Positions 1 through 64,000 of a stretch of DNA of 64,000 bases are shown here, in pieces. The stretch spans positions 25,333 through 89,332 of the forward strand of contig JASGKY010000038.1 of assembly GCA_049840435.1 (NCBI GenBank), in the 5' to 3' direction. Numbering within the stretch: the first letter of the stretch is position 1; every line of letters begins with the position of its first letter. The stretch is from Verrucomicrobiota bacterium. Lineage in GTDB: Bacteria; Verrucomicrobiota; Verrucomicrobiia; Limisphaerales; JADLHS01. Under the pieces are notes generated by a model that ran no database searches, was not told where the DNA came from, and saw nothing but the letters and a program-made list of their open reading frames with translations. A program made the position numbers and the translations under genes.

Positions 1-144
1 CTGCTTAGTGGCGTTCTTCCCCCATCGCAAGCCGGACAATTGGACCGCTACCAACAGACCCAAGAGCGTCGAGTTGAAATGTTGAAACGGTCGCTTGCTT
101 TGTTAAAGCCGCCCACCGAGGCAAGCATAAAGCCGCAGGAATAA
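1..144 (+). CDS. 3' end of an unidentified gene (partial, runs off the left edge)
   Basis: Frame 1 is open from nt 1 to TAA at 142-144 (47 codons, ...QERRVEMLKRSLALLKPPTEASIKPQE*). The stop lies in the loop of the 129-158 hairpin. No family is recognisable and it is too short for the ORF track. Confidence 0.3.
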   Translation: MLSGVLPPSQAGQLDRYQQTQERRVEMLKRSLALLKPPTEASIKPQE

Positions 145-158
145 ATTCCTGCGGCTTT
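129..158. terminator. Putative bidirectional intrinsic terminator between the left-edge gene and aspS
   Basis: Perfect 13-bp stem (aaagccgcaggaa / ttcctgcggcttt) with 4-nt loop taaa. It lies between convergent genes, 19 nt beyond the aspS stop. The stem arms supply A/T tracts on both strands. Confidence 0.5.
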
Positions 159-176
159 AAAACAATCATTCTCTCA

Positions 177-1997
177 TTACACCTTCGGCGACGCAGGCGC
201 TTCCGGCTTCTTCACCTTCACGTCAATGTACAGCTCGCGCAGCTGCTTCGGCGAAACGGTGGAAGGCGAACTCGTCATCAGGTCCGTGCCCTTTGCGGTC
301 TTCGGGAAGGCGATGACGTCGCGGATGCTCGGTGTGCCGCAGAGAATCGCAATGAGGCGGTCGAAGCCGAGCGCGATGCCACCGTGCGGCGGGGCACCGT
401 AGCGGAACGCTTCGAGCATGTAGCCGAAACGCAGCTTCGTTTCTTCCGGAGGAATCGCGAGCAGTTCCTCGAAGATGGTTTTCTGCACGTCGGGCTGATG
501 AATACGGATCGAGCCACCACCAAGTTCCACGCCGTTGACGACGATGTCGTAGTGCTGGCCGCGAACTTTCTTGGGGTCGGTCTTGAGCAGCGGAATGTCT
601 TCCTGCACCGGCGCGGTGAACGGATGATGGCTGGAATACCAGCGGTTGTTCTCGCGGTCGAAACCAAGCAACGGAAATTCCACGACCCAGAGGAAGTTGA
701 ATTGCAGCGGATCAATCGTCAGCTTGCCCTGCGACTTCAATACATCGGCGCAATAGAGACGAATCTTGCCAAGGATTTCGCAGGCGTTGAGCCATTGGTC
801 AGCGGCGAAGAGAATCAAATCGCCTTCCTGGATTTGCAGCTTGCTCGTCAGCGCGGTTTTTTCGGCGTCGCTGAAGAACTTCACGATGGGCGATTTCCAT
901 TCGCCGTTCTCAACCTTGATGAATGCGAGACCTTTCGCGCCAAAGCTCTTGGCGTATTCGGTCATCGTTTCGATCTGGCCTTGCGTCGCGCCGGCGAGGC
1001 CTTTGGCGTTGATGGCTTTCACCACGCCGCCGGCTTCGATGCATTTGCCGAACACGCCGAACTTCGAGCCTTTGAATTCTTCGCTGAAGTCCACGAGTTC
1101 CATGCCGAAGCGCGTGTCGGGTTTATCAATGCCCCAACGGTTCAACGCTTCCTCGAAACTGATGCGCTTGAACGGCGTGGGCACATCAATGTTCAGCGCG
1201 GTCTTCCAAACCTTCTTCAGCAAGCCTTCGATGAGCGCGTAGATGTCTTCGCGGTCAATGAAGCTCATCTCGATGTCCACCTGCGTGAACTCGGGCTGCC
1301 GGTCGGCACGCAAATCTTCGTCGCGATAGCAACGCGCGAGCTGGAAGTAACGCTCAACGCCGCTGACCATGAGAATCTGTTTGAACTGTTGCGGCGATTG
1401 CGGCAGCGCGTAGAACGTGCCGGCTTCGCGGCGGTTCGGGACCAGAAATTCGCGCGCGCCTTCAGGCGTGGACTTGAACAGCGTGGGCGTCTCGACTTCG
1501 AGGAAGCCCTGCTCGTCCATGTAACTGCGCGTGGCGATGGCGACCTTGGAACGCACGCGGAGATTGCGCGCCATTTCGGGGCGGCGCAGGTCGAGATAGC
1601 GATATTGCAGGCGCGTGTCTTCGGCGACTTTCGCGGCGGCTTCCGGATCATCAATCTGGAACGGCAGCACATCGGCCATGTTCAGCACCTCGAGCGCAGT
1701 GATACCGACCTCGACTTCGCCGGTGGGAATCTTGGTGTTGTTCGTGCCCGCAGGACGTTGACGCACCTTGCCCGTGAGGCTGACGACGCATTCGGCACGG
1801 AGCGCGGCGGCTTGCTCGAAGACTTCCTTCGTCAGGTCAGACGGATCGAACACGGTCTGGGTGCGGCCTTCACGATCGCGGATATCAATGAAGATGAGGC
1901 CGCCGAGGTCGCGGCGGGAGTGAACCCAGCCGTTCAAAGTGACAGTCTGTCCGATGTGCGCCGGGCGCAGTTCGTTGCAATGATGCGTGCGTTTCAT
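177..1997 (-). CDS. aspS: Aspartate--tRNA ligase (bacterial type)
   Basis: 606-aa ORF. N-terminal OB-fold anticodon-binding region (RTHHCNELR...GWVHSRRDLGGLIFIDIRDREG), class II motifs (FYALPQSPQQFKQ, RCYRDEDLRADRQPEFTQ, GGGSIRIH, GAPPHGGIALGFDR) and the bacterial insertion domain. Length is typical. Confidence 0.97.
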   Translation of the reverse strand: MKRTHHCNELRPAHIGQTVTLNGWVHSRRDLGGLIFIDIRDREGRTQTVFDPSDLTKEVFEQAAALRAECVVSLTGKVRQRPAGTNNTKIPTGEVEVGITALEVLNMADVLPFQIDDPEAAAKVAEDTRLQYRYLDLRRPEMARNLRVRSKVAIATRSYMDEQGFLEVETPTLFKSTPEGAREFLVPNRREAGTFYALPQSPQQFKQILMVSGVERYFQLARCYRDEDLRADRQPEFTQVDIEMSFIDREDIYALIEGLLKKVWKTALNIDVPTPFKRISFEEALNRWGIDKPDTRFGMELVDFSEEFKGSKFGVFGKCIEAGGVVKAINAKGLAGATQGQIETMTEYAKSFGAKGLAFIKVENGEWKSPIVKFFSDAEKTALTSKLQIQEGDLILFAADQWLNACEILGKIRLYCADVLKSQGKLTIDPLQFNFLWVVEFPLLGFDRENNRWYSSHHPFTAPVQEDIPLLKTDPKKVRGQHYDIVVNGVELGGGSIRIHQPDVQKTIFEELLAIPPEETKLRFGYMLEAFRYGAPPHGGIALGFDRLIAILCGTPSIRDVIAFPKTAKGTDLMTSSPSTVSPKQLRELYIDVKVKKPEAPASPKV

Positions 1998-2134
1998 TTA
2001 TCTGCCGATACTGTAAGTTTATACAGTAATGGGGCGTGGATGTTGCAGGTAATTCGCATGAATTTCAAAGAGATTCTTGCCTCGAAACGGACTTACACTA
2101 CGCTGAATTGGCCATCCGGCTTTTGACCTGAATT

Positions 2135-2676
2135 ATGAATTCGCCCCTACCTGTCATCTTGAAACGTGATTGTCCCGTCATCCGCATCCCCGCTGGCAGC
2201 GCGGACACCATCGCCTCCGGCACGGAAGTCCATATCACACAGACCCTCGGCGGCAGCTACACGATTCAAGCACCGGGCGGATTGTTCCGCGTCGCACCGC
2301 AGGACGCCGATGCGCTGGGATTCGAAGTGGAGAAAGCTACCACCACCGCCACCACTGGCCCGGTGAACGAAGATTTGATCTGGCAAACCTTGCGGTACCT
2401 GCTTTGACCCAGAAATCCCTGTCAACATTGTGGACCTTGGCCTTGTGTATGACATGAAACTTTCGCCAGTCGCAAGCGGTGGTTCGCGCGTGGATGTGAA
2501 GATGACTTTGACCGCGCCTGGTTGCGGTATGGGCCCGGCCATCGCTGGCGATGCGCAGGTTAAGCTGCTGAATCTTGAAGGCGTCGAAGATGCGAACGTA
2601 GAAGTCGTCTGGGTATCCGCCGTGGCATCACTCAATGATCACTGCGGAGGGAAAACGAATTCTTGGCCTGGAATAA
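2135..2676 (+). pseudogene. sufT: SufT-like Fe-S cluster assembly protein (N-terminal SufT domain + DUF59/MIP18), broken by two +1 frame shifts as assembled
   Basis: ORF 2135-2407 ends ...[12 protein letters not shown]. The next frame continues [20 protein letters not shown]... (ORF 2430-2702), the canonical DUF59 core, so there is one extra nt near 2393-2399 (cggtacc). A second extra nt near 2611-2615 (tgggtatcc) restores VVW(D/Y)[19 protein letters not shown] with a stop at 2674-2676. 542 nt minus 2 gives 180 codons, typical for SufT. Confidence 0.8.
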
Positions 2677-2698
2677 CCCCGCCGCAAGAGCTGCCTTC

Positions 2699-3692
2699 TT
2701 AGGCTGCTTGCGGCATGACTTTCGGAGTCTCAACACTATTCAGCAAGCGATCGAATTCCTTGCACGGCGCGGCGTAATAAGGATAGCGCTGCGACGCGTT
2801 ACTCGGCTTGTAGCGCCAATGACGGTAAGCCCAGAGCCAGTCTTGGGGATTGGCGCGGATTGTCGGTTCAAAAAAATCCCAGCACTGCTGCGCAATCTGC
2901 TGGACAGTCGCATCCGGGGCAATCACCAAAGGCGGATGAATCACCACGCGGCACGTACCATCCGGCAATGAAATGCCCTCTGTTGCACCAATTTGGCCGG
3001 TCCGCGTTGGGCTAGGACGGAATGCAAGAACGTGACGCACATTTTCATCCCAAAGGTATCAATAATCGTGGCCGCCTCGTGGGGTCGCAGGTTTAAATCC
3101 GCCAGCATACCCGCCACCCCGCCGCGCCGGACATGTTTCAAGAGACGGATCATGGACGATTCCTGCCCGATGATGCGATGCCCGGACGTCTCGCGACAGC
3201 ACTTGAAAAACTCACTCACGCTGGGATTCTTAAACCGTTCGGTGACGATCGTGACTGGCGTTCCTTCAAAACCGACTGCCAGGTCTCGCCACTCAAAATT
3301 GCCATGATGGATGCAGACCATCACCGCGCTTTCGCCACGCTGCCGTATTTCATGGAGGATATGAGCGTTCTCGATCTTGATGGTACCGGCGATAATTTTT
3401 CGGCGTCAATCCCTTTGCCCAAAAGAGGTCGAACATGGTCCGGGCAAATTTCCGGTAGACCCCACGCGCAATCTTCAGTCGCTGCTCAGGAGTAGTATCG
3501 GGTCCCAAAGGCTGCTTCAATGTTGGCCAGCGTGACTGCCCGCCCGCGCGCATCGAATCGAAACACGACGGTGCTTAAAATGTTAGCCGTCCCCACGACG
3601 GCACGACGCGGTAGCAACGGCAAGAAATTGGCCAACAAGCCTATTCCCAGCCACTCCAACCGATGCCGAATCCGAATCCAACGTCGTCTCAT
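2699..3692 (-). pseudogene. Lipid A biosynthesis (LpxL/HtrB-family) lauroyl/myristoyl acyltransferase, three frame breaks as assembled
   Basis: Four consecutive minus-strand ORFs (3486-3692, 3350-3553, 2941-3324, 2699-3040) read through as one protein. It has an N-terminal membrane anchor (LEWLGIGLLANFLPLL), the HX4E acyltransferase motif (CIHHGNFEW) and a C-terminal RVVIHPPL...NPQDWLWAYRHWRYKP. Breaks lie near 3500-3506 (extra nt), 3382-3387 (extra nt) and about 2960-3005 (missing nt). 994-1-1+1 = 993 nt = 331 codons. Confidence 0.75.
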
Positions 3693-3888
3693 GTGATTTT
3701 GTATTTAACCAACTTTCCGTCCAATCCGAAACAAAGAAGAATATGATTTGTTGGAAATATCCCAGCCATGAGCCCATCGCTTTAAACCCGCAAATTGCCC
3801 AAACCCGAGCTGCTTCTCCCTGCGAAAGACTTGAGTAAATTTGAAGGTTTTGGTGAAGAAACCAAGTCCCAGGCGCATCTGACCCTGT

Positions 3889-4875
3889 TCAAAGCAGTTC
3901 ACGCGCGTAAGCAAACAACGCTGGTGCACCACCTGTGTGCCAAAACAAAACCGTTTCGCTTGGGTGAAATTTCCCGGTGCGGATCAAATCCACCAGCGCT
4001 CCAAAAGCGCGTCCGGCATAAACAGGATCGAGAATGATTCCCTCCGTGCGCGCCAGCAACCGGATCGCGGCCCGTTCCAGTTCACCCACGATTCCATACC
4101 CCTCTCCTTTGTAGCCATAGACCACATGGATGTCCGCCTGGGTCAAACGAACCGCCGCTCCGAGATACTCCGCGCACGCATTCGCCATCTGGGCCACTTC
4201 TATTTCATACTCGAAATGTTCCGGGTCGTTCTTGTCGATAGATAATCCCGTCACACTACCAGCAAAACCTGCCAAGCGCGCGCCAAGCACCAGCCCGGCC
4301 TGCGTCCCGCCTGAACTAGAACCAAACACAATGTGATCGACACGCTGCTGCCGCGCTCGCAATTGTTCCAGCAGCTCGAACATCGCCACGACATAGCCTA
4401 CTGCACCAACACCATTCGAGCCTCCCACCGGAATCAAATACGGCTTTCGCCCCGCTGCGCGCAGTTCCTCATCCAAAGCCTTCAACTTTACCGCCCGCTG
4501 CGATCGCTCAATCCAATGTGACTGGGCTCCCAACAATTCATTGAGTAATAGATTGCCGTTCAGCATTTCTGGCTGCTTGCCGTTAAGAATCAATTCACAC
4601 TTCAATCCAGCTTGCGCCGCCGCCGCCGCAGTCTGACGGCAATGATTCGACTGCGCGGCGCCCAAGGTCACCAACGTGTCAGCGCCTTGCGCCAGCGCCT
4701 GCCCAACGAGAAACTCCAGCTTCCGGGTTTTGTTGCCGCCCAAGGCCAGTCCGGTTTGATCATCGCGCTTGATGAGCAACCTCGGTCCCCCAAGTTCACG
4801 CGTGAGTCGTTCGAGACTGGCGACCGGCGTCGGCAACTGTGCCAAGGGAAAGCGGGGCAAAGATTCGATCTGCAT
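3889..4875 (-). CDS. D-cysteine desulfhydrase / ACC deaminase-family PLP-dependent enzyme
   Basis: The ORF is 340 aa, with the likely start at MQIESLPRF (ATG 4873-4875). The PLP-lysine motif is LKRDDQTGLALGGNKTRKLEF, followed by a GGSNG glycine loop. Length is about that of E. coli DcyD. Confidence 0.85.
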   Translation of the reverse strand: MQIESLPRFPLAQLPTPVASLERLTRELGGPRLLIKRDDQTGLALGGNKTRKLEFLVGQALAQGADTLVTLGAAQSNHCRQTAAAAAQAGLKCELILNGKQPEMLNGNLLLNELLGAQSHWIERSQRAVKLKALDEELRAAGRKPYLIPVGGSNGVGAVGYVVAMFELLEQLRARQQRVDHIVFGSSSGGTQAGLVLGARLAGFAGSVTGLSIDKNDPEHFEYEIEVAQMANACAEYLGAAVRLTQADIHVVYGYKGEGYGIVGELERAAIRLLARTEGIILDPVYAGRAFGALVDLIRTGKFHPSETVLFWHTGGAPALFAYARELL

Positions 4876-4982
4876 GAGGAAGTATGTGCCGCAGCGGCAG
4901 CCGCTCGTCAATCCGTTGACGAAGTTGCCATAACAGCCAGGCTGCCGTCAGAGGAATATAGCCTACTTGGACTCCGGCTGGA

Positions 4983-5537
4983 TTACGGCGACTCCTCGGC
5001 TCGAAAATAGAGCGTGGGCACATTGGTCAACGCCATCCCACTAACCTGCAGCACGCCATTACTCAAGACAGGCAGGCCAGCGACTGGCTGCCAAGCATTG
5101 AACGGCAAAGTGACGTTAGTGCTGGAATAGAAATGGATTTTTGCGGCACGAATTGGCGTCAGTGGCGAACCATCCCCGGCGCTGGCGCGGAGAATGAGGT
5201 TGTTTCCACTGGTCTGCGGCAGATGCAGACGCAACGGACGAACATTCCAAGATCCTTCAATCGCCCGGAAAAACAGCGCGGGCGGGTTGGTTGGATTGAT
5301 GCCATCCACCATCAACAGACCGTTGGTCAACACCGGCGCAATCGCCAGCGCGGTCCAATTGCTCAAAGGCAGCATGACATTGGTGGAGGCATAAACCCAA
5401 ACATTGGAAGCGCGGTCAGGCATGATCGGACTGCCATCCACCGTGCTGATAAACAGGCGCACCCGCCCTGCGTTGAACTCGGGAGTTAGGAGTTTTAGTT
5501 GGGCTTGATTGAATCCCAACGTCAGGAGCAATTGCAC
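4983..5537 (-). CDS. Two tandem ~85-aa beta-sandwich-like repeats, most likely the detached C-terminus of the upstream giant protein
   Basis: The 184-aa ORF has no signal peptide or RBS context and starts 9 nt after the giant ORF stop. Its frame stays open upstream across that stop. Internal repeat: GRVRLFISTVDGSPI...LLMVDGINPTNPPALFFRAIE versus NNLILRASAGDGSPL...VLQVSGMALTNVPTLYFRAEE. One extra C in the run at 5559-5564 would fuse it in frame. Confidence 0.6.
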   Translation of the reverse strand: MQLLLTLGFNQAQLKLLTPEFNAGRVRLFISTVDGSPIMPDRASNVWVYASTNVMLPLSNWTALAIAPVLTNGLLMVDGINPTNPPALFFRAIEGSWNVRPLRLHLPQTSGNNLILRASAGDGSPLTPIRAAKIHFYSSTNVTLPFNAWQPVAGLPVLSNGVLQVSGMALTNVPTLYFRAEESP

Positions 5538-5545
5538 GTTATTCG

Positions 5546-8500
5546 TTACGCCGAACGACCCCCCAAAATCGCCTCATCATTAAAAGGCGTGGTATCCAAG
5601 CTGGTTATTGCTCCGCCGATGGCAAACGGCTGCCCGGCTGCCTGCACCAGATTGGTGATGAAGGCAGCATTCAGATTCATGGTGATGAACTGATCCGCCT
5701 CACTCGTGGAAAAACTCCGGCTGCCATAAACAACGCCATCGGCCAGATCATTGAAGATGGAAACCAACCCGGTCCCGCCGGCCACCAACGTCGGTACCGC
5801 AGTGCTCACATGATGGAGTTGGAACGTCTCGCTCCCGGTAGCAGTAACGATGCTGTAAGTTTTGATCCGCAATTGCGCGGCCACCACCGGTCCAGGCAAA
5901 GCCGGAACATTGAAGGCAAACCAGTTTCGATACGGCGCATCCGTCGAATCCGAGGCGTCGCCGCAGATATAGTTCTCGTTGGCCGCATCGTGTCTGCCGC
6001 TGGCATCATACCAGCCAGTATCGAACGCGTAGAAGGAGACATTGGAACTGTACGGCAACACAGTCAATGCGGCGGCGGCGCTGTTCGTAAATCCATAGGC
6101 GTTACTGATCACAACGGAATAATTCCCGGCATTGGAATATTGCACGGCACTCAACGTATAACTGCTGTTGGTGGCCCCGGTGATAATGGCGTTGCCCTTT
6201 TGCCATTGATACCGCAATGGTGTACCGCCGCCGGCAAGCACATTGAAAGTGGCGGAACCGCCAACGGTAACCGTCAGGGACTGCGGTTGCGTAACAATCA
6301 CTGGCGGATTGCTGGCATTGATTGACAAGACTTCCAACAGGGCTCGCCGCAAGACTTCGTCCCAGCCGCCATCTTGAGTGCCCCGCGGCACCGCGTCGAA
6401 CCAATCATAGGCGAGGAACACGATCTTGCCGCTGCCCCGCGGAATCATAGCAACGGTCGTATAAAGTGCTCCACTATCCTGATAGATACTTAAACTCCCC
6501 GCCGGAAGACTGGATCGGAGCCATTCGTAGGTCCCACTATTCTCCGGCAGTGTCGCCGGACCGCCGTCAAACGCCGTACCAACAGCCGCCCCAGAGCGCA
6601 GCGAAGAACTACTCGAGGCAGCGGTGCTAACGCCATACCCGAACACCTGATTGACGAAATTCTCATCGCGACTTCCAGACTGACCGCAGATGATCAAGTT
6701 CCCGCCGCCGGAAACGAAATTGGAAATGATCCCCTTCGCTGCCACCGACAAAGCCGGAGCGAGATCGCCGATTTCCAATTCGGGAATCACAAGCAGCTTC
6801 GCACTCAGCAGTGCATTGGAGAACGTGGCGGGCGTGATCCCCGTGAACGATTGAACCTGACACCCCTTGGCAAACAACGCTGCCGTCAAATTCGTGACTT
6901 CACCCGAAGTGCTGCTGCCGGTATCCACATAAGTCGGATCGGCGAACAAACTAACGGTGACGGCATCATCATCTACGATGGTCAACACTGCATTGGATGG
7001 GGCCGTCAGCAGGACATTGGAGACTGTCAGGCTTAATGACAACAGAACCGTTTCCCCTCCCTCGCCCACAGCATCATTTATGATGGGGACTTGGAAGTTG
7101 GTGCTCAACACCCCGACAGGGAATTGCAGCGTGCCCGCGACCGCAGTGTAATCAACCCCGGCAGTGGCCGTACCGTTGGCGGTGGCATACTGCACACTTA
7201 AACTGTGGGCTGAATTCTCCCGCGTTACGGTGATCGTGGCCGCACCGCCACTCTCGGCCAAGCTGCTGCTCGCCGAGGCAAAATGCACCTCATCCAACGC
7301 AGTCGTGAATTGCCAGACCGCCCCAGTGACACTGCCGATCAAATTGGTCGCCACGACCTGCCAATAATATGTCGTGTCAAAGGCCAACAAGCCGGGACTG
7401 CAGGTGCTCTGCGTCAGATTACTGGCCAGTAATGGCAACGCCGCAGCATTCGTCCCGAAGTAAACATTAAACCAAACCCCACCAGCAATGCCTGTCGTAG
7501 CAAAAGCGCAAGCATTACTGAAAACCTGCAACTCGCTCGCATACGATCCAGTGCCATGCCCCACACTCGGATCCAGATTACTGTAAACCACCCGCCCAGA
7601 ACCAAACGAGCCAGCGAGTAACACCGGTCGCGTTGTGCTGTCGTTCACAAAAACCACCGACAGCCCGCCATTACTGGTAAAATCACCGTGCGAAGAATAG
7701 CTCCAGTTGTCCAACGAAGCGTCGGTGACTCCGGTGGCGATAGGATGCGTCGCGTCGGCAATCCCGATGGAATCGCTGTAAGGTGTATTACCCGCAGTGC
7801 TCACGACTCCTGGCGTCGGCACCCAGCTATAATCCAACGACGGATATCCGCCCCCCAGCTCCACGTAGAGCCCACCACCCGCCGCCACAAAATCAGAGAC
7901 TTTGGTTCGCGTCGCCGCATCCGGAGAAAAATATCCTGAAGAGGCGCTCCGGAATATCAAGAGATCCACCCCGCTGAACACAGCGCTGGTAAAATTACTA
8001 CCGGAGAGCACTGTGGCTCCGACGGTGGTAGCAGCGGCGGCGATAACCGAACTCGTCGGCCCAACCACCAGCCAGACCGGTGCGGAAGCCGAAGTCGTTA
8101 CACTGTTGCTTGAATCATTCCAAGCCAGTTGCGTATGAACCGAAACCCGGGAAGCAAAATTGGTCGGAACTGGATCAAATGGCGCTGCGGGCGGCAAAGG
8201 AATATCCACTGTCAGCGTGGCATTCGAACTGACGGTTGCCCCCCAGAGATTGGAAACGGCCACACTGTAAAGCCCCATGTCGTTGGTCGTCACATTGAGA
8301 ATCGTCAGTTGATTGGTGCGCGCTCCGGAAATGCGTCCACCGTCCACTAGATTAGTCCCCCCTTTCCGCCACTGGTAAACGAGGGGAGTGCTCCCGGTGG
8401 CGGTCACCCCAAACATCGCGGTTCCATCCAGTGCCACCAATTGGCTCACAGGCTGGGACGCGATGACGGGAGGATTACTGCTAATAAAGCTGAACTGGGC

Positions 8501-11500
8501 ATCGGCATAACCCAGCGTCTCGGACGAGCCTCCAAACTGACCGCTGCCTTCATAATGAAAGTACCATCGATTACGTGACGGCGACACTACGAAGGACGCC
8601 ATGTCAGAAAGACTCGTGAAAGTTGCGACGGCTGTAACCGCCCCATCCGGCACCCGGGCACGCACGATCCGTTGTGTTCCAGATTCGCGGTAGGTCAAAT
8701 ACAGCGTCCCCTCAAAATACTCGGTCACCCCCCAGATCGCCCAGCTTTCAGAACTGTACCATGCCGGTCGTGTCATCGCCCCCCGAGCAGTTACCGTCCC
8801 AGTCGGGAGATAAATATCATATACAGTCGTGCCATTATGAATCACGATTCTGCCGTAACCGGAAAAGATACCGGTCCCGGAACTCCCGGAGGATAGGGTG
8901 AAAGACTGCGATAGCGTCACCACCACGCCGCTCGGCGTCCCTGTGCTGGGATTAAGCTCGATCAAGGTGGTCACCGTGCCTCCTGCAGAGGTCAGGGGGG
9001 TGGAACCATTACCCAACAAGTAAACCGTCTCGGTTCGCAGGTCCGTGCAAAGACTATCCCGCACCAGCCCCACGCTGACACCTCCGGTAAGCCCCGCTGC
9101 CGCGAACCGTGCAGTTCCGCTGTCACCAGTGACAAAAGCCTGACTGGTAGAAATCGCGATGCCGCCGCGATCATCACCCGTCAGTACATCGTGATCCACT
9201 ACCTTGCTATTGTTGGTCAGCAACGCGGTGATTTTGAATTCGGGCGGGCCTTCGTTATCGAAGATGATACCCACGCCATTGGATTTTCCGAGCTCAGCAT
9301 TGACTGGCGCGGAGAGTACCAAGGAAAAAGTTTCGTTCGGCTCGGCCAGCCCATCATCCAGCACCCGGACGAAAACAGATTGATTCGTCTGGCCGGGGGC
9401 AAAATTTAATGTTCCATTGGTACTCGCATAATCGGCCCCGGCGCTTGCCGTGCCGTTGACGGTTGCAAAATTGACTGTCACGACTTGCGCACTGGCAACG
9501 GACAGACTCACGGTGAACTCCAGATTGGTGTCACCGCCGGCATATTCCGTAACGCTTGTGTCATTGATGGAAAGCACGGGCATCACCACCAGCGTGGTAT
9601 TCGTTGCCACATTGTTACCGGCATAATTATCCGGGCCAGACCGAGACACCGTCGCGATATTGGTGAGAACACCAATAGCCACCGGGGTGACGATGATGTT
9701 CATGCTGGCCTGAGCGCCAGCGGCAATGCTGCCAAGATTGCCCACGACCAGCTGGCCATTGGTGCTGACTGAACCTTGACTGGCCGTGGCAGACAGCAGC
9801 GTCGCCCCGAAAGGAAGTGTATTGCTTACAACAATCCCCGCCGCCGCCGAAGGGCCGGAGTTTGTAACAGCAATCATGTAAGTCAAATTCGCTCCGACTG
9901 CCACAGGATCTGAGCTGTCGGTGACGGCCAAGCCAACATCATCATACCAGCCCACCGCAAACGCTCCGCTGCTACCGACATGTCCGTTGGCATCAGAGGC
10001 GCGAAGCAAAACATTGGTGGCAACTTCCAGCGCAGTCAAACTCCCGCTCCAAACGCCATTGGTAAATACGCCCGTCAGCACGGATGACAACGGAATGATC
10101 TGACCTGGCGCACGAATCAACTGGAGATTCGGTGTGTAGGAAGTCGCATAAGGAGACGGCGAGCTGCCAGTCCAAGTCAGCGGATTTCCAAAACTGCTGG
10201 TGTAGTAATACAGAGTGCGGGCCGCGCTTCGGGCCGAGCAACGGACTGCACCGGAGCCATACGTAATGGAATTATTGAAACTGAAATCAAGCATGAGACT
10301 GTTCGTGCCATCGTAGTCAAACGGGGTCGCGAGATAGAAGACGGCCCAGCCAGTGGTTGTGAGATTCAGATTGGTTTGCTGAACCGTCGTCCAATCAGTG
10401 GATTCCCAGAGATAACTCGAGTAATTCGTCAGCGTCGTGTGCTTGATGCGGATGGTCCAGCTGTTAAGTTCAATCCCGGGAAGGCTGGCCACGTCCAGTG
10501 CAAGCGCCACGATTCGCCCCGCCCCGCCCAGTTCGCCTGCCGGATAAATCACCTGGGTTCTTTCAGTCGCGTATCCCGTGTAGAACGGGAAGCTGTACGT
10601 CACAGTGTCAGTCCCCAAGATATTTGTACCGCCTTCGCCAGTAGCGGCGCTCAAAAAGGCTGGGCCATTAAAATTCACCGCCGGATTATTGAAGGCATCC
10701 AACGCGGTAAGCGTGACCTCAAACGGATGGTTCACATACTGCGGACTGGCAATGGGACTCCAAACAAACCGATCAACATCACCGGGCAGGCCATCATCAT
10801 TCATGATGAAACCGAACCCTTCGCGTTTCAGCAACGTCGCGTTTCCAGCGCCGGACAAATCCAGATAGAAGACTTCATCCCCCTCGATTTGCAAATCACC
10901 ACTGACGCTAATGACGATATTAGAACTGACAACACCGGCGGGAATCGTCAAGGAACCACTCAGACCCGTATAATCGCTGCCACTGATGGCGTTGCCATTC
11001 TCTGTATAATAATTGACCGTGGTCGCCAACCCGCTGGCGGCCGACAAAGTAACCGCAAATGCGGCATTGGTCGTACCGCTATTTCCTTCGACCAAAATCA
11101 CGTCGCCGATCGAAATCGTCGGCATGGCGTCATCATTGCGAATTGTCCCGATGCCTTGGCTGTCCGCCAGCGTAGCATTCACCGCTCCAGAAAGATTCAC
11201 CGTAAAGCTTTCTTCCAACTCATAGGCCGCGTCGCCAACTGTTCGGACCACGAAACTTTGGTTCGTTTCGCCAATCGCAAAACTCAACACCCCATTCGTC
11301 GCGATAAAATCTGTCGGGGAAATGGCCGAACCGTTGGCGGTGGCAAAATTCACAGTCACGGCCGCGGCGGGTGCAGGCGTCACCGACACCGTAAACACCG
11401 CGTTGGCAGTGCCAGCATTTCCTTCGAACAGCGTCACGTCATTGATCCGGATTACCGGCACTTGCACGGACGTAAGGGTACGGTTTGAATTATTCAGCGA

Positions 11501-14500
11501 ATAGGCGTCCGCCTCCAATCGCGTCACTGTAGTCAGATTGGTCAACGTGCCAAGATTCGTGGCGGTGGCCACTATGGACAACGTCGCCGCCGTGTTGCCG
11601 CCCATATTTAGTAGATTGCAAACCACCGTTTTCCCAAAGACCTGGACCGAACCTTGTGAGACTGTCGCGGAGACAAACGACACTCCGGGTGAAAGTGCAT
11701 TCGTCACCACTACCCCGGTCGCCGCCAGCGGGCCGATGTTGGTCACGCTGATCGCATACGTCACATTACCGCCAAGGCTGACCGGGTCGGGAGATTCTTG
11801 CACTCCCACCGCAAGATCATTTCGCAATTCCACCGCAAATGGATTGCTTACTCCGACATGTCCGCTGCCATCATCGGCGCGGAGCACCAGATTTGTTGTC
11901 GGCGCCGCAACCGTCACCGCTCCAACCCAAGCCCCGTTGCTGAACGGCCCAGAACTGACGGGTTGAATCGGAACTGCAAGAGCAGCATTTACGGTGTAGC
12001 GCAGATCACACAGAAAAATACTCGTATCACTGTTGTAAAAAGTATCCGGAAACGTATCCCCATTGGCGTAATAATACCCATTTACGATGGAGCCATATGG
12101 AAAGGTGGTGGGCCGGCTCGTACTGTAATAGTATGTGCCGCCATTCACGTAGAACGAAACCCGGTACGTGTTCCCCGCCAGCAGCACCAAAGGTGTGACA
12201 AGTGGCGTTTCAGTCCAGATGCCTTGCGTACCACTGACGTTTTGACTCGCCAACAAGGTGCCGGCATTGCTCCAAATCGAGACTTTCACCCCCGCAACCG
12301 AGCGAACATGTGTAACCGTCAGATTGGTCGCCGGCGTGAACGCGTAGCCCAGCGTGTAGTTGCCCGTGCCCGAATAATCAGGCGTCTGCGTGGTCAAGAG
12401 TGTATTTGTCGCCGTTCCACCACTGCTCGAACTCGTAAAATTGACCGACCCGATGAAGTTGCTGACCGTCGTCTCAAAGGCATCCTTGGCGGTGAGCTTC
12501 ATCGCAATCGGTTCATTGACATATTGCGGCGAGCTCACGGCGTCCCAAGTGAAATGATCCACTCCACGCGTGGTAAACTGCCACACCGGTCCTGGTGTGA
12601 CGCCAGCCTTACGGGCGACAATCCGCCAATAGTAAGTGGTTTGCGGCATCAGCAACGGCAAGGCCCAGGTCGTACTCGTAGTGCTCCCAATCAACTCCGC
12701 CGCGCCTGGTGTAGGCGTGGTACCGAAATAAACATCGTTTGTGATGGTCTCGCCAAGGACGGCGCCGGATTGCCACGCGAGATCGACGGTCTGAATCACA
12801 TTGGTCGCCAAATGCGGTGGAGCGGGGCTAAACGGCTCGAGTGGCGATTCATCATCCGTAATCATCAGGTTGGTCGAGCCAGTAGAAAAACCAGCCGCAC
12901 TAGCAACCACTGTCACGATCTGAGCACTGTCAATGTCAGTATCATCAACGATGGTCAAATTGAAGAGGGCATTGGTCTGTCCGGCGAGAATTGTGACCAC
13001 TGACGGCACAACCAATTCCGTCGCGTCCAAGGACGAAAGCGAAACTGGAAGATTGGTTGTCAATGTGCCAGCAATCCGCACCTGCCCGGCCCCGGCTAAG
13101 ACACCATTGCCTTCGCGGGCTGAGGCTGGCAACAAGACCACTAGATTGGTTGGTTCGTTATCCTGCACGATCACATTGGTAAAGCCTGTAGTCCAATTGG
13201 TGACGGAAGCGGTGATGGTCACCGGTTGCGGACCATCTATCTGTTTGTCATCAACCACGGTCACAGTGAATCCAGCTGAAGTTTGTCCAGCGGCAATAGT
13301 GGCGTAAGGCGAGACCAGCAGTTCGGTCGGATCACTCGCGCTGAGGCTGACTTGGATGTTCGCCGTCGGCGTCGGGCTTACACTCACGCTTCCAACCAAC
13401 ATCGTGCCGCTACCTTCCGTCAAACTCGCGGGTGCAGACACCGAAAGTGTCGCGGTTTCGTTATCCAACACAGTGATGGCAGCATCCGCGCTGGCATAGC
13501 CGCTGGCGGTGGCATGCAACGAGACCGCCTGCCCCCCATCAAGTTCCATATCATTTACAATGGTCAGGTTAAACGCAGCGTTCGTCTGTCCGGCGAGAAC
13601 GGTTACCGTTGCAGGCGTGGTCATTTCAGTTGGATCACTCGAAGTCAGGAGGACTGTCAAGTTGGTGGTTGGTGCCGGAAGCGCCGTTACCAGCCCGCCG
13701 ACTGTTCCATCCCCCTCCGTGGCCAAAGACGGAATGGTAAGTCGCAAAATTGTGGCCGGAGTGGCATCAATGGAAACACTGTCAATCGCCCAGTGGTCGT
13801 AGCCGGAGCCGCTGTGACTTTTTTGCCGCCACTGAAACATGGTTGCCGGGCCACGCGCGTTCACCGGAATAGCCGATGTCACCGCCGTCCAGTTGTAATA
13901 AGCTGTGGTGTCATAGCTGCCAAGAATCACCCACGAGACGCCGGCATTCGTAGAGGCCTCAAGCACGACACCTTCGTCGGGCAAGGCGTCCGCCATTTCC
14001 CAAGGCGAAGAACTGCCATTGGCCAGCCGGATCGAAAATCCGAGCCCGCCGCCACCAGTAGTATCAATGGGAATCGTCCGGGCAAACCGATTGCCGGAAT
14101 CGCCGAACCAGAGCGAATTGGGAGCCGATACCGCCCCCCCGTTATTATTCGCGATCACCGTGCTGCCAACCGTGCCACCAAAGGCCGACCACTGCGAGGC
14201 ATCCAAGCTTGGATCGAAATCATCGGACATGGTCCGCCCCACTACATTCAAGGAAACCGTGCGGGCTTGCACAAAGCTGGTGTTCTGATTGGAAAACCAG
14301 AGTGTGACGGTGTGGGTGCCGAGCGGCAGGCTGTTGGCAGCCGCACCAATCGTCGCTAGCACAGTGTTAGCAGGCCCACCCGGCATCAACACGCCACTGG
14401 TCGGCGTCACGCTCAGCCAAGCTGACGTATAGCTCAAAGACCAGCTCAAGCTAGCATTGCCCGTATTCGTGAGCCCAAATGAAACCGGGTTCGGACTGAA

Positions 14501-16714
14501 CGGACCGCCCACGGGCCCGGCTGCCATCGCCGCCAAGGTGGGGAGAATAGACAGATCATCCGGCACATCGAACGCCTCCACCAATCCAACCGTCGTGGAA
14601 CTGGCCGGCGACGTGGCGCTGAACCCCATCCCGCGCTTTGCAAAAGCCGACCAGAGTTCGGGCAAATTTGCCCCGCCATGATTCACCACATCAGCTTGGA
14701 GAATGGCGTCGCGAGCTTGCAGAAAATTTGGATTGGCCGGCGAGAGATTCATACCGTCGGTAACCAACTGAAGAATCATCTGGTTGCCGACCGCGTGACC
14801 GTATTTCGTGATCAAATTGGCGCGCGCCTCCCACAACGTCGCACACCAGACTTCGCCCTGATTGTGCACTTCATCCGCCGTGCTGCCGATAATCGGGCTG
14901 CGCGGCACACCCGCATGAGCGCTGGCCTGAACCGGATCAATGTCCCGGAACGTCAGGGGATTCTTGGTCAAATCCGTGCAATAGGGATAGCGGCGGATGC
15001 CGTAGTAATAATTCTGCGTCAACCCGCCGAATTGATAGGTCGCATAAGCGCCAGCAGCATAAACGCCATGCACGTCATCTCCGGCTTCACTTAGCAACGT
15101 CAGCCCGTACCAGTCCGACCAGCCCTCGCCCATGCCCCGAGATTGCAACGCGCTTAATCCCACGCCCCCACCGACCCGGCGATTGCTCAGCCCATGCGTG
15201 TATTCATGCAGCACGATCTCATGATCGAAATCGCCATCCCGATCCGGTGTCGACCCGGTAAACACATACATCTGCATCCGGGGCGCACTACCGTCTGAAG
15301 GCGTGGACATGTTGGCGTTGTCCGTCCCGCTGCCATCTTGAGCGTCTGCCTGCAACGCATCGTTACCCAGTCCACCCCGGCCGAAATTGTCATTCTGAAA
15401 ATTCCCCGCCGCCTCCGTGAATCCCAAGGCATACAATTTATCATGCATCCAGTTGCACCAGTAGAACAGATCCGTCACCGCCGCGTTGGGATAGGTGCTC
15501 GGCGCCTGGGTTAGGTTGGCGGTGAAATCAAAGGTGCGAAAAGGCGATCCCTGCGGCCGCGGCAGGTCGGGAGAATTATTGGCATCTTGATCCGTATGGG
15601 CGTCCACGTTGTTGCCCCGGGTCTCGTTGCCCCCATCATCAATCCACCCGCTGGGCGACGCATTTGTGTCCACCGCACTCAACGTGAGCAACACGGACGC
15701 CAGTTCCGGTGGTTGCGTGGTGCAAGGCGTGGAACAACTCGGTGAAAACGGCGCGGGACTGTCGCTGAGATAAACCCGATAGCTGGCGTCGCTGATGTAC
15801 TCCGTTAACCGATGGCGGATGAGCACCTCGCCATCGTCCACATCCACAAGCAGCCGGTACATTTCGCCCCGCGCCCGGCTGGTCAGTTGCACATCCCAGC
15901 ATAACCGCAGCGTGTCCTCCGTAAGCGGCAACCATATTAAACGGGTTTCCGCCGGCTCGGCCAACGGCGGCGCGGTAAAACGCTGTTTCTGCTCAGCCGT
16001 GAACGTCGTCTCGTCGATTGGTTTTACGTTCTCATCCTGCAATGTTTCGCCAAGATTCCGGACCGCCAGCCCAATGGCTTGAGCCGCGGTGACCGTCGGG
16101 ATTTGCCGCGTAGCCACCAAGCTCCGTGCTTTGTCCCCAGCATGCAGGGCCGGAGTCGGAACAAACTGAGAGGCCACGCTGACCAGCTCTCCGCGTTTTG
16201 TCGTATGGGAAGTGAAGACGGCTTCATAAATTGAAATGCCTTCTAGTTCCTGCTCCCACACCACCGTGGTCAACCCATTGTGCGGCGTCACAAACTCCCG
16301 CTTCACACGGGCCTGTTCCAGCGCTTCGGGACCAAAACCAAACAACGTGGCGTGTTCCCGCACGAACGCCTTGGTCGGCAGGTGCGCCACATTAGTCGCA
16401 AAGGTCGCCACAGTTTGCGCGGCCACGCTCCGCCCTTGTCCGTCTGGACCGGTAAGAAATCCGCGGGCGTCTCGAATCCATTTCGCATGTGGCCGCTCGT
16501 TTGCAACAACCCGAACCTCCGGCGTCTGCGTCTTCAGGGTCGCCAATGCCGCGACAGCTTCGCCTTTGACTTCGGTTGTGCCCCCCGTTGACCGGCGATC
16601 CAAGTTAGGCAGCTCTTCATGTGTGGGCGGCAAGATGGCTGGAGTCTGTCTGGCGATCAGACAAAGTAGCCCCATGAGAGTAAATCTGATGGCAGTTCCG
16701 AAAATGGTTTTCAT
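5546..16714 (-). CDS. Giant secreted multidomain protein: N-terminal M36 (fungalysin-type) zinc metalloprotease followed by >3000 aa of Calx-beta, DUF11/CARDB-like, FN3-like and I-set Ig adhesin modules
   Basis: 3722-aa uninterrupted ORF with signal peptide MKTIFGTAIRFTLMGLLCLIA and an FTP/PepSY-like propeptide region. The catalytic core has HEYTHGLSNR (aa 503-512) and GEGWSDWY. Downstream are three tandem Calx-beta-like repeats (aa ~987-1289), FN3-like units ending TTYYWR(I/V)VA, two DUF11-like + Calx-beta modules (VTVNFATANGSA... and VTVNFATVNGTA...) and two I-set Ig domains (NPPVIASQP...YQWRKGG and NPPVIVTQP...YQWQKGN). Confidence 0.9.
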   Translation of the reverse strand: MKTIFGTAIRFTLMGLLCLIARQTPAILPPTHEELPNLDRRSTGGTTEVKGEAVAALATLKTQTPEVRVVANERPHAKWIRDARGFLTGPDGQGRSVAAQTVATFATNVAHLPTKAFVREHATLFGFGPEALEQARVKREFVTPHNGLTTVVWEQELEGISIYEAVFTSHTTKRGELVSVASQFVPTPALHAGDKARSLVATRQIPTVTAAQAIGLAVRNLGETLQDENVKPIDETTFTAEQKQRFTAPPLAEPAETRLIWLPLTEDTLRLCWDVQLTSRARGEMYRLLVDVDDGEVLIRHRLTEYISDASYRVYLSDSPAPFSPSCSTPCTTQPPELASVLLTLSAVDTNASPSGWIDDGGNETRGNNVDAHTDQDANNSPDLPRPQGSPFRTFDFTANLTQAPSTYPNAAVTDLFYWCNWMHDKLYALGFTEAAGNFQNDNFGRGGLGNDALQADAQDGSGTDNANMSTPSDGSAPRMQMYVFTGSTPDRDGDFDHEIVLHEYTHGLSNRRVGGGVGLSALQSRGMGEGWSDWYGLTLLSEAGDDVHGVYAAGAYATYQFGGLTQNYYYGIRRYPYCTDLTKNPLTFRDIDPVQASAHAGVPRSPIIGSTADEVHNQGEVWCATLWEARANLITKYGHAVGNQMILQLVTDGMNLSPANPNFLQARDAILQADVVNHGGANLPELWSAFAKRGMGFSATSPASSTTVGLVEAFDVPDDLSILPTLAAMAAGPVGGPFSPNPVSFGLTNTGNASLSWSLSYTSAWLSVTPTSGVLMPGGPANTVLATIGAAANSLPLGTHTVTLWFSNQNTSFVQARTVSLNVVGRTMSDDFDPSLDASQWSAFGGTVGSTVIANNNGGAVSAPNSLWFGDSGNRFARTIPIDTTGGGGLGFSIRLANGSSSPWEMADALPDEGVVLEASTNAGVSWVILGSYDTTAYYNWTAVTSAIPVNARGPATMFQWRQKSHSGSGYDHWAIDSVSIDATPATILRLTIPSLATEGDGTVGGLVTALPAPTTNLTVLLTSSDPTEMTTPATVTVLAGQTNAAFNLTIVNDMELDGGQAVSLHATASGYASADAAITVLDNETATLSVSAPASLTEGSGTMLVGSVSVSPTPTANIQVSLSASDPTELLVSPYATIAAGQTSAGFTVTVVDDKQIDGPQPVTITASVTNWTTGFTNVIVQDNEPTNLVVLLPASAREGNGVLAGAGQVRIAGTLTTNLPVSLSSLDATELVVPSVVTILAGQTNALFNLTIVDDTDIDSAQIVTVVASAAGFSTGSTNLMITDDESPLEPFSPAPPHLATNVIQTVDLAWQSGAVLGETITNDVYFGTTPTPGAAELIGSTTSTTWALPLLMPQTTYYWRIVARKAGVTPGPVWQFTTRGVDHFTWDAVSSPQYVNEPIAMKLTAKDAFETTVSNFIGSVNFTSSSSGGTATNTLLTTQTPDYSGTGNYTLGYAFTPATNLTVTHVRSVAGVKVSIWSNAGTLLASQNVSGTQGIWTETPLVTPLVLLAGNTYRVSFYVNGGTYYYSTSRPTTFPYGSIVNGYYYANGDTFPDTFYNSDTSIFLCDLRYTVNAALAVPIQPVSSGPFSNGAWVGAVTVAAPTTNLVLRADDGSGHVGVSNPFAVELRNDLAVGVQESPDPVSLGGNVTYAISVTNIGPLAATGVVVTNALSPGVSFVSATVSQGSVQVFGKTVVCNLLNMGGNTAATLSIVATATNLGTLTNLTTVTRLEADAYSLNNSNRTLTSVQVPVIRINDVTLFEGNAGTANAVFTVSVTPAPAAAVTVNFATANGSAISPTDFIATNGVLSFAIGETNQSFVVRTVGDAAYELEESFTVNLSGAVNATLADSQGIGTIRNDDAMPTISIGDVILVEGNSGTTNAAFAVTLSAASGLATTVNYYTENGNAISGSDYTGLSGSLTIPAGVVSSNIVISVSGDLQIEGDEVFYLDLSGAGNATLLKREGFGFIMNDDGLPGDVDRFVWSPIASPQYVNHPFEVTLTALDAFNNPAVNFNGPAFLSAATGEGGTNILGTDTVTYSFPFYTGYATERTQVIYPAGELGGAGRIVALALDVASLPGIELNSWTIRIKHTTLTNYSSYLWESTDWTTVQQTNLNLTTTGWAVFYLATPFDYDGTNSLMLDFSFNNSITYGSGAVRCSARSAARTLYYYTSSFGNPLTWTGSSPSPYATSYTPNLQLIRAPGQIIPLSSVLTGVFTNGVWSGSLTALEVATNVLLRASDANGHVGSSGAFAVGWYDDVGLAVTDSSDPVAVGANLTYMIAVTNSGPSAAAGIVVSNTLPFGATLLSATASQGSVSTNGQLVVGNLGSIAAGAQASMNIIVTPVAIGVLTNIATVSRSGPDNYAGNNVATNTTLVVMPVLSINDTSVTEYAGGDTNLEFTVSLSVASAQVVTVNFATVNGTASAGADYASTNGTLNFAPGQTNQSVFVRVLDDGLAEPNETFSLVLSAPVNAELGKSNGVGIIFDNEGPPEFKITALLTNNSKVVDHDVLTGDDRGGIAISTSQAFVTGDSGTARFAAAGLTGGVSVGLVRDSLCTDLRTETVYLLGNGSTPLTSAGGTVTTLIELNPSTGTPSGVVVTLSQSFTLSSGSSGTGIFSGYGRIVIHNGTTVYDIYLPTGTVTARGAMTRPAWYSSESWAIWGVTEYFEGTLYLTYRESGTQRIVRARVPDGAVTAVATFTSLSDMASFVVSPSRNRWYFHYEGSGQFGGSSETLGYADAQFSFISSNPPVIASQPVSQLVALDGTAMFGVTATGSTPLVYQWRKGGTNLVDGGRISGARTNQLTILNVTTNDMGLYSVAVSNLWGATVSSNATLTVDIPLPPAAPFDPVPTNFASRVSVHTQLAWNDSSNSVTTSASAPVWLVVGPTSSVIAAAATTVGATVLSGSNFTSAVFSGVDLLIFRSASSGYFSPDAATRTKVSDFVAAGGGLYVELGGGYPSLDYSWVPTPGVVSTAGNTPYSDSIGIADATHPIATGVTDASLDNWSYSSHGDFTSNGGLSVVFVNDSTTRPVLLAGSFGSGRVVYSNLDPSVGHGTGSYASELQVFSNACAFATTGIAGGVWFNVYFGTNAAALPLLASNLTQSTCSPGLLAFDTTYYWQVVATNLIGSVTGAVWQFTTALDEVHFASASSSLAESGGAATITVTRENSAHSLSVQYATANGTATAGVDYTAVAGTLQFPVGVLSTNFQVPIINDAVGEGGETVLLSLSLTVSNVLLTAPSNAVLTIVDDDAVTVSLFADPTYVDTGSSTSGEVTNLTAALFAKGCQVQSFTGITPATFSNALLSAKLLVIPELEIGDLAPALSVAAKGIISNFVSGGGNLIICGQSGSRDENFVNQVFGYGVSTAASSSSSLRSGAAVGTAFDGGPATLPENSGTYEWLRSSLPAGSLSIYQDSGALYTTVAMIPRGSGKIVFLAYDWFDAVPRGTQDGGWDEVLRRALLEVLSINASNPPVIVTQPQSLTVTVGGSATFNVLAGGGTPLRYQWQKGNAIITGATNSSYTLSAVQYSNAGNYSVVISNAYGFTNSAAAALTVLPYSSNVSFYAFDTGWYDASGRHDAANENYICGDASDSTDAPYRNWFAFNVPALPGPVVAAQLRIKTYSIVTATGSETFQLHHVSTAVPTLVAGGTGLVSIFNDLADGVVYGSRSFSTSEADQFITMNLNAAFITNLVQAAGQPFAIGGAITSLDTTPFNDEAILGGRSA
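12848..13756 (-). repeat. Three tandem ~100-aa Calx-beta-like domain repeats (protein-level repeat, diverged at DNA level)
   Basis: aa ~987-1289 of the giant ORF. R1 is LTIPSLATEGDGTV...AGQTNAAFNLTIVNDMELDG...ITVLDNE. R2 is SVSAPASLTEGSGT...AGQTSAGFTVTVVDDKQIDG...VIVQDNE. R3 is VVLLPASAREGNGV...AGQTNALFNLTIVDDTDIDS...LMITDDE. Confidence 0.6.
15194..15208 (-). other. Zinc-binding HExxH motif (HEYTH) of the M36 protease domain
   Basis: The reverse complement reads cat gaa tac acg cat (aa 503-507 of the giant ORF), within ...DFDHEIVLHEYTHGLSNRRVGG... Confidence 0.85.
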
Positions 16715-17074
16715 GATGAATTTCTGATCGGCCGCTTGCGCAGGATTATCAGCGGGCCCTAACTCACATACTGAATCCCGTAGAAGTTGCCCCGTGTTCG
16801 GTTTGAACTGTTAAAACAGGCTCCACCAGGCTTGTCAAACTCAATCCAGCCTAGCCGGTTAACACAAGGTTTGCACCAGAAGCAAAACCGCATCTGCCCA
16901 AGCCCTTTCTTTAAAGATTGGATCGAGTGATAAGTCACATTGCCGTTACTTTTATGCCCCGGACAGTTCCAACGGATCGCAATCTTTGCATTTGTCCCGG
17001 AAGAAACATTGACGTCGGCGAGCAATCGAGTTTACTCCCCGGCAGTTCGTTGGCTTCAGACTTTAAAACTGATC

Positions 17075-17824
17075 ATGAAACTCGTCCGTTGGACTACTTT
17101 GCGACTATTTGCGTTGGGTAACGCCCTGACACTCACCTCGGCTGTGGCTCAATCCTTCACCGCCACGTATGATTTCGCCCAAGTGAACACCAGTTCCGGA
17201 ACGACCGATCCCACGCCGCCACCAAGTGTCGTCGGCGTCACATTTGGTTCATTTAGTTCCACCGGCATGTCAGCCAACCCTAATGCCACCGTGCGTTTCT
17301 CCTTCACGTCACAACCACTTGGAGGCGTCAATGCCAGTGATGATTTCACGCAATTCACCGGCAGCCTCACGCCAACTGCCTACTTCGAGGTCGCAGTCAC
17401 GCCATTAAGCTTGGTGCAACTGCAACTCGATTCCATTGCGTTCACCGTCCAACGCTCCGGGACGGGCATCCGCAGCTATGCGGTGCGTTCCAGTCTGGAT
17501 GGCTATGCCGCCAATCTCGCCGCCAGTATCAGCACCGCCAACGCCAACCTCGGTGTCGGACCGGGCAATGAATTTCGCGTGCTGCTAGATTCCGTGACCA
17601 CGGCGCAGAATGGCAGCTTGGTAACCTTGGGGACGCCGTTCATCGGCCTTACTGCCCCGGTGACGTTCCGGTTTTACGGTTGGAATGCCGAAGGCACGGG
17701 CGGCACGTTCAGCGTGGATAATGTTGTCTTCAGCGGACGCACGGATAGCGTTCCCGAACCCAGTGCGACAGTTTTGCTGCTTGGAAGTCTGGCAGCTTTT
17801 GGCTTTTCTCAGCGGCGCCGTTAG
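17075..17824 (+). CDS. PEP-CTERM sorting-domain secreted protein
   Basis: Likely start is MKLVRWTTLRLFALGNALTLTSAVA (ATG 17075, signal peptide). The C-terminus VPEPSATVLLLGSLAAFGFSQRRR* is a PEP motif, a hydrophobic helix and an Arg cluster, i.e. an exosortase sorting signal. Confidence 0.85.
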   Translation: MKLVRWTTLRLFALGNALTLTSAVAQSFTATYDFAQVNTSSGTTDPTPPPSVVGVTFGSFSSTGMSANPNATVRFSFTSQPLGGVNASDDFTQFTGSLTPTAYFEVAVTPLSLVQLQLDSIAFTVQRSGTGIRSYAVRSSLDGYAANLAASISTANANLGVGPGNEFRVLLDSVTTAQNGSLVTLGTPFIGLTAPVTFRFYGWNAEGTGGTFSVDNVVFSGRTDSVPEPSATVLLLGSLAAFGFSQRRR

Positions 17825-17841
17825 AAACCCTGCGCTCCGGA

Positions 17842-19332
17842 TCAGTGCCCTGCGCTGGACAAATTTTGCACCGCACCGACCAATATATTGGGGAAGCACC
17901 CCAGCACGATCACAACGATGGCTAGCACCAAAAGCACTACTTGTGGCAGCAAGGAAGCCTCGGCGATCTTGGCCTTGTTCGGTTTATCCGCCACAACCAC
18001 ATAAATCTGCTTCAGCACCTTGAGGTAGTAGTAGAAGGATACCGCACTCATCGCCACCGCCAGAATCACCAACCAAAGCAGCCCGAGATTCGGCGCTCCA
18101 GTCTTCAACGCCGCCGCAAACAGATAGAACTTTCCGAAGAATCCCGCCAGCGGCGGAATGCCTGCCAGCGACAACAGGAATATCATCATCGCAAATGCCG
18201 CCAGCGGGGCTCGCTTGCTGAAACCGATAAAGCTCGACAGCTTGTCATCTCCGGCGCCGTCCTCGACCAACGCCACCACGCCAAACGCTCCAATCGTCGC
18301 CAGCCCATAGGTCGTCGCGTAATAAACCACGGAAGCGATCGCCTGCTCATCATGCGCCAACACACCGAGCAACATATAACCGGCGTGCGCAATCGCTGAG
18401 TAAGCCAGCAGCCGTTTCACACTGCTTTGTGCGAGCGCGACCAGATTCCCCAGCACCATCGAGAGTGCAGCCAGCAACGCAATGACCGGCGTCCAGCCCC
18501 GCGCAAAATCCCGGAACGCCCCACTGCCTTCCACCCCCGCAAAACCGATCATCATGATCTTGGCGAAGATGAAAAAGCTCGCGAGCTTCGAGCCGGAAGC
18601 GATGAACGCGGCGCTTTGTGACGGTGCGCCTTCATAGGCATCCGGCGCCCACAGATGAAACGGCACCGCCGCCACCTTGAAGCCAAAGCCGATCACCGTC
18701 ATCACAATGGCCACTACCAGCAACGGATCAAGCCCCTTGCCCGCCAGCGCGGCCGCAATCGCGTGCAGATTGGTTGAACCGGACAACCCGTAAATCAAAC
18801 TCAGTCCAAACAACATGAACGCCGCCGCCATGCCGCCGAACAGAAAGTATTTCAGCGCCGCTTCCGCCGATTTGATGTTCCGCTTGTTGAACGCCGTCAG
18901 GATGTAGAGCGACAGGCTCGTCAATTCGAGCGCGATAAAAATCATCAGCACGTCTTCCGCACTCACCAGAAACATCATCCCTACCGTCGCCAGTAAAATC
19001 AGCGCCAGATATTCGCCGGCGTGCGGCGTGAACTTTGCCTCCAACGATACCAGCACCGTGCCGATCGTCAGCCCGAGCAGGCATATCTTCACGATTTGAG
19101 TCAGTGGGCTCACCACCAGCATCCCGTGCAATGCGTCCGCATGCTGCGGATTGATCAGCATCCAGACCATCGCAGCCGTAGATCCTGCAATCGCAACCAG
19201 GCCGCCGACCAGCAGCCGCATCCGCGTTTCCAGCCCGCGCATCGAAGTCAGATCAATCGCCAACACCGCCAGCGCCGTGAGCACGACGATAGTTTCCGGC
19301 ACTGCCAGCTTGAGCAACTCAGCGTAGCTCAT
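17842..19332 (-). CDS. nuoN: NADH-quinone oxidoreductase subunit N
   Basis: Polytopic antiporter-like membrane protein and the last gene of the nuo run. The likely start MSYAELLKLAVPE (ATG 19330-19332) overlaps the upstream stop as ATGA. Motifs include ALELTSLSLYILTAF. Confidence 0.85.
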   Translation of the reverse strand: MSYAELLKLAVPETIVVLTALAVLAIDLTSMRGLETRMRLLVGGLVAIAGSTAAMVWMLINPQHADALHGMLVVSPLTQIVKICLLGLTIGTVLVSLEAKFTPHAGEYLALILLATVGMMFLVSAEDVLMIFIALELTSLSLYILTAFNKRNIKSAEAALKYFLFGGMAAAFMLFGLSLIYGLSGSTNLHAIAAALAGKGLDPLLVVAIVMTVIGFGFKVAAVPFHLWAPDAYEGAPSQSAAFIASGSKLASFFIFAKIMMIGFAGVEGSGAFRDFARGWTPVIALLAALSMVLGNLVALAQSSVKRLLAYSAIAHAGYMLLGVLAHDEQAIASVVYYATTYGLATIGAFGVVALVEDGAGDDKLSSFIGFSKRAPLAAFAMMIFLLSLAGIPPLAGFFGKFYLFAAALKTGAPNLGLLWLVILAVAMSAVSFYYYLKVLKQIYVVVADKPNKAKIAEASLLPQVVLLVLAIVVIVLGCFPNILVGAVQNLSSAGH

Positions 19333-20840
19333 TGCACGCCTCCCTTCTTCACCCAATCAAACAAAGGCGAATTAAAACTCGGAATGATCACATCCAAAAG
19401 AATCCGTGGATACAATCCCACCACCAGCGAGACGGCGATCAGCAGCACCGCCCCGAGGCGCTCCGGGATTGAAATCGGAGCGCCGGTCTCCGACCCGGCG
19501 TGTTCCTCATCATCGTGCGAAGCTGATGTTCCATGCTCCTGTTCTCCGAAGAACGCTTTCTGCATCGCGCGCAGTGTATAGGCCACGCCAATCACGATCC
19601 CGATACCCGTAATCACCGCTAGCGTCGGGAACGCCTGCCACGCGCCAACAATCACCTGCAGCTCCGCGATGAATCCGCTGAAACCCGGCAGCCCCATCGA
19701 GGCGCAACCCGCGATCACAAACGTCACTGCCGCGAACGGCATCGCCTTCACCAGATTCATTCCCTCCAGCGTGGCGAGTTCGCGTGTGTGCGTGCGTTCA
19801 TAAACCATCCGTCCCACCACCGCAAACAGCAGTCCCGCGATGATGCCGTGCGAGAACATCTGCAACACCGCACCGCTCAGCCCGATGGTGTTCAACGTCA
19901 CCAAGCCGAGCATCACGAAGCCCATGTGACTCACGCTCGAATAGCCGATGACGAATTTGAAATCCTTCTGCACCAGTGCCACCAGCGCGCCATACACGAT
20001 GCCAATGACTGCCAGCGCCGCGATCCACATCTTCCAATGTTCCAATCCTTCCGGGAACAACGTCATCGCCACGCGCAGGCAGCCGTAAGCGCCCAATTTC
20101 ATTACGACACCCGCCAGCAGCATCGAAGCAGCCGTCGGCGCGGCCACGTGACCGGTTGGCGCCCACGTGTGAAACGGCCACATACCAGCAAGAATTGCGA
20201 AACCCACGAACACCAATGGGAACGCCCACATCTGAAAGCTGTGCGGAAACGGATACTTCGCCAGTTCCAGCAAGTTCATCGTGTGCCCGCCGGACACCAC
20301 ATACGCCGCGATCAAGCCGATCAGCACCATCGCGCTGCCAATGAACGAATACAGCGCCAGCTTCATCGCGCCGTATTCCTTCCGGGTCGAACCCCAGATC
20401 GCGATGATAAAATACTTCGGCACGATGGCGATTTCGTAGAACACAAATAGCAGGAACAGATCAAAGCTCAGGAACACGCCATACACGCCACCGATGAGGG
20501 CGAGATAAAACGCAAAGAACTCCTTCGCCCGATGTTCGATGTTCCAAGAAAAAAGAATCCCGCCCACCGCCGCCAACCCCGTGAGCAACACGAGCGTCAG
20601 GCTGATGCCATCTGCCGCGAGGTGATATTCCAGCCCCAGTGACGGAATCCACGGCGCTTTGGCGATCGTAAGAATTTGCCCCTTCTCAAAATCGAAAAAG
20701 CCCGCCAGTGCGACCAGCAATCCCGCCACCGCCGTGGTCATGGCAACCTTGCGCGCCGCCGACGCGTTGCCCTTCGGCAGGAGCATCAGCACCAGCACGC
20801 CCAAAAATGAAATGTAAACGGTCCAGGCTAACATGATCAA
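19329..20840 (-). CDS. nuoM: NADH-quinone oxidoreductase subunit M, paralogue 2
   Basis: ~501-503 aa. NuoM-type N-terminal signature APWIPSLGLEYHLAADGISLTLVLLTGL, then 14-TM antiporter-like composition. The start is TTG 20840 or ATG 20834, 2 nt after the HEAT-gene stop. Confidence 0.85.
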   Translation of the reverse strand: MIMLAWTVYISFLGVLVLMLLPKGNASAARKVAMTTAVAGLLVALAGFFDFEKGQILTIAKAPWIPSLGLEYHLAADGISLTLVLLTGLAAVGGILFSWNIEHRAKEFFAFYLALIGGVYGVFLSFDLFLLFVFYEIAIVPKYFIIAIWGSTRKEYGAMKLALYSFIGSAMVLIGLIAAYVVSGGHTMNLLELAKYPFPHSFQMWAFPLVFVGFAILAGMWPFHTWAPTGHVAAPTAASMLLAGVVMKLGAYGCLRVAMTLFPEGLEHWKMWIAALAVIGIVYGALVALVQKDFKFVIGYSSVSHMGFVMLGLVTLNTIGLSGAVLQMFSHGIIAGLLFAVVGRMVYERTHTRELATLEGMNLVKAMPFAAVTFVIAGCASMGLPGFSGFIAELQVIVGAWQAFPTLAVITGIGIVIGVAYTLRAMQKAFFGEQEHGTSASHDDEEHAGSETGAPISIPERLGAVLLIAVSLVVGLYPRILLDVIIPSFNSPLFDWVKKGGVQ

Positions 20841-21935
20841 TTCGTTCGAGTCACCGGTATCAAGCCCCTGATTTCGGCAATCATGGTGTAACGCTCTTGC
20901 GCATTACAGTTCGTCCACAAGTTGCGAACCCGTGTTAAAACCTCTTGCGGAGGTTTTATCAACTCATCGTACTCATTTGGAATGCGAAGTGGCCTAGCCT
21001 TCTCCATTGATAGCAATAGTTGCTGATCGTTTGTAGAAAGTACAATCAAAGATAAGACTGCAGAGACATTGACCTTCCCATCCTGGGTTACCATCCGTTT
21101 TTCTATTTCTGGTATGGCGCCGCGTCCCTGACTCCCCATCAACATGAACCCAAACGCTGCGTTTGCTGCCAAAGAATCGTTTGGTACTCAGAAGCGAACG
21201 ACGCAGTGCTGGCTCAATTAGTTCTGAAGGCTGTCCAATTCTTCCCAATGCCCTCACCGCAAAAGGAGAAATCCGCTCCCAATTTGGATCGTCGAGCGTT
21301 GCGATTATCTGCGGCACCAGCATGACATTTGAAGGACCGAGATGCCTGACTGCTTGCAAAGCATAACTTCGCCACCAGCGATTATCGCTTTGAAGCGCAT
21401 TGCTAAAAATGCTTAGTGAGCCTGGATTCGCAGCCAATGCCTGGAAAACAGAACGCACGCTTACCTCATTGCCATGAATCATGGCCTCAAGCTGTGGCAT
21501 CGCGCTTTTGCCACGCTCTCCCAAGGCAAGAAAGCCCAACACCGCTTGGTTTCCCAATTCCATTCGCTTCTCCAACTTGGCTTCCATGAACTTAAACAGG
21601 AGCTTCGTCGGCCAATCTTGAAGACTGTAGAAGGTTCGTTCTGCCTTCAGAGCAGACTTCAAGCGGGCAATCAAAAACGGCACAGCAGGTTCACCTATAC
21701 TCTTAACAGCGCTGGCAGCTTCGCTATCCAGCACAGGATTGAGATCAACCACGTCAAACCGTCCAGTATTCAGTTTCGCCAACCAAGTTGAAAGCGCCTT
21801 CCCTTCAAAATGCGGCTCGCGAGGAGTTGAAAACCACAACGACGCGCCAAAAACCACCACGCACACAACCACGATCATCCCCCACAGTTTCAACTGTGAA
21901 TGTCTTCGCAATAGGCTTTGTTTATCTTGGGACAT
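20837..21935 (-). pseudogene. Membrane-anchored HEAT/armadillo-repeat protein embedded in the nuo operon (one frame break as assembled)
   Basis: ORFs 20994-21935 and 20837-21172 join near 21170-21185 (...ALRRSLLSTK... then ...AANAAFGFMLMGSQGRGAIPEIEKRM...). 1099 nt implies one extra nt, giving ~365 aa. There is an N-terminal TM helix (LKLWGMIVVVCVVVFGASLWF) and HEAT-like repeats (LVPQIIATLDDPNWERISPFAVRALGRIGQP). GC is clearly lower than in the flanks. Confidence 0.7.
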
Positions 21936-21940
21936 CAGAA

Positions 21941-23488
21941 CTAAAACTTCAGTTGCTCCACCATCCGCACCGCGGTCGAATTAATCACGTCCAACACGAG
22001 GCGCGGGTAGAGGCCGAGCACGAACATCAGCGCGATGGGCACACCCACCAGCACGCGCTCGCGCAATGTCAGGTCGGGCAGCTTTGCCCACTTTTCATTC
22101 AGCGGCCCGGCAAAGACGCGTTGGATGATCGTCAGCAGGAAAATCGCCGTGACCAGAATCCCGATCACCGATAACACCGCCGCCCACGGCGTCAGCGGGA
22201 ACACCCCCTTAAAAATCAAGAATTCACCAACGAAACCATTCAAGCCCGGCAGCCCCAGCGACGAGAACAGCGCAATGCCCATGAGCCCACAGAAAACGGG
22301 AATGGTCTTTCGCAGTCCGCCAAAGTCGTTCAGCCCGCGAATGCCACCCGTGCGTTGCTCGATGAAGCTCACAAACATAAACAGCGTTGCCGCTGTGAGG
22401 CCGTGATTGAACATCTGGAGGAATACGCCGTTGAGCGCTGCAGCTTTCTCCGTAGCGAACTCGGGTGCGTTCGTGAACTTCGCCACCGCGAACACGGCCA
22501 GCAAACAGTAGCCAAGATGGTTGATGGACGAATACGCCAGGATGCGCTTCAAGTCGCGCTGCGCGAACGCGGCGCACGCCGAGAATACAATCGTGATGAC
22601 CGCCAGCCACAGCAACGGCGTCAGCACCCAGTTGATCTGTTGCGGAAAGATCGGCAGCAGGATGCGCAGGAAACCATACACGCCCATCTTCGACATCACG
22701 CCCGTGAGCAGCATCGTCACCGGCGACGGCGCTTCGGAATACGTCGCAGGCAACCACGTGTGAAACGGCAGCAACGGCACTTTCACCGCGAAGCCCAATA
22801 GCACGCCACCAAAAATGATCAATGCGAGCGGCTTCGTGTTCAAATCATACCAACCAAGCTTTGCGGAGAGTGCGGTGGCAAGCGAACTGTCTTTGCCCAT
22901 CGCAGCCAGTTCGATGAAATCCATTTTGCCGGTCGCGAGAAAGATGGCAAGGAACGCCAACAGCATTGCCACGCTACCGACCATCGTATAGACGAAGAAT
23001 TGCGTCGCCGCCGGGCCGCGATTCATCCCGCCCCAGAGCCGGACGAGGAAGAAAGCCGGAATCAGGCTCAGTTCCCAAAAGATGAACCAATGGAAAAAGT
23101 TCAACGCCGTAAACGTGCCGATGAGTCCCGCCTGCAGGAATAGAACCAGTCCGTGGTAGAGTTGCACACGATCCGTGATGCGGTCCGAAACCAGTAACGC
23201 CATCGGCGTAATGATGCTCGCCAGCAACACCATCAGCAGGCTCAGCCCATCCACGCCGACGAAATACTGCACGCCGAGGGCCGGAATCCAATCAGCGCGC
23301 TCAACAAACTGCAGCGCGCCGCTCGACGCATCAAACGATCGCCATAATCCGAACGCCAACGCCAAGGAAAGGAAACTGAATCCAAGCGCCATGCGTCGCA
23401 CCATTTGCTTATCCTGTAATCCGACGACAATGATGCCGCCAACAATTGGCAACAGCGTAAGAAGCGTGAGGATGGCCAACCCGTTCAC
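21941..23488 (-). CDS. nuoM: NADH-quinone oxidoreductase subunit M, paralogue 1
   Basis: 515 aa. NuoM signature ADWIPALGVQYFVGVDGLSLLMVLLASI. The start overlaps the nuoL stop (ATGA). Confidence 0.88.
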   Translation of the reverse strand: MNGLAILTLLTLLPIVGGIIVVGLQDKQMVRRMALGFSFLSLALAFGLWRSFDASSGALQFVERADWIPALGVQYFVGVDGLSLLMVLLASIITPMALLVSDRITDRVQLYHGLVLFLQAGLIGTFTALNFFHWFIFWELSLIPAFFLVRLWGGMNRGPAATQFFVYTMVGSVAMLLAFLAIFLATGKMDFIELAAMGKDSSLATALSAKLGWYDLNTKPLALIIFGGVLLGFAVKVPLLPFHTWLPATYSEAPSPVTMLLTGVMSKMGVYGFLRILLPIFPQQINWVLTPLLWLAVITIVFSACAAFAQRDLKRILAYSSINHLGYCLLAVFAVAKFTNAPEFATEKAAALNGVFLQMFNHGLTAATLFMFVSFIEQRTGGIRGLNDFGGLRKTIPVFCGLMGIALFSSLGLPGLNGFVGEFLIFKGVFPLTPWAAVLSVIGILVTAIFLLTIIQRVFAGPLNEKWAKLPDLTLRERVLVGVPIALMFVLGLYPRLVLDVINSTAVRMVEQLKF

Positions 23489-25596
23489 TTGCCACCTCCC
23501 CAGATTAGGAACAACACCAGCACCACCAGCGCGACGCCGATGACGCGAAGATAATTTTGCACGTGCCCATCCTGCAATCGCGACAACAACGAACCGCCCT
23601 TCGACACCCGTTCACAACTCTGGTCAAAGCCAAGGTTGATAACGAATTCGTCAATCGCCCGATTCACCCAGGCAAAGGCCAATGTTACCAAGGAAACCAG
23701 TTTCACTGCCCCACCCCAAATCCATTCATCCAGAAACGCGCACGCCTTTGCCGCCCATGCGTTGAAGCGGATGACGGTCATTTCGTATAGCTCATCAATG
23801 CCGTATTTCCGCGCCAGCCACGTGTGGATGCCGAGCGGCATCTTCTCCAGCACATCTGGTTCATCCGCGCGCTTGCGTTGCACGAAACCATAAAGCCCGA
23901 TTCCCAAACCGCCACCCACCAAAACGACGAGCCCCGAAACCATCATGATCTGGACAACTTCGCGGGTGAAACCTTCCTCGTGGTGCGAACCAAGGAATTC
24001 CTGAAACCACGGCCATGCTGGGGTGCCGATCGCACCGAGCCCGATGGCGCACACTGCGAGAATGACGAGCGGCACAGTCATCGAGCGCGGACTCTCGTGC
24101 GGCTCGTGTTCGCTCTTCAATGCCACCAGCTCAGGGGTTCTGATGTGCTGGGTATCATGCGACACGTGACTGCGATAGTTGCCCCAGAACACCAACGCCA
24201 TCTGTCGCGTCATGTAAAACGCCGTCAGTAACGCGCCCGCCACGCCAAGACAAAACGGAAGGTGCGACACGGACCAACCATGCGCCGCGTGCAGGATGGC
24301 GTCCTTGCTCCAGAACCCGGAGAAGAACAACGGCACGCCCGCCAGCGCCATCATGCCGACGGCATAGGTCAAAAACGTCACCGGCATGTAATTGCGAATC
24401 CCGCCCATCTTCCGGATATCCTGCTCGTGATGGCAGCCGTGAATCACCGAGCCGGCCCCGATGAACAGTAGCGCCTTGAAAAAGGCGTGCGTGATGAGAT
24501 GGAACATTCCCACTGCCACGCCGCCTGTGCCAAGCCCCATCATCATGAAACCAAGTTGCGAACAGGTTGAGTATGCAAGGATGCGTTTGATGTCGTTTTG
24601 CGCGACGGCAATAGACGCGGCAAACACGGCGGTGATGGCACCGATCCAAGTTACAACTTGCAGGGCAACCGAAACGGGCGGCAACGCGCTGTCCCCCATT
24701 AGTCCCTGCCATGTTGATTCAAATATCGGATAAGTTCGCGCCACAAGGAACACGCCCGCCGCCACCATTGTCGCGGCGTGGATGAGCGCGCTGACTGGCG
24801 TCGGGCCTTCCATCGCATCCGGCAACCAGACATGCAGCGGAAACTGCCCGGACTTACCCATCGCACCAATAAAGATCAGAATTCCAATCAAGGTCGAAAC
24901 CGCGAGACCAGCGACCGTAGTCTGCATGATCATCTTAGTGAGCGCGGTTGTTTCCAAGCAGCCCGCGCCGTTGTCATAGAACAGCAGCGTGCCGGTCTCG
25001 TGATACAGCCACATGATGCCGAGGAAGAAAAACACGTCGCCGATGCGCGTGGTGATGAAAGCCTTCTTCGCCGCCGCCGCAGCGCTGGGTTTGTGATACC
25101 AGAAGCCGATCAGCAGATACGACGCGAGGCCGACCAATTCCCAACTCATGAAGAGCATGAGCAGATTGTTGGCAATGACGATGCCCAACATCGCCGCCGC
25201 GAACAGCGACAAGAACGTGAAGAAGCGCGTGAAGCTCTCGTCGTGCGCCATGTAGCCGATGCTGTAGATGAAGATCAACGTGCCAACGAACGTGACCATC
25301 ACGAGCATCACCGCCGTCAACGGATCGAGCACCCAACCGAGTTTAAGCACCCCGGCCTCGCCCGCCGCGAATTGCAGCCAGGCGAAATTGAAAAACTCTT
25401 TCGCACTTTCATGACCGTTGTGGTGGATCGCATGAGCAAAAGCGCACAGCGACAGCAAGAACGCACCGATCATCGAAACGATGGCCAGCGAAGCGGAGGC
25501 TTTGCGAAACCGCTGCGGCAGCAAGGCGCTCACCCCTGCCGCCAGCAACGGCAGCGCAGGAATCAGCCAGAGGTTTTTGACAATCCAAACTTCCAT
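23485..25596 (-). CDS. nuoL: NADH-quinone oxidoreductase subunit L (elongated, 703 aa)
   Basis: NuoL signature SWELVGLASYLLIGFWYHKPSAAAAAKKAFITTRIGD. C-terminal amphipathic (lateral-helix) region and final TM (YLRVIGVALVVLVLFLIW). About 90 aa longer than E. coli NuoL (613 aa). Confidence 0.9.
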   Translation of the reverse strand: MEVWIVKNLWLIPALPLLAAGVSALLPQRFRKASASLAIVSMIGAFLLSLCAFAHAIHHNGHESAKEFFNFAWLQFAAGEAGVLKLGWVLDPLTAVMLVMVTFVGTLIFIYSIGYMAHDESFTRFFTFLSLFAAAMLGIVIANNLLMLFMSWELVGLASYLLIGFWYHKPSAAAAAKKAFITTRIGDVFFFLGIMWLYHETGTLLFYDNGAGCLETTALTKMIMQTTVAGLAVSTLIGILIFIGAMGKSGQFPLHVWLPDAMEGPTPVSALIHAATMVAAGVFLVARTYPIFESTWQGLMGDSALPPVSVALQVVTWIGAITAVFAASIAVAQNDIKRILAYSTCSQLGFMMMGLGTGGVAVGMFHLITHAFFKALLFIGAGSVIHGCHHEQDIRKMGGIRNYMPVTFLTYAVGMMALAGVPLFFSGFWSKDAILHAAHGWSVSHLPFCLGVAGALLTAFYMTRQMALVFWGNYRSHVSHDTQHIRTPELVALKSEHEPHESPRSMTVPLVILAVCAIGLGAIGTPAWPWFQEFLGSHHEEGFTREVVQIMMVSGLVVLVGGGLGIGLYGFVQRKRADEPDVLEKMPLGIHTWLARKYGIDELYEMTVIRFNAWAAKACAFLDEWIWGGAVKLVSLVTLAFAWVNRAIDEFVINLGFDQSCERVSKGGSLLSRLQDGHVQNYLRVIGVALVVLVLFLIWGGGK

Positions 25597-25597
25597 T

Positions 25598-25909
25598 TCA
25601 GCCCTTCAAAGAATTCACTTCATCCACATTCGTGGTCTTGTAATGCCGATAGATCGCAATAATCAGCGCGAGGCCGACGGCGGCTTCGGCCGCGGCAACC
25701 GCGATCGCAAAGATAACAAACATGATTCCGGTGAGCGCTTCGGGATTCGCGCCGTAGCGCCAGAAGGCGATGAAGTTCAGGTTCGCGGCGTTCAACATCA
25801 ACTCAATGCCGATCAGGACGATGATGGCGTTCCGCCGCGTCAATGCCCCCGCCAAGCCGATGGCGAAGAGAAACGCGCTGAGGAGCAGATAGCTGGCGAG
25901 TGGCGTCAT
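25598..25909 (-). CDS. nuoK: NADH-quinone oxidoreductase subunit K
   Basis: 103 aa with 3 TM helices. Motif: [27 protein letters not shown]. Confidence 0.92.
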
Positions 25910-26400
25910 TTCTTTTCCTCCCTCATCGCGATAATCACCGCGCCGATCAGCGCTGCCGTCAACAAAAGCCCGAGCACTTCGAGCGGCAAAACAAATTTTG
26001 TCATCAAGTCCTGGCCGATCTGTTCCACGGTGGCGGACGACGAGGGCGGCAACGCGCGCTTGCTGGCAAAGCTATGATTGATGGCACAGGCCAGGAGCGT
26101 GAACACTGACATGGCGATCGCCGCGCCCCAAAACCAGGATGCGGAGAAGACGGATTTTTCCGGCGCTTCCCCACCTCGGGTGAGCAACACGGCAAATACG
26201 ATCAAGATCGCCACGGCGCCGACATAGACGAGAATTTGGGTGAGGCCCACGAACTGGGCGTCGAGTTGCAGATAGGCGGCGGCGAGCCCGGCAAAGGCCA
26301 TGGCTACCGCCAAGGCGCTGTGCACGAGATTGCGCAGGGTCATCGCTGCCGTGGCTGCGGCGATAATCAAGATGGCGATGATGGCAAAGGAAAACGTCAT
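25906..26400 (-). CDS. nuoJ: NADH-quinone oxidoreductase subunit J
   Basis: ~164 aa. The likely start MTFSFAII (ATG 26398-26400) overlaps the nuoH stop as ATGA. Motif: [40 protein letters not shown]. Confidence 0.88.
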
Positions 26401-27587
26401 GTCAGTCCGCAAAGCGATAGGTGCGTTTGCCCGATGTCTTTGCGTTCAAACTGGGGCTTGCCCAAGAATAAATAGGCGGTAACCAGAAGCGCGCCACTCG
26501 TCAGCCAGCGCGTGAAGCCCGGGCCAGTGAAATGCCAGAGCGCGGCGGCGACCAAATTGATGAGCACCATCGGGATCATAAATTTCCACGCAAAATTCAT
26601 GAGTTGATCCTGGCGCATCCGCGGCAGCGTGCCCCGCGTCCAAATGAACAGGCACATCAGCGCCAGTAGTTTGAGGAAGAACCAGCCCCACGACGGAATA
26701 AAATCCAGCGCGGCGAAGGGCGCATTCCAGCCGCCCAAGAACAGCGTGATGCCCAGCCCACTGATGGCGAACAAGCTCAGGTATTCGGCGAGGAAGAACA
26801 ACGCGAACTTAAAGCCGGAGTATTCGATGAAGTAACCCGCGATGATTTCTGATTCGCCTTCGGGCAGATCGAATGGCGAACGGTTGGCTTCAGCGTTGGC
26901 AGCGATCAGGAACAGCACGAAGCCGACAAAGCCCCACGGGGTAAAAATAAACCAGTCCGGCAAAAATCCGAAGTGTGTGCCCTGCGCCAGCACAATCTTG
27001 GTGAGCGAAAGTGTGCCAGTGATCATCACCACGGAAACCGTCGCCAGAATGAGCGGGATTTCGTAACTGACCATCTGCGCCACGGCGCGCATCGCGCCGA
27101 GAAGCGCATACTTGTTGCGGCTCGACCAACCCGCCATGAAGACCGCGAGTTCCGACGCAGCCCCAACCGCGAAGAAGAACAGCAGTCCCGCATCGAGATC
27201 GAGCACGACCATGTTCCGGCCAATCGGCAACACCGCGTAAACCGTAAACGCAGTCACCACCAAAATCACCGGGGCGAGCAAGTGTACGACTTTGTCGGCG
27301 GCGCGTGGGACGACGTCCTCTTTAATCAACGCCTTGATGCCATCAGCCGCCGGCTGCAAAAAACCGAAAGGCCCGACACGATTCGGACCGTAACGGTTTT
27401 GGATTCGCCCCAACCCTTTGCGCTCCATGATGGTCATGATCGCAAACAAGGCCGGAAACACCGCCAGGATCGGGATCAGAGATAACAGGATGGAAACGAT
27501 CGGCAACCAATTCTCCGGCACAACGCCCTGCAACTGGCCGAGCAGCCAGTGTTTGAGATTTACGAAGATTTGGTCGAGATCAGGCAT
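26397..27587 (-). CDS. nuoH: NADH-quinone oxidoreductase subunit H
   Basis: 396 aa. Motif: MERKGLGRIQNRYGPNRVGPFGFLQPAADGIKALIKEDVVP. Its start overlaps the nuoI stop by 1 nt. Confidence 0.92.
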   Translation of the reverse strand: MPDLDQIFVNLKHWLLGQLQGVVPENWLPIVSILLSLIPILAVFPALFAIMTIMERKGLGRIQNRYGPNRVGPFGFLQPAADGIKALIKEDVVPRAADKVVHLLAPVILVVTAFTVYAVLPIGRNMVVLDLDAGLLFFFAVGAASELAVFMAGWSSRNKYALLGAMRAVAQMVSYEIPLILATVSVVMITGTLSLTKIVLAQGTHFGFLPDWFIFTPWGFVGFVLFLIAANAEANRSPFDLPEGESEIIAGYFIEYSGFKFALFFLAEYLSLFAISGLGITLFLGGWNAPFAALDFIPSWGWFFLKLLALMCLFIWTRGTLPRMRQDQLMNFAWKFMIPMVLINLVAAALWHFTGPGFTRWLTSGALLVTAYLFLGKPQFERKDIGQTHLSLCGLT

Positions 27588-28246
27588 CAGACGGTGGCCG
27601 GTGCTGCGGTTGATTGAGTTGCCGTCGCCGCTTTGGCTTTGGATTCAGCAGCAGCCTTGGCCTTTGCCTCAGCGTCGGCCTTGGCCTTGGCTTGTGCCTT
27701 CGCGATTTCTGCCGCCAGCACGGCATCAGACGCGGCGGCGTCCGTCGGATGGATGGTGCGGTAATGATCGTTGGATTTGGCGAGTTGTTCCTTATGCACC
27801 AGCAGGTCGCTGAAGCGGTTGGTCCGGCTCCATTTGTAATCCGTGTCCATCTTGATGGATTCAAACGGACAGACCTCGGCGCAGATGCCGCAACTCATGC
27901 AGACGGAGAGGTCAATGTCGAACGTCGCCGGATAAAACTGCGCCTGCCCCTTGTAGTCCGGCTTCTTGTCCTTGCTCTTGACGATGTAGATGCACTTGGG
28001 CGGGCATTCCTTCTCGCAAATCTGGCAGGAGACGCAGCGCAGGCCTTTTTGCCAGTCGTCGCCATCATAGACGAGGAAAGGAAACTGCCGGGCGTTCTCG
28101 ATCTGGGGAATCGTTTCCTCCGGGTATTGTACCGTGGTCAAACGCTCAGCACTGACGTAGCTGCCGAGGAAATTCCTCGCCGTCTCCGCCATGCCTTTGA
28201 TGATGCCTGCGCCGAGCATGAAATAAATGTATGGTTTCAACGCCAA
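27587..28246 (-). CDS. nuoI: NADH-quinone oxidoreductase subunit I (2x[4Fe-4S]) with an Ala/Lys-rich C-terminal extension
   Basis: TTVQYPEE plus two CxxCxxCxxxCP motifs (CVSCQICEKECP, CMSCGICAEVCP). 219 aa from a TTG start, so the start is uncertain. The last ~50 aa are low complexity (AKAQAKAKADAEAKAKAAAESKAKAATA). Confidence 0.88.
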   Translation of the reverse strand: MALKPYIYFMLGAGIIKGMAETARNFLGSYVSAERLTTVQYPEETIPQIENARQFPFLVYDGDDWQKGLRCVSCQICEKECPPKCIYIVKSKDKKPDYKGQAQFYPATFDIDLSVCMSCGICAEVCPFESIKMDTDYKWSRTNRFSDLLVHKEQLAKSNDHYRTIHPTDAAASDAVLAAEIAKAQAKAKADAEAKAKAAAESKAKAATATQSTAAPATV

Positions 28247-28396
28247 AGTCTAAAGCTGCGAAACTGCACTGCCGCTGGCGATAGATATTCTTTGGTCATG
28301 GATTCGGAATCCTGTTTGTTCCGCACCGAATGTGCGCAGAGTAAGGTTGTCTGGCGTCGGAAGCAAGCCGACGCTGTCGCAACCCTTGAACCGGTC

Positions 28397-29392
28397 TCAA
28401 GCGCGATAGCTGGAAACCGCCCGCATGTATTGCGCCCGCTCGAACGCCGCCGGATCGGGGCAGTTCTTCTGGCTCATGCTGCCTTGCAGTTGCTCCACCG
28501 ATTCGTAGTCGTGTTCGTCCATCCAAGCGCGAATTTCATTCTCCACTGTGGCAATGTGCTTCACGCCGTGCCGCAGCAATGCCGAGCACATCATCGTCAC
28601 ATCCGCCCCGGCCATGAGCATCTTGATCGCATCGGTGGCGCGGTGAATCCCACTGGTCGCCGCCAGACTGAGCCCGACTTGATCGCGCAGGATCGCAATC
28701 CAACGCAAGGGCACGCGCATCGCCATCGGCGTGCTTAACAAAATGTTCGGGGTCACTTCGAGCGACTCGAGATCCATGTCCGGCTGATAAAAGCGGTTGA
28801 ACAGCGTCAATCCGTCCGCGCCCGCCGCTTCGAGGCGGCGCGCCATGTTGGCAAAGTTCGTGAAAAACGGACTAAGTTTCACCGCGACCGGAATGTTCAC
28901 CTGCTGTTTTACCGACCGCAGGATTTCCACATAGGTGTCCTCGATACGGATGGAGCTAAGCGACGGATCGGTGGGAATCCAATAGATGTTCAGTTCGATG
29001 GCATCCGCGCCAGCTTTCTCGATCTTTTGCGCGTATTCCACCCAGCCGCCCGGAGTGGAGCCGTTCAAGCTGGCAATAATGGGAATTTGCACCGCAGCCT
29101 TCGCCTTCTGGATGTTCTCCAGATACACCTCCGGCCCGACGTGAAACTCGGATGGTTCCGGAAAATACGTCAACGCCTCGGCGAAGCTCTCGGTACCCTG
29201 CGTCAGGCTCTCGAACAATTCCCGCCGTTCCAGCGAAAGCTGCTCCTCAAACAACGAGTGCATCACGACGGCTGCCGCCCCCGCGTCTTCCATGCGTTTG
29301 AAGTTATCCACGTTCTCCGTGAGCGGCTGCGCCGCCGACGGCACGAGCGGGGAACGAAGTTTCAAACCGAGATAGGTTGTGCTGAGATTCAT
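28397..29392 (-). CDS. Dihydroorotate dehydrogenase-family (class 1 DHOD/DPD-like TIM-barrel) flavoprotein of unknown role
   Basis: 331 aa: MNLSTTYLGLKLRSPLVPSA..., IIASLNG, GADAIELNIY, PVAVKLSPFF, GADGLTLFNR, ATSGIHRATDAIKMLMAGA. It starts 18 nt downstream of PFOR. Confidence 0.75.
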   Translation of the reverse strand: MNLSTTYLGLKLRSPLVPSAAQPLTENVDNFKRMEDAGAAAVVMHSLFEEQLSLERRELFESLTQGTESFAEALTYFPEPSEFHVGPEVYLENIQKAKAAVQIPIIASLNGSTPGGWVEYAQKIEKAGADAIELNIYWIPTDPSLSSIRIEDTYVEILRSVKQQVNIPVAVKLSPFFTNFANMARRLEAAGADGLTLFNRFYQPDMDLESLEVTPNILLSTPMAMRVPLRWIAILRDQVGLSLAATSGIHRATDAIKMLMAGADVTMMCSALLRHGVKHIATVENEIRAWMDEHDYESVEQLQGSMSQKNCPDPAAFERAQYMRAVSSYRA

Positions 29393-29410
29393 AATGATTA
29401 GTTCCTTGGC

Positions 29411-33071
<3,661 letters not shown>

Positions 33072-33151
33072 TCATCCCTTGCCAAACAGTGAGCGAAAAT
33101 TGTTTTGCTGCGCCAAGATTTGCAATACGCCGTCCGCGCCTCAACTTTCGT

Positions 33152-34240
33152 TCACGGTTTGATTGGCGTCGTGGCCAGAACGATCCACTCCTTCGGCTCC
33201 GCTTGGGTTGGTTTGAAACCAAGCTGCTGCGTGAGCGCGTCAGCATCATACATTGTGAAACCTTTCCAGCCCTCCTCACCAGGCTTGAAGCCAAGCCCCG
33301 CAGCCCAAGGCTGGCCTTCCAACTTCACATCTTCGATTAACTCGCCCGCCCCAATGCGAATGCTTCGATCACAACGAAACTTTCTTTCGCCACTCTCGTA
33401 AATCGCCACCACGCCCGTCTCTGCATCATCACCGATCAGTGCCGCAATGGAAGTCGTCGCCAGTTTTTTGGAAATAAATTCCGCCAACGTGGTGAGGTTT
33501 GCGACGTCCTTGTCTTCCCAAAAGATCGAGCCGTCTATAACCACATAGCCGTTGTCGGTCGCATGCGCCATGAAGTTTCCTTCGATTGTCGCATTCGTTG
33601 TCGCGAGAATGAAAAGTTTTTGTTTGTTGCGCTCGCCATAAAACTCCACGCATGCCTGCGTCACCCCCGCAACATCCGACGATTTGACCAGCACCATCGT
33701 GCCATCGTCATCGGGCAGCACGTTGGTGATTTTCGCCAGTGAAGTCGAAGTCTCGTCAGCCGCTTTATTATCCCCGTGCCCGGTGAGTTCCTTTACCCAT
33801 GTGATCAAATTAGCAACGGCAGTGACTTTCTGGGAAATTTTATCAATCGAAGCCACGATCCCCCACAAGACAAAAAATGCGATGATGAGCCAGGTCTTCC
33901 ACCCGACCTTGACCTCCCGCACACTGCCTGACGAGCTGTCTTCCGCTTCCGAATCTTCCGCCTCGGCGGGGGTTAGAACGGGAGCAACCGAAGGCGGCGT
34001 ATGGGGGCGACTGATACTTAAACCTGAAGGCCGCATCGGCGCGGGCGCAGGCGGTGGTGGAGGTGCGCTTGGTGCGGGGATCGGCGTCGGGGGCAACAGT
34101 TGTTGCAAGAGGACATTGGCGCGCGCCGTGCCATCGACACCACAGACCGGGCAATTCACACTGAACGGCATTTGGCCATGCACCGGCTCGACATCAAACT
34201 TGAACTTCTGACCACAATCGCACTGGATTTTGATTTCCAT
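33152..34240 (-). CDS. Hypothetical membrane protein: N-terminal zinc ribbon, Pro-rich linker, one TM helix, ~210-aa uncharacterised C-terminal domain
   Basis: 362 aa: MEIKIQCDCGQKFKF...VNCPVCG (CxC...CxxC), a PPTPIPAPSAPPPPPAPAP linker and TM helix WKTWLIIAFFVLWGIVASI. I do not recognise the C-terminal domain. Confidence 0.6.
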   Translation of the reverse strand: MEIKIQCDCGQKFKFDVEPVHGQMPFSVNCPVCGVDGTARANVLLQQLLPPTPIPAPSAPPPPPAPAPMRPSGLSISRPHTPPSVAPVLTPAEAEDSEAEDSSSGSVREVKVGWKTWLIIAFFVLWGIVASIDKISQKVTAVANLITWVKELTGHGDNKAADETSTSLAKITNVLPDDDGTMVLVKSSDVAGVTQACVEFYGERNKQKLFILATTNATIEGNFMAHATDNGYVVIDGSIFWEDKDVANLTTLAEFISKKLATTSIAALIGDDAETGVVAIYESGERKFRCDRSIRIGAGELIEDVKLEGQPWAAGLGFKPGEEGWKGFTMYDADALTQQLGFKPTQAEPKEWIVLATTPIKP

Positions 34241-34328
34241 AGGCCGCGTTTCTGACCAGCGCGGGTTTGATGATGCGCCGGGAGTAAAGCAAGCTTAAAG
34301 CGATTGCTTTGAGGTAGCAACCCCGCTG

Positions 34329-34790
34329 TCAGGGCCTCAGCTTCAATACCGGTGCTGGATGTTCATGCAACGGGTTTCGGGTAAAGTCTTCGGCTTCCAA
34401 CCAGCCCAGCCACACTTCGATCAACCCTAGGACTTCGCGGAGATCAAGGTGCTCCTGAACGGAGGGATATTGGCTCAAGTTGGTCCGGGCGAGCTTGAAC
34501 AGCGCAGCCGAGGGACGCAACCGTTCCTTCTGGAGATGAACGTATGCACCTGCCAGCTGGATAAGCCCCTTGTAAAAATTCCCGGCCGGCCCGTGCTTAT
34601 CCGCCAACCAGAGTTCTTCAAGCACATCGTGGGCTTCATAGAACTGCTGCTGGTTGAAGCAATCGAAATAGCCCAGATAATGCGCGTCCAGACCGCCGCC
34701 TTGGAAAGCCGCGATGCGTTCGGCGATTTTGCCGCTCTTCTTGCTCACGCCCTCCAGCCTAAACAACGCGCCCCGCTGGGCCAAAGGCAA
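34329..34790 (-). CDS. DUF309-family protein
   Basis: 153 aa with the core FNQQQFYEAHDVLEELW...GLIQLAGAYVHLQ, typical of DUF309. Confidence 0.6.
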   Translation of the reverse strand: MPLAQRGALFRLEGVSKKSGKIAERIAAFQGGGLDAHYLGYFDCFNQQQFYEAHDVLEELWLADKHGPAGNFYKGLIQLAGAYVHLQKERLRPSAALFKLARTNLSQYPSVQEHLDLREVLGLIEVWLGWLEAEDFTRNPLHEHPAPVLKLRP

Positions 34791-34846
34791 ATCCAGCGCG
34801 GAAATTTTCGCGTGCTATTTGTTGCGGCCATTTCTAACTTTGCCTA

Positions 34847-36076
34847 ATGACAATCTGGTTGCTGACACTCTTGCTGCTGGGCGGTTTTGCGCTCGCGGGC
34901 TATCAACAAGGCGCGATCCGCGCCGGCATCGCCTTCTTGGGGGTGTTCTTCGCCGTAATGCTGGCAGCATTGATTGGAAAAATCTTCGGCCCGATCTTGG
35001 GTGCATTGGGCGTGATCAATCCCGTTTGGCGCTGGGTGCTGCCGCCCTTCCTCGGATTCGTGCTCGTGATGGGGATAGTGTATACCGCTGCATTCTTCGT
35101 GCATCAGAAAGTAGACGTTTATTACAAATACAAAGCGGGCGACCTGCGGCTCGCGCTCTGGGAACGCTTGAACACCCGCCTCGGCGTCTGCGTCGGCTTG
35201 CTCAATGGCGTCGCTTACTTGGTGCTCCTAGCTTTTGTCATCCACGCGTTCAGCTACTGGACCGTGCAGATGGCTTCCTCCGACACTGATCCGAAAAGCA
35301 TGCGCCTGCTCAATGCGCTGGGCCGTGACCTCCAAAGCACCGGCATGAACCGCGTCGGCAAAGCGATTGACCCGTTGAAACCTGCCTTTTATGACACGGC
35401 CGATCTGGCTGGAAAACTTTATTGCAATCCAATGCTTGAAGCCCGGCTGCTGCGCTATCCGGGCTTCCTGACACTGGGTGAAAAAGCGGAATTCCAAACG
35501 CTTGGACAAGACGCTGCTTTTGCGGAAATGCGACTCAAAGGGGCATCCATCAATGAAGCCTTGGAGCAATCCTCCGCCAAAGCCGTGTTCGCCAATCCGG
35601 AATTGCTCAAGGATATCTGGGCCACCGTCCAGCCGGATCTGGCAGACCTGAACACGTTCCTCGATACCGGCAAGTCGGCTAAATACGATAAACATGAAGG
35701 CGGCAGACTCCTCGGTCGCTGGCGCTTTGATGCCAACAGCTCAGTCCTCGCTTATCGGCGTCAAAAGCCAACGGTCATTGGCGCGGAAGCCGCCCGGCTC
35801 CGAACCGCACTCCGGGAACGTTACGGCAAATGTGCCATCGTCGCCGCACCAGACAAGATGGTTGCGGTCAAAAACATTCCCGACACCAAAGCGCAGCTTC
35901 AACCCGGGCAAATGCCAGAGCTGAAAACTTACAAGGGCACGTGGGAAACTGATGGCCAAGAGGCCTACCTGTTCAATCTGGAAGGGGGCACGGACAAACG
36001 CGCCGCCAAGTTCGAAGGCACCCACCTTATTCTGTCCGGCGACACGATTCCGCTGGCATTCGTCAAAGAAGATTGA
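34847..36076 (+). CDS. CvpA-like membrane protein with a large soluble C-terminal domain
   Basis: 409 aa. The N-terminal ~130 aa form 3-4 TM helices resembling colicin V production protein CvpA (MTIWLLTLLLLGGFALAGYQQGAIRAGIAFLGVFFAVML). The rest is uncharacterised. Confidence 0.55.
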   Translation: MTIWLLTLLLLGGFALAGYQQGAIRAGIAFLGVFFAVMLAALIGKIFGPILGALGVINPVWRWVLPPFLGFVLVMGIVYTAAFFVHQKVDVYYKYKAGDLRLALWERLNTRLGVCVGLLNGVAYLVLLAFVIHAFSYWTVQMASSDTDPKSMRLLNALGRDLQSTGMNRVGKAIDPLKPAFYDTADLAGKLYCNPMLEARLLRYPGFLTLGEKAEFQTLGQDAAFAEMRLKGASINEALEQSSAKAVFANPELLKDIWATVQPDLADLNTFLDTGKSAKYDKHEGGRLLGRWRFDANSSVLAYRRQKPTVIGAEAARLRTALRERYGKCAIVAAPDKMVAVKNIPDTKAQLQPGQMPELKTYKGTWETDGQEAYLFNLEGGTDKRAAKFEGTHLILSGDTIPLAFVKED

Positions 36077-36105
36077 TCAATCCCAGTTAACTGAAATCTA
36101 AAAAA

Positions 36106-36136
36106 GAAGAGGCGCGAGCTAACCTCGCGCCTTTTT
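36106..36136. terminator. Bidirectional intrinsic terminator between convergent genes
   Basis: aaaaaGAAGAGGCGCGAGctaacCTCGCGCCTtttttcgtttc: a 9-bp GC-rich stem (extendable with A-T/G-U pairs) and a 5-nt loop, with a T-tract on the plus strand and an A-tract upstream (a T-tract for the minus strand). Confidence 0.75.
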
Positions 36137-36156
36137 CGTTTCAAAATCAAATCACC

Positions 36157-36651
36157 TCATGGAGCAATCTGTCGTCCAGACGTGGGCGCCGTCTGAATAT
36201 TAGGGGTCAGATCGAATAGTGACGACCTTGGCATCATCGCAGTCGGATTGGTGCTGCTCGAGAAAGTAGCTGTGCCCGCCGCCGTGGTGGCCAGCAAGGA
36301 TTGGTTGGTTACGTCAGATTGTTTTTTTCCCAGCTCATTCGCAGCCAAGCCGGGCTGGAACGACGGTTTACCTGCCAAAAAGCCTCCAACCAACAACAAT
36401 CCACACATGCCCGCTGAGACCAAACCTGAAAGTGCCGGCCGCCGCTCGATCGCCGCCCACAGCCGTTGCAGCCATGGCGCTTGGGTCATGGCTTCCTCGA
36501 AATTATCCAACCGCGCGGTTTCGCCCGCCCGCAGCCGAGCAGTCACTTGACCAGAAAGATCCTTGAAATAGCGCGGATGAGGCTGCTCGTAGCGCTTGAG
36601 CTTAAGCAGTTGCTGCAACTTCTCAAAATCCTGATTCTGGTTTTCGCTCAT
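36157..36651 (-). CDS. Putative membrane-bound anti-sigma factor
   Basis: 164 aa, starting 40 nt downstream of the ECF sigma gene. Cytoplasmic N-terminus, one TM helix (LSGLVSAGMCGLLLVGGFLAG) and a Ser/Thr-rich exterior tail. No family motif is recognised, so the call rests on position. Confidence 0.45.
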   Translation of the reverse strand: MSENQNQDFEKLQQLLKLKRYEQPHPRYFKDLSGQVTARLRAGETARLDNFEEAMTQAPWLQRLWAAIERRPALSGLVSAGMCGLLLVGGFLAGKPSFQPGLAANELGKKQSDVTNQSLLATTAAGTATFSSSTNPTAMMPRSSLFDLTPNIQTAPTSGRQIAP

Positions 36652-36691
36652 ACATCAACGACTAGTTATCAACTTGCACTCGCCCGGCTCG

Positions 36692-37357
36692 TCACTTCAA
36701 ATAATCCGCCAGATACCCCTGTAACTGCTGGCGCGCATAAAACAACCGCGACCGTACCGTCCCCACGTTGCAATCCATGATTTCAGCGATTTCCTCGTGG
36801 GCCAACCCTTGAACATCATGCAACGCCACCACGAGCCGGTGTTGATCTGACAGCTTCTGCATGGCCTCGTTCAATTTTTTTTGCAATTCGGACAAAGCCG
36901 CATCGCGCCGCGGCGTTTTATCAGAAATCAGCGCCACCAGATCGGGGTCATTTTCCGCATTGAAGTCCAGATCGTTCAGACTCATGGAGGAACGATGTTT
37001 CCGTTGCTTGAGGAAATTGATCGTCTTGTTGACTGCTATCCGATAGACCCAAGTATAAAAACTTGATCCACCTTTGAAGGATTTCAGGGCGTGATAAGCC
37101 TTGATAAAAGCTTCCTGAGTCAGGTCATTGGCGTCCTCATGGTTGGACGTCATATGATAAACCGTGGCGTAAATCCGCTCTTGATAGCGCCGGATTAATT
37201 CGTCATAGGCAGCCAAATCGCCCTTCTGGGCGCGCTGAATAATGGATTCCTCCTCAGCGCGAGTGGAGGATATGGCAGAGGTGGTCCCCGGTTTTCCCGC
37301 TGGACGCGCCCCTGGGTCCGGTGCCGATTCGGTCATGTTCAAGGGTATTGCAATCAT
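36692..37357 (-). CDS. ECF-type RNA polymerase sigma-70 family factor
   Basis: Region 2 (AYDELIRRYQERIYATVYHMTSNHEDANDLTQEAFIKAYHAL...FYTWVYRIAVN) and region 4 (LSDQHRLVVALHDVQGLAHEEIAEIMDCNVGTVRSRLFYAR). The ATG overlaps the upstream polyprenyl synthase stop as ATGA, though the start could instead be M8. Confidence 0.88.
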   Translation of the reverse strand: MIAIPLNMTESAPDPGARPAGKPGTTSAISSTRAEEESIIQRAQKGDLAAYDELIRRYQERIYATVYHMTSNHEDANDLTQEAFIKAYHALKSFKGGSSFYTWVYRIAVNKTINFLKQRKHRSSMSLNDLDFNAENDPDLVALISDKTPRRDAALSELQKKLNEAMQKLSDQHRLVVALHDVQGLAHEEIAEIMDCNVGTVRSRLFYARQQLQGYLADYLK

Positions 37358-38400
37358 TCTGACAACGCGGCCGTTTGCTGCGCCAGAAAATCTGTCACGC
37401 CCAGCAAACCCGCGCGTCCAACCGACTCTGGCAACGACCGCAGGCTTTGACGGGCCTGCCCCAGATAGCGTTCAATCAAATCCACCGTGGGCCGCAACGC
37501 CTGATACCGCGTCAACAACGGATGCACCTCCGCAAACGCCCCGGGTTGCCAGTTGGCTATCAAAGCTTCGAGCTTGGCCCGGTCTTCTTGGTTGGCCCGT
37601 TCCCACACCAGCAAGATTGGATACGTCAACTTGCCATTAGCCAGGTCCGTTCCGAGCGACTTGCCAGCATCCTTCTCCGTGCCGAACAAATCCACGCAGT
37701 CGTCATAAATCTGGTACGCCGTGCCGAACGCCATTCCGAACTCCCGCAATGCCGTCCGCTGCGCGGGCGTCGCGTTGCCGAGGAAGGCCGCCATATCGCA
37801 CGACAAGCCAAACAGCTCCGCCGTCTTCATCTCCAGCACGCGGAAGTATTCCTTGAGCGATAACTCGAAGTTCCGACGATGCCGCGTCTGCAAGATCTCC
37901 CCCGAGCAAACCGTGTTCGTCGCCGACGCGACCGCCCGACAAATCTCCGGGGTTGGAAAGCTCGCCGCCATTTTGAGTGCATGGGCGAACAGGCAGTCAC
38001 CAAATAATACCGCAATCTCGTTGCCCCAGTTTGCCGCGACGGTCAGCTTACCGCGTCGCAGTTGGGCCTCGTCCATCACATCGTCGTGGACCAATGTTGC
38101 CAGATGCACCATCTCGATGATGGCTGCGACGGTGACGTGAGAATCATTGATCTTGGTGAAAGAGTTCGCCGCCAGAGCTACCAGCGTGGGGCGCAGTTGC
38201 TTACCATTACCCGTCAGGGCGTATTCCGCGTATTGAGCTAATGCTGGGTCAAAAGCATTCACTTGCTCGGCCAGACGACGGGAAACCGCGTCAAGAAAGG
38301 GCTCGACGGGCTCTACGATTTGTCTCCAAGCGATTGATGGTTCGACTCGCGTCCCCACTGCGGGTTGTGCGGTCGGGACTTTTGACGCAACGGCCAACAT
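37354..38400 (-). CDS. Long-chain polyprenyl diphosphate synthase (IspB/HepT-like)
   Basis: 348 aa with two Asp-rich motifs, LVHDDVMDEAQLRRG and YQIYDDCVDLFG, plus GKQLRP. Confidence 0.88.
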   Translation of the reverse strand: MLAVASKVPTAQPAVGTRVEPSIAWRQIVEPVEPFLDAVSRRLAEQVNAFDPALAQYAEYALTGNGKQLRPTLVALAANSFTKINDSHVTVAAIIEMVHLATLVHDDVMDEAQLRRGKLTVAANWGNEIAVLFGDCLFAHALKMAASFPTPEICRAVASATNTVCSGEILQTRHRRNFELSLKEYFRVLEMKTAELFGLSCDMAAFLGNATPAQRTALREFGMAFGTAYQIYDDCVDLFGTEKDAGKSLGTDLANGKLTYPILLVWERANQEDRAKLEALIANWQPGAFAEVHPLLTRYQALRPTVDLIERYLGQARQSLRSLPESVGRAGLLGVTDFLAQQTAALSE

Positions 38401-38526
38401 GCGTTGTTAATTTAGGTTCCGTGATGAGATGAGTCAAACCTGATTCCGGACGACCGCCGAGGCAATACACATAAAAAATCCATTAGAAACGCTTTGCTCC
38501 TTCAGTTGTCTCGCTATAACTCCCCT

Positions 38527-40111
38527 ATGGACCGTATCCTAGCCGGTTTGCTTTTCCTCGGGCTCGTCGCCAACGCGTCCGCAGCGCAATTCGATACCAT
38601 CATCCGCCATGGCCGCGTCGTGGATGGCTCTGGCAACCCCGCTTTCTTCGCCGACGTCGCCATCAAAGACGGCCGCATCGTCCAAATCGGCAAGGTTACC
38701 GGCACAGCAAACAAGGAGATCGACGCCACAGGCCTCATCGTCGCGCCGGGCTTCATTGACGTCCACACTCACGCCGATGAAGTCGGCGATGCCGACTCCA
38801 AACCTTTTGAGCGACGCGCCGAAAACTTCCTCCGCATGGGCGTCACTACTCTCGTCGTCGGCAACTGCGGTGGCTCGGCCCTGAACGTCGCGAAATTCTT
38901 CGATGCCGTCGCCACCAATGGCATCTCGCCCAACGTCTGCACGCTCATCGGCCACAATACCGTCCGCGAGAAAGCCATGGGCGGCAGCTTCGATCGCCCA
39001 CCCACGACTGAAGAACTCGCCAAAATGAAAGGCTACGTCGAACAAGCCATGAAAGACGGCGCCGTCGGCCTCTCCACCGGCCTCATTTATCTCCCCGGCA
39101 CATTTTCCAAGCCCGACGAAGTCGTCGAACTCGCCAAAGTCATCGCGCCCTACGACGGCATTTACGCCAGCCACATGCGCCACGAAGACACCCAGATCTT
39201 CTCCGCTCTCGACGAAGTCTTCCGCGTCGCCCGCGAAGCCAAAGTCCGTGCCGAAGTCTCCCACATCAAGCTCAGCGGCGAGAAATCCGTGGGGACAAGC
39301 CGACAAAGTCCTCGCTTACCTCGATGCCGCCCGCGCCGAAGGCCTCGATATCACCGAAGATCAATACGCCTACACCGCTTCTTCCACCACGATGCGCCAA
39401 CTCATCCCCGACGACGCCTTCGATGGCGGCAAAACCAACTTCAATTCGCTCCTCGAGAATCCCGAAGAGAAAGCCGGCCTCGTCATGCGCATGAAACAGA
39501 AGCTCGATGCGCGCGGGCGCAAAGATTACGCCTACGCCGTCATCGCTTCCTACCGCCACGACCCTTCCCTGAACGGCCTCAACATCGTTGAAGCCACCAA
39601 GAAAGTTCGCGGCAACGACTCGCTCGGCGACCAGATCGAGATGATCCTGGAAATCGAGAAGAACGGCAGCGCCAGCGGCGTCTTCCACGGCATGAACGAA
39701 GAAGACCTCCAGAAATTCATGCAGCACCCCAACACCATGATCGCCTGCGACAGCGGATTACGCGAGTTCGGCAAAAGCGTTCCTCACCCACGCGGCTACG
39801 GCAACAACGCCCGCGTCCTGGGACGTTACGTGCGCGAATTAAAAGTCCTCCGCCTCGAAGACGCCATCCGCAAGATGACCAGTTTACCCGCCAACACCTT
39901 TCGCCTGAAAGACCGCGGCCTGCTCAAAGAAGGTTTCTGGGCTGACATCACCGTCTTCGACCCCGCAAAAGTCAACGACCCCGCCGCCTTCAACGACCCG
40001 CACCACTACGCCACCGGCATCCCGTATGTTTTAGTGAACGGCATCCCCGTCATCGCTAACAGCGAACACACCAGCGCCAAGCCCGGCCAGGGATTAAAAC
40101 ATCGCCCTTAA
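38527..40111 (+). pseudogene. D-aminoacylase (N-acyl-D-amino-acid deacylase, amidohydrolase superfamily), one frame break as assembled
   Basis: Signal peptide MDRILAGLLFLGLVANASA and metal site GFIDVHTHAD. ORFs 38494-39591 and 39248-40111 join at ...SHIKLSGEKS/(W or V)GQADKVLAYLDAARAEG..., with one extra nt at 39289-39294 (ccgtgggg). 1585-1 nt = 528 codons. Confidence 0.82.
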
Positions 40112-40117
40112 TTGAAC

Positions 40118-41326
40118 TCACCGGTTGCTTTTCTTATTCGCTAACGCGGTCGCCGCCGCTTTCTGGAATTCATGACGGACGTCGCTTGCATCGCTATTGG
40201 GAAAGTTGGCGCGTTGCACCATCAGCACGTAAGCCACGCCTTTGGCGGGATCAATCCACGCCTGTGTGCCCCATGCGCCGCCGTGGCCGTAACTGCCGGG
40301 CGACAGCATTTCCGCTACGCCTTCGTGCGGCGCCCGCAACACACAGCTGCCGATGCCCCAACCGTAGTTTGTGCCACGATTGCCCCAAGTGTCGTTTTGG
40401 AAAAAGCCAGTGGGCATGTTGCCGGTCTGCGGGGTAGCGAGGAATTTCAGCGCCTCGGCGCTGAGGTAACGTTTGCCATCAAGTGAACCGCCATTGAGCA
40501 GCATCTGGCAGAAGCGAGCGTAGTCGGGCGCGGTGGAAAAGAGGCCTCCATTGCCTTGCGGCGGACGGTCGCGCGGGCCGAAGTCGGGACGCGGCGGAAC
40601 GGCGTCGAGGGCTCCGGTGTCTTTATTCTTCGCATAGGCCGTGACCAAACGCGCGCGTTGCTCGGCCGTGGGATAGAACGTGGTATTCGTCATGCCGAGC
40701 GGATCAAACAGGCGCTTTTGCAGAAACGCATCGAAGCTCATGCCGCTGACGACTTCGACGATGCGCGCGCCGGCGTTGATGCCGCTCTGGCAATATTGCC
40801 ATTTCGCGCCGGGCTCGTATTGCATCGGCGCGGCAAGCCAGAGCGGGACGAGATCGGCGAGAGTTTTGGCCTGTCGCGCCGCGTTGGTGTTGCCATCACC
40901 GCCGGCTTCACCGAGGCCCGAGGTGTGCGTGAGGATCTGTGTGATGGTGAGATTGGCCGGTTTGCCGGAGGGTGTTTTCAGATGGGCAAACTCGGGCAGA
41001 TATTTTGCGACGGGATCAGCGACGTTGAGTTTGCCTTCGTCCTGCAACATCAGCAGTGCGACACCGGTGACAGGCTTGGTCATGGAAGCGATCCAGAACA
41101 AAGCGTCAGGTGATATGGGTTTCTTGTCGGCGACGTTGGCGAAGCCCGTGGCTTCAAAATGAACTGTCTTATCCTTCGCAACGACCACCGTGATCGCCCC
41201 GGCGATTTCATTTTTGGCGATCATCTCCTGCATCGCCGCGCTGACGCCGGGCAATTTTTGGGAGTCGGCAAGCGCTGGAAACGTGGCAAGCAAAGCAAGG
41301 CTAGCAGCGAGGCAGAGTGGCTTCAT
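40118..41326 (-). CDS. Serine hydrolase, beta-lactamase/PBP4* (class C-like) family, secreted
   Basis: 402 aa with a signal peptide (MKPLCLAASLALLATFPALA) and the SxxK motif in WIASMTKPVTG. Confidence 0.82.
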   Translation of the reverse strand: MKPLCLAASLALLATFPALADSQKLPGVSAAMQEMIAKNEIAGAITVVVAKDKTVHFEATGFANVADKKPISPDALFWIASMTKPVTGVALLMLQDEGKLNVADPVAKYLPEFAHLKTPSGKPANLTITQILTHTSGLGEAGGDGNTNAARQAKTLADLVPLWLAAPMQYEPGAKWQYCQSGINAGARIVEVVSGMSFDAFLQKRLFDPLGMTNTTFYPTAEQRARLVTAYAKNKDTGALDAVPPRPDFGPRDRPPQGNGGLFSTAPDYARFCQMLLNGGSLDGKRYLSAEALKFLATPQTGNMPTGFFQNDTWGNRGTNYGWGIGSCVLRAPHEGVAEMLSPGSYGHGGAWGTQAWIDPAKGVAYVLMVQRANFPNSDASDVRHEFQKAAATALANKKSNR

Positions 41327-41432
41327 ACCCGAAGGTTACGCTAGCCGTTCCGAATGAAGCAAGGACTTCAAGCCCGTTACAGGAGGCGATGAGTTCCTCG
41401 CTCCGCACGAGGAACTCATCCATAATTGCGAT

Positions 41433-42512
41433 TCAAATACTCAGCACCGCGACCTTCTTGCGGAAAGCGTCAAAGTCGAGTTTCCCAGTTTGAAATGCCT
41501 CGGCATCGGCTTTCTTCACCCGGAAGATCAGCTTGGCCGGACTATCCACCCGGCGTTGTTCTCCGGACGAGGACTTCGCGATAACGACTCGTTCTGTTTT
41601 GGTAGTGCCTGGTTTGCCACCGGCACTCTTGAACGATTTGGTCAGCACACCCGCTTCACCACTGGAGACGACGACGGTTACTGTTTCATCGGATTTCAAG
41701 CGCCGGATATTGGCCGCATTCTTGAGTGCGGTGATCACGTCGGCTTTCAACTTTTCCACCTTGTCTGCGTCGTATTCGGCTACCGGCAATTTCACATTCC
41801 AAGGTTCACCGCCAAAACGTTCCTCGAAAGCCATGAACGGGTCTGCGCCGCCCTGCCCTTTACCTCCGGGTCTGGACATCTCCCGTTTGGCCTCTTCCCA
41901 TTCATTGCTGGGTTGCTCTTTCGCCTCGAGGTTCAAGTCTTTATTCGGAGGCGGCTGCAATGGAATGCTCACGTTCAACAGGAAAATCGCTCCGTGCCCC
42001 TCGATGTAAAGATTTTGCGGGGACGCCCCGGCAACGGAGGCCCGGCCAAAAACTGCAATGCCCATCGCCCGCGCAGCTTTGTCATCGCTATTGAGCGCCT
42101 TGCTAAGAATATGCGCCATCACCCCCAGGTCTTCTTCCACCTCTGCAAAACTCTTGGGATCGCCCGCGTCCTTGGGGATAACTAAGGCACGCGGCGAACG
42201 AGACGACGGAACGGCAAATGGAGAAGCGACAAAAACATCATCGCCGGCCTCACCGCTCACCGCACCAAACGCGCCACCACCGGCTTGAGCTAGTGTCATG
42301 GTCTTACGCGCGCCAACTTGGGCTTTGGCAGTCTCCGTTCGACGATCCGCCGCAATCAACGGCATTGGCTGCCCCCCAAACCCGGGATCGATCAGCACGT
42401 CCTCCGGCAGGGGCACCGGGACACGCTCGCGGATAACATCGGTTTCTTGCGCCAACGCCAGAGTGGTACTGACAACGGCGATTGCTATGGTAAATAATTT
42501 TGTGTTTTTCAT
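41433..42512 (-). CDS. Secreted hypothetical protein, third gene of an ECF sigma / anti-sigma module
   Basis: 359 aa with signal peptide MKNTKLFTIAIAVVSTTLALAQE. No family is recognised. It starts 17 nt after the anti-sigma stop. Confidence 0.6.
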   Translation of the reverse strand: MKNTKLFTIAIAVVSTTLALAQETDVIRERVPVPLPEDVLIDPGFGGQPMPLIAADRRTETAKAQVGARKTMTLAQAGGGAFGAVSGEAGDDVFVASPFAVPSSRSPRALVIPKDAGDPKSFAEVEEDLGVMAHILSKALNSDDKAARAMGIAVFGRASVAGASPQNLYIEGHGAIFLLNVSIPLQPPPNKDLNLEAKEQPSNEWEEAKREMSRPGGKGQGGADPFMAFEERFGGEPWNVKLPVAEYDADKVEKLKADVITALKNAANIRRLKSDETVTVVVSSGEAGVLTKSFKSAGGKPGTTKTERVVIAKSSSGEQRRVDSPAKLIFRVKKADAEAFQTGKLDFDAFRKKVAVLSI

Positions 42513-42529
42513 ATGATATTCGCTAGGAG

Positions 42530-43198
42530 TTAATTTTTTGTTTTGGCCCCATTTAAATCAGTTGCCTCGCCATGATCGGCGACGGCATACGAGGCGAGAG
42601 TCGTGAGCCCTTCCTTGGTCTGCTGAAAGCCGGTTTCGGTATTGAGCGCCACGGTTTCCAGTTCGGTGCGCAGTTTGCCGAGCCGCAATTCCATCTCACG
42701 CAGCGCCAGCCCGACCACCCGCCGATCCTCGGTGCGCCGTTCCTCGTTCAGCTTCGAGTAATCGGTGAGCAGTCGGATCAATTCGGCGCGCACGGACGCA
42801 TCAAGTATCGTGACTGGCGTCTTGTTGTTGTACTCCATGAGTTGTGCCACGGTCGCTTTCAATTCCGCGACTTCCCGGCCATGTTGCGAACTGATTCGTC
42901 CAACAGCAAAGCCCACACAGAGCACCAGCGCCGCCGCCACCGCCCAGCGCAATAGCACCGCCGGCGGCCAGGCGACCGGCTTTCGACATAGCGCCGTCAC
43001 CTTCCAATCATCCAAGGCTTTTATGCTCGCGCGCCATTCATTCAATTGCCGTCCGCAGGGCGAACAATTGGCCAGATGTTGGAACAGCTCTTCTTTGCGC
43101 TCGGCTGTAACCTCGTCATAGAGGTAAGCCGTCCATTCCTCTTGGTTGGGATGATTCAGCGTTGTTGCACTGCGTGATGATGATTCTTGTGATTGCAT
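42530..43198 (-). CDS. Anti-sigma factor (zf-HC2-like N-terminus, one TM helix, coiled-coil exterior domain)
   Basis: 222 aa: H...C..C motif (ELFQHLANCSPCGRQLNEW) and TM helix RWAVAAALVLCVGFAVG. It overlaps the sigma gene 3' end by 43 nt. Confidence 0.7.
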   Translation of the reverse strand: MQSQESSSRSATTLNHPNQEEWTAYLYDEVTAERKEELFQHLANCSPCGRQLNEWRASIKALDDWKVTALCRKPVAWPPAVLLRWAVAAALVLCVGFAVGRISSQHGREVAELKATVAQLMEYNNKTPVTILDASVRAELIRLLTDYSKLNEERRTEDRRVVGLALREMELRLGKLRTELETVALNTETGFQQTKEGLTTLASYAVADHGEATDLNGAKTKN

Positions 43199-43806
43199 AC
43201 ATTCTCCTCGTTCAAGTGATTCAACCGCCGGTTCAATTGCCCTAAAGCCTCGGCCATGCGCGATTTCACCGTGCCCTCCGGGATACCTAGGACCTCGCCG
43301 ATTTCGCGGAACTTCAGCCCTTCGTAATGCCGCAGCACAACCACTTCTCGATATTGCGGCAACAACTCCGCCAGCGCCCGGCGCACCTGCTCCCCGCGTT
43401 CCTGCGTCTCGGCGTGCGCATCGGGCGCAGGTTCGTCCGCTACGAAGCGCGTTTCCCCGCCTCCGTCCGCGTCCTCCAAGGCGTCCAAGGAAAACTCACG
43501 CCGACGTTGCTGCTGACGTGCTTCGTCATGACAGAGATTCAACGCGACGCGCCACAGGAACGTGGAAAATTTCCCCACTGGCTCCCAGTCAGCACGCCGC
43601 GTGAACACCCGGGTAAAAGCCATCTGCGTCAAATCCTCCGCCCGATGGGCATCGCCCGTCATTCGCAGACAGAGCCGACGGATGGGGAGTTCCCAGCGGC
43701 GGACGAGTTTGGTGAACGCCAGAGCATCGTCTTGTAGCTTCACACGCCACATCAACTGCTCGTCGCTGATTGTAAACAGCGATGTCAGCAAACGGCCCAT
43801 GTGCAC
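43156..43806 (-). CDS. ECF-type RNA polymerase sigma factor
   Basis: Region 2 (AEDLTQMAFTRVFTRRADW...FSTFLWRVALNLCHD) and region 4 (YREVVVLRHYEGLKFREIGEVLGIPEGTVKSRMAEAL). Confidence 0.88.
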   Translation of the reverse strand: MHMGRLLTSLFTISDEQLMWRVKLQDDALAFTKLVRRWELPIRRLCLRMTGDAHRAEDLTQMAFTRVFTRRADWEPVGKFSTFLWRVALNLCHDEARQQQRRREFSLDALEDADGGGETRFVADEPAPDAHAETQERGEQVRRALAELLPQYREVVVLRHYEGLKFREIGEVLGIPEGTVKSRMAEALGQLNRRLNHLNEENVCNHKNHHHAVQQR

Positions 43807-43840
43807 CTTAAGATGATGATTTTCACAGCGGTTCAGCTGA

Positions 43841-43870
43841 TCCGACAGGCAATCATGCCAATCGGTTCAT
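43841..43870 (-). promoter_or_regulatory. Candidate ECF-type autoregulated promoter (TGAACC-N16-TGTC)
   Basis: The minus strand reads tgaTGAACCgattggcatgattgccTGTCgg about 45 nt upstream of the sigma start. This resembles the GAAC...CGTC architecture of ECF promoters. It is a pattern match only. Confidence 0.3.
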
Positions 43871-43940
43871 CAGGTGTAACGCGTAAGAGGTGGAATTGGG
43901 TCGGAACTTTTTAAAAAATGTTCAAGCCGATGAAATTAGC

Positions 43941-43975
43941 CAAAAAATAAGCCGGCGAACATTCGGTTCACCGGC
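43941..43975 (-). terminator. Intrinsic terminator of the histidine kinase gene
   Basis: The minus strand reads GCCGGTGAACCgaatGTTCGCCGGCttatttttt: a 10-bp stem with one C-A mismatch followed by a T-tract, 30 nt after the stop at 44005. Confidence 0.6.
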
Positions 43976-44004
43976 ATCAGGCCCACATTCAAGCTGCTCT
44001 GCTG

Positions 44005-45621
44005 CTACTTCTTCTTCGGCAAAGTGAAATAGAAGGTGGCGCCTTGATCCACTTCGGCTTTGGCCCAGGTGCGGCCCTCGTGACGGCCAACAATCCTTCG
44101 GACGTTGGCGAGGCCGATGCCCGTGCCTTCAAATTCTTCCGCCCGATGCATGCGGTGGAACGTGCCAAACAATTTGTCGGCATACCGCATATCGAATCCT
44201 GCTCCGTTGTCCTGCACAAAAAAAACATCTTCGTCATCACCGGCCACGCCACCAATCCTGATCTCGGCCTGCGCCCGTTTGCGAGTGTATTTGACTGCGT
44301 TGGAAATCAGATTTGCCCAGACCTGCTTCAACATGGCGCGATCTCCGTTGACCTCTGGCAATTCGCCGATATCCCAAATGATAGATCGTCCTTTGGTCTC
44401 CGGCTGGAGTTCGGCAACCACTTCCTTGACCAGTTGCCCCATACCAACTCGGGAACGGTGGAATTCTGCCCGCCCCATCCGCGCGAACTCCAGCAGATCC
44501 CTGATCAAAGTTTCCATCCGACCAGCCGCCGTCGAAATCACTGACAGATGCCTTACGTTGGCCGCACTTAAAGTGCTTTCCTTGTCATCTCGCATCAGAT
44601 CCACGTAAGCATTGATGTGCCGCAGCGGCGCCCGCAGGTCGTGTGAAACCGAATAGGAAAAAGTTTCCAATTCGTCGTTCAACATTCGCAAGCGAGCCGT
44701 TCGATCAGCCACCTTTTGCTCCAGACCATGGTAAAGCTGCACGTTTTCCATTGCGATAGATGTGCTGTCGGCCAAGGCTTGGAGTAGTTTCACTTCATGC
44801 GACCGGGGGCGTCTTTCTGTGGCCCAATACGTTCCAATCGCACCAATGGGATCAACCGTACGGATTGGCACCATCGCCAGGCTTTTCACAAACGTGGGAC
44901 GATACGCATCTGCCGGAATGCGGGCATCGGCATAAATATCTTCAATCACGGCTGCCTGCCGGTTCAACATGGCCCAGCCGCTGATACAGATGTCCATGGG
45001 AAACCGTTTGCCTTTCCACAGGGGGGCAATCGCCTCCTCATCAGCGTAATGACATTTATCACCCTCGCGTAGAACGAATGTGGCCCCATCCGCACCAGTC
45101 AATTCCCGCGCCGCGTGACGCACAATGGTCATGATGCGGGGCAAGTCCCGGGCGAGTGAAAGCTCCTGCACTACACCGACTAGGCGCTCCATTCCGCGCA
45201 CGTAAGCAGTGGAAGCATCCGCGGAAAATTGTGCCGTATCCGATTCCCGATCTTGAAACGCACGCATAATAGCAGGAGCAAGCAAATCCAATTCCGACTT
45301 GCTAATGCAATCGGTCGCCCCGGAAGCCCGCTTTTTGTTCAGAGCCTCCTCGCGATTGGCAAAACCGGACACAAAGATAAACGGCAAACCCGGGCGTTTT
45401 TCCTGAACCATCCGCAGAGCCTGCGTGCCAGCGTAGCCGGGTAAGCTATTATCGGATAAGACAACATCAAACTTGAGATGCGCGATAGCCTGAAGAAACT
45501 CATCTCGGTCCCGGGCAACCTTGATATCGGCCGCCACACCGAATTTGGTCAACACATGCGCAATCAATTCAGAATCGTATTGGTTGTCCTCCAAGTGCAA
45601 AATGTGGAGTTTGTTTTTCAT
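44005..45621 (-). CDS. Hybrid sensor: N-terminal receiver (REC) - GAF - HisKA/HATPase histidine kinase
   Basis: 538 aa. REC (LHILHLEDNQYD...FDVVLSDNSLPGYAG...PFIFVSG), a GAF-like middle, H-box FSYSVSHDLRAPLRHI, and G1 DNGAGFD and G2 GTGIGLANVRRIV boxes. Confidence 0.88.
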   Translation of the reverse strand: MKNKLHILHLEDNQYDSELIAHVLTKFGVAADIKVARDRDEFLQAIAHLKFDVVLSDNSLPGYAGTQALRMVQEKRPGLPFIFVSGFANREEALNKKRASGATDCISKSELDLLAPAIMRAFQDRESDTAQFSADASTAYVRGMERLVGVVQELSLARDLPRIMTIVRHAARELTGADGATFVLREGDKCHYADEEAIAPLWKGKRFPMDICISGWAMLNRQAAVIEDIYADARIPADAYRPTFVKSLAMVPIRTVDPIGAIGTYWATERRPRSHEVKLLQALADSTSIAMENVQLYHGLEQKVADRTARLRMLNDELETFSYSVSHDLRAPLRHINAYVDLMRDDKESTLSAANVRHLSVISTAAGRMETLIRDLLEFARMGRAEFHRSRVGMGQLVKEVVAELQPETKGRSIIWDIGELPEVNGDRAMLKQVWANLISNAVKYTRKRAQAEIRIGGVAGDDEDVFFVQDNGAGFDMRYADKLFGTFHRMHRAEEFEGTGIGLANVRRIVGRHEGRTWAKAEVDQGATFYFTLPKKK

Positions 45622-45822
45622 CTGTAGCGATTTATTGTTGCTCCTATCTTATGCTCTCCAAATTGCCCGCTGTTTATATTACCGCAAGCATGAGATTCAG
45701 AAATTTCATGTCGCAAATGCGTGACATTTACCTTTTAGCCAACAAGTTGAATTGCTGGGACCAGACTGCAGTTGATTCAGTTGATTGATTGACGCCCTTA
45801 ACCATCCTAGTGACAATTTGAC

Positions 45823-46155
45823 ATGGCAAAACCTGAATTGCAGATCGAAAAACTTGTCAGCAGCAATGGCGACACGCCGAAGAAGGGCGACACGGTGAGT
45901 GTGCATTACACTGGCTGGTTTACCAATGGCGGGAAATTTGATAGCTCGGTGGACCGGGACGAACCGTTCGAGTTCGTGCTTGGCGCAGGCATGGTCATTG
46001 CCGGTTGGGACTTGGGCGTGGCACAGATGAAAGTTGGCGATAAAGTGAAACTCACAATTCCACCAGAACTGGGCTACGGTCGCGACGGTTATCCGGGCGC
46101 AATTCCGCCAAATGCCACACTGGTGTTTGAGGTGGAATTGCTCGGCATCAGGTGA
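45823..46155 (+). CDS. FKBP-type peptidyl-prolyl cis-trans isomerase
   Basis: 110 aa: GDTVSVHYTGWFTNGGKFDSS...PFEFVLGAGMVIAGWDLGVAQMKVGDK...IPPNATLVFEVELLGI. Confidence 0.93.
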   Translation: MAKPELQIEKLVSSNGDTPKKGDTVSVHYTGWFTNGGKFDSSVDRDEPFEFVLGAGMVIAGWDLGVAQMKVGDKVKLTIPPELGYGRDGYPGAIPPNATLVFEVELLGIR

Positions 46156-46258
46156 GATTCAAGCCTGCATCTCTTCCTTCCTCGGTTGTGACAGAAAAGG
46201 AAGGCGAATTTAGGTAAGATCGCCAGTCCCGAGAAGTACGTTACGCGACACATCCTTT

Positions 46259-47185
46259 TCAATCTGCAGGCAAGGAACTCAAAGCCTGTGGCAATGCCAC
46301 CCATTGGTCGGTGAAATCCACCGGATGCAATCCATCCGTCGCCAGAGTCAACCGGGCCAATTCCGCCGCACTGCGCGCTCCAAGCTTTCGCATTGCGCTA
46401 CCGCGATGCACCTTCACAGTAACCAACGCGAGATGCAGCTTTTCGGCGATTTCTTTATTAAGCATCCCAGCGAGGACAAGCTTCACAACCTCCACCTCGC
46501 GCGGCGTAAGCTGCTCCAAGCGGCGTTGCATGTCATCGCCACGCAATCGGCGCTGTAAGCCCTTCCGAGATTGATTCAATGCGCTGTTGATTGATTGAAG
46601 CAGCGCCTCTGTCTCGCAAGAATTCAGCAATACATCCTCTGCCCCTGCACGCATGAGCTGCACCACCATACGAATCTCGGGATTGCTGATCAGCACGATA
46701 GTCGGAAGCCGCCAACCTTTGGCCCGCAACTGTTCGTAGATACTCAAAGCCTCCAAGCCCGAATCATCCTGCGCAATCACCAGACACGTTGGTCCGGCTG
46801 GTATCGTATCGGCCAAAAACGTGTGTTCGGTGAAATACTGTTGGGTCAGAATATTTGATGCTGCCAAAGCCTGACGCAAATGTTCCGCAAGGTTTGGCTT
46901 CTGGCCGAGCAGAATGACCGTTCCAACCGGCTTGCTGGCCTCCGCAACGGGCGATGTCGCCGAAACCGGTAACAGGTAATTCTCTCCGTCCCGGGGCGAC
47001 ATGACGATGGCCGCCTTAGCACCGTGAGTTCCCGACCACGATGTTTGGACTTGGACTGGCTGACTCGCGCGGTTAAAGGGTTGGTTCTGCATAAACACAA
47101 CAACGATGGGGTAGCAAAGACAAGTCGCTACTTGCTTGAAAAGACTCAATCCCGCTGCCAACAATTGCTTGTTTTTATCAGCCAC
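46259..47185 (-). CDS. LuxR/FixJ-family transcriptional regulator with a degenerate (pseudo-)receiver domain
   Basis: C-terminal LuxR HTH (LTPREVEVVKLVLAGMLNKEIAEKLHLALVTVKVHRGSAMRKLG). The receiver-like fold upstream lacks the acidic pocket and the phospho-Asp/Lys positions when aligned by eye to FixJ. The start is uncertain (M1 or M32). Confidence 0.78.
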   Translation of the reverse strand: MADKNKQLLAAGLSLFKQVATCLCYPIVVVFMQNQPFNRASQPVQVQTSWSGTHGAKAAIVMSPRDGENYLLPVSATSPVAEASKPVGTVILLGQKPNLAEHLRQALAASNILTQQYFTEHTFLADTIPAGPTCLVIAQDDSGLEALSIYEQLRAKGWRLPTIVLISNPEIRMVVQLMRAGAEDVLLNSCETEALLQSINSALNQSRKGLQRRLRGDDMQRRLEQLTPREVEVVKLVLAGMLNKEIAEKLHLALVTVKVHRGSAMRKLGARSAAELARLTLATDGLHPVDFTDQWVALPQALSSLPAD

Positions 47186-47470
47186 CTAGCTATCTGGATA
47201 TACCCACTATCCGGTAGGAAGTTTTTTCCCAACCATCGAAAGCCTAGCCACCAGAGCCAAGCCGCCCCCCGTTGCGATCACATCTGATCCTAACTTCTAT
47301 CCCGTAATTACCGCAGCCAGAATGAGTAATCGTCCACATATACAGACGCAAACGGCTTCAGCTAAAGTTTAGTACAACAGATGAACAACGGCGGTGCAGG
47401 CGGAACAACAACATCGGCACAATGTTAAACTGAAATTTCCTGCGGACGTGTTGGGTTATTGGGGAGAGAA

Positions 47471-47498
47471 AGCGGACTTCGAGCAATCGAAGTCCGCT
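47471..47498. terminator. Intrinsic terminator hairpin downstream of the SDR gene
   Basis: Perfect 12-bp stem AGCGGACTTCGA/TCGAAGTCCGCT with loop gcaa, 32 nt after the stop at 47530. The flanks are ttctctc (minus strand) and gcttttc (plus strand). Confidence 0.6.
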
Positions 47499-47529
47499 GC
47501 TTTTCTGCTAAATCAGTTATGCCTCTGTC

Positions 47530-49092
47530 TCACCAGTCCGTCGGCACATAGTCCTTCAGGAATTTTCCCCAAAGGTGCTCGCCAGTATTAATTCCCGCAA
47601 TGACCGGGTCGACAATCCGCGCAGCACCATCCACAATGTCCAATGGCGGATGAAAGCGATGTTCCTTCACTTTGCGTGTTGCAATGTGGACCGGGTCTTC
47701 ATCCGTCACCCAGCCCGTATCCACGGCGTTCATGTGGATGCCGTCCGCATGATAATCGGCCGCCGCCGTCCGCGTCATCATATTCAAAGCAGCCTTTGCC
47801 ATGTTTGTATGCGGATGGCGCGTGGTCTTGAACTTCCGATAAAACTGCCCTTCGACCGCAGAGACGTTGACAATGTGTTTGTCGCGTCCGGGCACACGTA
47901 ACATGAGGGGCTTGAGCCGCGCGTTAAGAATGAAGGGCGCGACTGCGTTGACAAGTTGCACTTCGAGCAACTCGACTGCCGGAACTTCATGCATGCGCAT
48001 CCGCCAAGAGTTGTGCTCGCGCAGATCCACCTGTTGCAAATCCTGGTCAAGCTTACCCTGCGGAAACAGCGCCTGCTGCGCCGCGAGTTCCTCTGGCAAC
48101 AATGGCACCTGCGACAATTCCGCCGCGTGCGTCAGCCCAGCGACCTCCGACATCCGTTTCTGCACCAACGCAGCATCGGCTTCAGGCAACATGTGATAAC
48201 CACGCAAACCTTCATACGCGCCGAGCAGTTTCCGCGCGTCTTCTGGCAAATCATGCAGCGCCCCATTCTCGCGCTCCATCATGTGCGAATAAAAATCCGG
48301 CGGTCGCCGCACTGTCTGGCAGGCGTTGTTGATAATGAAATCCAGACGCGCATACTTGCGCATCATGTGCTGGCAGAACGCCTCGACGCTCGGCGTGTGC
48401 CGCAGATCCAGACCAAAAATTTCGAGCCGCTGCCCCCAATCCTTGAAATCCGGCTCTTGCGCGTAGCGCAACGCCGAATCCCGAGGGAAGCGGGTGGTGA
48501 CTATGAGTTGCGCGCCAGCCCGGAGCAATTTGATCCCCGCCTGATAACCAATCTTCACCCGCCCGCCCGTGAGCAAAGCCACCCGCCCCCGCAGGTCTGC
48601 CAATTCTGTGCGCTTGCGAAAATTCAATTCCGCACACTGCGGACACAGTTGATCGTAGAAGTGATGGATCGTGGTATAATTTTTTTTGCAGATATAACAG
48701 TTCTGCGGCTCGATCACTTCGCGAAATTCAACGTCACCTTGCACCTCCTGCGGTTCTAAGTCTGGCGGAGGAGGGAGATTCGGGGTCGTGAACACTGGCT
48801 TCGCCCGGAGCGTGCGGATACCGGTTTCATTCAAGACCGACTGGTCCCGATGGAGTTTTTCTTTTTTGCGTTGCTTGGAAGTTTCCTTTACTAACCGCCG
48901 GCGCGCCCGCACATCCGGACAATATACGTCGCCGGCAGCCTTGAGCAAACGCGCCCGCTCCTCTTGTGACAGTTCGCCGAGAATGGCGCGATCCGCGGCC
49001 GCTTTTTCCAACAACTCTGCAGCCGCGCGCAACTGAGCTGCCAGTTCGGCCCGTTTCGCCTGATCGTAATGAGAATGCTTCTGTTCGGACAT
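47530..49092 (-). CDS. SDR-family oxidoreductase with a long N-terminal extension (coiled-coil/basic region + CxxC...CxxC zinc ribbon)
   Basis: 520 aa. Zinc ribbon CYICKKNYTTIHHFYDQLCPQCAELN, then a Rossmann start VALLTGGRVKIGYQAGIKLLRAGAQLIVTTR, NNA, and a C-terminal SDR core. Confidence 0.75.
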   Translation of the reverse strand: MSEQKHSHYDQAKRAELAAQLRAAAELLEKAAADRAILGELSQEERARLLKAAGDVYCPDVRARRRLVKETSKQRKKEKLHRDQSVLNETGIRTLRAKPVFTTPNLPPPPDLEPQEVQGDVEFREVIEPQNCYICKKNYTTIHHFYDQLCPQCAELNFRKRTELADLRGRVALLTGGRVKIGYQAGIKLLRAGAQLIVTTRFPRDSALRYAQEPDFKDWGQRLEIFGLDLRHTPSVEAFCQHMMRKYARLDFIINNACQTVRRPPDFYSHMMERENGALHDLPEDARKLLGAYEGLRGYHMLPEADAALVQKRMSEVAGLTHAAELSQVPLLPEELAAQQALFPQGKLDQDLQQVDLREHNSWRMRMHEVPAVELLEVQLVNAVAPFILNARLKPLMLRVPGRDKHIVNVSAVEGQFYRKFKTTRHPHTNMAKAALNMMTRTAAADYHADGIHMNAVDTGWVTDEDPVHIATRKVKEHRFHPPLDIVDGAARIVDPVIAGINTGEHLWGKFLKDYVPTDW

Positions 49093-49340
49093 TGGTTCAC
49101 TTCTACCCGGCCTAAGCCGCAGCAGAAGTCGGACAGCCTATCTTGCCGCCATACATCGTCAAGAAGCAGCTGTAGAATCCCCGCTGTGTCTCCTCAGAAT
49201 TTGACTGCGCCAACAAAGCTTTCCCCTTGCCTGTCGCACTGACGCCAGAAACAATCCAGTCCGTTCTGCCGCACTAGATTCACCCGCGGCAATTGAGTGG
49301 ATTAAACAATCCACGCCGGCGTTCGTCCGTTATCCGTTCC

Positions 49341-51407
49341 ATGAAGCAAACCAGTTTGAGCCGACAATTATTGCCGTTTGTAGTCGCACTGCTTGGCAGC
49401 AGCATCATGGCCCATTCCGCCGAAACTGCCGCTCCAGTCACATTGCGCGAGACTGACCGCACCTTCTTTCTCGACAACGGCATCCTCAACGTCCGCATCG
49501 AGAAGGACACGGGCGAGATTTTCTCGATCAAGTATCAAGGCCAGGAACTTCTCGCCCAAGATAGCAGCGGCGGCGCGCTCGGGGGCTATTGGTCCAGTGT
49601 CGGGCGGGCGCGCGGCGGCAGCCAGCAAACTGCCGTTGTCCGCATTGACCCCAAGGATAACAACGGCGAGCGCGTGGAAGTTTCCTGCAATTTCCACAAC
49701 GCTCCCGGCACGACCAATTCTCCGCTCGATGTCGACGTGCGCTATTCGCTGGGGCGTGGCGAGAGTTGGGTTTACACGTATCTCATCTGGTCGCACAAAC
49801 CCGATTATCCTGCCTTCGGCGTCGGCGAAGCGCGCTATGCTGTAAAGCTAAATCCCACCGTGTTCGACTACATGACGATTGATAAAGATCGTCGCCGCCA
49901 GATGCCCACCGGCGCGGATTGGGATGCAGGTGCGCCACTGAATCTCAAGGAAGCGCGGCGCATGACCACCGGCATTCACAAAGGCCATGCCGAACATAAA
50001 TATGATTACTCCGCACTTATCTACGATATTCCCGCCTACGGCTGGTCGAGCACGAAGCACAACCTCGGTTTCTGGTTCATCAACCCAAGCTTCGAATACA
50101 TGGCCGGCGGCCCGACCAAAGCCGAACTCACCGGGCACCTCGACGTGAACCCTGGCGGCACGCCCACGCTCTTGAACATGTGGCTCGGCAGTCATTACGG
50201 TGGCAGTTCGCTGGCGGTCGGTGAAAATGAGAACTGGACGAAAGTCATCGGGCCGTTTGCAATTTACTGCAACACCGGGGTAACGCACGAAGCCATGTGG
50301 CGCGATGCCCTCGACCGCGCCCGCACTGAAGCCGGCACGTGGCCGTATAGCTGGGTTTCCGATCCAAACTATCCGCGGGAATCTCAACGCAGCACCGTCA
50401 GCGGTCAGATCGTTGTGCGCGACCCGATCGATCCCGCACTCAAAGTCAGCAACCTCTGGGTCGGCCTTACGGCGCCGGATTATATTCCGCCCCGGGTCGG
50501 AGGCCTCGCTCGACGCACCAACGCCCCCGCTGGCGGCTTCACCAATTTTTCCGCCGCCGGAACAAACAATTTTCGCGGCGGCTTCCCACCCGAAGTGGAT
50601 TGGCAACGCGACGCAAAGCATTACCAGTTCTGGATCAACGCCAGCACCAATGGCAAGTTCACCATCCCCAACGTGCGCCCAGGCAACTACACCCTGCACG
50701 CCATCGCCGACGGAGTCATCGGAGAATTCGCCGCCAACAACATCACCATCGGCGAGGGCGAGAGCAAATCTCTTGGCACACTCACCTGGCAACCGCAACG
50801 TTATGGTCGCACACTCTGGCAGATCGGCGTGCCCGACCGCACCGCGCGCGAGTTCCGCCATGGCGATCATTACTGGCAATGGGGACTCTACTTCAATTAC
50901 ACGAAGGAATTTCCCAACGACGTGAATTACATCGTCGGCCGCAGCGACTGGAGCAAGGATTGGAACTACGTCCAACCCCCGCGCATCCTGTCACAGAATC
51001 TCAGCATGGTCGGAGAAGACGATGATGCCGCCGAACAGATGGCGCAATTCGTCCGCAGCGCCGGCCGCGAAGTGCAGTCGAGCACGTGGTCCATCAAGTT
51101 CGGCCTCTCTCAAAATCCACGGGGCAAGGCCACCCTCCGCCTCGCCTTCTGCGGCACACACGCCAATTGCAACGTCGAGGTGTTTGTGAACGACAAATCC
51201 ATCGGCGATACCGGCACACTCCCCTCCACCAGCGCCATGCAGCGCGATGGCATCCGGGCGTTCTGGATTGAAAAGCCGTTGAGCTTCGACGCGGCGCTGC
51301 TTAAGGGCGGCGTCAACGTCATCAAACTCAAATCCCACGCGAATACCTGGTCGCAGGGCGTGATGTATGATGTCGTGCGCCTGGAACTCAACGAACCCAC
51401 CCCATGA
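49341..51407 (+). CDS. Rhamnogalacturonan endolyase (polysaccharide lyase family 4-like), secreted
   Basis: Signal peptide MKQTSLSRQLLPFVVALLGSSIMAHSA. N-terminal LDNGILNVRIEKDTGEIFSIKYQGQELL, then GGYWS, LNMWLGSHYGG, and C-terminal LWQIGVPDRTAREF and NVIKL...VMYDVVRLE, reminiscent of PL4 three-domain lyases. Family assigned by eye. Confidence 0.72.
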   Translation: MKQTSLSRQLLPFVVALLGSSIMAHSAETAAPVTLRETDRTFFLDNGILNVRIEKDTGEIFSIKYQGQELLAQDSSGGALGGYWSSVGRARGGSQQTAVVRIDPKDNNGERVEVSCNFHNAPGTTNSPLDVDVRYSLGRGESWVYTYLIWSHKPDYPAFGVGEARYAVKLNPTVFDYMTIDKDRRRQMPTGADWDAGAPLNLKEARRMTTGIHKGHAEHKYDYSALIYDIPAYGWSSTKHNLGFWFINPSFEYMAGGPTKAELTGHLDVNPGGTPTLLNMWLGSHYGGSSLAVGENENWTKVIGPFAIYCNTGVTHEAMWRDALDRARTEAGTWPYSWVSDPNYPRESQRSTVSGQIVVRDPIDPALKVSNLWVGLTAPDYIPPRVGGLARRTNAPAGGFTNFSAAGTNNFRGGFPPEVDWQRDAKHYQFWINASTNGKFTIPNVRPGNYTLHAIADGVIGEFAANNITIGEGESKSLGTLTWQPQRYGRTLWQIGVPDRTAREFRHGDHYWQWGLYFNYTKEFPNDVNYIVGRSDWSKDWNYVQPPRILSQNLSMVGEDDDAAEQMAQFVRSAGREVQSSTWSIKFGLSQNPRGKATLRLAFCGTHANCNVEVFVNDKSIGDTGTLPSTSAMQRDGIRAFWIEKPLSFDAALLKGGVNVIKLKSHANTWSQGVMYDVVRLELNEPTP

Positions 51408-54400
51408 ACCGGCTGTGGGTCTTAGTGCTCGTTCTGCTCGGTGTCGGAATCACGCCCGCGCGCAGCGCTGAATTTGTCCCGCCGCCGGAACAGGAACGCA
51501 ATCAGACCGGTGTCTTTCTTGAAAGCAACATTGATCGTTCGTTGCGCCATTTCCCCGAGGGTCGCGATTTTGTCATCACCAACGGCAGCGAGTTTTTCAA
51601 TCGCCCGCTTTACAGTGCCAACACCGCTTTCCGCGTGGACGCCGGCGACGAACCTGAGTTTTGCCTCTATCTGCCCGGGCGCGGCGGCAACCTGCGCTTC
51701 GGCATCCAGACTGCCGCTGGCACGAAATGGCTGCACGAGATGCAGACTGTCGTCGCGCGCTACCGCCCCGGCGCGATGCTTTATGAGATCCGCGACCCCG
51801 CCATCATCGGTCCGCGGGAAATCAAAATCACCATCCTGCCGTTGAAGCGCGCCAAAGGATTGATCGCCCGCGTCGAGATGAACAGCGCGTGGCTGGCGCA
51901 GAGCGAACTCGTCTGGGCGTTCGGCGGAGCCAATGGCATGCGCGGACGCCGCAACGGCGACATCGGTTGCGAACGCGAACCCGTCAGCCAGTTCTTTCAA
52001 CTCCGCCCCGAGCAATGTCGCGACGATAAATTCACGCTCACGACGAACGGCTTCACGCTTCAAGGCAAGTCTGCCGTCATCACGGGCGTCAGTTCTGCTG
52101 TGACGATGCAACGGCTCGCCAACGCGAACTACTGGACCAATCTCACTACGTTGCTTGCCGATACAAATGATACCGTCGCCCTACCCCTCCTGGTTGGCTC
52201 GGCCCGGCTCGGGCACAACGAACCGGTCTTCCTCGCGCTGCAACAGGTAGAGACCAACTCACCGCCCATCACCTCAGCAAAACTGCCAGCCTTGTTCGCG
52301 CAAGCGGAGGAAGATCGCCGCGCCGTGGCTGACCGCGTCATCGTGGAAACCCCCGATTCCTTCATCAATGCTGCTGCCGCAGCGCTGAATGTCGCTGCGG
52401 ATGCCGTCTGGGACGCGAAACAAACTTCCTTCATGCATGGCGCAGTCGCTTGGCGCAATCGCCTGCTCGGCTGGCGCGGGCCGTATTCTGGTGACGCCCT
52501 CGGCTGGCACGTGCGTACCCGGCAGCATCTCGCCGGATTCGCCGCTCAGCAAAACCTTAAACCGATTCCCGAAACCACTCCGCCCGCCGACGAAGACACA
52601 AATCTCTCCCGGAACGAAAAGGCACTGCATAGCAATGGCAACCTTACCAGCAATCACTACGACATGAACCTCGTCGCCGTGGATGCCTTCTTTCGCCACC
52701 TGCTCTGGACAGGCGATCTGGATTTCGCGCGGGAGATGTGGCCGATGCTGGAACGGCACTTCGCCTGGGAACGGCGTCTGTTCCGTCGCGAGTTCGGCCC
52801 GGACAAACTGCCGCTCTACGAAGCTTACGCTGCCATCTGGGCCAGCGACGACCTCGGCTACAATGGCGGCGGCACAACGCATGGCTCCGCCTATAATTTC
52901 TATCACAACAAGATGGCCGCGCGCGTCGCTGTGTTGATCGGGAAAGATCCGAAGCCCTACGAGCAAGAAGCCGAGTTGATCGCCAGAGCCATGCGACGCG
53001 AACTGTGGTTGCCAAAGGAAGGCTGGTTCGCTGAATACAAGGATTACCTCGGCCTGCAACGCGTTCATCCCAGCGCCGCGTTGTGGACCTATTATCACAC
53101 AATCGATTCCGAAGTCCCCACGCCCGGCGAAGCCTGGCGCATGACCGGCGGGCTCGACTCGCAATTCACCCGCATCCCCATGCGCGGCGCCAGCGTGCCG
53201 TCCGGCAACTTCACCCTGCCCACTTCCTGCTGGATGCCGTACGCCTGGTCCATCAACAACGTTGTCATGGCCGAAGCCATGCACACCGCGCTCGCCTACT
53301 GGCAGGCGAACCGACCCGATGGCGCGTTCCCGCTCTTCAAAGGCGCGGCGCTCGACAGCATGTTCCTCGGCCTTTGCCCTGGCAACGTCGGCATGTGTAC
53401 TTACTTCGACACCTATCGCCGCGAGTCGCAGCGTGATTTCGCCGATGGCATCGGCGCGACCTCCCGCGCGCTCATCGAAGGATTGTTTGGAATGAAACCT
53501 GACGCTCTCGCGGGAGAACTCACGATCCGCCCCGGCTTCCCGGCGGAATGGGAGCACGCCAGCATTGAGCATCCCGACCTGAACTTCTCCTTCCGCCGCG
53601 ATGGCCAGAATGAAGTTTTTATCGTGGAACAAAAATTCAGCAAGCCAATGACTCTGCGCCTCCAACCCGCCGCCAGTCACGAAACCTTCGCCGGGGCGAC
53701 CGCTGACGGCGAACCAATCTCGTGGCGATTGGATGCCAGCAGCGCCGGACAGCCTCGCGTTGAAATCAAATTGCCTGCTGCAGTCAAACACGAAATCGTC
53801 ATCACCTGGAGCGGCCACCGACGGACACAGCCGCAGCAATCGGTCGCGGTGAACGAACGCAAGTTCGCCAACGCCAAGGCGACTTCATTTGATTGGAATA
53901 AAAAGATTTCCCCCACGAAGCTAGAAACCATTGACCTAAGCACCCACTTCAACGCCCGCGTCTCGCAGATCTTCAGCAACGAGTATCGCGTCCCGCGCTC
54001 GCCGTTCGCCTCGCTCGCTACGCCCAAACAAGGTATCGGCAGTTGGTGTCATCCGTTCGACCACTTCGCGGTGGATGACTCCGGCCTGCGTGCCGCGGCT
54101 GCCACCAATCGTGGCAATTTTCCGCTGCCCAACGGCGTCTCCTTCGCCACGCCCACAGAAACTGCTGCACCCAACATCCTCTTCACCTCGCAATGGACGA
54201 ATTATCCGACTGAAGCCACCGTACCGCTGGTCGGCAAAGCCAGACACGCCTATCTCCTCATGGCCGGCTCGACCAGTCACATGCAAAGTCGCTTTGACAA
54301 CGGCGAAGTAATCGTGAGCTACACCGACGGCTCGACCGAACGCCTCGCGCTGCACAATCCGACGACGTGGTGGCCGATTGACCAGGATTACTTCATCGAC

Positions 54401-54637
54401 GACTTCGCGTTCCGTCGTCCCGAAGCGATTCCGCCCCGTGTGGATTTGAAAACCGGACGCGTGCGAATTCTCGACGCTGAAACCTTCAAAGGTCGCGGCG
54501 AAAAGATCCCGGGCGGCGCGGCCACCGTGTTGAATTTGCAGTTGAATCCGGCGAAGGAATTGAAATCCCTGACCACCCGCGCCCTCGCCAATGAAGTCGT
54601 CATCGGCCTGATGAGCGTGACCCTCGAAAGAAACTGA
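51404..54637 (+). CDS. Large secreted putative glycoside hydrolase, family not assignable by eye
   Basis: 1077 aa with a signal peptide (MNRLWVLVLVLLGVGITPARSA). Its start overlaps the PL4 stop (ATGA). The central region is rich in W/Y/H/D motifs typical of helical-barrel glycosidases, with beta-rich N- and C-terminal regions. It sits inside the pectin cluster. Confidence 0.5.
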   Translation: MNRLWVLVLVLLGVGITPARSAEFVPPPEQERNQTGVFLESNIDRSLRHFPEGRDFVITNGSEFFNRPLYSANTAFRVDAGDEPEFCLYLPGRGGNLRFGIQTAAGTKWLHEMQTVVARYRPGAMLYEIRDPAIIGPREIKITILPLKRAKGLIARVEMNSAWLAQSELVWAFGGANGMRGRRNGDIGCEREPVSQFFQLRPEQCRDDKFTLTTNGFTLQGKSAVITGVSSAVTMQRLANANYWTNLTTLLADTNDTVALPLLVGSARLGHNEPVFLALQQVETNSPPITSAKLPALFAQAEEDRRAVADRVIVETPDSFINAAAAALNVAADAVWDAKQTSFMHGAVAWRNRLLGWRGPYSGDALGWHVRTRQHLAGFAAQQNLKPIPETTPPADEDTNLSRNEKALHSNGNLTSNHYDMNLVAVDAFFRHLLWTGDLDFAREMWPMLERHFAWERRLFRREFGPDKLPLYEAYAAIWASDDLGYNGGGTTHGSAYNFYHNKMAARVAVLIGKDPKPYEQEAELIARAMRRELWLPKEGWFAEYKDYLGLQRVHPSAALWTYYHTIDSEVPTPGEAWRMTGGLDSQFTRIPMRGASVPSGNFTLPTSCWMPYAWSINNVVMAEAMHTALAYWQANRPDGAFPLFKGAALDSMFLGLCPGNVGMCTYFDTYRRESQRDFADGIGATSRALIEGLFGMKPDALAGELTIRPGFPAEWEHASIEHPDLNFSFRRDGQNEVFIVEQKFSKPMTLRLQPAASHETFAGATADGEPISWRLDASSAGQPRVEIKLPAAVKHEIVITWSGHRRTQPQQSVAVNERKFANAKATSFDWNKKISPTKLETIDLSTHFNARVSQIFSNEYRVPRSPFASLATPKQGIGSWCHPFDHFAVDDSGLRAAAATNRGNFPLPNGVSFATPTETAAPNILFTSQWTNYPTEATVPLVGKARHAYLLMAGSTSHMQSRFDNGEVIVSYTDGSTERLALHNPTTWWPIDQDYFIDDFAFRRPEAIPPRVDLKTGRVRILDAETFKGRGEKIPGGAATVLNLQLNPAKELKSLTTRALANEVVIGLMSVTLERN

Positions 54638-56836
54638 TCAAGGCAAAGGGTGCAGGCCTTCAGCGCGAACCTGCCACTTCCCATCCTTCGGAAAACCGGG
54701 CGCGTGGTTCGTATTGCCATCCCAACCTGCCGCCATCATCGCCACGGCGGAGAGGAAGGCGCCGTTCGCTGGCAGATAAACGGCAATCTCCCGCTTCCGC
54801 GCGCCGGGCTTGGGATTCTTCGCCATCGCCTCGTCGCTGCGCTGCGGGCAATGGCCGTTCGGCAGATACTTGTTGTTCGGCCCTTCGCGCAGAAGAATTT
54901 CTACCGCCGTCTCCGGACGACCCAGTCGCGCCGCCGTCATCGCGATCATCGGATAATCCCAGCCCCAGATTTTTGTTTCCCAATCCCACGTGGTCAGCAC
55001 GGCGTCGAGGGTGCGCTCCATCGTCGGGCGCTCCACGCCCGTGCCCGGCAGAATGCCCAGCGGCGCGAGCATCGTTGGATGATCGTGACGGCTATCAATG
55101 TTGTCCCATGTGTCCGGGTTCGAGCCGAGTGCGACATACTTGCCATCCTTCTGCGGCACGGGCGCGAGATGCTGGATGACATGATCCCATTTCGCATCCC
55201 GTGGTTTGCCGAGCCGCTCGCGCCACTTCTGTGCCGTCTCCAAAGCCCATTGCCAATACGCCAATTCAAACGACGGATTCTGACTCGTTCCCTGATCGTA
55301 AATCTCCTGCGCGATCCACAGCGGCGGCCCCAGCACATAAATCTTCTTCGCCTCGTCAAAGTGAACCATCGAAGCCAGGCACTCGGCGGTTTCCGAAACC
55401 AGCGTCCGGTAGCGTTCCAAAGTCTCCGGCGTCGGATGATTGCGATAGAGCAGCTCGCACAGATGGATCAGGTGCGGTTGATTCCACACGATGAGCGGAT
55501 TGCCCCCGGGACTTTCGCGCATCACCGGCCCGATCATCTTCGCCCAACGCGCGCCACGCAACCCCCGGCTCTTCGCCAGTTCTTGCGCGATCGGAAGCTG
55601 CTTTTCATACCACTCCAGATTTTTAGCGAGCAACTCGTCGTTGCCCCACAACGCGAAGTGCGCCGTGTGCCACCAGATCATCTCGGTGTGATGCTTGCCA
55701 TACCACGTCGCGCACGTCAGCCCCGTTTCCTGCGGCGGCACCTCGCCCGCCATCTGTGCCGCCATGAGGTAACGTGACAAAATCACCCGCTCCTCGATGC
55801 GTTTCGCGCGCGGGTCGGTGCTGCCGGAAAAATCTACCGCCGCACCTTCGCGCCAGAATTTCGCCCACTGCTTCGCGCTGGCTTTCAAGGTCAAATCCAC
55901 CGATGGCCACATCGAAGGCAGCCCCGGCCCGGGATAAAAGCTGACCGTGAACTCCAGCGCGTTCCCAAAAGTTTGTGCCAGCCGGAACTGGTGCGGTGCG
56001 ACATTCGTGAATTGCACACCCGGATTCCGATCCACGATGACTTCATAATGCGTCTCCAAAACGCTGCGTCGCAACCACGCCCATCCAGGCCCCGATCCAA
56101 TCACCCTGGTTTCGTGCGTTTCTGGTTTTGACCAATCCAACCCAGGCGTGTTTTTGACCGCCGTGTCGTATCCGCGCGGAAATGCCAACTTTGCGCCAAG
56201 CTTCCCGCTCGCGATGAGTTCTGATTCGATCCGCACCGCGATCAAGTCATGCTGCGGGTGACAAACCGTCGTCACCAGCACCGGCTTGCCCTCAATTTCA
56301 AACTTGCTCGTGATGACGCCCCGCCACAAATCCAGCGTCTGCTCGGGTTTCTTGATATCATCCGGCGCGATCGCGGAGCCATCCGCCTTCACGTAATCGA
56401 GGCTGATCTGCCCGAGCGGCTGGATGCGCGGATTCTTCCGCAACCAATCACCCGCCGGGGACGATGACTTTGTCGGATACGCCAGCACGCGACCATCGGC
56501 ATTGGTAAAATCCCGACGCGCATCCGCCAGCGTGTAGTTGTTGACGTTGGTATCGCTCACCCAACACCAACGCGACTCCGTTTCCACTGGCACACCCCAG
56601 CGATGATAATGCTCCGCGAACGTCTGCAATCCGGTGATATCCGCGCCGAACGCGAAACCGCCGTTGCCCACCGTGAGCGGCGCATCCACGTCGAGCTTGC
56701 GGATGACGGGGTTGTGGCGGCTGACAAGGGCCTGACGGTCAATCGGGTGAACCTGCTCGGCAGCGGCAGCACTGAACCAACTACAAAGCTGCAAACCGAA
56801 AACAGCCGCCCATTTACTTGACCTTGAGATTTGCAT
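54638..56836 (-). CDS. Secreted putative glycoside hydrolase, family not assignable by eye
   Basis: ~732 aa from M13 ([26 protein letters not shown], signal peptide). The N-terminus reads [13 protein letters not shown]...[21 protein letters not shown], with later [19 protein letters not shown]. It is the last gene of the GH2-CE12-GH2-GH95 run. Confidence 0.5.
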
Positions 56837-59186
56837 TGATCGCGACGGTTTTGCGTTTTCCGAACTCGGCATCCACCGCCTTGTCGCCTAAGCGCACCCG
56901 GCAGACATTCGCGCCGTTCACGTTACGAATCGTGGCGGAAACCAGTTTTCCATTTTTCCAAGCCACATCCACCTCGTAACCGCCGCGAGCACGCAAGCCC
57001 TTAACCGAACCATCCGGCCACGTCGTCGGCAATGCGGGGAGCAATTCAATCTCGCCTGTGTGACTTTGCACCAGCATTTCGCAGACACCCGCCACGCCGC
57101 CAAAGTTGCCATCAATCTGGAACGGTGGATGTGTATCGAACAAGTTTGGCAGAGTGGACTTCGCCAACAACGCCTGAATATTCTCGCCTGCCGCCACGCC
57201 ATCGCCCAGCCGCGCCCAGAAGCAAATCATCCACGCCCGACTCCAGCCGGTATGCCCGCCGCCACTGGCCAGACGCTTCTCCAACGTTTTGCGCGCCCCA
57301 GCCGCAAGGTCCGGCGTCAGCATCCGCGAAATCTGCCGCCCCGGATGCAGTGCGAACAGATGTGACACATGCCGATGCCCGGGCTCGGGCTCTTCAAATT
57401 CCTCATTCCATTCCATCAACCGCCCATCGCCACCGATGCGCGGTCCAGCCAAGCGTGGCAAGGCTTTCTCGATGTCAAAGACAGTTGGTTCGTTTAAGCC
57501 AAGCGTTCGAGTTGCCTCTAGATAGTTATTAAAACAATCCCAGATAATTTCCTGTTCCATGGTCGGCCCCATGCATAACGCTGCAGTTTGCCCATCCGCC
57601 GTCTTAAACTTGTTTTCCGGCGACGTCGCTGGCCCAGCAACGAGTTTGCCGGTCTTGGGATCTTCCACAAGCCAGTCCAAGCTGAACTCCGCCGACGCAC
57701 GCAGAATCGGCAACACACGTTGGAGATAATTGGTGTCCCGCGAGAACGCGAAGTGTTCCCACAAATGCTGCGACAACCACGCCCCCGCCGAGGGCGACAA
57801 TCCCCACGACGGCGATTCCCCCGGCGCCGTGAAGCCCCATGCATTCGCCAGCGTGTGGACCGTCCAACCCCGCGCGTTGTAATGCACCTTCGCCGTCTTC
57901 GCGCCCAGCCCGGTGAGGAATTTAATGTAGCGATCCAGCGGCTCGAAGCACTCGACGAGATTTGCGGTCTCCACCGGCCAGTAGATCATCTGGAGATTGA
58001 TGTTCGCATGATAATCCGCGCTCCACGGCGGCTGCACTGTGTCCGCCCACAAGCCTTGCAGGTTCGCCGGCATATCCCCCAGGCGCGAACTGGAAATCAT
58101 GAGGTAACGGCCGAACTGGAAATACAGCTCGATCAAGCCCGGGTCGAACGCGCCTTCCTTCACCGCCGCTAACCGGGCATCCGTCGGCAGATCCTCCGCA
58201 TCCTCCTCTCCCGGCAGCTTAAAACTTACGCGCTTGAAGAGCTTTTGATAATCCGTCACATGCGCATCCCGCACCCGGCGATACGGCTTCATCATGGCGG
58301 CGTTCAATTGCTCGGCGGTCATTTTGTCGGGATCACCAGCACGCCAGTCTGGTAATTGCATCCGGTAATCAGTAGCCGCCGTAAGCAGCAGCGTCACTGC
58401 CGTTGCATTCTCGACGCTCAAGGCATTGCCCGCCGCCCGGACCTTGCCCGGCTCCGTCAACACGGCTACGCGTGCCGCAAATTTCATCCCGGCATTCGTG
58501 ACGCCATCCCACAACTGCCCCCGCATCCACAATTGTTCGTTGCCCCAGGTCTGGACCGTCGCCGCCTCAGACCGCGACAACGCCACGCGCAGATTCAGCG
58601 CCCCGCGCTTGCTTGCCTTTAAACGCACCACTAGCACCTGGTCCGGTGCGCTGGAAAACATTTCCCGCTCGAACTTCACGCCGCCCACTTCATAGCTCAC
58701 CGTGGCAGTGGCCGTGTTCAAATCGAGCGCCCGGCGATAATTCACCGGCGCATTCGTGCCGTGCTCAAACAGCAGCTTCAAATCCCCAAGCATTTCATAG
58801 CTGCCGTAAGGAATCTTGCCACCGCGCCCCTGCCCCGAACCACGGCCACGGCAAATCAACGTCCGATTTGCGAGCTTTTGCGCCTCCGCGTATTTGCCTT
58901 CGAACAAGAGTTGCCGGATCTGCGGCAATGCCTCCAACGCGGCGGGATTATCCGCGTCCTCCGGCGCGCCCGACCACAAAGAATCCTCATTGAGCTGAAT
59001 CCGTTCCGAGTTCACTCCCCCGAAGATCATCGCCCCCAACCGCCCGTTGCCGATGGGTGTGGCTTCATTCCAATTCTTGGCTGACTGTTGATGCCAGATG
59101 ACCAGCTCGTCGCCCGCGTAGGTGGTCCACACTGCCAGAAGCCACACTACGGCCAGGACCAACTGTTTCACCACAACCTTAGTCAT
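56814..59186 (-). CDS. Glycoside hydrolase family 95 (alpha-L-fucosidase / alpha-L-galactosidase type)
   Basis: GH95 N-terminal signature: [46 protein letters not shown]. The likely start [17 protein letters not shown] (ATG 59184-59186) is 2 nt after the GH2 stop. About 790 aa. Confidence 0.88.
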
Positions 59187-61599
59187 TTGCTTTTGTCTCG
59201 ATGGAAATTTTTGTTTCACCCAGGCCAGCCGCTGTCGCCATCACGATAATGTCTTCTCCTGCCCCTGTCGCCCTCACCGCTGCTTCGCAGCGCCCCTGAT
59301 ACGCGCGCCGCTGCTTCGCCTGAAACGGCTCGATGCTCGCGTTATCCGCGCTATCCACCACTGCGATCACCCCCGGCCCGTTGACTTGAAATGAAATCAC
59401 GTCATTCGCGCGCGGCAGCACGACGCCCTTCTCGTCCACCACAGTGGCCGTCACAAACGCGACCTCGTCCCAGACCGGACGGAGACTGGAGCGATGCGTA
59501 GTGAGCACAATCTTACTCGGCGGTCCCGCCGTGCGCAATTCATCGGAAGCAACCCCACTTCCAGTATTGCGCGCCACCGCTCGCAATGTTCCTGGCTCGT
59601 AGGCGACCTTCCACACTCGCGGCGATGCGTCCTTGTTGATGGGTTTCACCCCCAGCGATTTGCCATTCAGGAACAGTTCCACTTCGTCGCAATTGGAGAA
59701 CACCTCCACGTTCTCGTCATGCGGCTCAGACTTGCGCGGCGTCCAATCCGCGAACTGCACCTGGGTGTGTCGTTCTTCGCCTCCATAGCCAGGATCTTCC
59801 AGCAACACATCATCTGCCGCCACGCGCCGCGCCATGCGCACCATCGGCTTGGTGCTCCACCAACTCTGCCGCTCGAACGCCATCGGCTTGATGCCGGCGG
59901 TGCGATCCAGCAAACCCGAGGGATGACCGATGCGCGGCCACGTCTTGGTCTCTCCGAGATAATCCACGCCCGTCCAAAGAAACTGCCCCGAGTGCGATAG
60001 ATTATCGCGCAGCCACAGCCACGTCTGCCGGTCATGCCGTTGCTCCGTGCCGACGATTTTGCGTTCCGGCTTGTCGCGTTGCGCCGCGAGCAATTCGTTG
60101 TCGCGATAGTTTGTGCCCAACACATCCAGCAAGTCCGCGAGGCCATTGGTGTAATCACCGCTCACATTCGGACGGAACAGCGCCTGGGTCACCGGACGCG
60201 TCGGATCGTTCTCATGGCAGACTTCCACCAAACCGCGCGCAATCGGGATAGCGATCTTCGGCTTGGGCGTGTCATGAATCTCATTGCCGATGCTGTAAAG
60301 GATGACGCTCGGATGGTTGCGGTCGCGCCGGATGGTGTCCGCCGCATCGCGCTTCGACCATTCCTCAAAGTAGAGATGATAGTCCTGCGGATTCTTGCCT
60401 ACAGTCCAGCAATCGAAGAACTCGTCCATCACCAGAAAACCCATGCGATCGCACAAATCGAGAAACTCCGGTGCGACCGGATTGTGCGCCGTGCGGATGG
60501 CATTCACGCCCAGTTCGCGCAGGTTGGTCAACCGCCGCTCCCACACACTCAACGGCACCGCCGCTCCGAACGCACTGCCATCGTGGTGCAGGCAAACGCC
60601 TTTCAACTTTAGATTTTTTCCGTTCAACCAAAAGCCAGAGTCAGCCTTGAACTCGGCCTGGCGAATCCCAAACTTGATACGCTCCTCCCCGATACCCCGA
60701 TTGCCTGCTCGCAAAAGGACTCGGGCGCGGTAAAGCTCCGGTTGCCCCAAGGTCCAAAGTCGCGGCGTTCCAACAATTTTCACCTCCATGGCAACGTCTA
60801 TTGTTTTGCCCGCTGCCAAGGAAATCTTCGGCGATTTCCCGCTGCCAGCGTAAACGCCGTTCTGCGCTGACCAAGGAGGGCTTTGCATCTCCGCCTCTAC
60901 CTCAATCTCCTGAGAAATCGTTGCATCGTTTTTTACCCGAGCCATTACTCGAACCGTTGCCTCGTTGGTTCGCACATCCGGAGTAGTTATGAAGATGGCG
61001 TCTGGCTCAAAATGAACCAACTCGCTAAAACACATGTTTACGTGCCGATATATTCCTGCTCCCGAATACCACCGCGATGCCGGCTGCGCCGAAGCGTCGG
61101 TCCGCACCGCAATCACATTTGTCGCCGTGTCGCCAAATTTCACGTGCGGCGTCAGATCGTAGCCGAAGCTCACATAACCGTTCGGACGTTTGCCCAGCGA
61201 CACCCCATTGACCCACACCTCGCTGTTTTGCATCACACCGTCGAAGTTCACCCACACCCGCATGTCCTTAAAAAATGGATCGATGGTGAAATGCTTTCGA
61301 TACCATCCTACCCCATGCGCCGCCCAGGCGCCAGCGCCGCCGGTCTTGTTCGTTTTGGCAAAGGGTTCTTCAATGCTCCAATCGTGCGGCACCTCCACTT
61401 TGCGCCAACTCGAATCGTCGAAACCAATTTTTTCCGCGCCCGCTATATCCACCCTTGAAAAGCGCCAATCGCTATCGCAATTCCAAGCAAGAGGGCTGAC
61501 AGCCATTGCCACTTCCTGAATCCAACTGAAGCAGACAATTACTGCTGCCACAGAGATGGCCCGGAACAAGGTTGGGATGTTGGTATTCCACTCTATCAT
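59179..61599 (-). CDS. Glycoside hydrolase family 2 (beta-galactosidase-like)
   Basis: [55 protein letters not shown] (acid/base Glu) and a C-terminal Big_4-like domain. The start is M35 (61599) or M30 (61614). Confidence 0.9.
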
Positions 61600-61603
61600 C
61601 GCA

Positions 61604-62836
61604 TCAATCTCCATCAGGTTTGTTTGAATCAACAGCTGGACTAGCCGGCATCGCGAATCGATCGGATGCATCCGGATGCGCGGGATCAAAAATTTCCACA
61701 TCAGCAGCGAGGAACTTCGCTAGTGCCGGCACGTTCTGCCGGATACCCTCCACCACGCACCGCGCCAGCTCATAACTGCCGTAGTTGTTATGATGCGTTC
61801 CATCCTGAAATGCCTTATCAAGATTCGGGCCGAGCGCACGATAGAAAACCTTGCTCGTCGCATGCAGATCAATCAACGCCACGCCGTCTTCTTTAGACAC
61901 ATCGCGCACCGTCTGTGGATAACCCGCCAGCGTGTCGCGCTCAACACCAGCCTTGCGCTCCATCGAAGTCACCAACACCGGAGTCGCGCCACGCTCCCGG
62001 GCCTGCTGCACAATCTTCTTCAAATTCGACTTGTAGGTCGCCAGCGCGTTCGTGGCTTTATCCTTCATATCGTTGTGGCCGAACTGCACCAGCAACCAGT
62101 CGTTCGTCTTCATCACGCTGAACACCTTATCGAAGCGTTTCGCCCCGAGGGAGCTCTTGATGGACTCGCCGGACTGCGCGTAGTTCGCCACCGCGATGCC
62201 CGACCCGAAGAAGCGCGGCAACATCTGCCCCCAACTGTTCCATGGCTCACGCGGCTGATCGCACACAGTGGAATCGCCGGTGAGAAAAATGGTCGGCACG
62301 TTTGTCGGCGTGATTTCCAGCGCGCGCAGGGCCGGATGATTGCCAAGAAACTCCAGCGTGAGTTTGTCATCCCACGTGATCATCTCCGTCTCCAATTCGC
62401 GCTTCTTCAACTTTACCCGCCCGCTGGAAGCAAATTCCGGGCGACGCACATTCACGGTGAAGGTCCGCGTTACAGTTCCACCGGGCGCGATTGTCACGCG
62501 CTCTAGCATGAGTCGCCGCGCCTCGGCTTTGATCGTCAGTTCTGACGATGCCGTTCCGCCCAGCGTGACCGCGACCGAATAATTTCCCTCCCGCAACCCC
62601 GCCGAGAAGGAAAACGGCTGATCGCCGGAAATGAAATCTTTCCCGCCAGTAAGGTGGACAGGATTTTCAAAACCGAAGCCGCTCTCCACCGAATACTGAT
62701 TGGTCGGAGACATCTGTATCCAACCAGGGCGGGCCTGATCGTTACCAAAACTCAATTTATATCGCCCCTGCTCCGCATCCGCCAAACCAGCCAGCGGCAA
62801 AGACAGCACCGCCAGCCATTGAATCGTCTTTTGCAT
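61604..62836 (-). CDS. Rhamnogalacturonan acetylesterase-like SGNH hydrolase (CE12-like) with an N-terminal beta-sandwich domain
   Basis: Signal peptide MQKTIQWLAVLSLPLAGLADA. SGNH blocks: IFLTGDSTVCDQ (block I), GHNDMK (block III), DGTHHNNYG (block V). It sits in pectin context. Confidence 0.8.
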   Translation of the reverse strand: MQKTIQWLAVLSLPLAGLADAEQGRYKLSFGNDQARPGWIQMSPTNQYSVESGFGFENPVHLTGGKDFISGDQPFSFSAGLREGNYSVAVTLGGTASSELTIKAEARRLMLERVTIAPGGTVTRTFTVNVRRPEFASSGRVKLKKRELETEMITWDDKLTLEFLGNHPALRALEITPTNVPTIFLTGDSTVCDQPREPWNSWGQMLPRFFGSGIAVANYAQSGESIKSSLGAKRFDKVFSVMKTNDWLLVQFGHNDMKDKATNALATYKSNLKKIVQQARERGATPVLVTSMERKAGVERDTLAGYPQTVRDVSKEDGVALIDLHATSKVFYRALGPNLDKAFQDGTHHNNYGSYELARCVVEGIRQNVPALAKFLAADVEIFDPAHPDASDRFAMPASPAVDSNKPDGD

Positions 62837-62851
62837 ATTCTGGGACGTCGG

Positions 62852-64000
62852 TCACTTCGCCCGAATCGTTACGCTGTCATTTGCCAAGCCTTCCGCCGTG
62901 GCCGTAAGTTTAATCTTGCCGCTTTCGCCTGCTTTGGCACGCACGATCACGAGCGCCAATCCATTGAATGCCTTCCGCTCCGGCGCTTGAAACGATTCAA
63001 AGCTCGTCGGGTCGCCGTTGTCCGTAGCAATGATTTCCCCCGGACCTTCGATCACGAACTTGAGCTGGTTCTTCGACCGCGGCACGAGTTGACCTTTCTT
63101 GTCCGCCACCGTCACGGTGACGAACGACAGATCCTTTCCGTCCGCCGCAATCATCGCGCGATCTGACGTCAGCGTGAGTTTCGCCGCCAGGCCAGTGGTT
63201 CTCACCACGTCGGCTGCCCACTTCTTGCCGTTCTTGTAAGCAACAACCTTAAGTTCGCCCGGGGCGTATTCCACGTCGTCCCAGCGCAAACGATAGTCGA
63301 GCGTGGCTTTTTTCTTTCGTCCGAGGGATTTGCCGTTGAGGAACAACTCCGCCTCGTCGCCGCTGGTGTAAACGTGAACCGGCGTCACTTCACCTTCGCG
63401 CCCTAGCCAGTTCCAGTGCGGGAGGATGTGCGCCATCCGCAACTCCGACCGCCAGCGCGACTGATAGAGATAGAACCGATCCTTCTTGAAACCCGCCAGG
63501 TCCACGATGCCAAAGTAGCTGCTGCGCGACGGCGTGCGGATCTTGCCCATCTCGGCCAGCTCCTTTTCTGCGCGCGCCTTGTCTTCGGCATTGGAATAGT
63601 TGTTCAGGTTGCTCAGATCGGAGTTGTACCGCGTCGGCTCGCCCAGATAGTCGAAGCCGGTCCAGACGAACTCTCCGGCAAGATAGCCGTTCGTATCCTG
63701 TCCGCGAAACTCCGTCTCAGGCGTCATCGCCCAACGCGGCGCGTACAGGTCATAACTGCTCACCTGAAAATCCGCGAGCCCTTGCAGTTTATCCTCGCTC
63801 ACGGGGAAAAAGTATTCGCCGCGCGTGCTGACCGTGGACGCCGTCTCGCTGCCGTAGAGCGGGACGAGCGAATTCGTGGCGCGAAACTTCGCGTAGAGGT
63901 GCGGTTTGTAGTTGTAGCCGAACACATCCACGGTGGTGGCAAACCCGTTGAACCCGGCGATGTCGTGATTGCAACCGGCGGTCACCGGGCGTGTCGGATC
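62852..64000 (-). CDS. Glycoside hydrolase family 2, C-terminal part (N-terminus beyond the right edge)
   Basis: The frame is open to the window end. The C-terminal half is paralogous to the 59179-61599 GH2 (DUF4982-like region, then the Big_4-like LTLTSDRAMIAADGKDLSFVTVTVADKKGQLVP...IEGPGEIIATDNGDP). Confidence 0.8.
   Translation of the reverse strand, partial: DPTRPVTAGCNHDIAGFNGFATTVDVFGYNYKPHLYAKFRATNSLVPLYGSETASTVSTRGEYFFPVSEDKLQGLADFQVSSYDLYAPRWAMTPETEFRGQDTNGYLAGEFVWTGFDYLGEPTRYNSDLSNLNNYSNAEDKARAEKELAEMGKIRTPSRSSYFGIVDLAGFKKDRFYLYQSRWRSELRMAHILPHWNWLGREGEVTPVHVYTSGDEAELFLNGKSLGRKKKATLDYRLRWDDVEYAPGELKVVAYKNGKKWAADVVRTTGLAAKLTLTSDRAMIAADGKDLSFVTVTVADKKGQLVPRSKNQLKFVIEGPGEIIATDNGDPTSFESFQAPERKAFNGLALVIVRAKAGESGKIKLTATAEGLANDSVTIRAK

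Follow-up and report, generated by a model that had tools for sequence, protein, structure and literature searches.

M36 peptidases are gluzincins, in which zinc is bound by both histidines of HExxH and by the glutamate of ExxxD (PMC6117016). The fungal fungalysins (MEROPS M36), such as Mep of A. fumigatus (PDB 4k90) and Mpr1 of Cryptococcus, have a signal peptide, an FTP propeptide and a catalytic domain with these two motifs, and their mature form, of about 390 aa, has nothing beyond the catalytic domain. Three NCBIfam families describe longer proteins, in which an M36 head is extended at the C-terminus and the protein closes with a sorting domain: NF038113 (T9SS-dependent), NF038112 (myxosortase-dependent, a model of 1604 positions) and NF038111 (rhombosortase-dependent, 1315 positions). 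To our knowledge, the bacterial M36 peptidases are essentially unstudied. Our literature search on verrucomicrobial M36 proteins returned nothing relevant, no experimental work on verrucomicrobial M36 giants was found in the searchable literature, and the preprint on myxosortase left M36 unmentioned. Among the known sorting domains, the T9SS C-terminal domain (CTD) and the PEP-CTERM domain of the exosortase system are strictly C-terminal and are shared by many unrelated passengers. The T9SS CTD is a beta-sandwich of about 80-100 aa, and we know of no T9SS outside the Bacteroidota/FCB group.

In the window, a stretch of 64,000 nucleotides from a Verrucomicrobiota bacterium, we found a real 11.7-kb gene that encodes what is probably a giant secreted zinc metalloprotease. 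The main ORF (5546..16714, reverse strand) starts with ATG and has 3722 aa. It is not a product of chance, because 3722 sense codons run uninterrupted in DNA of about 57% G+C, and homology was strong along the whole product when the searches were run segment by segment; an exact look-up of the 3722-aa product gave no match. Eight bases past this ORF, in another frame, there is an ORF of 184 aa with a GTG start (4983..5537, reverse strand). The joined frames give a protein of 3719 + 191 = 3910 aa. An earlier note on this DNA had placed both ORFs at exactly these positions and had expected a fused length of about 3910 aa, as we found.

Like the fungal enzymes, this protein has an FTP propeptide and the HExxH and ExxxD domain, preceded by a putative signal peptide that was recognized by eye, but it continues for about 3200 more residues and a tail. 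The heads of the three NCBIfam models align with it at E-values of 1e-95 to 1e-118, whereas the total scores are far below the cutoffs. For NF038113 the score was 397 bits against a cutoff of 885, with the head alone aligning (profile positions 26-407 of 869), and the scores for NF038112 and NF038111 were 393.7 against 1500 and 320.8 against 1700. Because there was also no T9SS tail in Pfam or NCBIfam at E<=1 and no MYXO-CTERM or GlyGly-CTERM tail, membership in these families was rejected. The protein was likewise rejected as a PEP-CTERM/exosortase substrate, as PF07589 and TIGR02595 matched neither of the two ORFs.

The closest relatives are found in the same phylum. At least 486 stretches related to the head are present in GTDB species genomes; the best of them are 50-62% identical and effectively all from Verrucomicrobiota, followed by Acidobacteriota, Planctomycetota and Bacteroidota at 35-40% identity. 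We retrieved 37 M36 loci from Verrucomicrobiota, and the proteins of most of them have between 1300 and more than 4100 aa and share the module set of the window protein (BACON_2, Reelin-B, DUF4082, DUF11, Calx-beta and Ig). P0025 (3743 aa, intact on a 74-kb contig) is collinear with aa 14-3063 of our protein at 61% identity and with aa 3446-3828, and L017 (3375 aa, intact) has the same Pfam architecture and the penultimate and tail domains. These two and L007 (3831 aa), L041 (4072 aa), P0067 and P0071 share the head, the module repertoire and the order of modules with the window protein, and the number of modules among such giants varies by insertion, deletion and duplication of blocks. The tail family of the window protein is also carried by P0025, P0067, P0071, L017 and L007, whereas L041 ends in a different tail. 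In these six giants the ORF is unbroken and the tail, in most cases, is a single copy; in comparison, the window protein is frameshifted and has two copies. The combination of head and stalk, which had been called unusual, is therefore common: it recurs in most of the 37 loci and in the intact counterparts of 3743 and 3375 aa, and NCBIfam already describes three families of long M36 proteins. Judged from sequence, the gene is one further member of a recurring, unstudied M36 head-plus-stalk design, and its tail is a departure from the catalogued kinds.

The nuo operon (17842-28246, reverse strand) lies upstream on the same strand, and the neighbouring gene at 16940..17824 is divergent and encodes a protein in which PEP-CTERM was detected. 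Downstream there are genes for a PLP-dependent enzyme and an aspartyl-tRNA synthetase. None of the adjacent genes was suggested as an operon partner, and scans for promoters and terminators at the two ends of the gene gave no useful information. Elsewhere in the window, genes for PL4, GH95, GH2 and a GDSL esterase were observed, which would be consistent with a polymer-degrading verrucomicrobium.

The C-terminal end of the fused protein

The main frame ends with ...ATT TTG GGG GGT CGT TCG GCG TAA, the premature TAA being at 5546-5548, and the downstream frame is open from 5573. As read from the sequence, the likely site of the frameshift is a G6 homopolymer on the reverse strand (5559..5564; C6 on the forward strand). 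The two ORFs become one with an extra G in this run or with a -1 slip, and after insertion of the G the junction reads ...EAILGGSFGVTNNVQLLLTLGFNQ... The corrected translation, ...EAILGGSFGVTNNVQLLLTLG, matches the ...FGGSFG--LNAQLVLDV of P0009 and the equivalent stretches of other homologues. In alignment A2 this stretch of P0009 stands opposite the corrected ...LGGSFGVTNNVQLLLTL, so that the junction falls within a conserved domain, and 12 homologues (P0001, P0002, P0003, P0005 and P0007-P0014) read across it unbroken. A search with the fused end found P0001 at 76% identity and 100% coverage, as well as P0003, P0005 and others, all continuous, and the full-length P0025, P0067, P0071 and L017 are likewise continuous at the junction. 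In the AF2 model of the fused 361 aa (pLDDT 83), the strand that follows the frameshift (residues 178-186) belongs to the penultimate domain. By these alignments and this model, the 184-aa ORF is the true C-terminus of the giant protein. This part of the earlier proposal therefore stands, with homologues continuous and the strand placed inside a domain; the two ORFs could not simply be joined, however, since their frames differ by a -1 shift and a single-base indel is required.

The penultimate domain (5505..6052, reverse strand; about 185 aa) spans the frameshift and was delimited by A2, AF2 and Foldseek as a CBM-like jelly roll, whose last strand (NNVQLLLTLG) is encoded in the downstream frame. 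Its best structural neighbours are CBMs that bind chondroitin sulfate and alginate (8wab and 7vbo); 8wab was matched by Foldseek at E 1e-7 with a TMt of 0.64. No Pfam or NCBIfam family matched it at E<=1. We call it CBM-like from TM-scores of 0.5-0.65 at about 13% identity, and binding is predicted on that ground. In the small proteins P0009, P0011, P0013 and P0014 the same domain stands directly before a PEP-CTERM anchor, and thus it appears to adjoin whichever anchor a protein uses.

The last 173 aa of the fused protein are two copies of another domain, 46% identical to each other, which are joined to the giant ORF only when the frameshift is corrected. Copy 1 (5250..5504, reverse strand; 85 aa, ...PPALFFRAIEGS) and copy 2 (4983..5240 with the stop codon, reverse strand; ...VPTLYFRAEESP) were recognized as a self-repeat and were matched by profile A1 with i-E-values of 8e-43 and 5e-40, respectively. 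This profile, made of nine copies of the tail domain, was searched against 1.84 billion representative proteins and matched 645 of them at E<=1e-3 and 163 at E<=1e-10. Among the best 150 of the 645, all but one of the 129 single-copy matches (128/129) end within 7 residues of the C-terminus, and after re-scoring a copy ends within this distance in 145 of 148 carriers. The family has the terminal consensus T-N-x-P-x-R-[FY]-[FY]-R-A-x-E-x-P; copy 2 ends ...LYFRAEESP and then stops, fitting the terminal R-[FY]-[FY]-R-A-x-E-x-P. The carriers range from fragments to proteins of 3743 aa, and the passengers include M36 giants, a BACON-repeat protein, a cadherin-like protein and the giant P0139, which has an S8 subtilase and a P-domain and reuses the same stalk modules as the M36 giants. 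A related tail, ...[FY]YR[VLA]xxxP, is found at the end of many of the other M36 giants in Verrucomicrobiota. Within the 64-kb window, profile A1 found no tail-bearing gene other than the giant.

The AF2 model of the tail domain (pLDDT 90.9) is an FN3/Ig-like sandwich. A Foldseek search against the PDB returned generic FN3/Ig folds only (best E 0.15), with no match to a T9SS CTD or another sorting domain, and neither Pfam nor NCBIfam matched the tail at E<=1. In its size of 85 aa, its strict position and its variety of passengers the tail resembles the T9SS CTD, but no match in sequence, and none in structure above noise, was obtained with the T9SS CTD or PEP-CTERM, and the tail is unlike PEP-CTERM in having no transmembrane helix or basic tail. 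The statement that the giant has no obvious anchor was thus correct for LPXTG, PEP-CTERM, a T9SS tail and an autotransporter barrel, but it overlooked the conserved C-terminal domain.

We infer a role in sorting or retention because the position is strictly terminal, the motif is kept up to the free carboxyl end and the passengers are unrelated. Tentatively, the tail may be the recognition domain of an undescribed sorting or surface-retention pathway of Verrucomicrobiota, in the manner of the T9SS CTD or PEP-CTERM, with stalked M36 and S8 proteases and adhesin-like proteins as its cargo. Another possible, if doubtful, reading is free secretion of the protein, for example through a type II system, with C-terminal domains that are ordinary substrate-binding modules. 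The generic FN3-like fold, unmatched to known sorting domains, would fit free secretion, and so would the absence of a transmembrane helix or lipid-anchor motif at the protein end and the lack of any dedicated machinery among our findings. However, if the tail were a binding module, one would not expect 145 of 148 carriers to have it at their extreme C-terminus, or R-[FY]-[FY]-R-A-x-E-x-P to be conserved as far as the free carboxyl end in unrelated passengers. A literature search for verrucomicrobial sorting signals or for the terminal motif returned nothing relevant. Because it is outside Pfam and NCBIfam, occurs in hundreds of representatives and is strictly C-terminal, the tail is a concrete and testable candidate for a sorting signal.

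Origin of the frameshift

We think it more probable that the frameshift arose as an indel in sequencing or assembly; a real lesion is also possible, and there is evidence on both sides. An error is favoured by the position of the frameshift within a homopolymer and by a second split gene in the same 64 kb (Amidohydro_3, described below). Four other MAG copies of M36 giants (L008, L021, L027 and L043) are also split into overlapping frames, and two of these, L021 and L027, appear from their contig names to be long-read assemblies. The G run with its flanks, whether as G6 or as G6 plus any further base (G7 included), had no exact match in metagenome contigs.

If the lesion is real, which we regard as rather unlikely, the gene is decaying or truncated, and the cell makes a tail-less protease of 3722 aa with a broken penultimate domain, which would be released rather than retained, or misfolded and degraded. 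The stop is present in the sequence as given. A syntenic orthologue from a related population, with the same upstream nuo genes (L001-L006), follows aa 180-2038 collinearly at 69% identity and resumes, in another frame, at aa 3679-3918. The deletion of about 1620 aa, which is out of frame and was observed in six assemblies, separates the tail here as well, and thus frame continuity with the tail was lost there independently. Another gene in the same 64 kb, Amidohydro_3, is split as well (38494..39591 and 39248..40111, with the junction near 39285). This split lies outside any homopolymer and fits real pseudogenes or an error-prone assembly alike. On the other side, in addition to the homopolymer context and the recurrent frame-splits in MAG copies, the downstream frame has remained open for 191 codons and is 71-76% identical to intact homologues, and both tail copies are whole. 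Therefore, any lesion must be very recent or is not real.

It is very improbable that the G6 run serves for programmed -1 frameshifting or phase variation, so that a tail-less, released form and a tailed, retained form are both made. G_GGG_GGU formally fits the slippery pattern X_XXY_YYZ, and a 0-frame stop follows 12 nt past the slippery site; however, heptamers of G only are poor shifters, and a run of six is short for slippage in phase variation. We set programmed frameshifting aside because no stimulatory RNA structure was found downstream (z -0.86), the close relatives P0001 (76% identity), P0025 and L017 are plainly in frame, and the split is not conserved.

An artefact of repeats was also considered. 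The ORF had been described as repeat-rich, and mis-assembly was a concern. The internal repeats of the protein are only 37-50% identical in self-BLAST, and the scan of the gene's DNA found no tandem repeats and one direct-repeat family only (37 nt, at most 84% identity). As repeats are nearly absent at the DNA level, it is unlikely that the assembly collapsed or expanded any, and mis-assembly across repeats was set aside. For annotation, the lesson is that assemblies often break M36 giants by single-base frameshifts, and the small downstream ORF should therefore be merged with the giant.

Protease head and stalk

The first 25 aa or so after the start (16640..16714, reverse strand; MKTIFGTAIRFTLMGLLCLIA...) look like a signal peptide. 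This was judged by eye from the translation. An equivalent hydrophobic N-terminus, with a conserved LPN[FL]D[RK]R after it, is present in P0025, P0067 and P0071, so that a signal peptide is plausible. The propeptide region extends over aa 26-341 approximately (15692..16639, reverse strand). In Pfam, FTP (PF07504) was detected at aa 135-184 (E 5.5e-5, 23.4 bits against a cutoff of 21), while PepSY, which the earlier note had named together with FTP, was not detected in the giant; the alignments of the NCBIfam M36 models begin at aa 102-137 or so. The catalytic domain (aa 342-715; 14570..15691, reverse strand) gave a strong match to Peptidase_M36 (PF02128) at aa 342-700, with an E-value of 9e-115 and 384.2 bits against a cutoff of 23.3. 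Over about 360 aa it aligned with 4k90 at E 9e-74, with HEYTHGLSNR and GMGEGWSD in register.

HExxH is present as H503-E504-Y-T-H507, aligned to the HEYTH of 4k90, and ExxxD as E530-G-W-S-D534, aligned to its GEGWSD (aa 529-534 here, with WY through aa 536). From this alignment, the zinc ligands here are predicted to be H503, H507 and E530, with E504 as the catalytic residue; D534 and the downstream H617 are also present. An M36 core with HEYTH at aa 503-507 and GEGWSDWY was thus supported alike by Pfam, by the 4k90 alignment and by the motif positions, and the third zinc ligand and the catalytic residues, whose loss would have meant a pseudo-protease, are all in place. That the giant is a pure adhesin with an inactive head is hardly credible, because HExxH, ExxxD and the downstream His are present and both PF02128 (positions 18-368 of 368) and the A. 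fumigatus enzyme are matched end to end, the adhesin-like stalk being all that speaks for it.

The stalk was mapped by self-BLAST, by whole-protein and segment-wise scans of Pfam and NCBIfam, and by targeted alignments, and we counted about 25 modules after the catalytic domain, fewer than the 30 or so proposed before. With the whole protein, Pfam matched four Calx-beta stretches, two DUF11, two Ig/I-set, a BACON_2 and a Reelin_subrepeat-B. All coordinates that follow are on the reverse strand. The stalk begins with a BACON_2-like Ig domain at aa 744-810 (14285..14485; PF19190, E 4e-9 in an isolated segment) and a Reelin subrepeat-B-like domain at aa 858-982 (13769..14143; PF21471, E 8e-24). 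Three uncatalogued tandem modules of about 101 aa follow at aa 983-1290 (12845..13768; 41-50% identity in self-BLAST, E 1e-10 to 1e-22), and then an FN3-like module at aa 1295-1384 (12563..12832), which was recognized by its similarity to aa 3083-3138.

An Ig-like module X is divided by a nested insertion into aa 1385-1422 and 1581-1625 (11855..12562); its two halves align to one uninterrupted copy in P0067, and the insertion contains DUF4082 (PF13313, aa 1444-1562, E 4e-10). After X come DUF11 (aa 1621-1739) and two Calx-beta domains (aa 1741-1860 and 1864-1977), together at 10784..11854 and supported by Pfam, TIGR01451 and self-BLAST. The series is then repeated in part: an Ig-like module X' (aa 1980-2022 and 2203-2249; 9974..10777), recognized by self-BLAST and alignment and holding a nested insertion of about 180 aa, is followed by DUF11 (aa 2259-2373) and Calx-beta (aa 2378-2491) at 9242..9973, again from Pfam and self-BLAST. 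We read aa 1385-1977 and aa 1980-2491 as an old segmental duplication.

Further along are a conserved module of about 250 aa without family (aa 2492-2745; 8480..9241), visible in P0025, P0067, P0071 and the S8-headed P0139, and an Ig I-set domain at aa 2749-2836 (8207..8470; PF07679 and PF13927). A split FN3-like module, whose halves were aligned at aa 2846-2869 and 3096-3138 (7301..8197), encloses a ThuA-like domain (PF06283, aa about 2895-3060; E 1e-7, with 32.8 bits slightly below the cutoff of 33.4). Three modules are thus nested within others: DUF4082 in X, the 180-aa insertion in X' and the ThuA-like domain in the FN3-like module. The next domain, Calx-beta at aa 3143-3250 (6965..7288), is the highest-scoring of the Calx-beta stretches in Pfam. 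A module of about 215 aa without family (aa 3251-3465; 6320..6964) is conserved in P0001 and P0139, its sole library match being a weak Glyco_hydro_42M (E 0.1), and an Ig domain at aa 3470-3552 (6059..6307; PF13927 and PF13895) completes the series before the penultimate domain. No family was found in Pfam or NCBIfam at E<=1 for the 250-aa module, the 101-aa repeats, the FN3-like modules or the insertion in X'.

The long stalk of Calx-beta, DUF11, Ig and unrecognised modules that the earlier note had described was therefore recovered by Pfam, self-BLAST and the segment scans. Two of its FN3-like modules were supported by self-similarity and motif, but not by any match in Pfam or NCBIfam. The suggestion of contact-dependent proteolysis of prey or host was not supported. 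Instead, the annotated modules that may bear on function (BACON, DUF4082 and the CBM-like penultimate domain) point to glycan binding, which is predicted here from sequence and structural models.

Overall, we think it likely that the gene encodes a giant secreted protease zymogen with a glycan-binding-like stalk and a candidate sorting or retention tail, and that it carries a frameshift in the G6 run. The giant would be exported by Sec as a zymogen. Its propeptide would fold and inhibit the head and would then be removed autocatalytically, as in the fungal fungalysins, while the head would remain attached to the stalk. The glycan-binding-like modules may dock the head onto glycan-rich proteinaceous material. 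The tail domain might serve export across the outer membrane or retention at it, and the protease would thus be held far from the cell, on a stalk of roughly 80-100 nm if each module is assumed to span about 4 nm. Alternatively, the tail may simply be one more binding module at the protein end.

Verrucomicrobiota play a major part in breaking down complex glycans and glycoproteins in soil and water. Proteases on very long glycan-binding-like stalks would represent a distinct attack on insoluble or matrix-embedded protein. If the sorting role of the tail is true, the tail would be a fourth choice of anchor for M36 peptidases, beside the T9SS, myxosortase and rhombosortase types. The tail domain is the practically useful result of this analysis, as it offers a candidate sorting signal for a phylum in which the biogenesis of surface proteins is poorly understood.

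Frame breaks in related M36 giants

In assemblies, frame breaks are common for the very long genes of M36 giants. We found overlapping ORFs in different frames in four further verrucomicrobial M36 giants from public MAGs (L008 1031-7604; L021 9950-17801; L027 9818-15509; L043 1859-5765). In a related population (contig loci L001-L006), the syntenic orthologue of the giant consists of a 1896-aa ORF and a 231-aa ORF that share an ATGA overlap (for example, L002 4314-10696), and the same structure was found in six assemblies from different samples. Compared with the giant of the window, about 1620 aa (aa about 2040-3660) are absent from this orthologue and the junction is out of frame.

Two other contigs, L007 and L028, have M36 giants clearly of the verrucomicrobial type. 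Their public records bear the title 'uncultured Bifidobacteriaceae bacterium', probably through an error of binning or taxonomy.

Other genes in the window

A second gene split by a frameshift, of the Amidohydro_3 family, lies at 38494..40111 (+). Its N-terminal portion (profile 1-206) is encoded by the ORF 38494..39591 (+) and its C-terminal portion (profile 382-471) by the overlapping ORF 39248..40111 (+), with the junction near 39285. The frame (...EKSWGQADKVL...) would be regained if a single G were dropped from 'tccGtgggga', a site outside any homopolymer.

The window also carries an ECF sigma / anti-sigma pair (42530..43806) and a cluster of polysaccharide-degrading genes (49293-63985), comprising a PL4 rhamnogalacturonan lyase (49293..51407), a GH95 (56814..59219), a GH2 (59179..61701), a GDSL esterase that bears a galactose-binding domain (61604..62836) and, at the window edge, a C-terminal fragment of a GH2.

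C-terminal ends

Divergently transcribed from the giant is a neighbouring gene (16940..17824, +; its start probably near 17075) for a small secreted protein that bears a PEP-CTERM sorting signal (PF07589, TIGR02595). It follows that the organism possesses an exosortase-type system; the giant protease makes no use of it. The penultimate, CBM-like domain of the giant is the sole domain of five small proteins of ~230-300 aa (P0009, P0010, P0011, P0013 and P0014), in which a signal peptide precedes it and a PEP-CTERM-like end follows, placing it beside a different anchor.

Tandem pairs of M36 genes, each gene ~1350-1530 aa, occur in Pyrinomonadaceae (Acidobacteriota; L046 9560-18577; L047 6222-14863). 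At least the first gene of each pair terminates in a repeat (GDYDGDGKxD) that had no library match and that we assigned as FG-GAP/VCBS-like by reading the tail; this C-terminal solution differs from the verrucomicrobial tail.

Stalk modules and protease heads

The stalk of the giant contains three sites of domain-in-domain nesting (11855-12562, 9974-10777 and 7301-8197), where a module of Ig-like or FN3-like type has another domain within one of its loops: a DUF4082, an unknown segment of ~180 aa and a ThuA-like domain, respectively. The host module is found without interruption in the homologous protein P0067. A conserved module of ~250 aa (8480-9241; aa 2492-2745; motif VVDHDxLTGDDRGGIAxS...RWYFHYEGSGQFGG) has no family in Pfam or NCBIfam and recurs in P0025, P0067, P0071 and P0139, in some cases in two copies.

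The last of these, a 3377-aa giant from a Logan assembly, is headed by a subtilase S8 plus P-domain. Its stalk has Reelin-B, Ig, DUF11, Calx-beta, the 250-aa module and a 215-aa module in common with the M36 giant, and its C-terminus is the same tail domain. On this stalk, the protease heads appear to be interchangeable.

Follow-up and report, generated by a model that had tools for sequence, protein, structure and literature searches.

A probable 2M-type complex I with four pump modules encoded in a verrucomicrobial gene cluster

Background

Does a gene cluster with two nuoM genes and an unusually long nuoL encode a respiratory complex I in which the antiporter-like pump modules number four rather than three, and what would supply its electrons? 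The 2M type of complex I was described by Chadwick, Hemp, Fischer & Orphan (2018, ISME J 12:2668), as restated in passages of PMC9040806 and PMC6606698. Its hallmarks, a second NuoM and a NuoL lengthened by a 26-aa insertion in the lateral helix HL, are given in passages of PMC9040806, PMC6606698, PMC7117926 and PMC11636273, in agreement with the preliminary description of this locus. The same description had placed the type in Nitrospirae and a few other lineages, which proved too narrow: examples are common across Verrucomicrobiota, Acidobacteriaceae and Chloroflexota. Given that the type was described in 2018, the locus is a further member of an already known kind, and the cluster is a genuine new example of a widespread 2M-type complex I.

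Gene content and order

The window (the whole 64-kb stretch of DNA that was analysed) carries nine co-directional genes on the minus strand at 17842-28246, in the order nuoI-H-J-K-L-Ma-(HEAT)-Mb-N (Table 1). Both the coordinates and the order agreed with the preliminary description, and each ORF matched the expected family by profile score. Junctions determined from the ORF coordinates are 1-4 nt overlaps or 1-5 nt spacers. The tight packing described earlier is thus upheld, except that the HEAT-repeat gene is not one intact ORF.

Table 1. Features of the cluster and its upstream neighbours, with positions in the window
Feature	Position	Strand	Remarks
nuoN	17842..19356	-	504 aa (longest ORF); TIGR01770 404 bits (cut-off 333)
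nuoM copy b (nuoMb)	19329..20840	-	503 aa; adjoins nuoN; TIGR01972 463 bits
HEAT-repeat gene, N-terminal membrane anchor	20837..21935	-	PF13646; frame broken
nuoM copy a (nuoMa)	21941..23488	-	515 aa; adjoins nuoL; TIGR01972 472 bits
nuoL, long form	23485..25596	-	703 aa; NF005141 642 bits (cut-off 556)
NuoL lateral helix HL, aa 597-674	23575..23808	-	followed by TM16, aa 679-701
Second HL module, aa 637-662, with D649	23611..23688	-	placed by alignments with E. coli
26-residue extra HL module, aa 611-636, with D623	23689..23766	-	placed by pairwise alignment
NuoL hydrophilic loop, aa 477-505	24082..24168	-	precedes TM helix aa 504-523
nuoK	25598..25909	-	103 aa; PF00420 101 bits; NF004320 113 bits (cut-off 57)
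nuoJ	25906..26412	-	168 aa (longest ORF), Met5 probable start; PF00499 113 bits
nuoH	26397..27587	-	396 aa; PF00146 380 bits; NF004741 339 bits (cut-off 305)
nuoI-like 2x[4Fe-4S] subunit	27587..28246	-	219 aa; Ala/Lys-rich C-terminal tail
Dihydroorotate-dehydrogenase-like gene (PRK07565 family)	28397..29392	-	NF005741 501 bits; immediately upstream of nuoI
PFOR (pyruvate:ferredoxin oxidoreductase)	29411..33032	-	POR_N, POR, EKR and TPP_enzyme_C domains

Each of the eight nuo ORFs is unbroken and of full length; their dN/dS values against a 92%-identical relative (locus L084) are 0.015-0.09. An NCBI protein labelled "MAG: ... [Verrucomicrobiota bacterium]" is 100% identical to NuoL of the window. 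The probable start of nuoN is Met9, which gives an ATGA overlap with nuoMb; its product has the TM12 Lys (K409). The NuoI-like protein scores 75 bits against the NCBIfam NuoI cut-off of 113 and is therefore below threshold; Fer4 families and NuoI models match it at E 1e-21, under their curated cut-offs. It is 31% identical to E. coli NuoI over 147 aa, contains both CxxCxxCxxxCP motifs and has a dN/dS of 0.047.

The HEAT-repeat gene, first called as an ORF at 20994-21935, is broken by one extra base near 21180-21182 into ORFs of 313 aa and 111 aa that lie in different frames, and only the second frame forms the tight junction with nuoM. Orthologues between NuoMa and NuoMb are intact at 346 aa in L168-170 and 59% identical in L167; the gene is absent from L084 and L002, and its dN/dS is 0.16. 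Judged from these comparisons, it is an insertion specific to a sublineage.

The usual layout, found at dozens of loci, is nuoABCD-I-H-J-K-L-Ma-Mb-N without nuoEFG, and in most relatives nuoABCD lies directly upstream of nuoI. Acidobacteriaceae loci of the same operon layout encode NuoL proteins 57-63% identical to the one analysed. Alternative splits in relatives include ABCDI apart from H-N, L-M-M-N-A-B-C-D-I and, in Chloroflexi, A-H-J-K-L-M-M-N with B, C, D and I elsewhere. The placement of nuoI before nuoH was correctly observed in the preliminary description but is no oddity of this locus; it recurs at 79 loci, whose clusters all lack nuoE, F and G, so both traits are typical of the clade. 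The earlier statement that no nuoA-G gene is adjacent extends to the 64-kb window, where none was found.

The lineage studied here has nuoABCD detached from the cluster; PFOR and the dihydroorotate-dehydrogenase-like (DHOD-like) gene lie upstream of nuoI instead. Both are adjacent to the cluster in the window, L002, L003 and L084, and occur in other orientations in L010, L012, L016, L028, L032, L034, L044, L045 and L161. The DHOD-like gene occupies the same position in L002 and L084 (dN/dS 0.020). PFOR of the window is interrupted by two 1-nt deletions, at about 32270 and about 32027, and the L084 protein aligns with it in three frames (tblastn); it is intact in L084 and L002 (1203-1215 aa). 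If these deletions are real, the local ferredoxin source would be a pseudogene. The window also contains GH95, GH2, rhamnogalacturonan lyase and GDSL esterase genes, and an amidohydrolase gene in the neighbourhood is split.

Two NuoM copies

The 515-aa and 503-aa ORFs had been described as diverged proteins with NuoM-type N-terminal signatures. Each signature was found in its ORF, and the two proteins are 31% identical. Both far exceed the TIGR01972 (NDH_I_M) cut-off of 264 bits (Table 1), with competing models at 132-145 bits (NDH_I_N) and 146-176 bits (MrpD). Phmmer searches of the PDB returned NuoM/ND4/NdhD chains as best matches of both copies (274-280 bits), MrpD at 88-132 bits and NuoN at 89 bits or less. 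In a neighbor-joining tree (200 bootstraps), all M proteins formed a single clade (99.5%) separate from the N clade (100%); the Ma orthologues of Verrucomicrobiota and Acidobacteriaceae formed one clade (96.5%) and the Mb orthologues another (100%). On this evidence neither copy groups with NuoN or MrpD, a grouping that the preliminary description had named as refuting its reading.

The TM5 Glu, the TM8 Lys and the NuoM-specific TM12 Glu are present in both copies. Conserved residues are E139, K236, K267 and E422 in NuoMa and E136, K248 and E393 in NuoMb, and NuoL, NuoMa and NuoN share their conserved channel residues with canonical NDH-1. The TM7 Lys, which is essential in E. coli NuoM, is present in NuoMa and replaced by L217 in NuoMb, where a Lys at a new TM5 position (K142) co-varies with its loss. 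Both genes are under purifying selection, with dN/dS values against L084 of 0.067 (nuoMa) and 0.092 (nuoMb). On sequence grounds, the two proteins are both true NuoM subunits and form an orthologous pair conserved across phyla. Identity of either copy as NuoN or MrpD was ruled out by the profile scores, the PDB matches, the tree and the TM12 Glu.

The lateral helix of NuoL

NuoL is about 90 aa longer than its E. coli counterpart, as had been noted; 26 of these residues lie in the lateral helix and the remainder in loops. A MAFFT alignment of the two proteins places a single gap of exactly 26 columns within HL, and the segment corresponding to E. coli F541 to L591 comprises 79 aa here, compared with 50 in E. 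coli and a range of 53-55 across 15 relatives with a single nuoM. The lengthened lateral helix proposed earlier is thereby borne out. The competing possibility of extra length in loops only is not, given that the hydrophilic loop contributes about 19 residues in addition to, and unrelated to, the helix insertion. An AlphaFold2 model built from a diverse alignment (pLDDT 79.7) predicts HL as a single continuous 78-residue helix, with pLDDT of 77-86 across aa 601-650 and below 50 near aa 479-483 of the hydrophilic loop; its TM scores against NuoL/NdhF/ND5 chains are 0.82-0.85, normalised to the target.

The module containing D649 aligns with E. coli D563-P564-L565-N566, and the residues after P564 (the P564-N566 region) are the HL contact with NuoM in E. 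coli (PMC3274701). By alignment, the extra module duplicates this NuoM-touching module. A multiple alignment puts the gap one module further on than the pairwise alignment does, so either of the two modules may be the new one. D623 and D649 are both conserved; D623 does not vary in A1 or A3, and in A2 its conservation is at least 90%.

The D-E-aromatic-I/V motif reported to occur twice was found as FLDEWIWGG (aa 621-629) and AIDEFVINLG (aa 647-656), at nt 23629-23736. The spacing of the two Asp residues is exactly 26, as claimed, but a four-residue repeat in a single sequence was not distinguishable from chance (ungapped offset-26 score -5, p = 0.15 for that offset alone). Across 64 long-HL NuoL sequences, 26 was the top self-similarity offset (z = 3.2), and Chloroflexi homologues carry D-x-x-[IV]-[IV]-D-G-x-V-N clearly twice at period 26, with three copies in L078. 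The repeat is, as judged from these alignments, meaningful only at the family level.

Proposed enzyme and electron donor

Taken as a whole, the cluster very probably codes for NuoI and the membrane arm (NuoH, J, K, L, two NuoM and N) of a four-pump, 2M-type complex I. The assembled enzyme would have the subunit order NuoL-Ma-Mb-NuoN. The lengthened HL (26 x 1.5 Å, about 39 Å or roughly one subunit width) would span both NuoM subunits, offering each one Asp-containing contact module (D623, D649), with TM16, the C-terminal helix of NuoL, still anchored at the proximal end. According to the hypothesis of the field, such an enzyme would move five protons per quinone reduced instead of four. Quinone reduction cannot proceed without NuoA, B, C and D, which would be encoded elsewhere in the genome; since none of them is present in the 64-kb window, a complete enzyme in this organism is assumed from relatives.

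The operon family lacks NuoEFG and PFOR is a recurrent neighbour, so the electron donor is most likely reduced ferredoxin, an assignment drawn entirely from synteny and from a cluster that lacks nuoEFG. The lower potential of ferredoxin would pay for the fifth proton, and ferredoxin has been hypothesized as donor of 2M complexes (PMC9040806, PMC6606698, PMC7784846).

Alternatively, a four-pump enzyme could be fed by NADH through NuoEFG encoded elsewhere, either recruited from a canonical operon or used jointly with one. MAGs labelled Verrucomicrobiia or Verrucomicrobiae do contain 14-subunit operons of the canonical kind that include nuoEFG (L060, L075, L079). In Acidobacterium capsulatum the canonical and the 2M complex are both expressed (PMC11636273), and for Nitrospira a separate nuoF has been proposed as a partner of the 2M complex (PMC6606698). 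The recurrence of PFOR and the 79 I-before-H loci free of nuoE, F and G argue against this source. Standard potentials also suggest that NADH with a menaquinone-type acceptor would release less free energy than five protons require. On balance, NADH is an unlikely donor.

Less likely again is reverse operation, in which proton-motive force acting through four channels would drive electrons from quinol to ferredoxin and the neighbouring PFOR would serve as pyruvate synthase. Such a role is the one suggested for the 2M complex of Nitrospira (PMC6606698, PMC7784846, PMC9040806), and PFOR is reversible and lies upstream. The polysaccharide genes of the window point instead to a degrading heterotroph and no autotrophy genes were seen there, both weak arguments because the examined region spans only 64 kb.

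One complex or alternative isoforms

That both NuoM subunits are incorporated in one complex is a hypothesis of the field. The two copies could instead be isoforms, one per three-pump complex, with the long NuoL helix serving another purpose. The difference at a catalytic position, TM7 Lys in NuoMa and Leu in NuoMb, could suit different conditions. Neither a solved structure nor a purified preparation of a 2M complex was found, nor any structure showing four pumps.

HL length and nuoM number were compared across 62 related loci, in which long helices measure 78-83 aa (one 106) and short ones 53-55 aa. The 26-residue module was present at 53/53 loci with two nuoM genes and a second nuoM at 0/6 short-HL loci; the remaining three, all Chloroflexi, combine a long HL with a single nuoM between nuoL and nuoN. 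The association is significant (Fisher p = 1.4e-6, for loci that are phylogenetically non-independent), and the three exceptions, which would suit isoforms, mean that it is not absolute. In these related genomes, the extra module co-occurs with the second nuoM. The two genes are also adjacent and transcribed together, three phyla have retained them as an orthologous pair, and the duplicated module is the NuoM-contacting one of E. coli. Isoforms would leave a helix lengthened by one subunit width unexplained, and we consider them improbable relative to the four-pump enzyme.

A remnant that is orphaned or in decay, or an Mrp-like cation/proton antiporter module standing by itself without a redox arm, is scarcely credible despite the missing nuoABCD, the frameshifts nearby (PFOR twice, HEAT once), the split amidohydrolase and the foreign genes inserted into and beside the operon, given that the nuo ORFs are intact and constrained, that NuoH and NuoI would have no role without a Q module, that relatives split the same operon otherwise (as reported for Chloroflexi 2M operons, PMC7117926), that MrpB-, E-, F- and G-type genes were not found in the cluster, and that the lesions are single-base indels, one beside a G7 run and another at an AAA run, the pattern that assembly errors would produce.

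Comparison with known systems

Mrp antiporters share homologous antiporter-like subunits with the cluster (MrpA/MrpD matches at 88-200 bits), but NuoH and NuoI are present here, the Mrp-type genes named above are absent from the cluster, and NuoL, M and N models score far above Mrp models. In the five-pump Complex_I_3 of 'Ca. Manganitrophaceae' and the rhizobial 'green' complex I, a 26-aa HL insertion likewise accommodates extra antiporter-like subunits (PMC9040806); there NuoL is replaced by two MrpD-like subunits, whereas a true NuoL is encoded here.

Cyanobacterial and chloroplast NDH-1 (11 core subunits) also lacks NuoEFG and the NADH module, and ferredoxin is its donor. Thermosynechococcus NdhF1 is the best PDB match of NuoL in both sequence (452 bits) and fold (TM 0.85). 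NDH-1L differs in having one NdhD per complex, in its short HL of 53 aa (L061, L066, L070, L071, L080) and in carrying subunits specific to oxygenic phototrophs that were not seen here. Canonical 14-subunit NDH-1 (E. coli nuoA-N; L060, L075, L079) has homologous NuoH, I, J, K, L, M and N, but one NuoM, an HL segment of 50-55 aa, nuoH before nuoI, and nuoEFG.

Among 2M-type systems, Nitrospira 'clade 3' operons are described as being without nuoH, E and F and as having an enlarged nuoG (PMC6606698). Compared with the 2M type of Acidobacterium capsulatum, Chloroflexi and Nitrospira, the locus differs in its detached nuoABCD, in PFOR and the DHOD-like gene upstream of nuoI, and in the HEAT-repeat gene between the two nuoM genes; it shares with them the second nuoM between nuoL and nuoN, the 26-aa HL insertion and a cluster without nuoEFG.

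Gene content of the cluster

ORF calling recovered nine co-directional minus-strand ORFs within 17842-28246, joined by 1-4 nt overlaps or 1-5 nt spacers, and these were assigned to families as listed in the table. The nine packed, co-directional genes of the preliminary description were confirmed as ORFs with tight junctions, but the HEAT-repeat gene lies in two frames, with one extra base near 21180-21182. The NuoI-like protein scored below the NCBIfam NuoI cut-offs; it was accepted as a divergent NuoI because 147 residues aligned with E. coli NuoI and both CxxCxxCxxxCP motifs were present. NuoL was 100% identical to the NCBI protein of a Verrucomicrobiota MAG. The 64-kb window contained none of nuoA, B, C or D and no nuoEFG, in agreement with the earlier statement that no nuoA-G gene is adjacent. 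A promoter and terminator scan over 17000-34500 returned counts at background level.

Features of the nuo cluster and its surroundings in the window
Feature	Coordinates	Strand	Length	Assignment or remark
184-aa ORF	4983-5537	minus	184 aa	in 12.9-kb insertion; no assigned family
Repetitive protein	5546-16714	minus	3722 aa	in 12.9-kb insertion
294-aa ORF	16940-17824	plus	294 aa	in 12.9-kb insertion; no assigned function
NuoN		minus		TIGR01770, 404 bits
NuoM copy b	19329-20840	minus	503 aa	TIGR01972, 463 bits
HEAT-repeat ORF	20837-21935	minus		between both nuoM genes; N-terminal membrane anchor
NuoM copy a	21941-23488	minus	515 aa	TIGR01972, 472 bits
NuoL		minus	703 aa	NF005141, 642 bits
NuoJ, NuoK		minus		family assignment unambiguous
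NuoH		minus		PF00146, 380 bits
NuoI-like 2x[4Fe-4S] protein		minus	219 aa	family search, below NCBIfam NuoI cut-offs
Spacer, DHOD-like gene to nuoI	28247-28396	minus		hairpin in conserved stretch
PFOR	29411-33032	minus		upstream of nuoI; two 1-nt deletions against L084 break the frame
Amidohydro_3 gene	38494-40111	plus		two overlapping ORFs

Identity of the two NuoM copies

Two nuoM genes lie between nuoL and nuoN in the window, copy a beside nuoL and copy b beside nuoN, and the same layout was found in 53 related loci. NuoN and MrpD models scored 132-145 and 146-176 bits on the two copies, versus 472 and 463 bits with TIGR01972. The best PDB matches of each copy were NuoM/ND4/NdhD chains (274-280 bits), with MrpD chains at 88-132 bits and NuoN chains at ≤ 89 bits. 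In a neighbor-joining tree of 78 sequences, none of them MrpD, with 200 bootstraps, all NuoM formed one clade (99.5%) and all NuoN another (100%). TM5 Glu, TM8 Lys and the NuoM-specific TM12 Glu are likewise present in both copies, and the earlier reading of both as NuoM-type is therefore borne out by profiles, structures, tree and residues.

The copies are only 31% identical to each other. Within the same tree, the a copies of Verrucomicrobiota and Acidobacteriaceae formed one clade (96.5%) and the b copies another (100%); since both clades span phyla, the pair is old and orthologous and is neither a recent nor an assembly duplicate, the latter having been discounted earlier from their divergence. 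All nuo genes gave dN/dS values of 0.015-0.09 against a 92%-identical relative.

Copy b carries Leu (L217) at the TM7 Lys site (E. coli K234) and Lys (K142) at the site of E. coli M150 in TM5, six residues past the TM5 Glu. This TM5-Lys/TM7-Leu pair was present in 16 of 18 second copies, and the TM5 Lys occurred in no first copy and in no NuoM bearing K234. In some Firmicutes and in canonical verrucomicrobial operons, the only NuoM lacks Lys at both sites.

Length of the NuoL lateral helix

In pairwise alignment, NuoL was about 90 residues longer than its E. coli counterpart. Additional loop residues were located near 208-217 (about 10 aa), near 298-310 (13 aa) and in the hydrophilic segment 486-504 (19 aa). 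The lateral amphipathic helix (HL) contained one gap of exactly 26 columns relative to E. coli NuoL, and some further differences along the protein were small. The preliminary description had tentatively placed the extra residues in HL and had feared that a hydrophilic loop might account for them instead; that loop does gain 19 aa, but HL gains 26 as well.

HL length was measured as the segment matching E. coli F541-L591 in 80 NuoL from representative genomes. This segment was 79 aa in the window and 50 aa in E. coli; wherever one nuoM follows nuoL it was 53-55 aa, and where two follow it was 78-83 aa, plus one of 106 aa. Among loci with the genes downstream of nuoL visible, a long HL accompanied two nuoM in 53 and one nuoM in three (all Chloroflexi), while a short HL accompanied one nuoM in six and two nuoM in none. 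In the three Chloroflexota loci (L055, L067 and L083), nuoL and nuoN enclose just one nuoM; their second nuoM is located elsewhere, or the HL extension can exist alone.

A first AlphaFold2 model of NuoL built from 55 close homologues reached a pLDDT of 56 and was used for secondary structure only. The monomer model from a diverse 78-sequence alignment (pLDDT 79.7, pTM 0.79) superposed on NuoL, NdhF and ND5 chains and placed residues 597-674 in one helix (insert pLDDT 77-86), followed by TM16 at 679-701. The hydrophobic moment of HL was comparable to that of E. coli HL. The extra residues are thus predicted, at the level of the monomer, to lengthen the helix instead of looping out.

A 26-residue module

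A four-residue motif repeated 26 residues apart had been noticed in NuoL. Its positions are exact, but the two 26-residue halves of the window NuoL are not significantly alike at this offset, so the motif in this sequence alone is no proof of a duplication. The family as a whole supports it: across 64 long-helix NuoL, 26 was the best self-similarity offset (z = 3.2), D623 and D649 were conserved throughout, and Chloroflexi homologues clearly carry D-x-x-[IV]-[IV]-D-G-x-V-N twice, at a 26-residue spacing.

D649 aligned pairwise with E. coli D563-P564-L565-N566, and E. coli mutagenesis identified the residues after P564 as the HL contact with NuoM (PMC3274701); on these grounds, the duplicated unit was taken as the NuoM-contact module. 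The HL extension is a clean 26-residue repeat of that module, the count of modules largely follows that of nuoM genes, and the pattern fits one HL module per NuoM subunit. An Anaerolineales MAG (L078:1600-3774) encodes a NuoL with a 106-aa HL of three 26-residue modules; this may point to a further pump subunit in that complex, although only two nuoM and no nuoN are adjacent. The 102-aa HL of L067:9965-12184 consists of two modules and an unrelated 23-aa insert.

Operon layout in relatives

A genome scan and a metagenome search queried with a related NuoD supplied the relatives. They form a large clade of Verrucomicrobiota MAGs (labelled Limisphaerales, Opitutae, Chthoniobacterales and Udaeobacter) together with Acidobacteriaceae, whose standard operon is nuoA-B-C-D-I-H-J-K-L-M-M-N with copy a first. 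The 2M type, a complex I variant with two NuoM and a lengthened HL, is common in soil and freshwater members of both groups. The gene order nuoI-nuoH was correctly described, but "inverted" is less apt: nuoI precedes nuoH in 79 loci, all of which lack nuoEFG, and the order is therefore a trait of the clade. The nine loci with nuoH before nuoI were all canonical operons with a single nuoM, and three of them contained nuoEFG.

Most relatives have nuoABCD directly upstream of nuoI. In the lineage of the window, which includes the closest NuoL relatives L084 (92% identity) and L002 (84%), this position is instead occupied by a pyruvate:ferredoxin oxidoreductase gene (PFOR) and a dihydroorotate-dehydrogenase-like gene of the PRK07565 type (DHOD-like). 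Other splits among relatives were ABCDI alone and L-M-M-N-A-B-C-D-I, and split 2M operons have been reported from Chloroflexi (PMC7117926). A metagenome scan with the NuoD of locus L007 yielded 80 other loci, with the L084 and L002 contigs not among them, and no gene of the window recurred beside detached nuoABCD sets or solitary nuoD genes. Isolated nuoD-like genes, 76-79% identical to the NuoD of the 2M clade and several kb or more away from any other nuo gene, were seen in six loci (L122, L124, L125, L132, L133 and L139).

PFOR and the DHOD-like gene

PFOR reads in three frames in the window, with one deletion at about 32270 and another, beside a G7 run, at about 32027; it is intact in relatives (1203-1215 aa). 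PFOR and/or the DHOD-like gene flank the 2M operon in at least nine further loci (L010, L012, L016, L028, L032, L034, L044, L045 and L161). In several Acidobacteriaceae and Opitutae loci, they vary in strand and in the side of the operon they occupy, which suggests that they are functionally tied to the 2M operon whatever the gene order.

Between the DHOD-like gene and nuoI, the spacer includes a stretch conserved in three lineages with the hairpin GCGUCGG-CUUGCUU-CCGACGC, in which the substitutions of L084 and L002 preserve G-U pairing. It had no Rfam match, and its folding energy was no better than that of shuffled sequences (z = -0.5).

The HEAT-repeat gene and other insertions

The HEAT-repeat gene represents 1.1 kb of inserted DNA that L084 and L002 lack. 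Its frame break reads 'ACCAAACGAT' in the window versus 'ACGAAT-GAT', and in other assemblies (L165-L170) intact orthologues (346 aa at 92% and 367 aa at 59% identity) occupy the same nuoM-nuoM junction. One HEAT-bearing assembly additionally has a second HEAT paralogue (29% identical) and PIN-toxin genes between nuoK and nuoL.

The junction between the nuoM genes holds unrelated small ORFs in L031, L049, L164, L021 and L053; by sequence inspection, these resemble ORF6N-type proteins (183-189 aa), IS200/RAYT-type transposases and antitoxins. This site thus appears to be a hot spot for insertions, and such occupants in other lineages speak for the HEAT-repeat gene being a random passenger as well. 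A counterargument is its retention at this position in two lineages, with a dN/dS of 0.16 that signals purifying selection.

Compared with L084, the window has 12.9 kb inserted (4927-17863) between nuoN and the gene of a PALP enzyme. The split of the Amidohydro_3 gene is probably another frameshift. Because single-base breaks recur (two in PFOR, one in the HEAT-repeat gene, and the split amidohydrolase), assembly indel errors are suggested as the cause of all of them.

Proposed function

In complex I, NuoN, NuoM and NuoL stand in a row with one proton path each and are clamped by the HL of NuoL. Here, four pump modules would be ordered L, M copy a, M copy b and N, and an HL lengthened by 26 x 1.5 Å (about 39 Å) would reach across the extra module. 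From these features, we infer that both NuoM belong to one complex that would add a fifth proton per cycle, the enzyme then moving five protons per two electrons. This stoichiometry has been proposed for the 2M type (PMC9040806, PMC6606698). Alternative use of the two NuoM copies was rated lower.

Reduced ferredoxin is the most likely electron donor, because the operon family lacks an NADH module and PFOR is a recurrent neighbor. NADH input through NuoEFG encoded elsewhere was rated lower, as was reverse operation of the kind proposed for Nitrospira.

A more specific reading places the four-pump complex I of this sublineage in a dedicated pyruvate-to-quinone module, in which PFOR and the DHOD-like protein would be co-expressed with nuoIHJKLMMN and would pass ferredoxin electrons straight to the complex. 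The membrane-anchored HEAT protein, whose gene is kept between the nuoM genes at 59-92% identity with a dN/dS of 0.16, would serve the extra NuoM as an accessory subunit or assembly factor specific to this lineage, and the co-varying move of the catalytic Lys from TM7 to TM5 in copy b may mark a functionally distinct pump. We regard this combination as improbable.

Comparison with known systems

2M complex I is the main natural case of a respiratory enzyme whose proton stoichiometry is altered by an added pump module. Within the reach of our searches, it has been neither purified nor solved: no 2M structure was among the structure matches, and the literature search found no paper reporting one. 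The pattern of HL modules, nuoM number and PFOR translates into specific predictions about a structure or multimer model, and the five-proton proposal could be tested in Acidobacterium capsulatum, which is named in the literature, or in cultured relatives of the Opitutae-type MAGs. The literature search found no description of the 2M type in Verrucomicrobia, the taxon list of the 2018 survey by Chadwick et al. lying outside that search.

An Mrp antiporter would have MrpA with a C-terminal MrpB-like extension and MrpC, E, F and G, without NuoH or NuoI; this cluster contains NuoH and NuoI, and Mrp models scored far under their cut-offs. Canonical 14-subunit NDH-1 is marked by nuoEFG in the operon, a single nuoM, nuoH before nuoI and an HL of canonical length, whereas the cluster has two nuoM, nuoI before nuoH, an HL 26 aa longer and no nuoEFG in the window. 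2M complex I is defined by a second NuoM and a NuoL lengthened through a 26-aa HL insertion (PMC9040806, PMC6606698), and the cluster has both features. It belongs to this already described type, and is little new in kind, being of the same type as the complexes noted in Acidobacterium capsulatum (PMC11636273), Chloroflexi (PMC7117926) and Nitrospira (PMC6606698).

Follow-up and report, generated by a model that had tools for sequence, protein, structure and literature searches.

The locus studied here raises the question of what a gene for a predicted membrane-anchored HEAT-repeat protein is doing between the two nuoM genes of a bacterial complex I operon, and whether such a position makes its product a part of the enzyme. 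The window, i.e. the whole stretch of 64,000 nucleotides analyzed from contig JASGKY010000038.1 of a Verrucomicrobiota bacterium, carries this gene and the surrounding operon on its minus strand; all coordinates below are positions in the window. A preliminary description, made from the sequence of the window, had put the gene forward as an accessory or assembly factor of a 2M complex I. To our knowledge, 2M enzymes are poorly understood and lack biochemical characterization.

The host operon reads nuoI-H-J-K-L-M-M-N, and within these limits the HEAT gene is, as had been described, the sole non-nuo gene. Upstream and in the same operon, nuoI, nuoH, nuoJ and nuoK occupy 25598..28246 (Pfam Fer4, NADHdh, Oxidored_q3 and Oxidored_q2), followed by nuoL (23485..25596, 703 aa, NF005141 with 642 bits), nuoM-1 (21941..23488, 515 aa, TIGR01972 with 472 bits and Pfam Proton_antipo_M), nuoM-2 (19329..20834, 501 aa from a conserved ATG at 20834, TIGR01972 with 463 bits) and nuoN (17842..19356, TIGR01770 with 404 bits). 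The genes nuoA-D do not lie upstream in the window, where a PFOR and a DHO_dh-like gene are found instead. NuoL is about 90 residues longer than its model, residues 8-700 aligning to positions 4-612 of the 615 in NF005141. The tandem NuoM-type pair between nuoL and nuoN, both matching TIGR01972, identifies a 2M complex I operon, and the same tandem arrangement is present in related Verrucomicrobia and in Acidobacteriaceae. In the summary of Chadwick et al. 2018 given in PMC9040806, 2M complex I is the Nitrospira-type enzyme that bears a second NuoM; the host operon resembles it in its two tandem NuoM-family genes and perhaps, should the additional residues lengthen the lateral helix so as to span the second NuoM, in its enlarged NuoL. 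Unlike the 2M operons described there, the window has an occupied nuoM1-nuoM2 junction, occupancy being confined to one Verrucomicrobia subclade; the 2M operon descriptions, as PMC9040806 summarizes them, mention nothing that separates the nuoM copies.

The gene is tightly fitted between its neighbors. The nuoM-1 TAG (21941-21943) is followed by a 5-nt spacer and the HEAT ATG (21933-21935), and the HEAT TGA (20837-20839) by two nucleotides, TC, and the nuoM-2 ATG (20832-20834, MLAWTVY...), with a TTG at 20838-20840 overlapping the TGA. This location exactly between the nuoM copies, both spacers and the TTG/TGA overlap had been described correctly. The alignments show that the MLAWT start of nuoM-2 is kept in all relatives and that the ATG and N-terminal tail of the HEAT gene are conserved in L009 and L014. 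Counts of internal promoter and terminator signals at the gene stay within shuffle expectation.

The reading frame is interrupted once. Two ORFs, 20994-21935 (313 aa) and 20837-21172, lie in frames offset by +1; according to ORF calling and translation, the 5' part of the gene (21185..21935) holds codons 1 to ~250 up to the break, and the 3' part (20837..21179), read in the +1 frame, codons ~252-365 and the TGA, collinear in translation and alignment with P0001, P0002, P0004 and P0005. The shift is due to one extra base at 21180..21184 (CCAAA on the minus strand), where the window reads 'AGTACCAAACGAT' against 'AGCA-CGAATGAT' in the aligned intact relatives L009 and L014. When one base, whichever it is, is taken out of 21180-21184, a 365-aa ORF is regained that contains ...LLSTNDSLAANAA... 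and here matches the orthologues; the single break expected near 21170-21185 and the length of about 365 aa are thus both corroborated. The NCBI annotation holds the truncated 313-aa product (MGC3959478.1).

The break is probably an assembly error, because PFOR, about 11 kb away in the same window, is broken too, by a 1-nt deletion. It is fairly unlikely that the break is real and the window copy a recently inactivated pseudogene, an inserted cassette starting to decay: the extra base does shorten the product to the annotated 313 aa, the gene is dispensable in relatives (see below), and short junction spacers in which mini-ORFs begin as the cassette does resemble deletion scars, but on the window lineage the 114 codons past the break contain neither stop codons nor a surplus of non-synonymous change (5 synonymous and 4 non-synonymous substitutions, similar in intact relatives), and the second single-base indel, in a gene as conserved as PFOR, points to an error in the assembly of the MAG contig. 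If real, the break is very recent. A programmed +1 ribosomal frameshift, which the conservation of both halves in frames +1 apart might suggest, is ruled out for all practical purposes, since all orthologues, even those with 83-92% identity, read straight through this position and do not have the extra base.

Concerning the product, a Pfam scan yields HEAT_2 (PF13646; E=4.7e-7 and 30.4 bits, the curated threshold being 27.7) with its best match at residues 179-239 (21219..21401), inside the alpha-solenoid. The AF2 model (pLDDT 88.5, pTM 0.81) displays a TM helix followed by an alpha-solenoid and is all-helical past residue 70; it predicts a helix over residues 2-35, and hydropathy and charge analysis places the N-terminal TM helix at residues 17-35 (LWGMIVVVCVVVFGASLWF, 21831..21887). 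As modeled, the gene product is a single-pass membrane-anchored HEAT alpha-solenoid protein, in agreement with the one hydrophobic helix and HEAT-like repeats recognized at the outset. The net charge is +4 on the N-terminal flank of the TM helix and 0 on the C-terminal flank, from which an N-in topology with the HEAT domain facing the periplasm is predicted, the positive-inside rule being the sole basis of this assignment. A Tat signal is discounted: the N-tail of the window protein contains a twin arginine, but this is not conserved in P0004 or P0005.

The best Foldseek matches are alphaRep, designed armadillo and importins, none of which reaches E<=0.001, and a PDB sequence profile search matched alphaRep and HEAT proteins. 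Pfam, NCBIfam, PDB sequence and PDB fold searches give just generic HEAT and reveal no similarity to any known complex I subunit or assembly factor, in accordance with the earlier description, to which no complex I subunit or assembly factor of such architecture was known. A close architecture is that of generic PVC TM-HEAT proteins (e.g. P0092, P0103, P0153), which share the N-terminal organization, the first-repeat motif EPxYxGKxLSxWL (EPHFEGKALSTWL in the window protein) as well as the HEAT_2 solenoid. Unlike them, the proteins of the junction family have a longer basic N-tail and a C-terminal region of their own with an RxxWTN motif, represented in the window by VRNLWTN (20909..20929); in the alignment of the junction family this motif is family-specific, with R337 and T341 invariant and W340 and N342 at least 90% conserved. 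None of the generic members examined is located beside nuo genes, and we know of none with a described function. The window gene is a genuine coding gene, conserved and without a described function. Its product may act as a protein-binding scaffold, probably anchored in the inner membrane and exposed to the periplasm.

Base composition sets the gene apart from the operon, and the low GC content relative to the nuoM flanks that had been counted by hand is borne out (0.47-0.51 against 0.55-0.60). Its GC3 of 0.50 is the minimum of the window, where the flanking nuoM genes show 0.74-0.76, the nuo genes 0.73-0.78, and the 33 other genes used as reference 0.69 +/- 0.056 with a minimum of 0.60. The HEAT gene is compositionally foreign. 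The same tendency is seen in relatives, where GC3 lies at 0.47-0.68 in all junction cargo, orthologues and other genes alike, and at 0.72-0.82 in the nuoM genes on either side.

To judge what the position of the gene means, we turn to the same junction in relatives. nuoM1 and nuoM2 abut in 64 of the ~88 loci that hold both (<250 nt apart, mostly 1-5 nt), and the HEAT gene is absent from most 2M operons, including those of all Acidobacteriaceae and of the basal Verrucomicrobia clades. On the NuoM-2 tree, all junction insertions are confined to a single subclade of Verrucomicrobia, within which HEAT carriers are interspersed with genomes whose nuoM genes are adjacent and with genomes bearing other cargo; on this sequence evidence the junction appears as a hotspot confined to a single Verrucomicrobiota subclade (subdivision 3, Limisphaerales/Pedosphaera-like). 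The preliminary description had named absence from close relatives as an outcome that would speak against its proposal, and the gene is indeed absent at the same position in L039, L016, L019, L020 and L021, despite NuoM-2 proteins 88-93% identical.

From genome to genome the junction is empty, contains a short spacer, or hosts a member of the HEAT family, an unrelated TM-HEAT gene, a restriction-modification (R-M) system, a PIN toxin module or a Y1 transposase. Pfam assigns the cargo of L017 and L093 to an EcoRV endonuclease with a D12 methyltransferase, that of L018 to BsoBI with a methyltransferase, that of L046 to PIN, and that of L022 and others to Y1_Tnp (IS200-like/RAYT transposase). The EcoRV and BsoBI cargo is co-oriented and packed as tightly as the HEAT gene, with 1-12 nt spacers or overlaps. 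Because R-M genes sit there equally tight, the packing is a property of the junction and not of the HEAT gene. About half of the lineages with cargo carry TM-HEAT genes, and at least four of these (L003a, L015, L035, L043) score nearer to the generic TM-HEAT family than to the junction family; no other TM-HEAT gene was found elsewhere in the ~1.2 Mb of DNA surrounding these operons. Chance capture hardly accounts for such an enrichment, which hints at an advantage of being expressed together with NuoM.

Traces of a putative exchange process are visible in two relatives. The nuoM1 3' end (46-47 nt) and the nuoM2 5' start (57-95 nt) each occur three times in L003 and twice in L115, and these copies bracket each stacked cassette. 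In L003, two different HEAT genes are stacked together with what is left of a third, and in its orf124 the N-terminus of nuoM2 is joined to the C-terminus of a HEAT gene of the P0015 type; therefore a resident allele was displaced. The window itself shows a single cassette with clean junctions and no such scars. Our preferred explanation, to which we give about an even chance, is that the HEAT gene is a dispensable cassette at a nuoM1-nuoM2 recombination hotspot, expressed from the nuo transcript. Cassettes would be exchanged between strains by recombination, with the conserved nuoM ends as homology arms, a mechanism we infer from the scars of L003 and L115. Any cargo that lands there would be transcribed by read-through of the nuo operon and its translation coupled stop-to-start, and it is through this coupling that nuoM2 and nuoN expression is proposed to survive. 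The HEAT gene would then probably not be a constitutive part of complex I. The junction resembles known variable-gene hotspots in that one position holds differing cargo (R-M, toxin-antitoxin, transposase) of deviant composition with flank duplications at its boundaries. It differs from the usual ones in lying inside a respiratory-enzyme operon, between genes normally 1-5 nt apart, and in a cargo that is co-oriented, stop-start packed and about half TM-HEAT genes; neither an integrase nor a recombinase accompanies the nuoM1-nuoM2 junction.

The junction family to which the window gene belongs is small, restricted to Verrucomicrobiota and 28-92% identical. It forms its own cluster, with bit scores of 118-427 within the family and at most 106 to generic TM-HEAT proteins, and every member with known context (8 lineages) sits between nuoM1 and nuoM2. 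An exhaustive HMM search returned 20,297 matches, mostly generic HEAT repeats, with family-level matches to P0015, P0017, P0019, P0026 and P0027 only; a metagenome scan with the family profile added just two loci, both of the P0004 type, and a word-indexed profile search added no new member. The dN/dS of about 0.17-0.19 indicates purifying selection, and therefore the gene is, as far as substitution patterns can tell, functional in relatives. The family diverges far faster than NuoM. HEAT identity does not track NuoM-2 identity (30% vs 89% in L096, 25% vs 91% in L015, 59% vs 79% in L003), and between the window and L009 dS is 0.25 in the HEAT gene against 0.54-0.61 in the flanking nuoM genes, a contrast which points to a mosaic history. 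It should be noted that the placement of every family member with context at this junction, with generic TM-HEAT relatives elsewhere, runs against a dispensable cassette. Long retention under purifying selection would likewise fit a role linked to complex I.

Such a role can be framed as that of an optional, lineage-specific accessory or assembly factor of 2M complex I, lost or swapped at modest cost, whose TM helix would pack against the antiporter-like subunits and whose periplasmic HEAT solenoid would stabilize, chaperone or regulate an extended membrane arm carrying the extra NuoM. We consider this possible, though on the unlikely side. The exclusive location of the family in the nuoM1-nuoM2 gap in the 8 lineages with context agrees with it, as do the dN/dS of 0.17-0.19, the recurrence at the junction of TM-HEAT genes of apparently different origin with none elsewhere in the flanks, the co-oriented, stop-start packed layout with an internal terminator signal not above chance, and the family-specific C-terminal RxxWTN motif. 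There is also a precedent in mitochondrial complex I, whose supernumerary subunits and distal-arm assembly factors are fast-evolving and include repeat proteins. The original proposal is supported only in part. The gene is not a general 2M feature: it is missing where the nuoM genes abut (64 of ~88 loci), in all Acidobacteriaceae and basal Verrucomicrobia clades, and even beside NuoM-2 proteins 88-93% identical (L039, L016, L019-21), and R-M genes, unconnected with respiration, show the same tight layout. The GC3 of 0.50 against 0.74-0.78 for nuo genes argues against a stoichiometric, highly expressed subunit, and homology to known subunits or assembly factors is lacking. Nor was residue co-variation found in a small sample (11 against 29): among ~1000 tests on columns of NuoM1, NuoM2 and NuoN, even the best p value for a link to the presence of the HEAT gene, 0.003, does not exceed chance. 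In a somewhat more doubtful variant, periplasm-facing TM-HEAT proteins would be recruited time and again as optional, supernumerary partners of the extra antiporter-like subunit, or as chaperones of its assembly, and be exchanged as cassettes via the nuoM ends. Parallels under an accessory role would be DMAC2/ATP5SL, a mitochondrial LRR protein that serves to assemble the distal arm, and CupA/CupS of cyanobacteria, whose genes follow ndhF3-ndhD3, beside specialized paralogues of NuoL/NuoM-type subunits; both are accessory proteins dedicated to such subunits. The HEAT protein, however, has no sequence or fold similarity to them in PDB searches, is predicted to be periplasmic whereas they act on the cytoplasmic or matrix side, and has a patchy gene distribution where theirs are conserved wherever the module exists.

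The company of R-M and toxin-antitoxin cargo at the site, the fast divergence and patchy distribution, and the HEAT stack with its remnant in L003, which resembles a poly-immunity array, could also be read as marks of an envelope-conflict protein, e.g. an orphan HEAT-type immunity protein or defense-related binder in a variable island inside the nuo operon. HEAT-repeat immunity proteins of polymorphic toxin systems occur in Verrucomicrobia and Planctomycetes (PMC3482391), and the likeness to this Imm-HEAT group lies in a HEAT-repeat binder in Verrucomicrobia, the Imm-HEAT genes also occurring in variable arrays. We regard this reading as quite improbable. No toxin gene or toxin domain adjoins any family member, the neighbors being nuoM genes or other cassettes; no profile match was found for the junction family, and a PADLOC scan, which it passed unmatched, discards a known defense family. 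The overall dN/dS is well below 1, and the described Imm-HEAT partners are nucleases that would require a cytoplasmic immunity protein, while the HEAT protein is predicted to be membrane-anchored and probably periplasmic.

If the gene is indeed a dispensable cassette, a large respiratory-enzyme operon can host a gene-exchange hotspot at a point where genes normally abut by 1-5 nt, and cargo as unrelated as restriction enzymes can be inserted there with downstream translation preserved. For annotation this calls for caution, as operon membership and translational coupling do not imply membership of the complex. Were the family instead an accessory, it would add a novel kind of accessory protein to bacterial complex I, one tied to 2M enzymes, and if TM-HEAT proteins are recruited partners of the extra NuoM, a HEAT-repeat accessory would thereby be recognized for the first time in a bacterial complex I.

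The nuo genes of the window lie on the minus strand and run from nuoI (27587-28246) through nuoH, nuoJ and nuoK, which lie between nuoI and nuoL, to nuoL (23485-25596), nuoM-1 (21941-23488), the HEAT-repeat gene (20837-21935), nuoM-2 (19329-20834) and nuoN (17842-19356). With matches of 472 and 463 bits to the NuoM model TIGR01972, nuoM-1 and nuoM-2 make this an operon of the '2M' type, described for Nitrospira according to the summary in PMC9040806. The tight spacing of the HEAT gene reported in the preliminary description is exact: the nuoM-1 TAG is followed after 5 nt by the HEAT ATG (21933-21935), and the HEAT TGA (20837-20839) by TC and the conserved nuoM-2 ATG at 20834. The 703-aa NuoL aligns end-to-end with the 615-position NuoL model and so exceeds it by about 90 residues, which would fit the longer lateral helix reported for 2M enzymes.

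Concerning the neighbourhood, the upstream side of nuoI (27587-33032, minus strand) carries a DHO_dh/Dus-like gene (28397-29392) and a PFOR gene (29411-33032) in place of nuoA-D, and nuoE, nuoF and nuoG are absent from the window; in L003, the nuo locus of a relative, nuoD is immediately upstream of nuoI. A ferredoxin-producing enzyme adjoining a 2M membrane-arm operon may be meaningful. The L003 NuoM-1 (6729-8390) bears an insertion of ~38 residues (GETNSTLSLSKMSEEVRDGVEPVPPSQAAVKHASPTRNAH) that is missing from the NuoM-1 of the window. A giant 3722-aa ORF (5546-16714, minus strand), starting about 1.1 kb downstream of nuoN, combines an M36 fungalysin peptidase domain with Calx-beta, DUF11, Ig, reelin-like and BACON domains; its product is presumably a protease-adhesin, either secreted or on the cell surface. 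The minus-strand stretches 41433-43806 and 36692-37357 hold two ECF sigma factor genes; after one of them come a zf-HC2 anti-sigma gene (42530-43198) and a 359-aa ORF without Pfam match (41433-42512).

The HEAT-repeat nature of the product is borne out by a Pfam HEAT_2 match above threshold. An AlphaFold2 model built from ten members of the junction family (the HEAT proteins clustering with that of the window) is confident (pLDDT 88.5, pTM 0.81), and shows an N-terminal helix (2-35), a small beta element (56-69) and then an all-helical solenoid. Foldseek and PDB sequence profile matches are restricted to generic alphaRep, armadillo, importin and HEAT entries, with no complex I component among them. 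Around the hydrophobic segment 17-35, the N-terminal flank is basic (net +4) and the C-terminal one neutral. This polarity is kept in all junction-family members and generic relatives and, under the positive-inside rule, predicts a HEAT domain on the periplasmic side. The low GC content noted from the sequence also holds, with a GC3 of 0.50 vs 0.73-0.78 in the nuo genes and 0.69 +/- 0.056 (minimum 0.60) in 33 other window genes. The orthologues of other genomes likewise fall short of their own flanks in GC3; hence, low GC3 is a stable trait of the gene and no sign of very recent arrival.

The window copy does contain a frame break, being read as a 313-codon ORF plus a 3' part shifted by +1. 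Aligning the DNA to that of two relatives with an unbroken gene (92% and 83% protein identity) places an extra single base within CCAAA at 21180-21184, and its deletion yields the predicted product of 365 aa, which there reads exactly as in the relatives (...LLSTNDSLAANAA...). Programmed frameshifting is excluded, as the extra base is simply absent from the relatives. Over the 114 codons past the break, the changes private to the window lineage are 5 synonymous and 4 non-synonymous, and the intact relatives behave alike. The PFOR gene, 11 kb off, is also split, into a POR_N ORF (32205-33032) and a remainder (29411-32194), by an apparent 1-nt deletion near 32215-32235, the frames joining after ELTG. 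This second single-base break in a conserved gene suggests assembly errors in the MAG contig, and on that account we consider such an error considerably likelier than decay for the HEAT gene. That the window copy is a fresh pseudogene, a question separate from the role of the gene, is accordingly somewhat improbable.

A word-indexed search, a metagenome scan and an HMM search run exhaustively over 1.84 billion representatives retrieved a small family, composed of the window protein, P0001/P0002 (92% and 83% identity to it), P0004 (59%), P0005 (56%), P0015 (38%), P0019 (31%), P0027 (28-30%) and two fragments. They all originate in Verrucomicrobiota MAGs or metagenomes, and their annotation goes no further than 'HEAT repeat domain-containing' or 'hypothetical'; wherever the context is readable, the gene is co-directional with nuoM1 and nuoM2 and lies between them. 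Their architecture (TM helix, EPxYxGKxLSxWL motif, HEAT repeats) is shared with generic PVC-type proteins which, in the members examined and unlike the junction family, are encoded away from nuo genes. The dN/dS of the HEAT gene is 0.17-0.19 (0.05-0.17 for the flanking nuoM segments) and thus the gene is functional in the relatives.

Using NuoM-2 as a probe, 80 loci were obtained from one-genome-per-species contigs. The nuoM1-nuoM2 gap is below 250 nt, mostly 1-5 nt, in 64 of the ~88 loci with both genes; these 64 take in all Acidobacteriaceae and the basal Verrucomicrobia clades, and larger gaps are confined to one Verrucomicrobia subclade that includes the window. Within this subclade, about 12 lineages have nothing between the two genes, 7 have a spacer of 75-158 nt and about 22 have cargo. 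As assigned by Pfam, the cargo comprises the HEAT family in 8 lineages, four other TM-HEAT genes (L003a, L015, L035, L043), EcoRV endonuclease with D12 methyltransferase (L017, L093), BsoBI with methyltransferase (L018), another methyltransferase (L041), a PIN toxin (L046) and IS200-like Y1 transposases (L022, L031, L034, L036, L040, L115). The restriction-modification genes run in the direction of the nuoM genes and are packed just as closely as the HEAT gene (in L017, 1 nt past the nuoM1 stop and a 7-nt overlap onto the nuoM2 start), therefore tight packing is a property of the site. Close relatives, as ranked by NuoM-2 identity, do without the gene of the window: the nuoM genes abut in L039 (93% NuoM-2 identity) and L019-L021 (88-91%), L016 (90%) has only an 89-nt spacer, and L015 and L043 (91-93%) encode a TM-HEAT protein just 25-29% identical to that of the window. 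Such absence from close relatives is an outcome that the preliminary description had itself named as refuting its proposal. The nuoK/nuoL junction, abutting in the window, is a second cargo site in relatives, with PIN/antitoxin modules (L003, 3185-4634), an Mrr-type restriction endonuclease (L007, 1176-2090), and a 135-aa ORF accompanied by an RHH protein (L115, 1625-2253).

Several observations point to cassette exchange. The L003 junction (8354-11984) contains HEATa, a remnant ORF, HEATb (P0004) and a transposase-like ORF. Before each unit stands a copy of the last ~46 nt of nuoM1, and after it a copy of the first 57-95 nt of nuoM2 (three copies of each); in L115 (5960-8921) two copies of each flank surround the HEAT gene and transposase; across both loci the copies span 46-47 nt of the nuoM1 3' end and 57-95 nt of the nuoM2 start. 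In both, the nuoM2 fragment breaks off at an identical GC-rich point (GCGGCGGCGCG), which hints at recurrent joining by microhomology. The L003 remnant fuses the nuoM2 N-terminus to the C-terminus of a HEAT protein of the type of P0015, the allele of the sister lineage L115, and so an incoming allele displaced a resident one. HEAT similarity is incongruent with NuoM-2 similarity, and between the window and L009, a relative with intact HEAT gene, synonymous divergence of the HEAT gene is half that of the flanking nuoM genes. Such exchange would proceed by recombination, possibly Campbell-type, with the nuoM ends as arms.

Several unrelated cargo ORFs and spacer mini-ORFs share the first codons M-(D/N)-(T/A)-(D/N)-(K/R)-H..., and those of the mini-ORFs match junction HEAT genes (MNTDKY in P0027, MDANHS in P0015) and unrelated cargo (MDA...). 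Mini-ORF spacers (75-158 nt) occur in L016 (5366-5457), L024, L029, L030, L032, L051, L056, L059 and L083. The mini-ORFs, of 20-48 codons, start a few nt past the nuoM1 stop and end at or across the nuoM2 ATG; short spacers also contain REP-like palindromes and 6-7 nt tandem repeats. The shared opening codons and mini-ORF ends could reflect a conserved landing pad, or scars of deletion, by which translational coupling is preserved.

What the gene does can be weighed against this background. The preliminary description saw a candidate accessory or assembly factor of a 2M complex I, and an optional accessory is conceivable though rather doubtful: the junction family is located exclusively at the nuoM1/nuoM2 junction, but synteny is expected by default among such close genomes (NuoM-2 at least 79% identical). 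In favour, the gene is under purifying selection. TM-HEAT genes occupy about half of the cargo-bearing lineages and occur nowhere else in the ~1.2 Mb of DNA surrounding these operons; since the scores of at least four of those at the junction put them nearer the generic than the junction family, repeated recruitment to the site is suggested. Against an accessory, most 2M operons and sister genomes do without the gene, its codons are used differently from those of the nuo genes, homology to known subunits or assembly factors was not found, and, in a small sample (11 against 29), no NuoM1, NuoM2 or NuoN residue tracks HEAT presence beyond chance (best p=0.003 in ~1000 tests). A role in envelope conflict or immunity would agree with the HEAT-type immunity proteins known in these phyla (PMC3482391), but an adjacent toxin gene and a PADLOC match are both absent; this role is considered unlikely.

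A dispensable, locus-bound cassette expressed from the nuo transcript is the reading to which we give even chances. The original observation thus stands, and its interpretation does so in part: the gene belongs to a HEAT family that is undescribed and specific to the junction, yet, judged from comparative data, it acts like a dispensable cassette that can be swapped, placed in an unusual hotspot within an operon, and not like a constituent of 2M complex I. The hotspot itself is a more surprising result than the HEAT gene.
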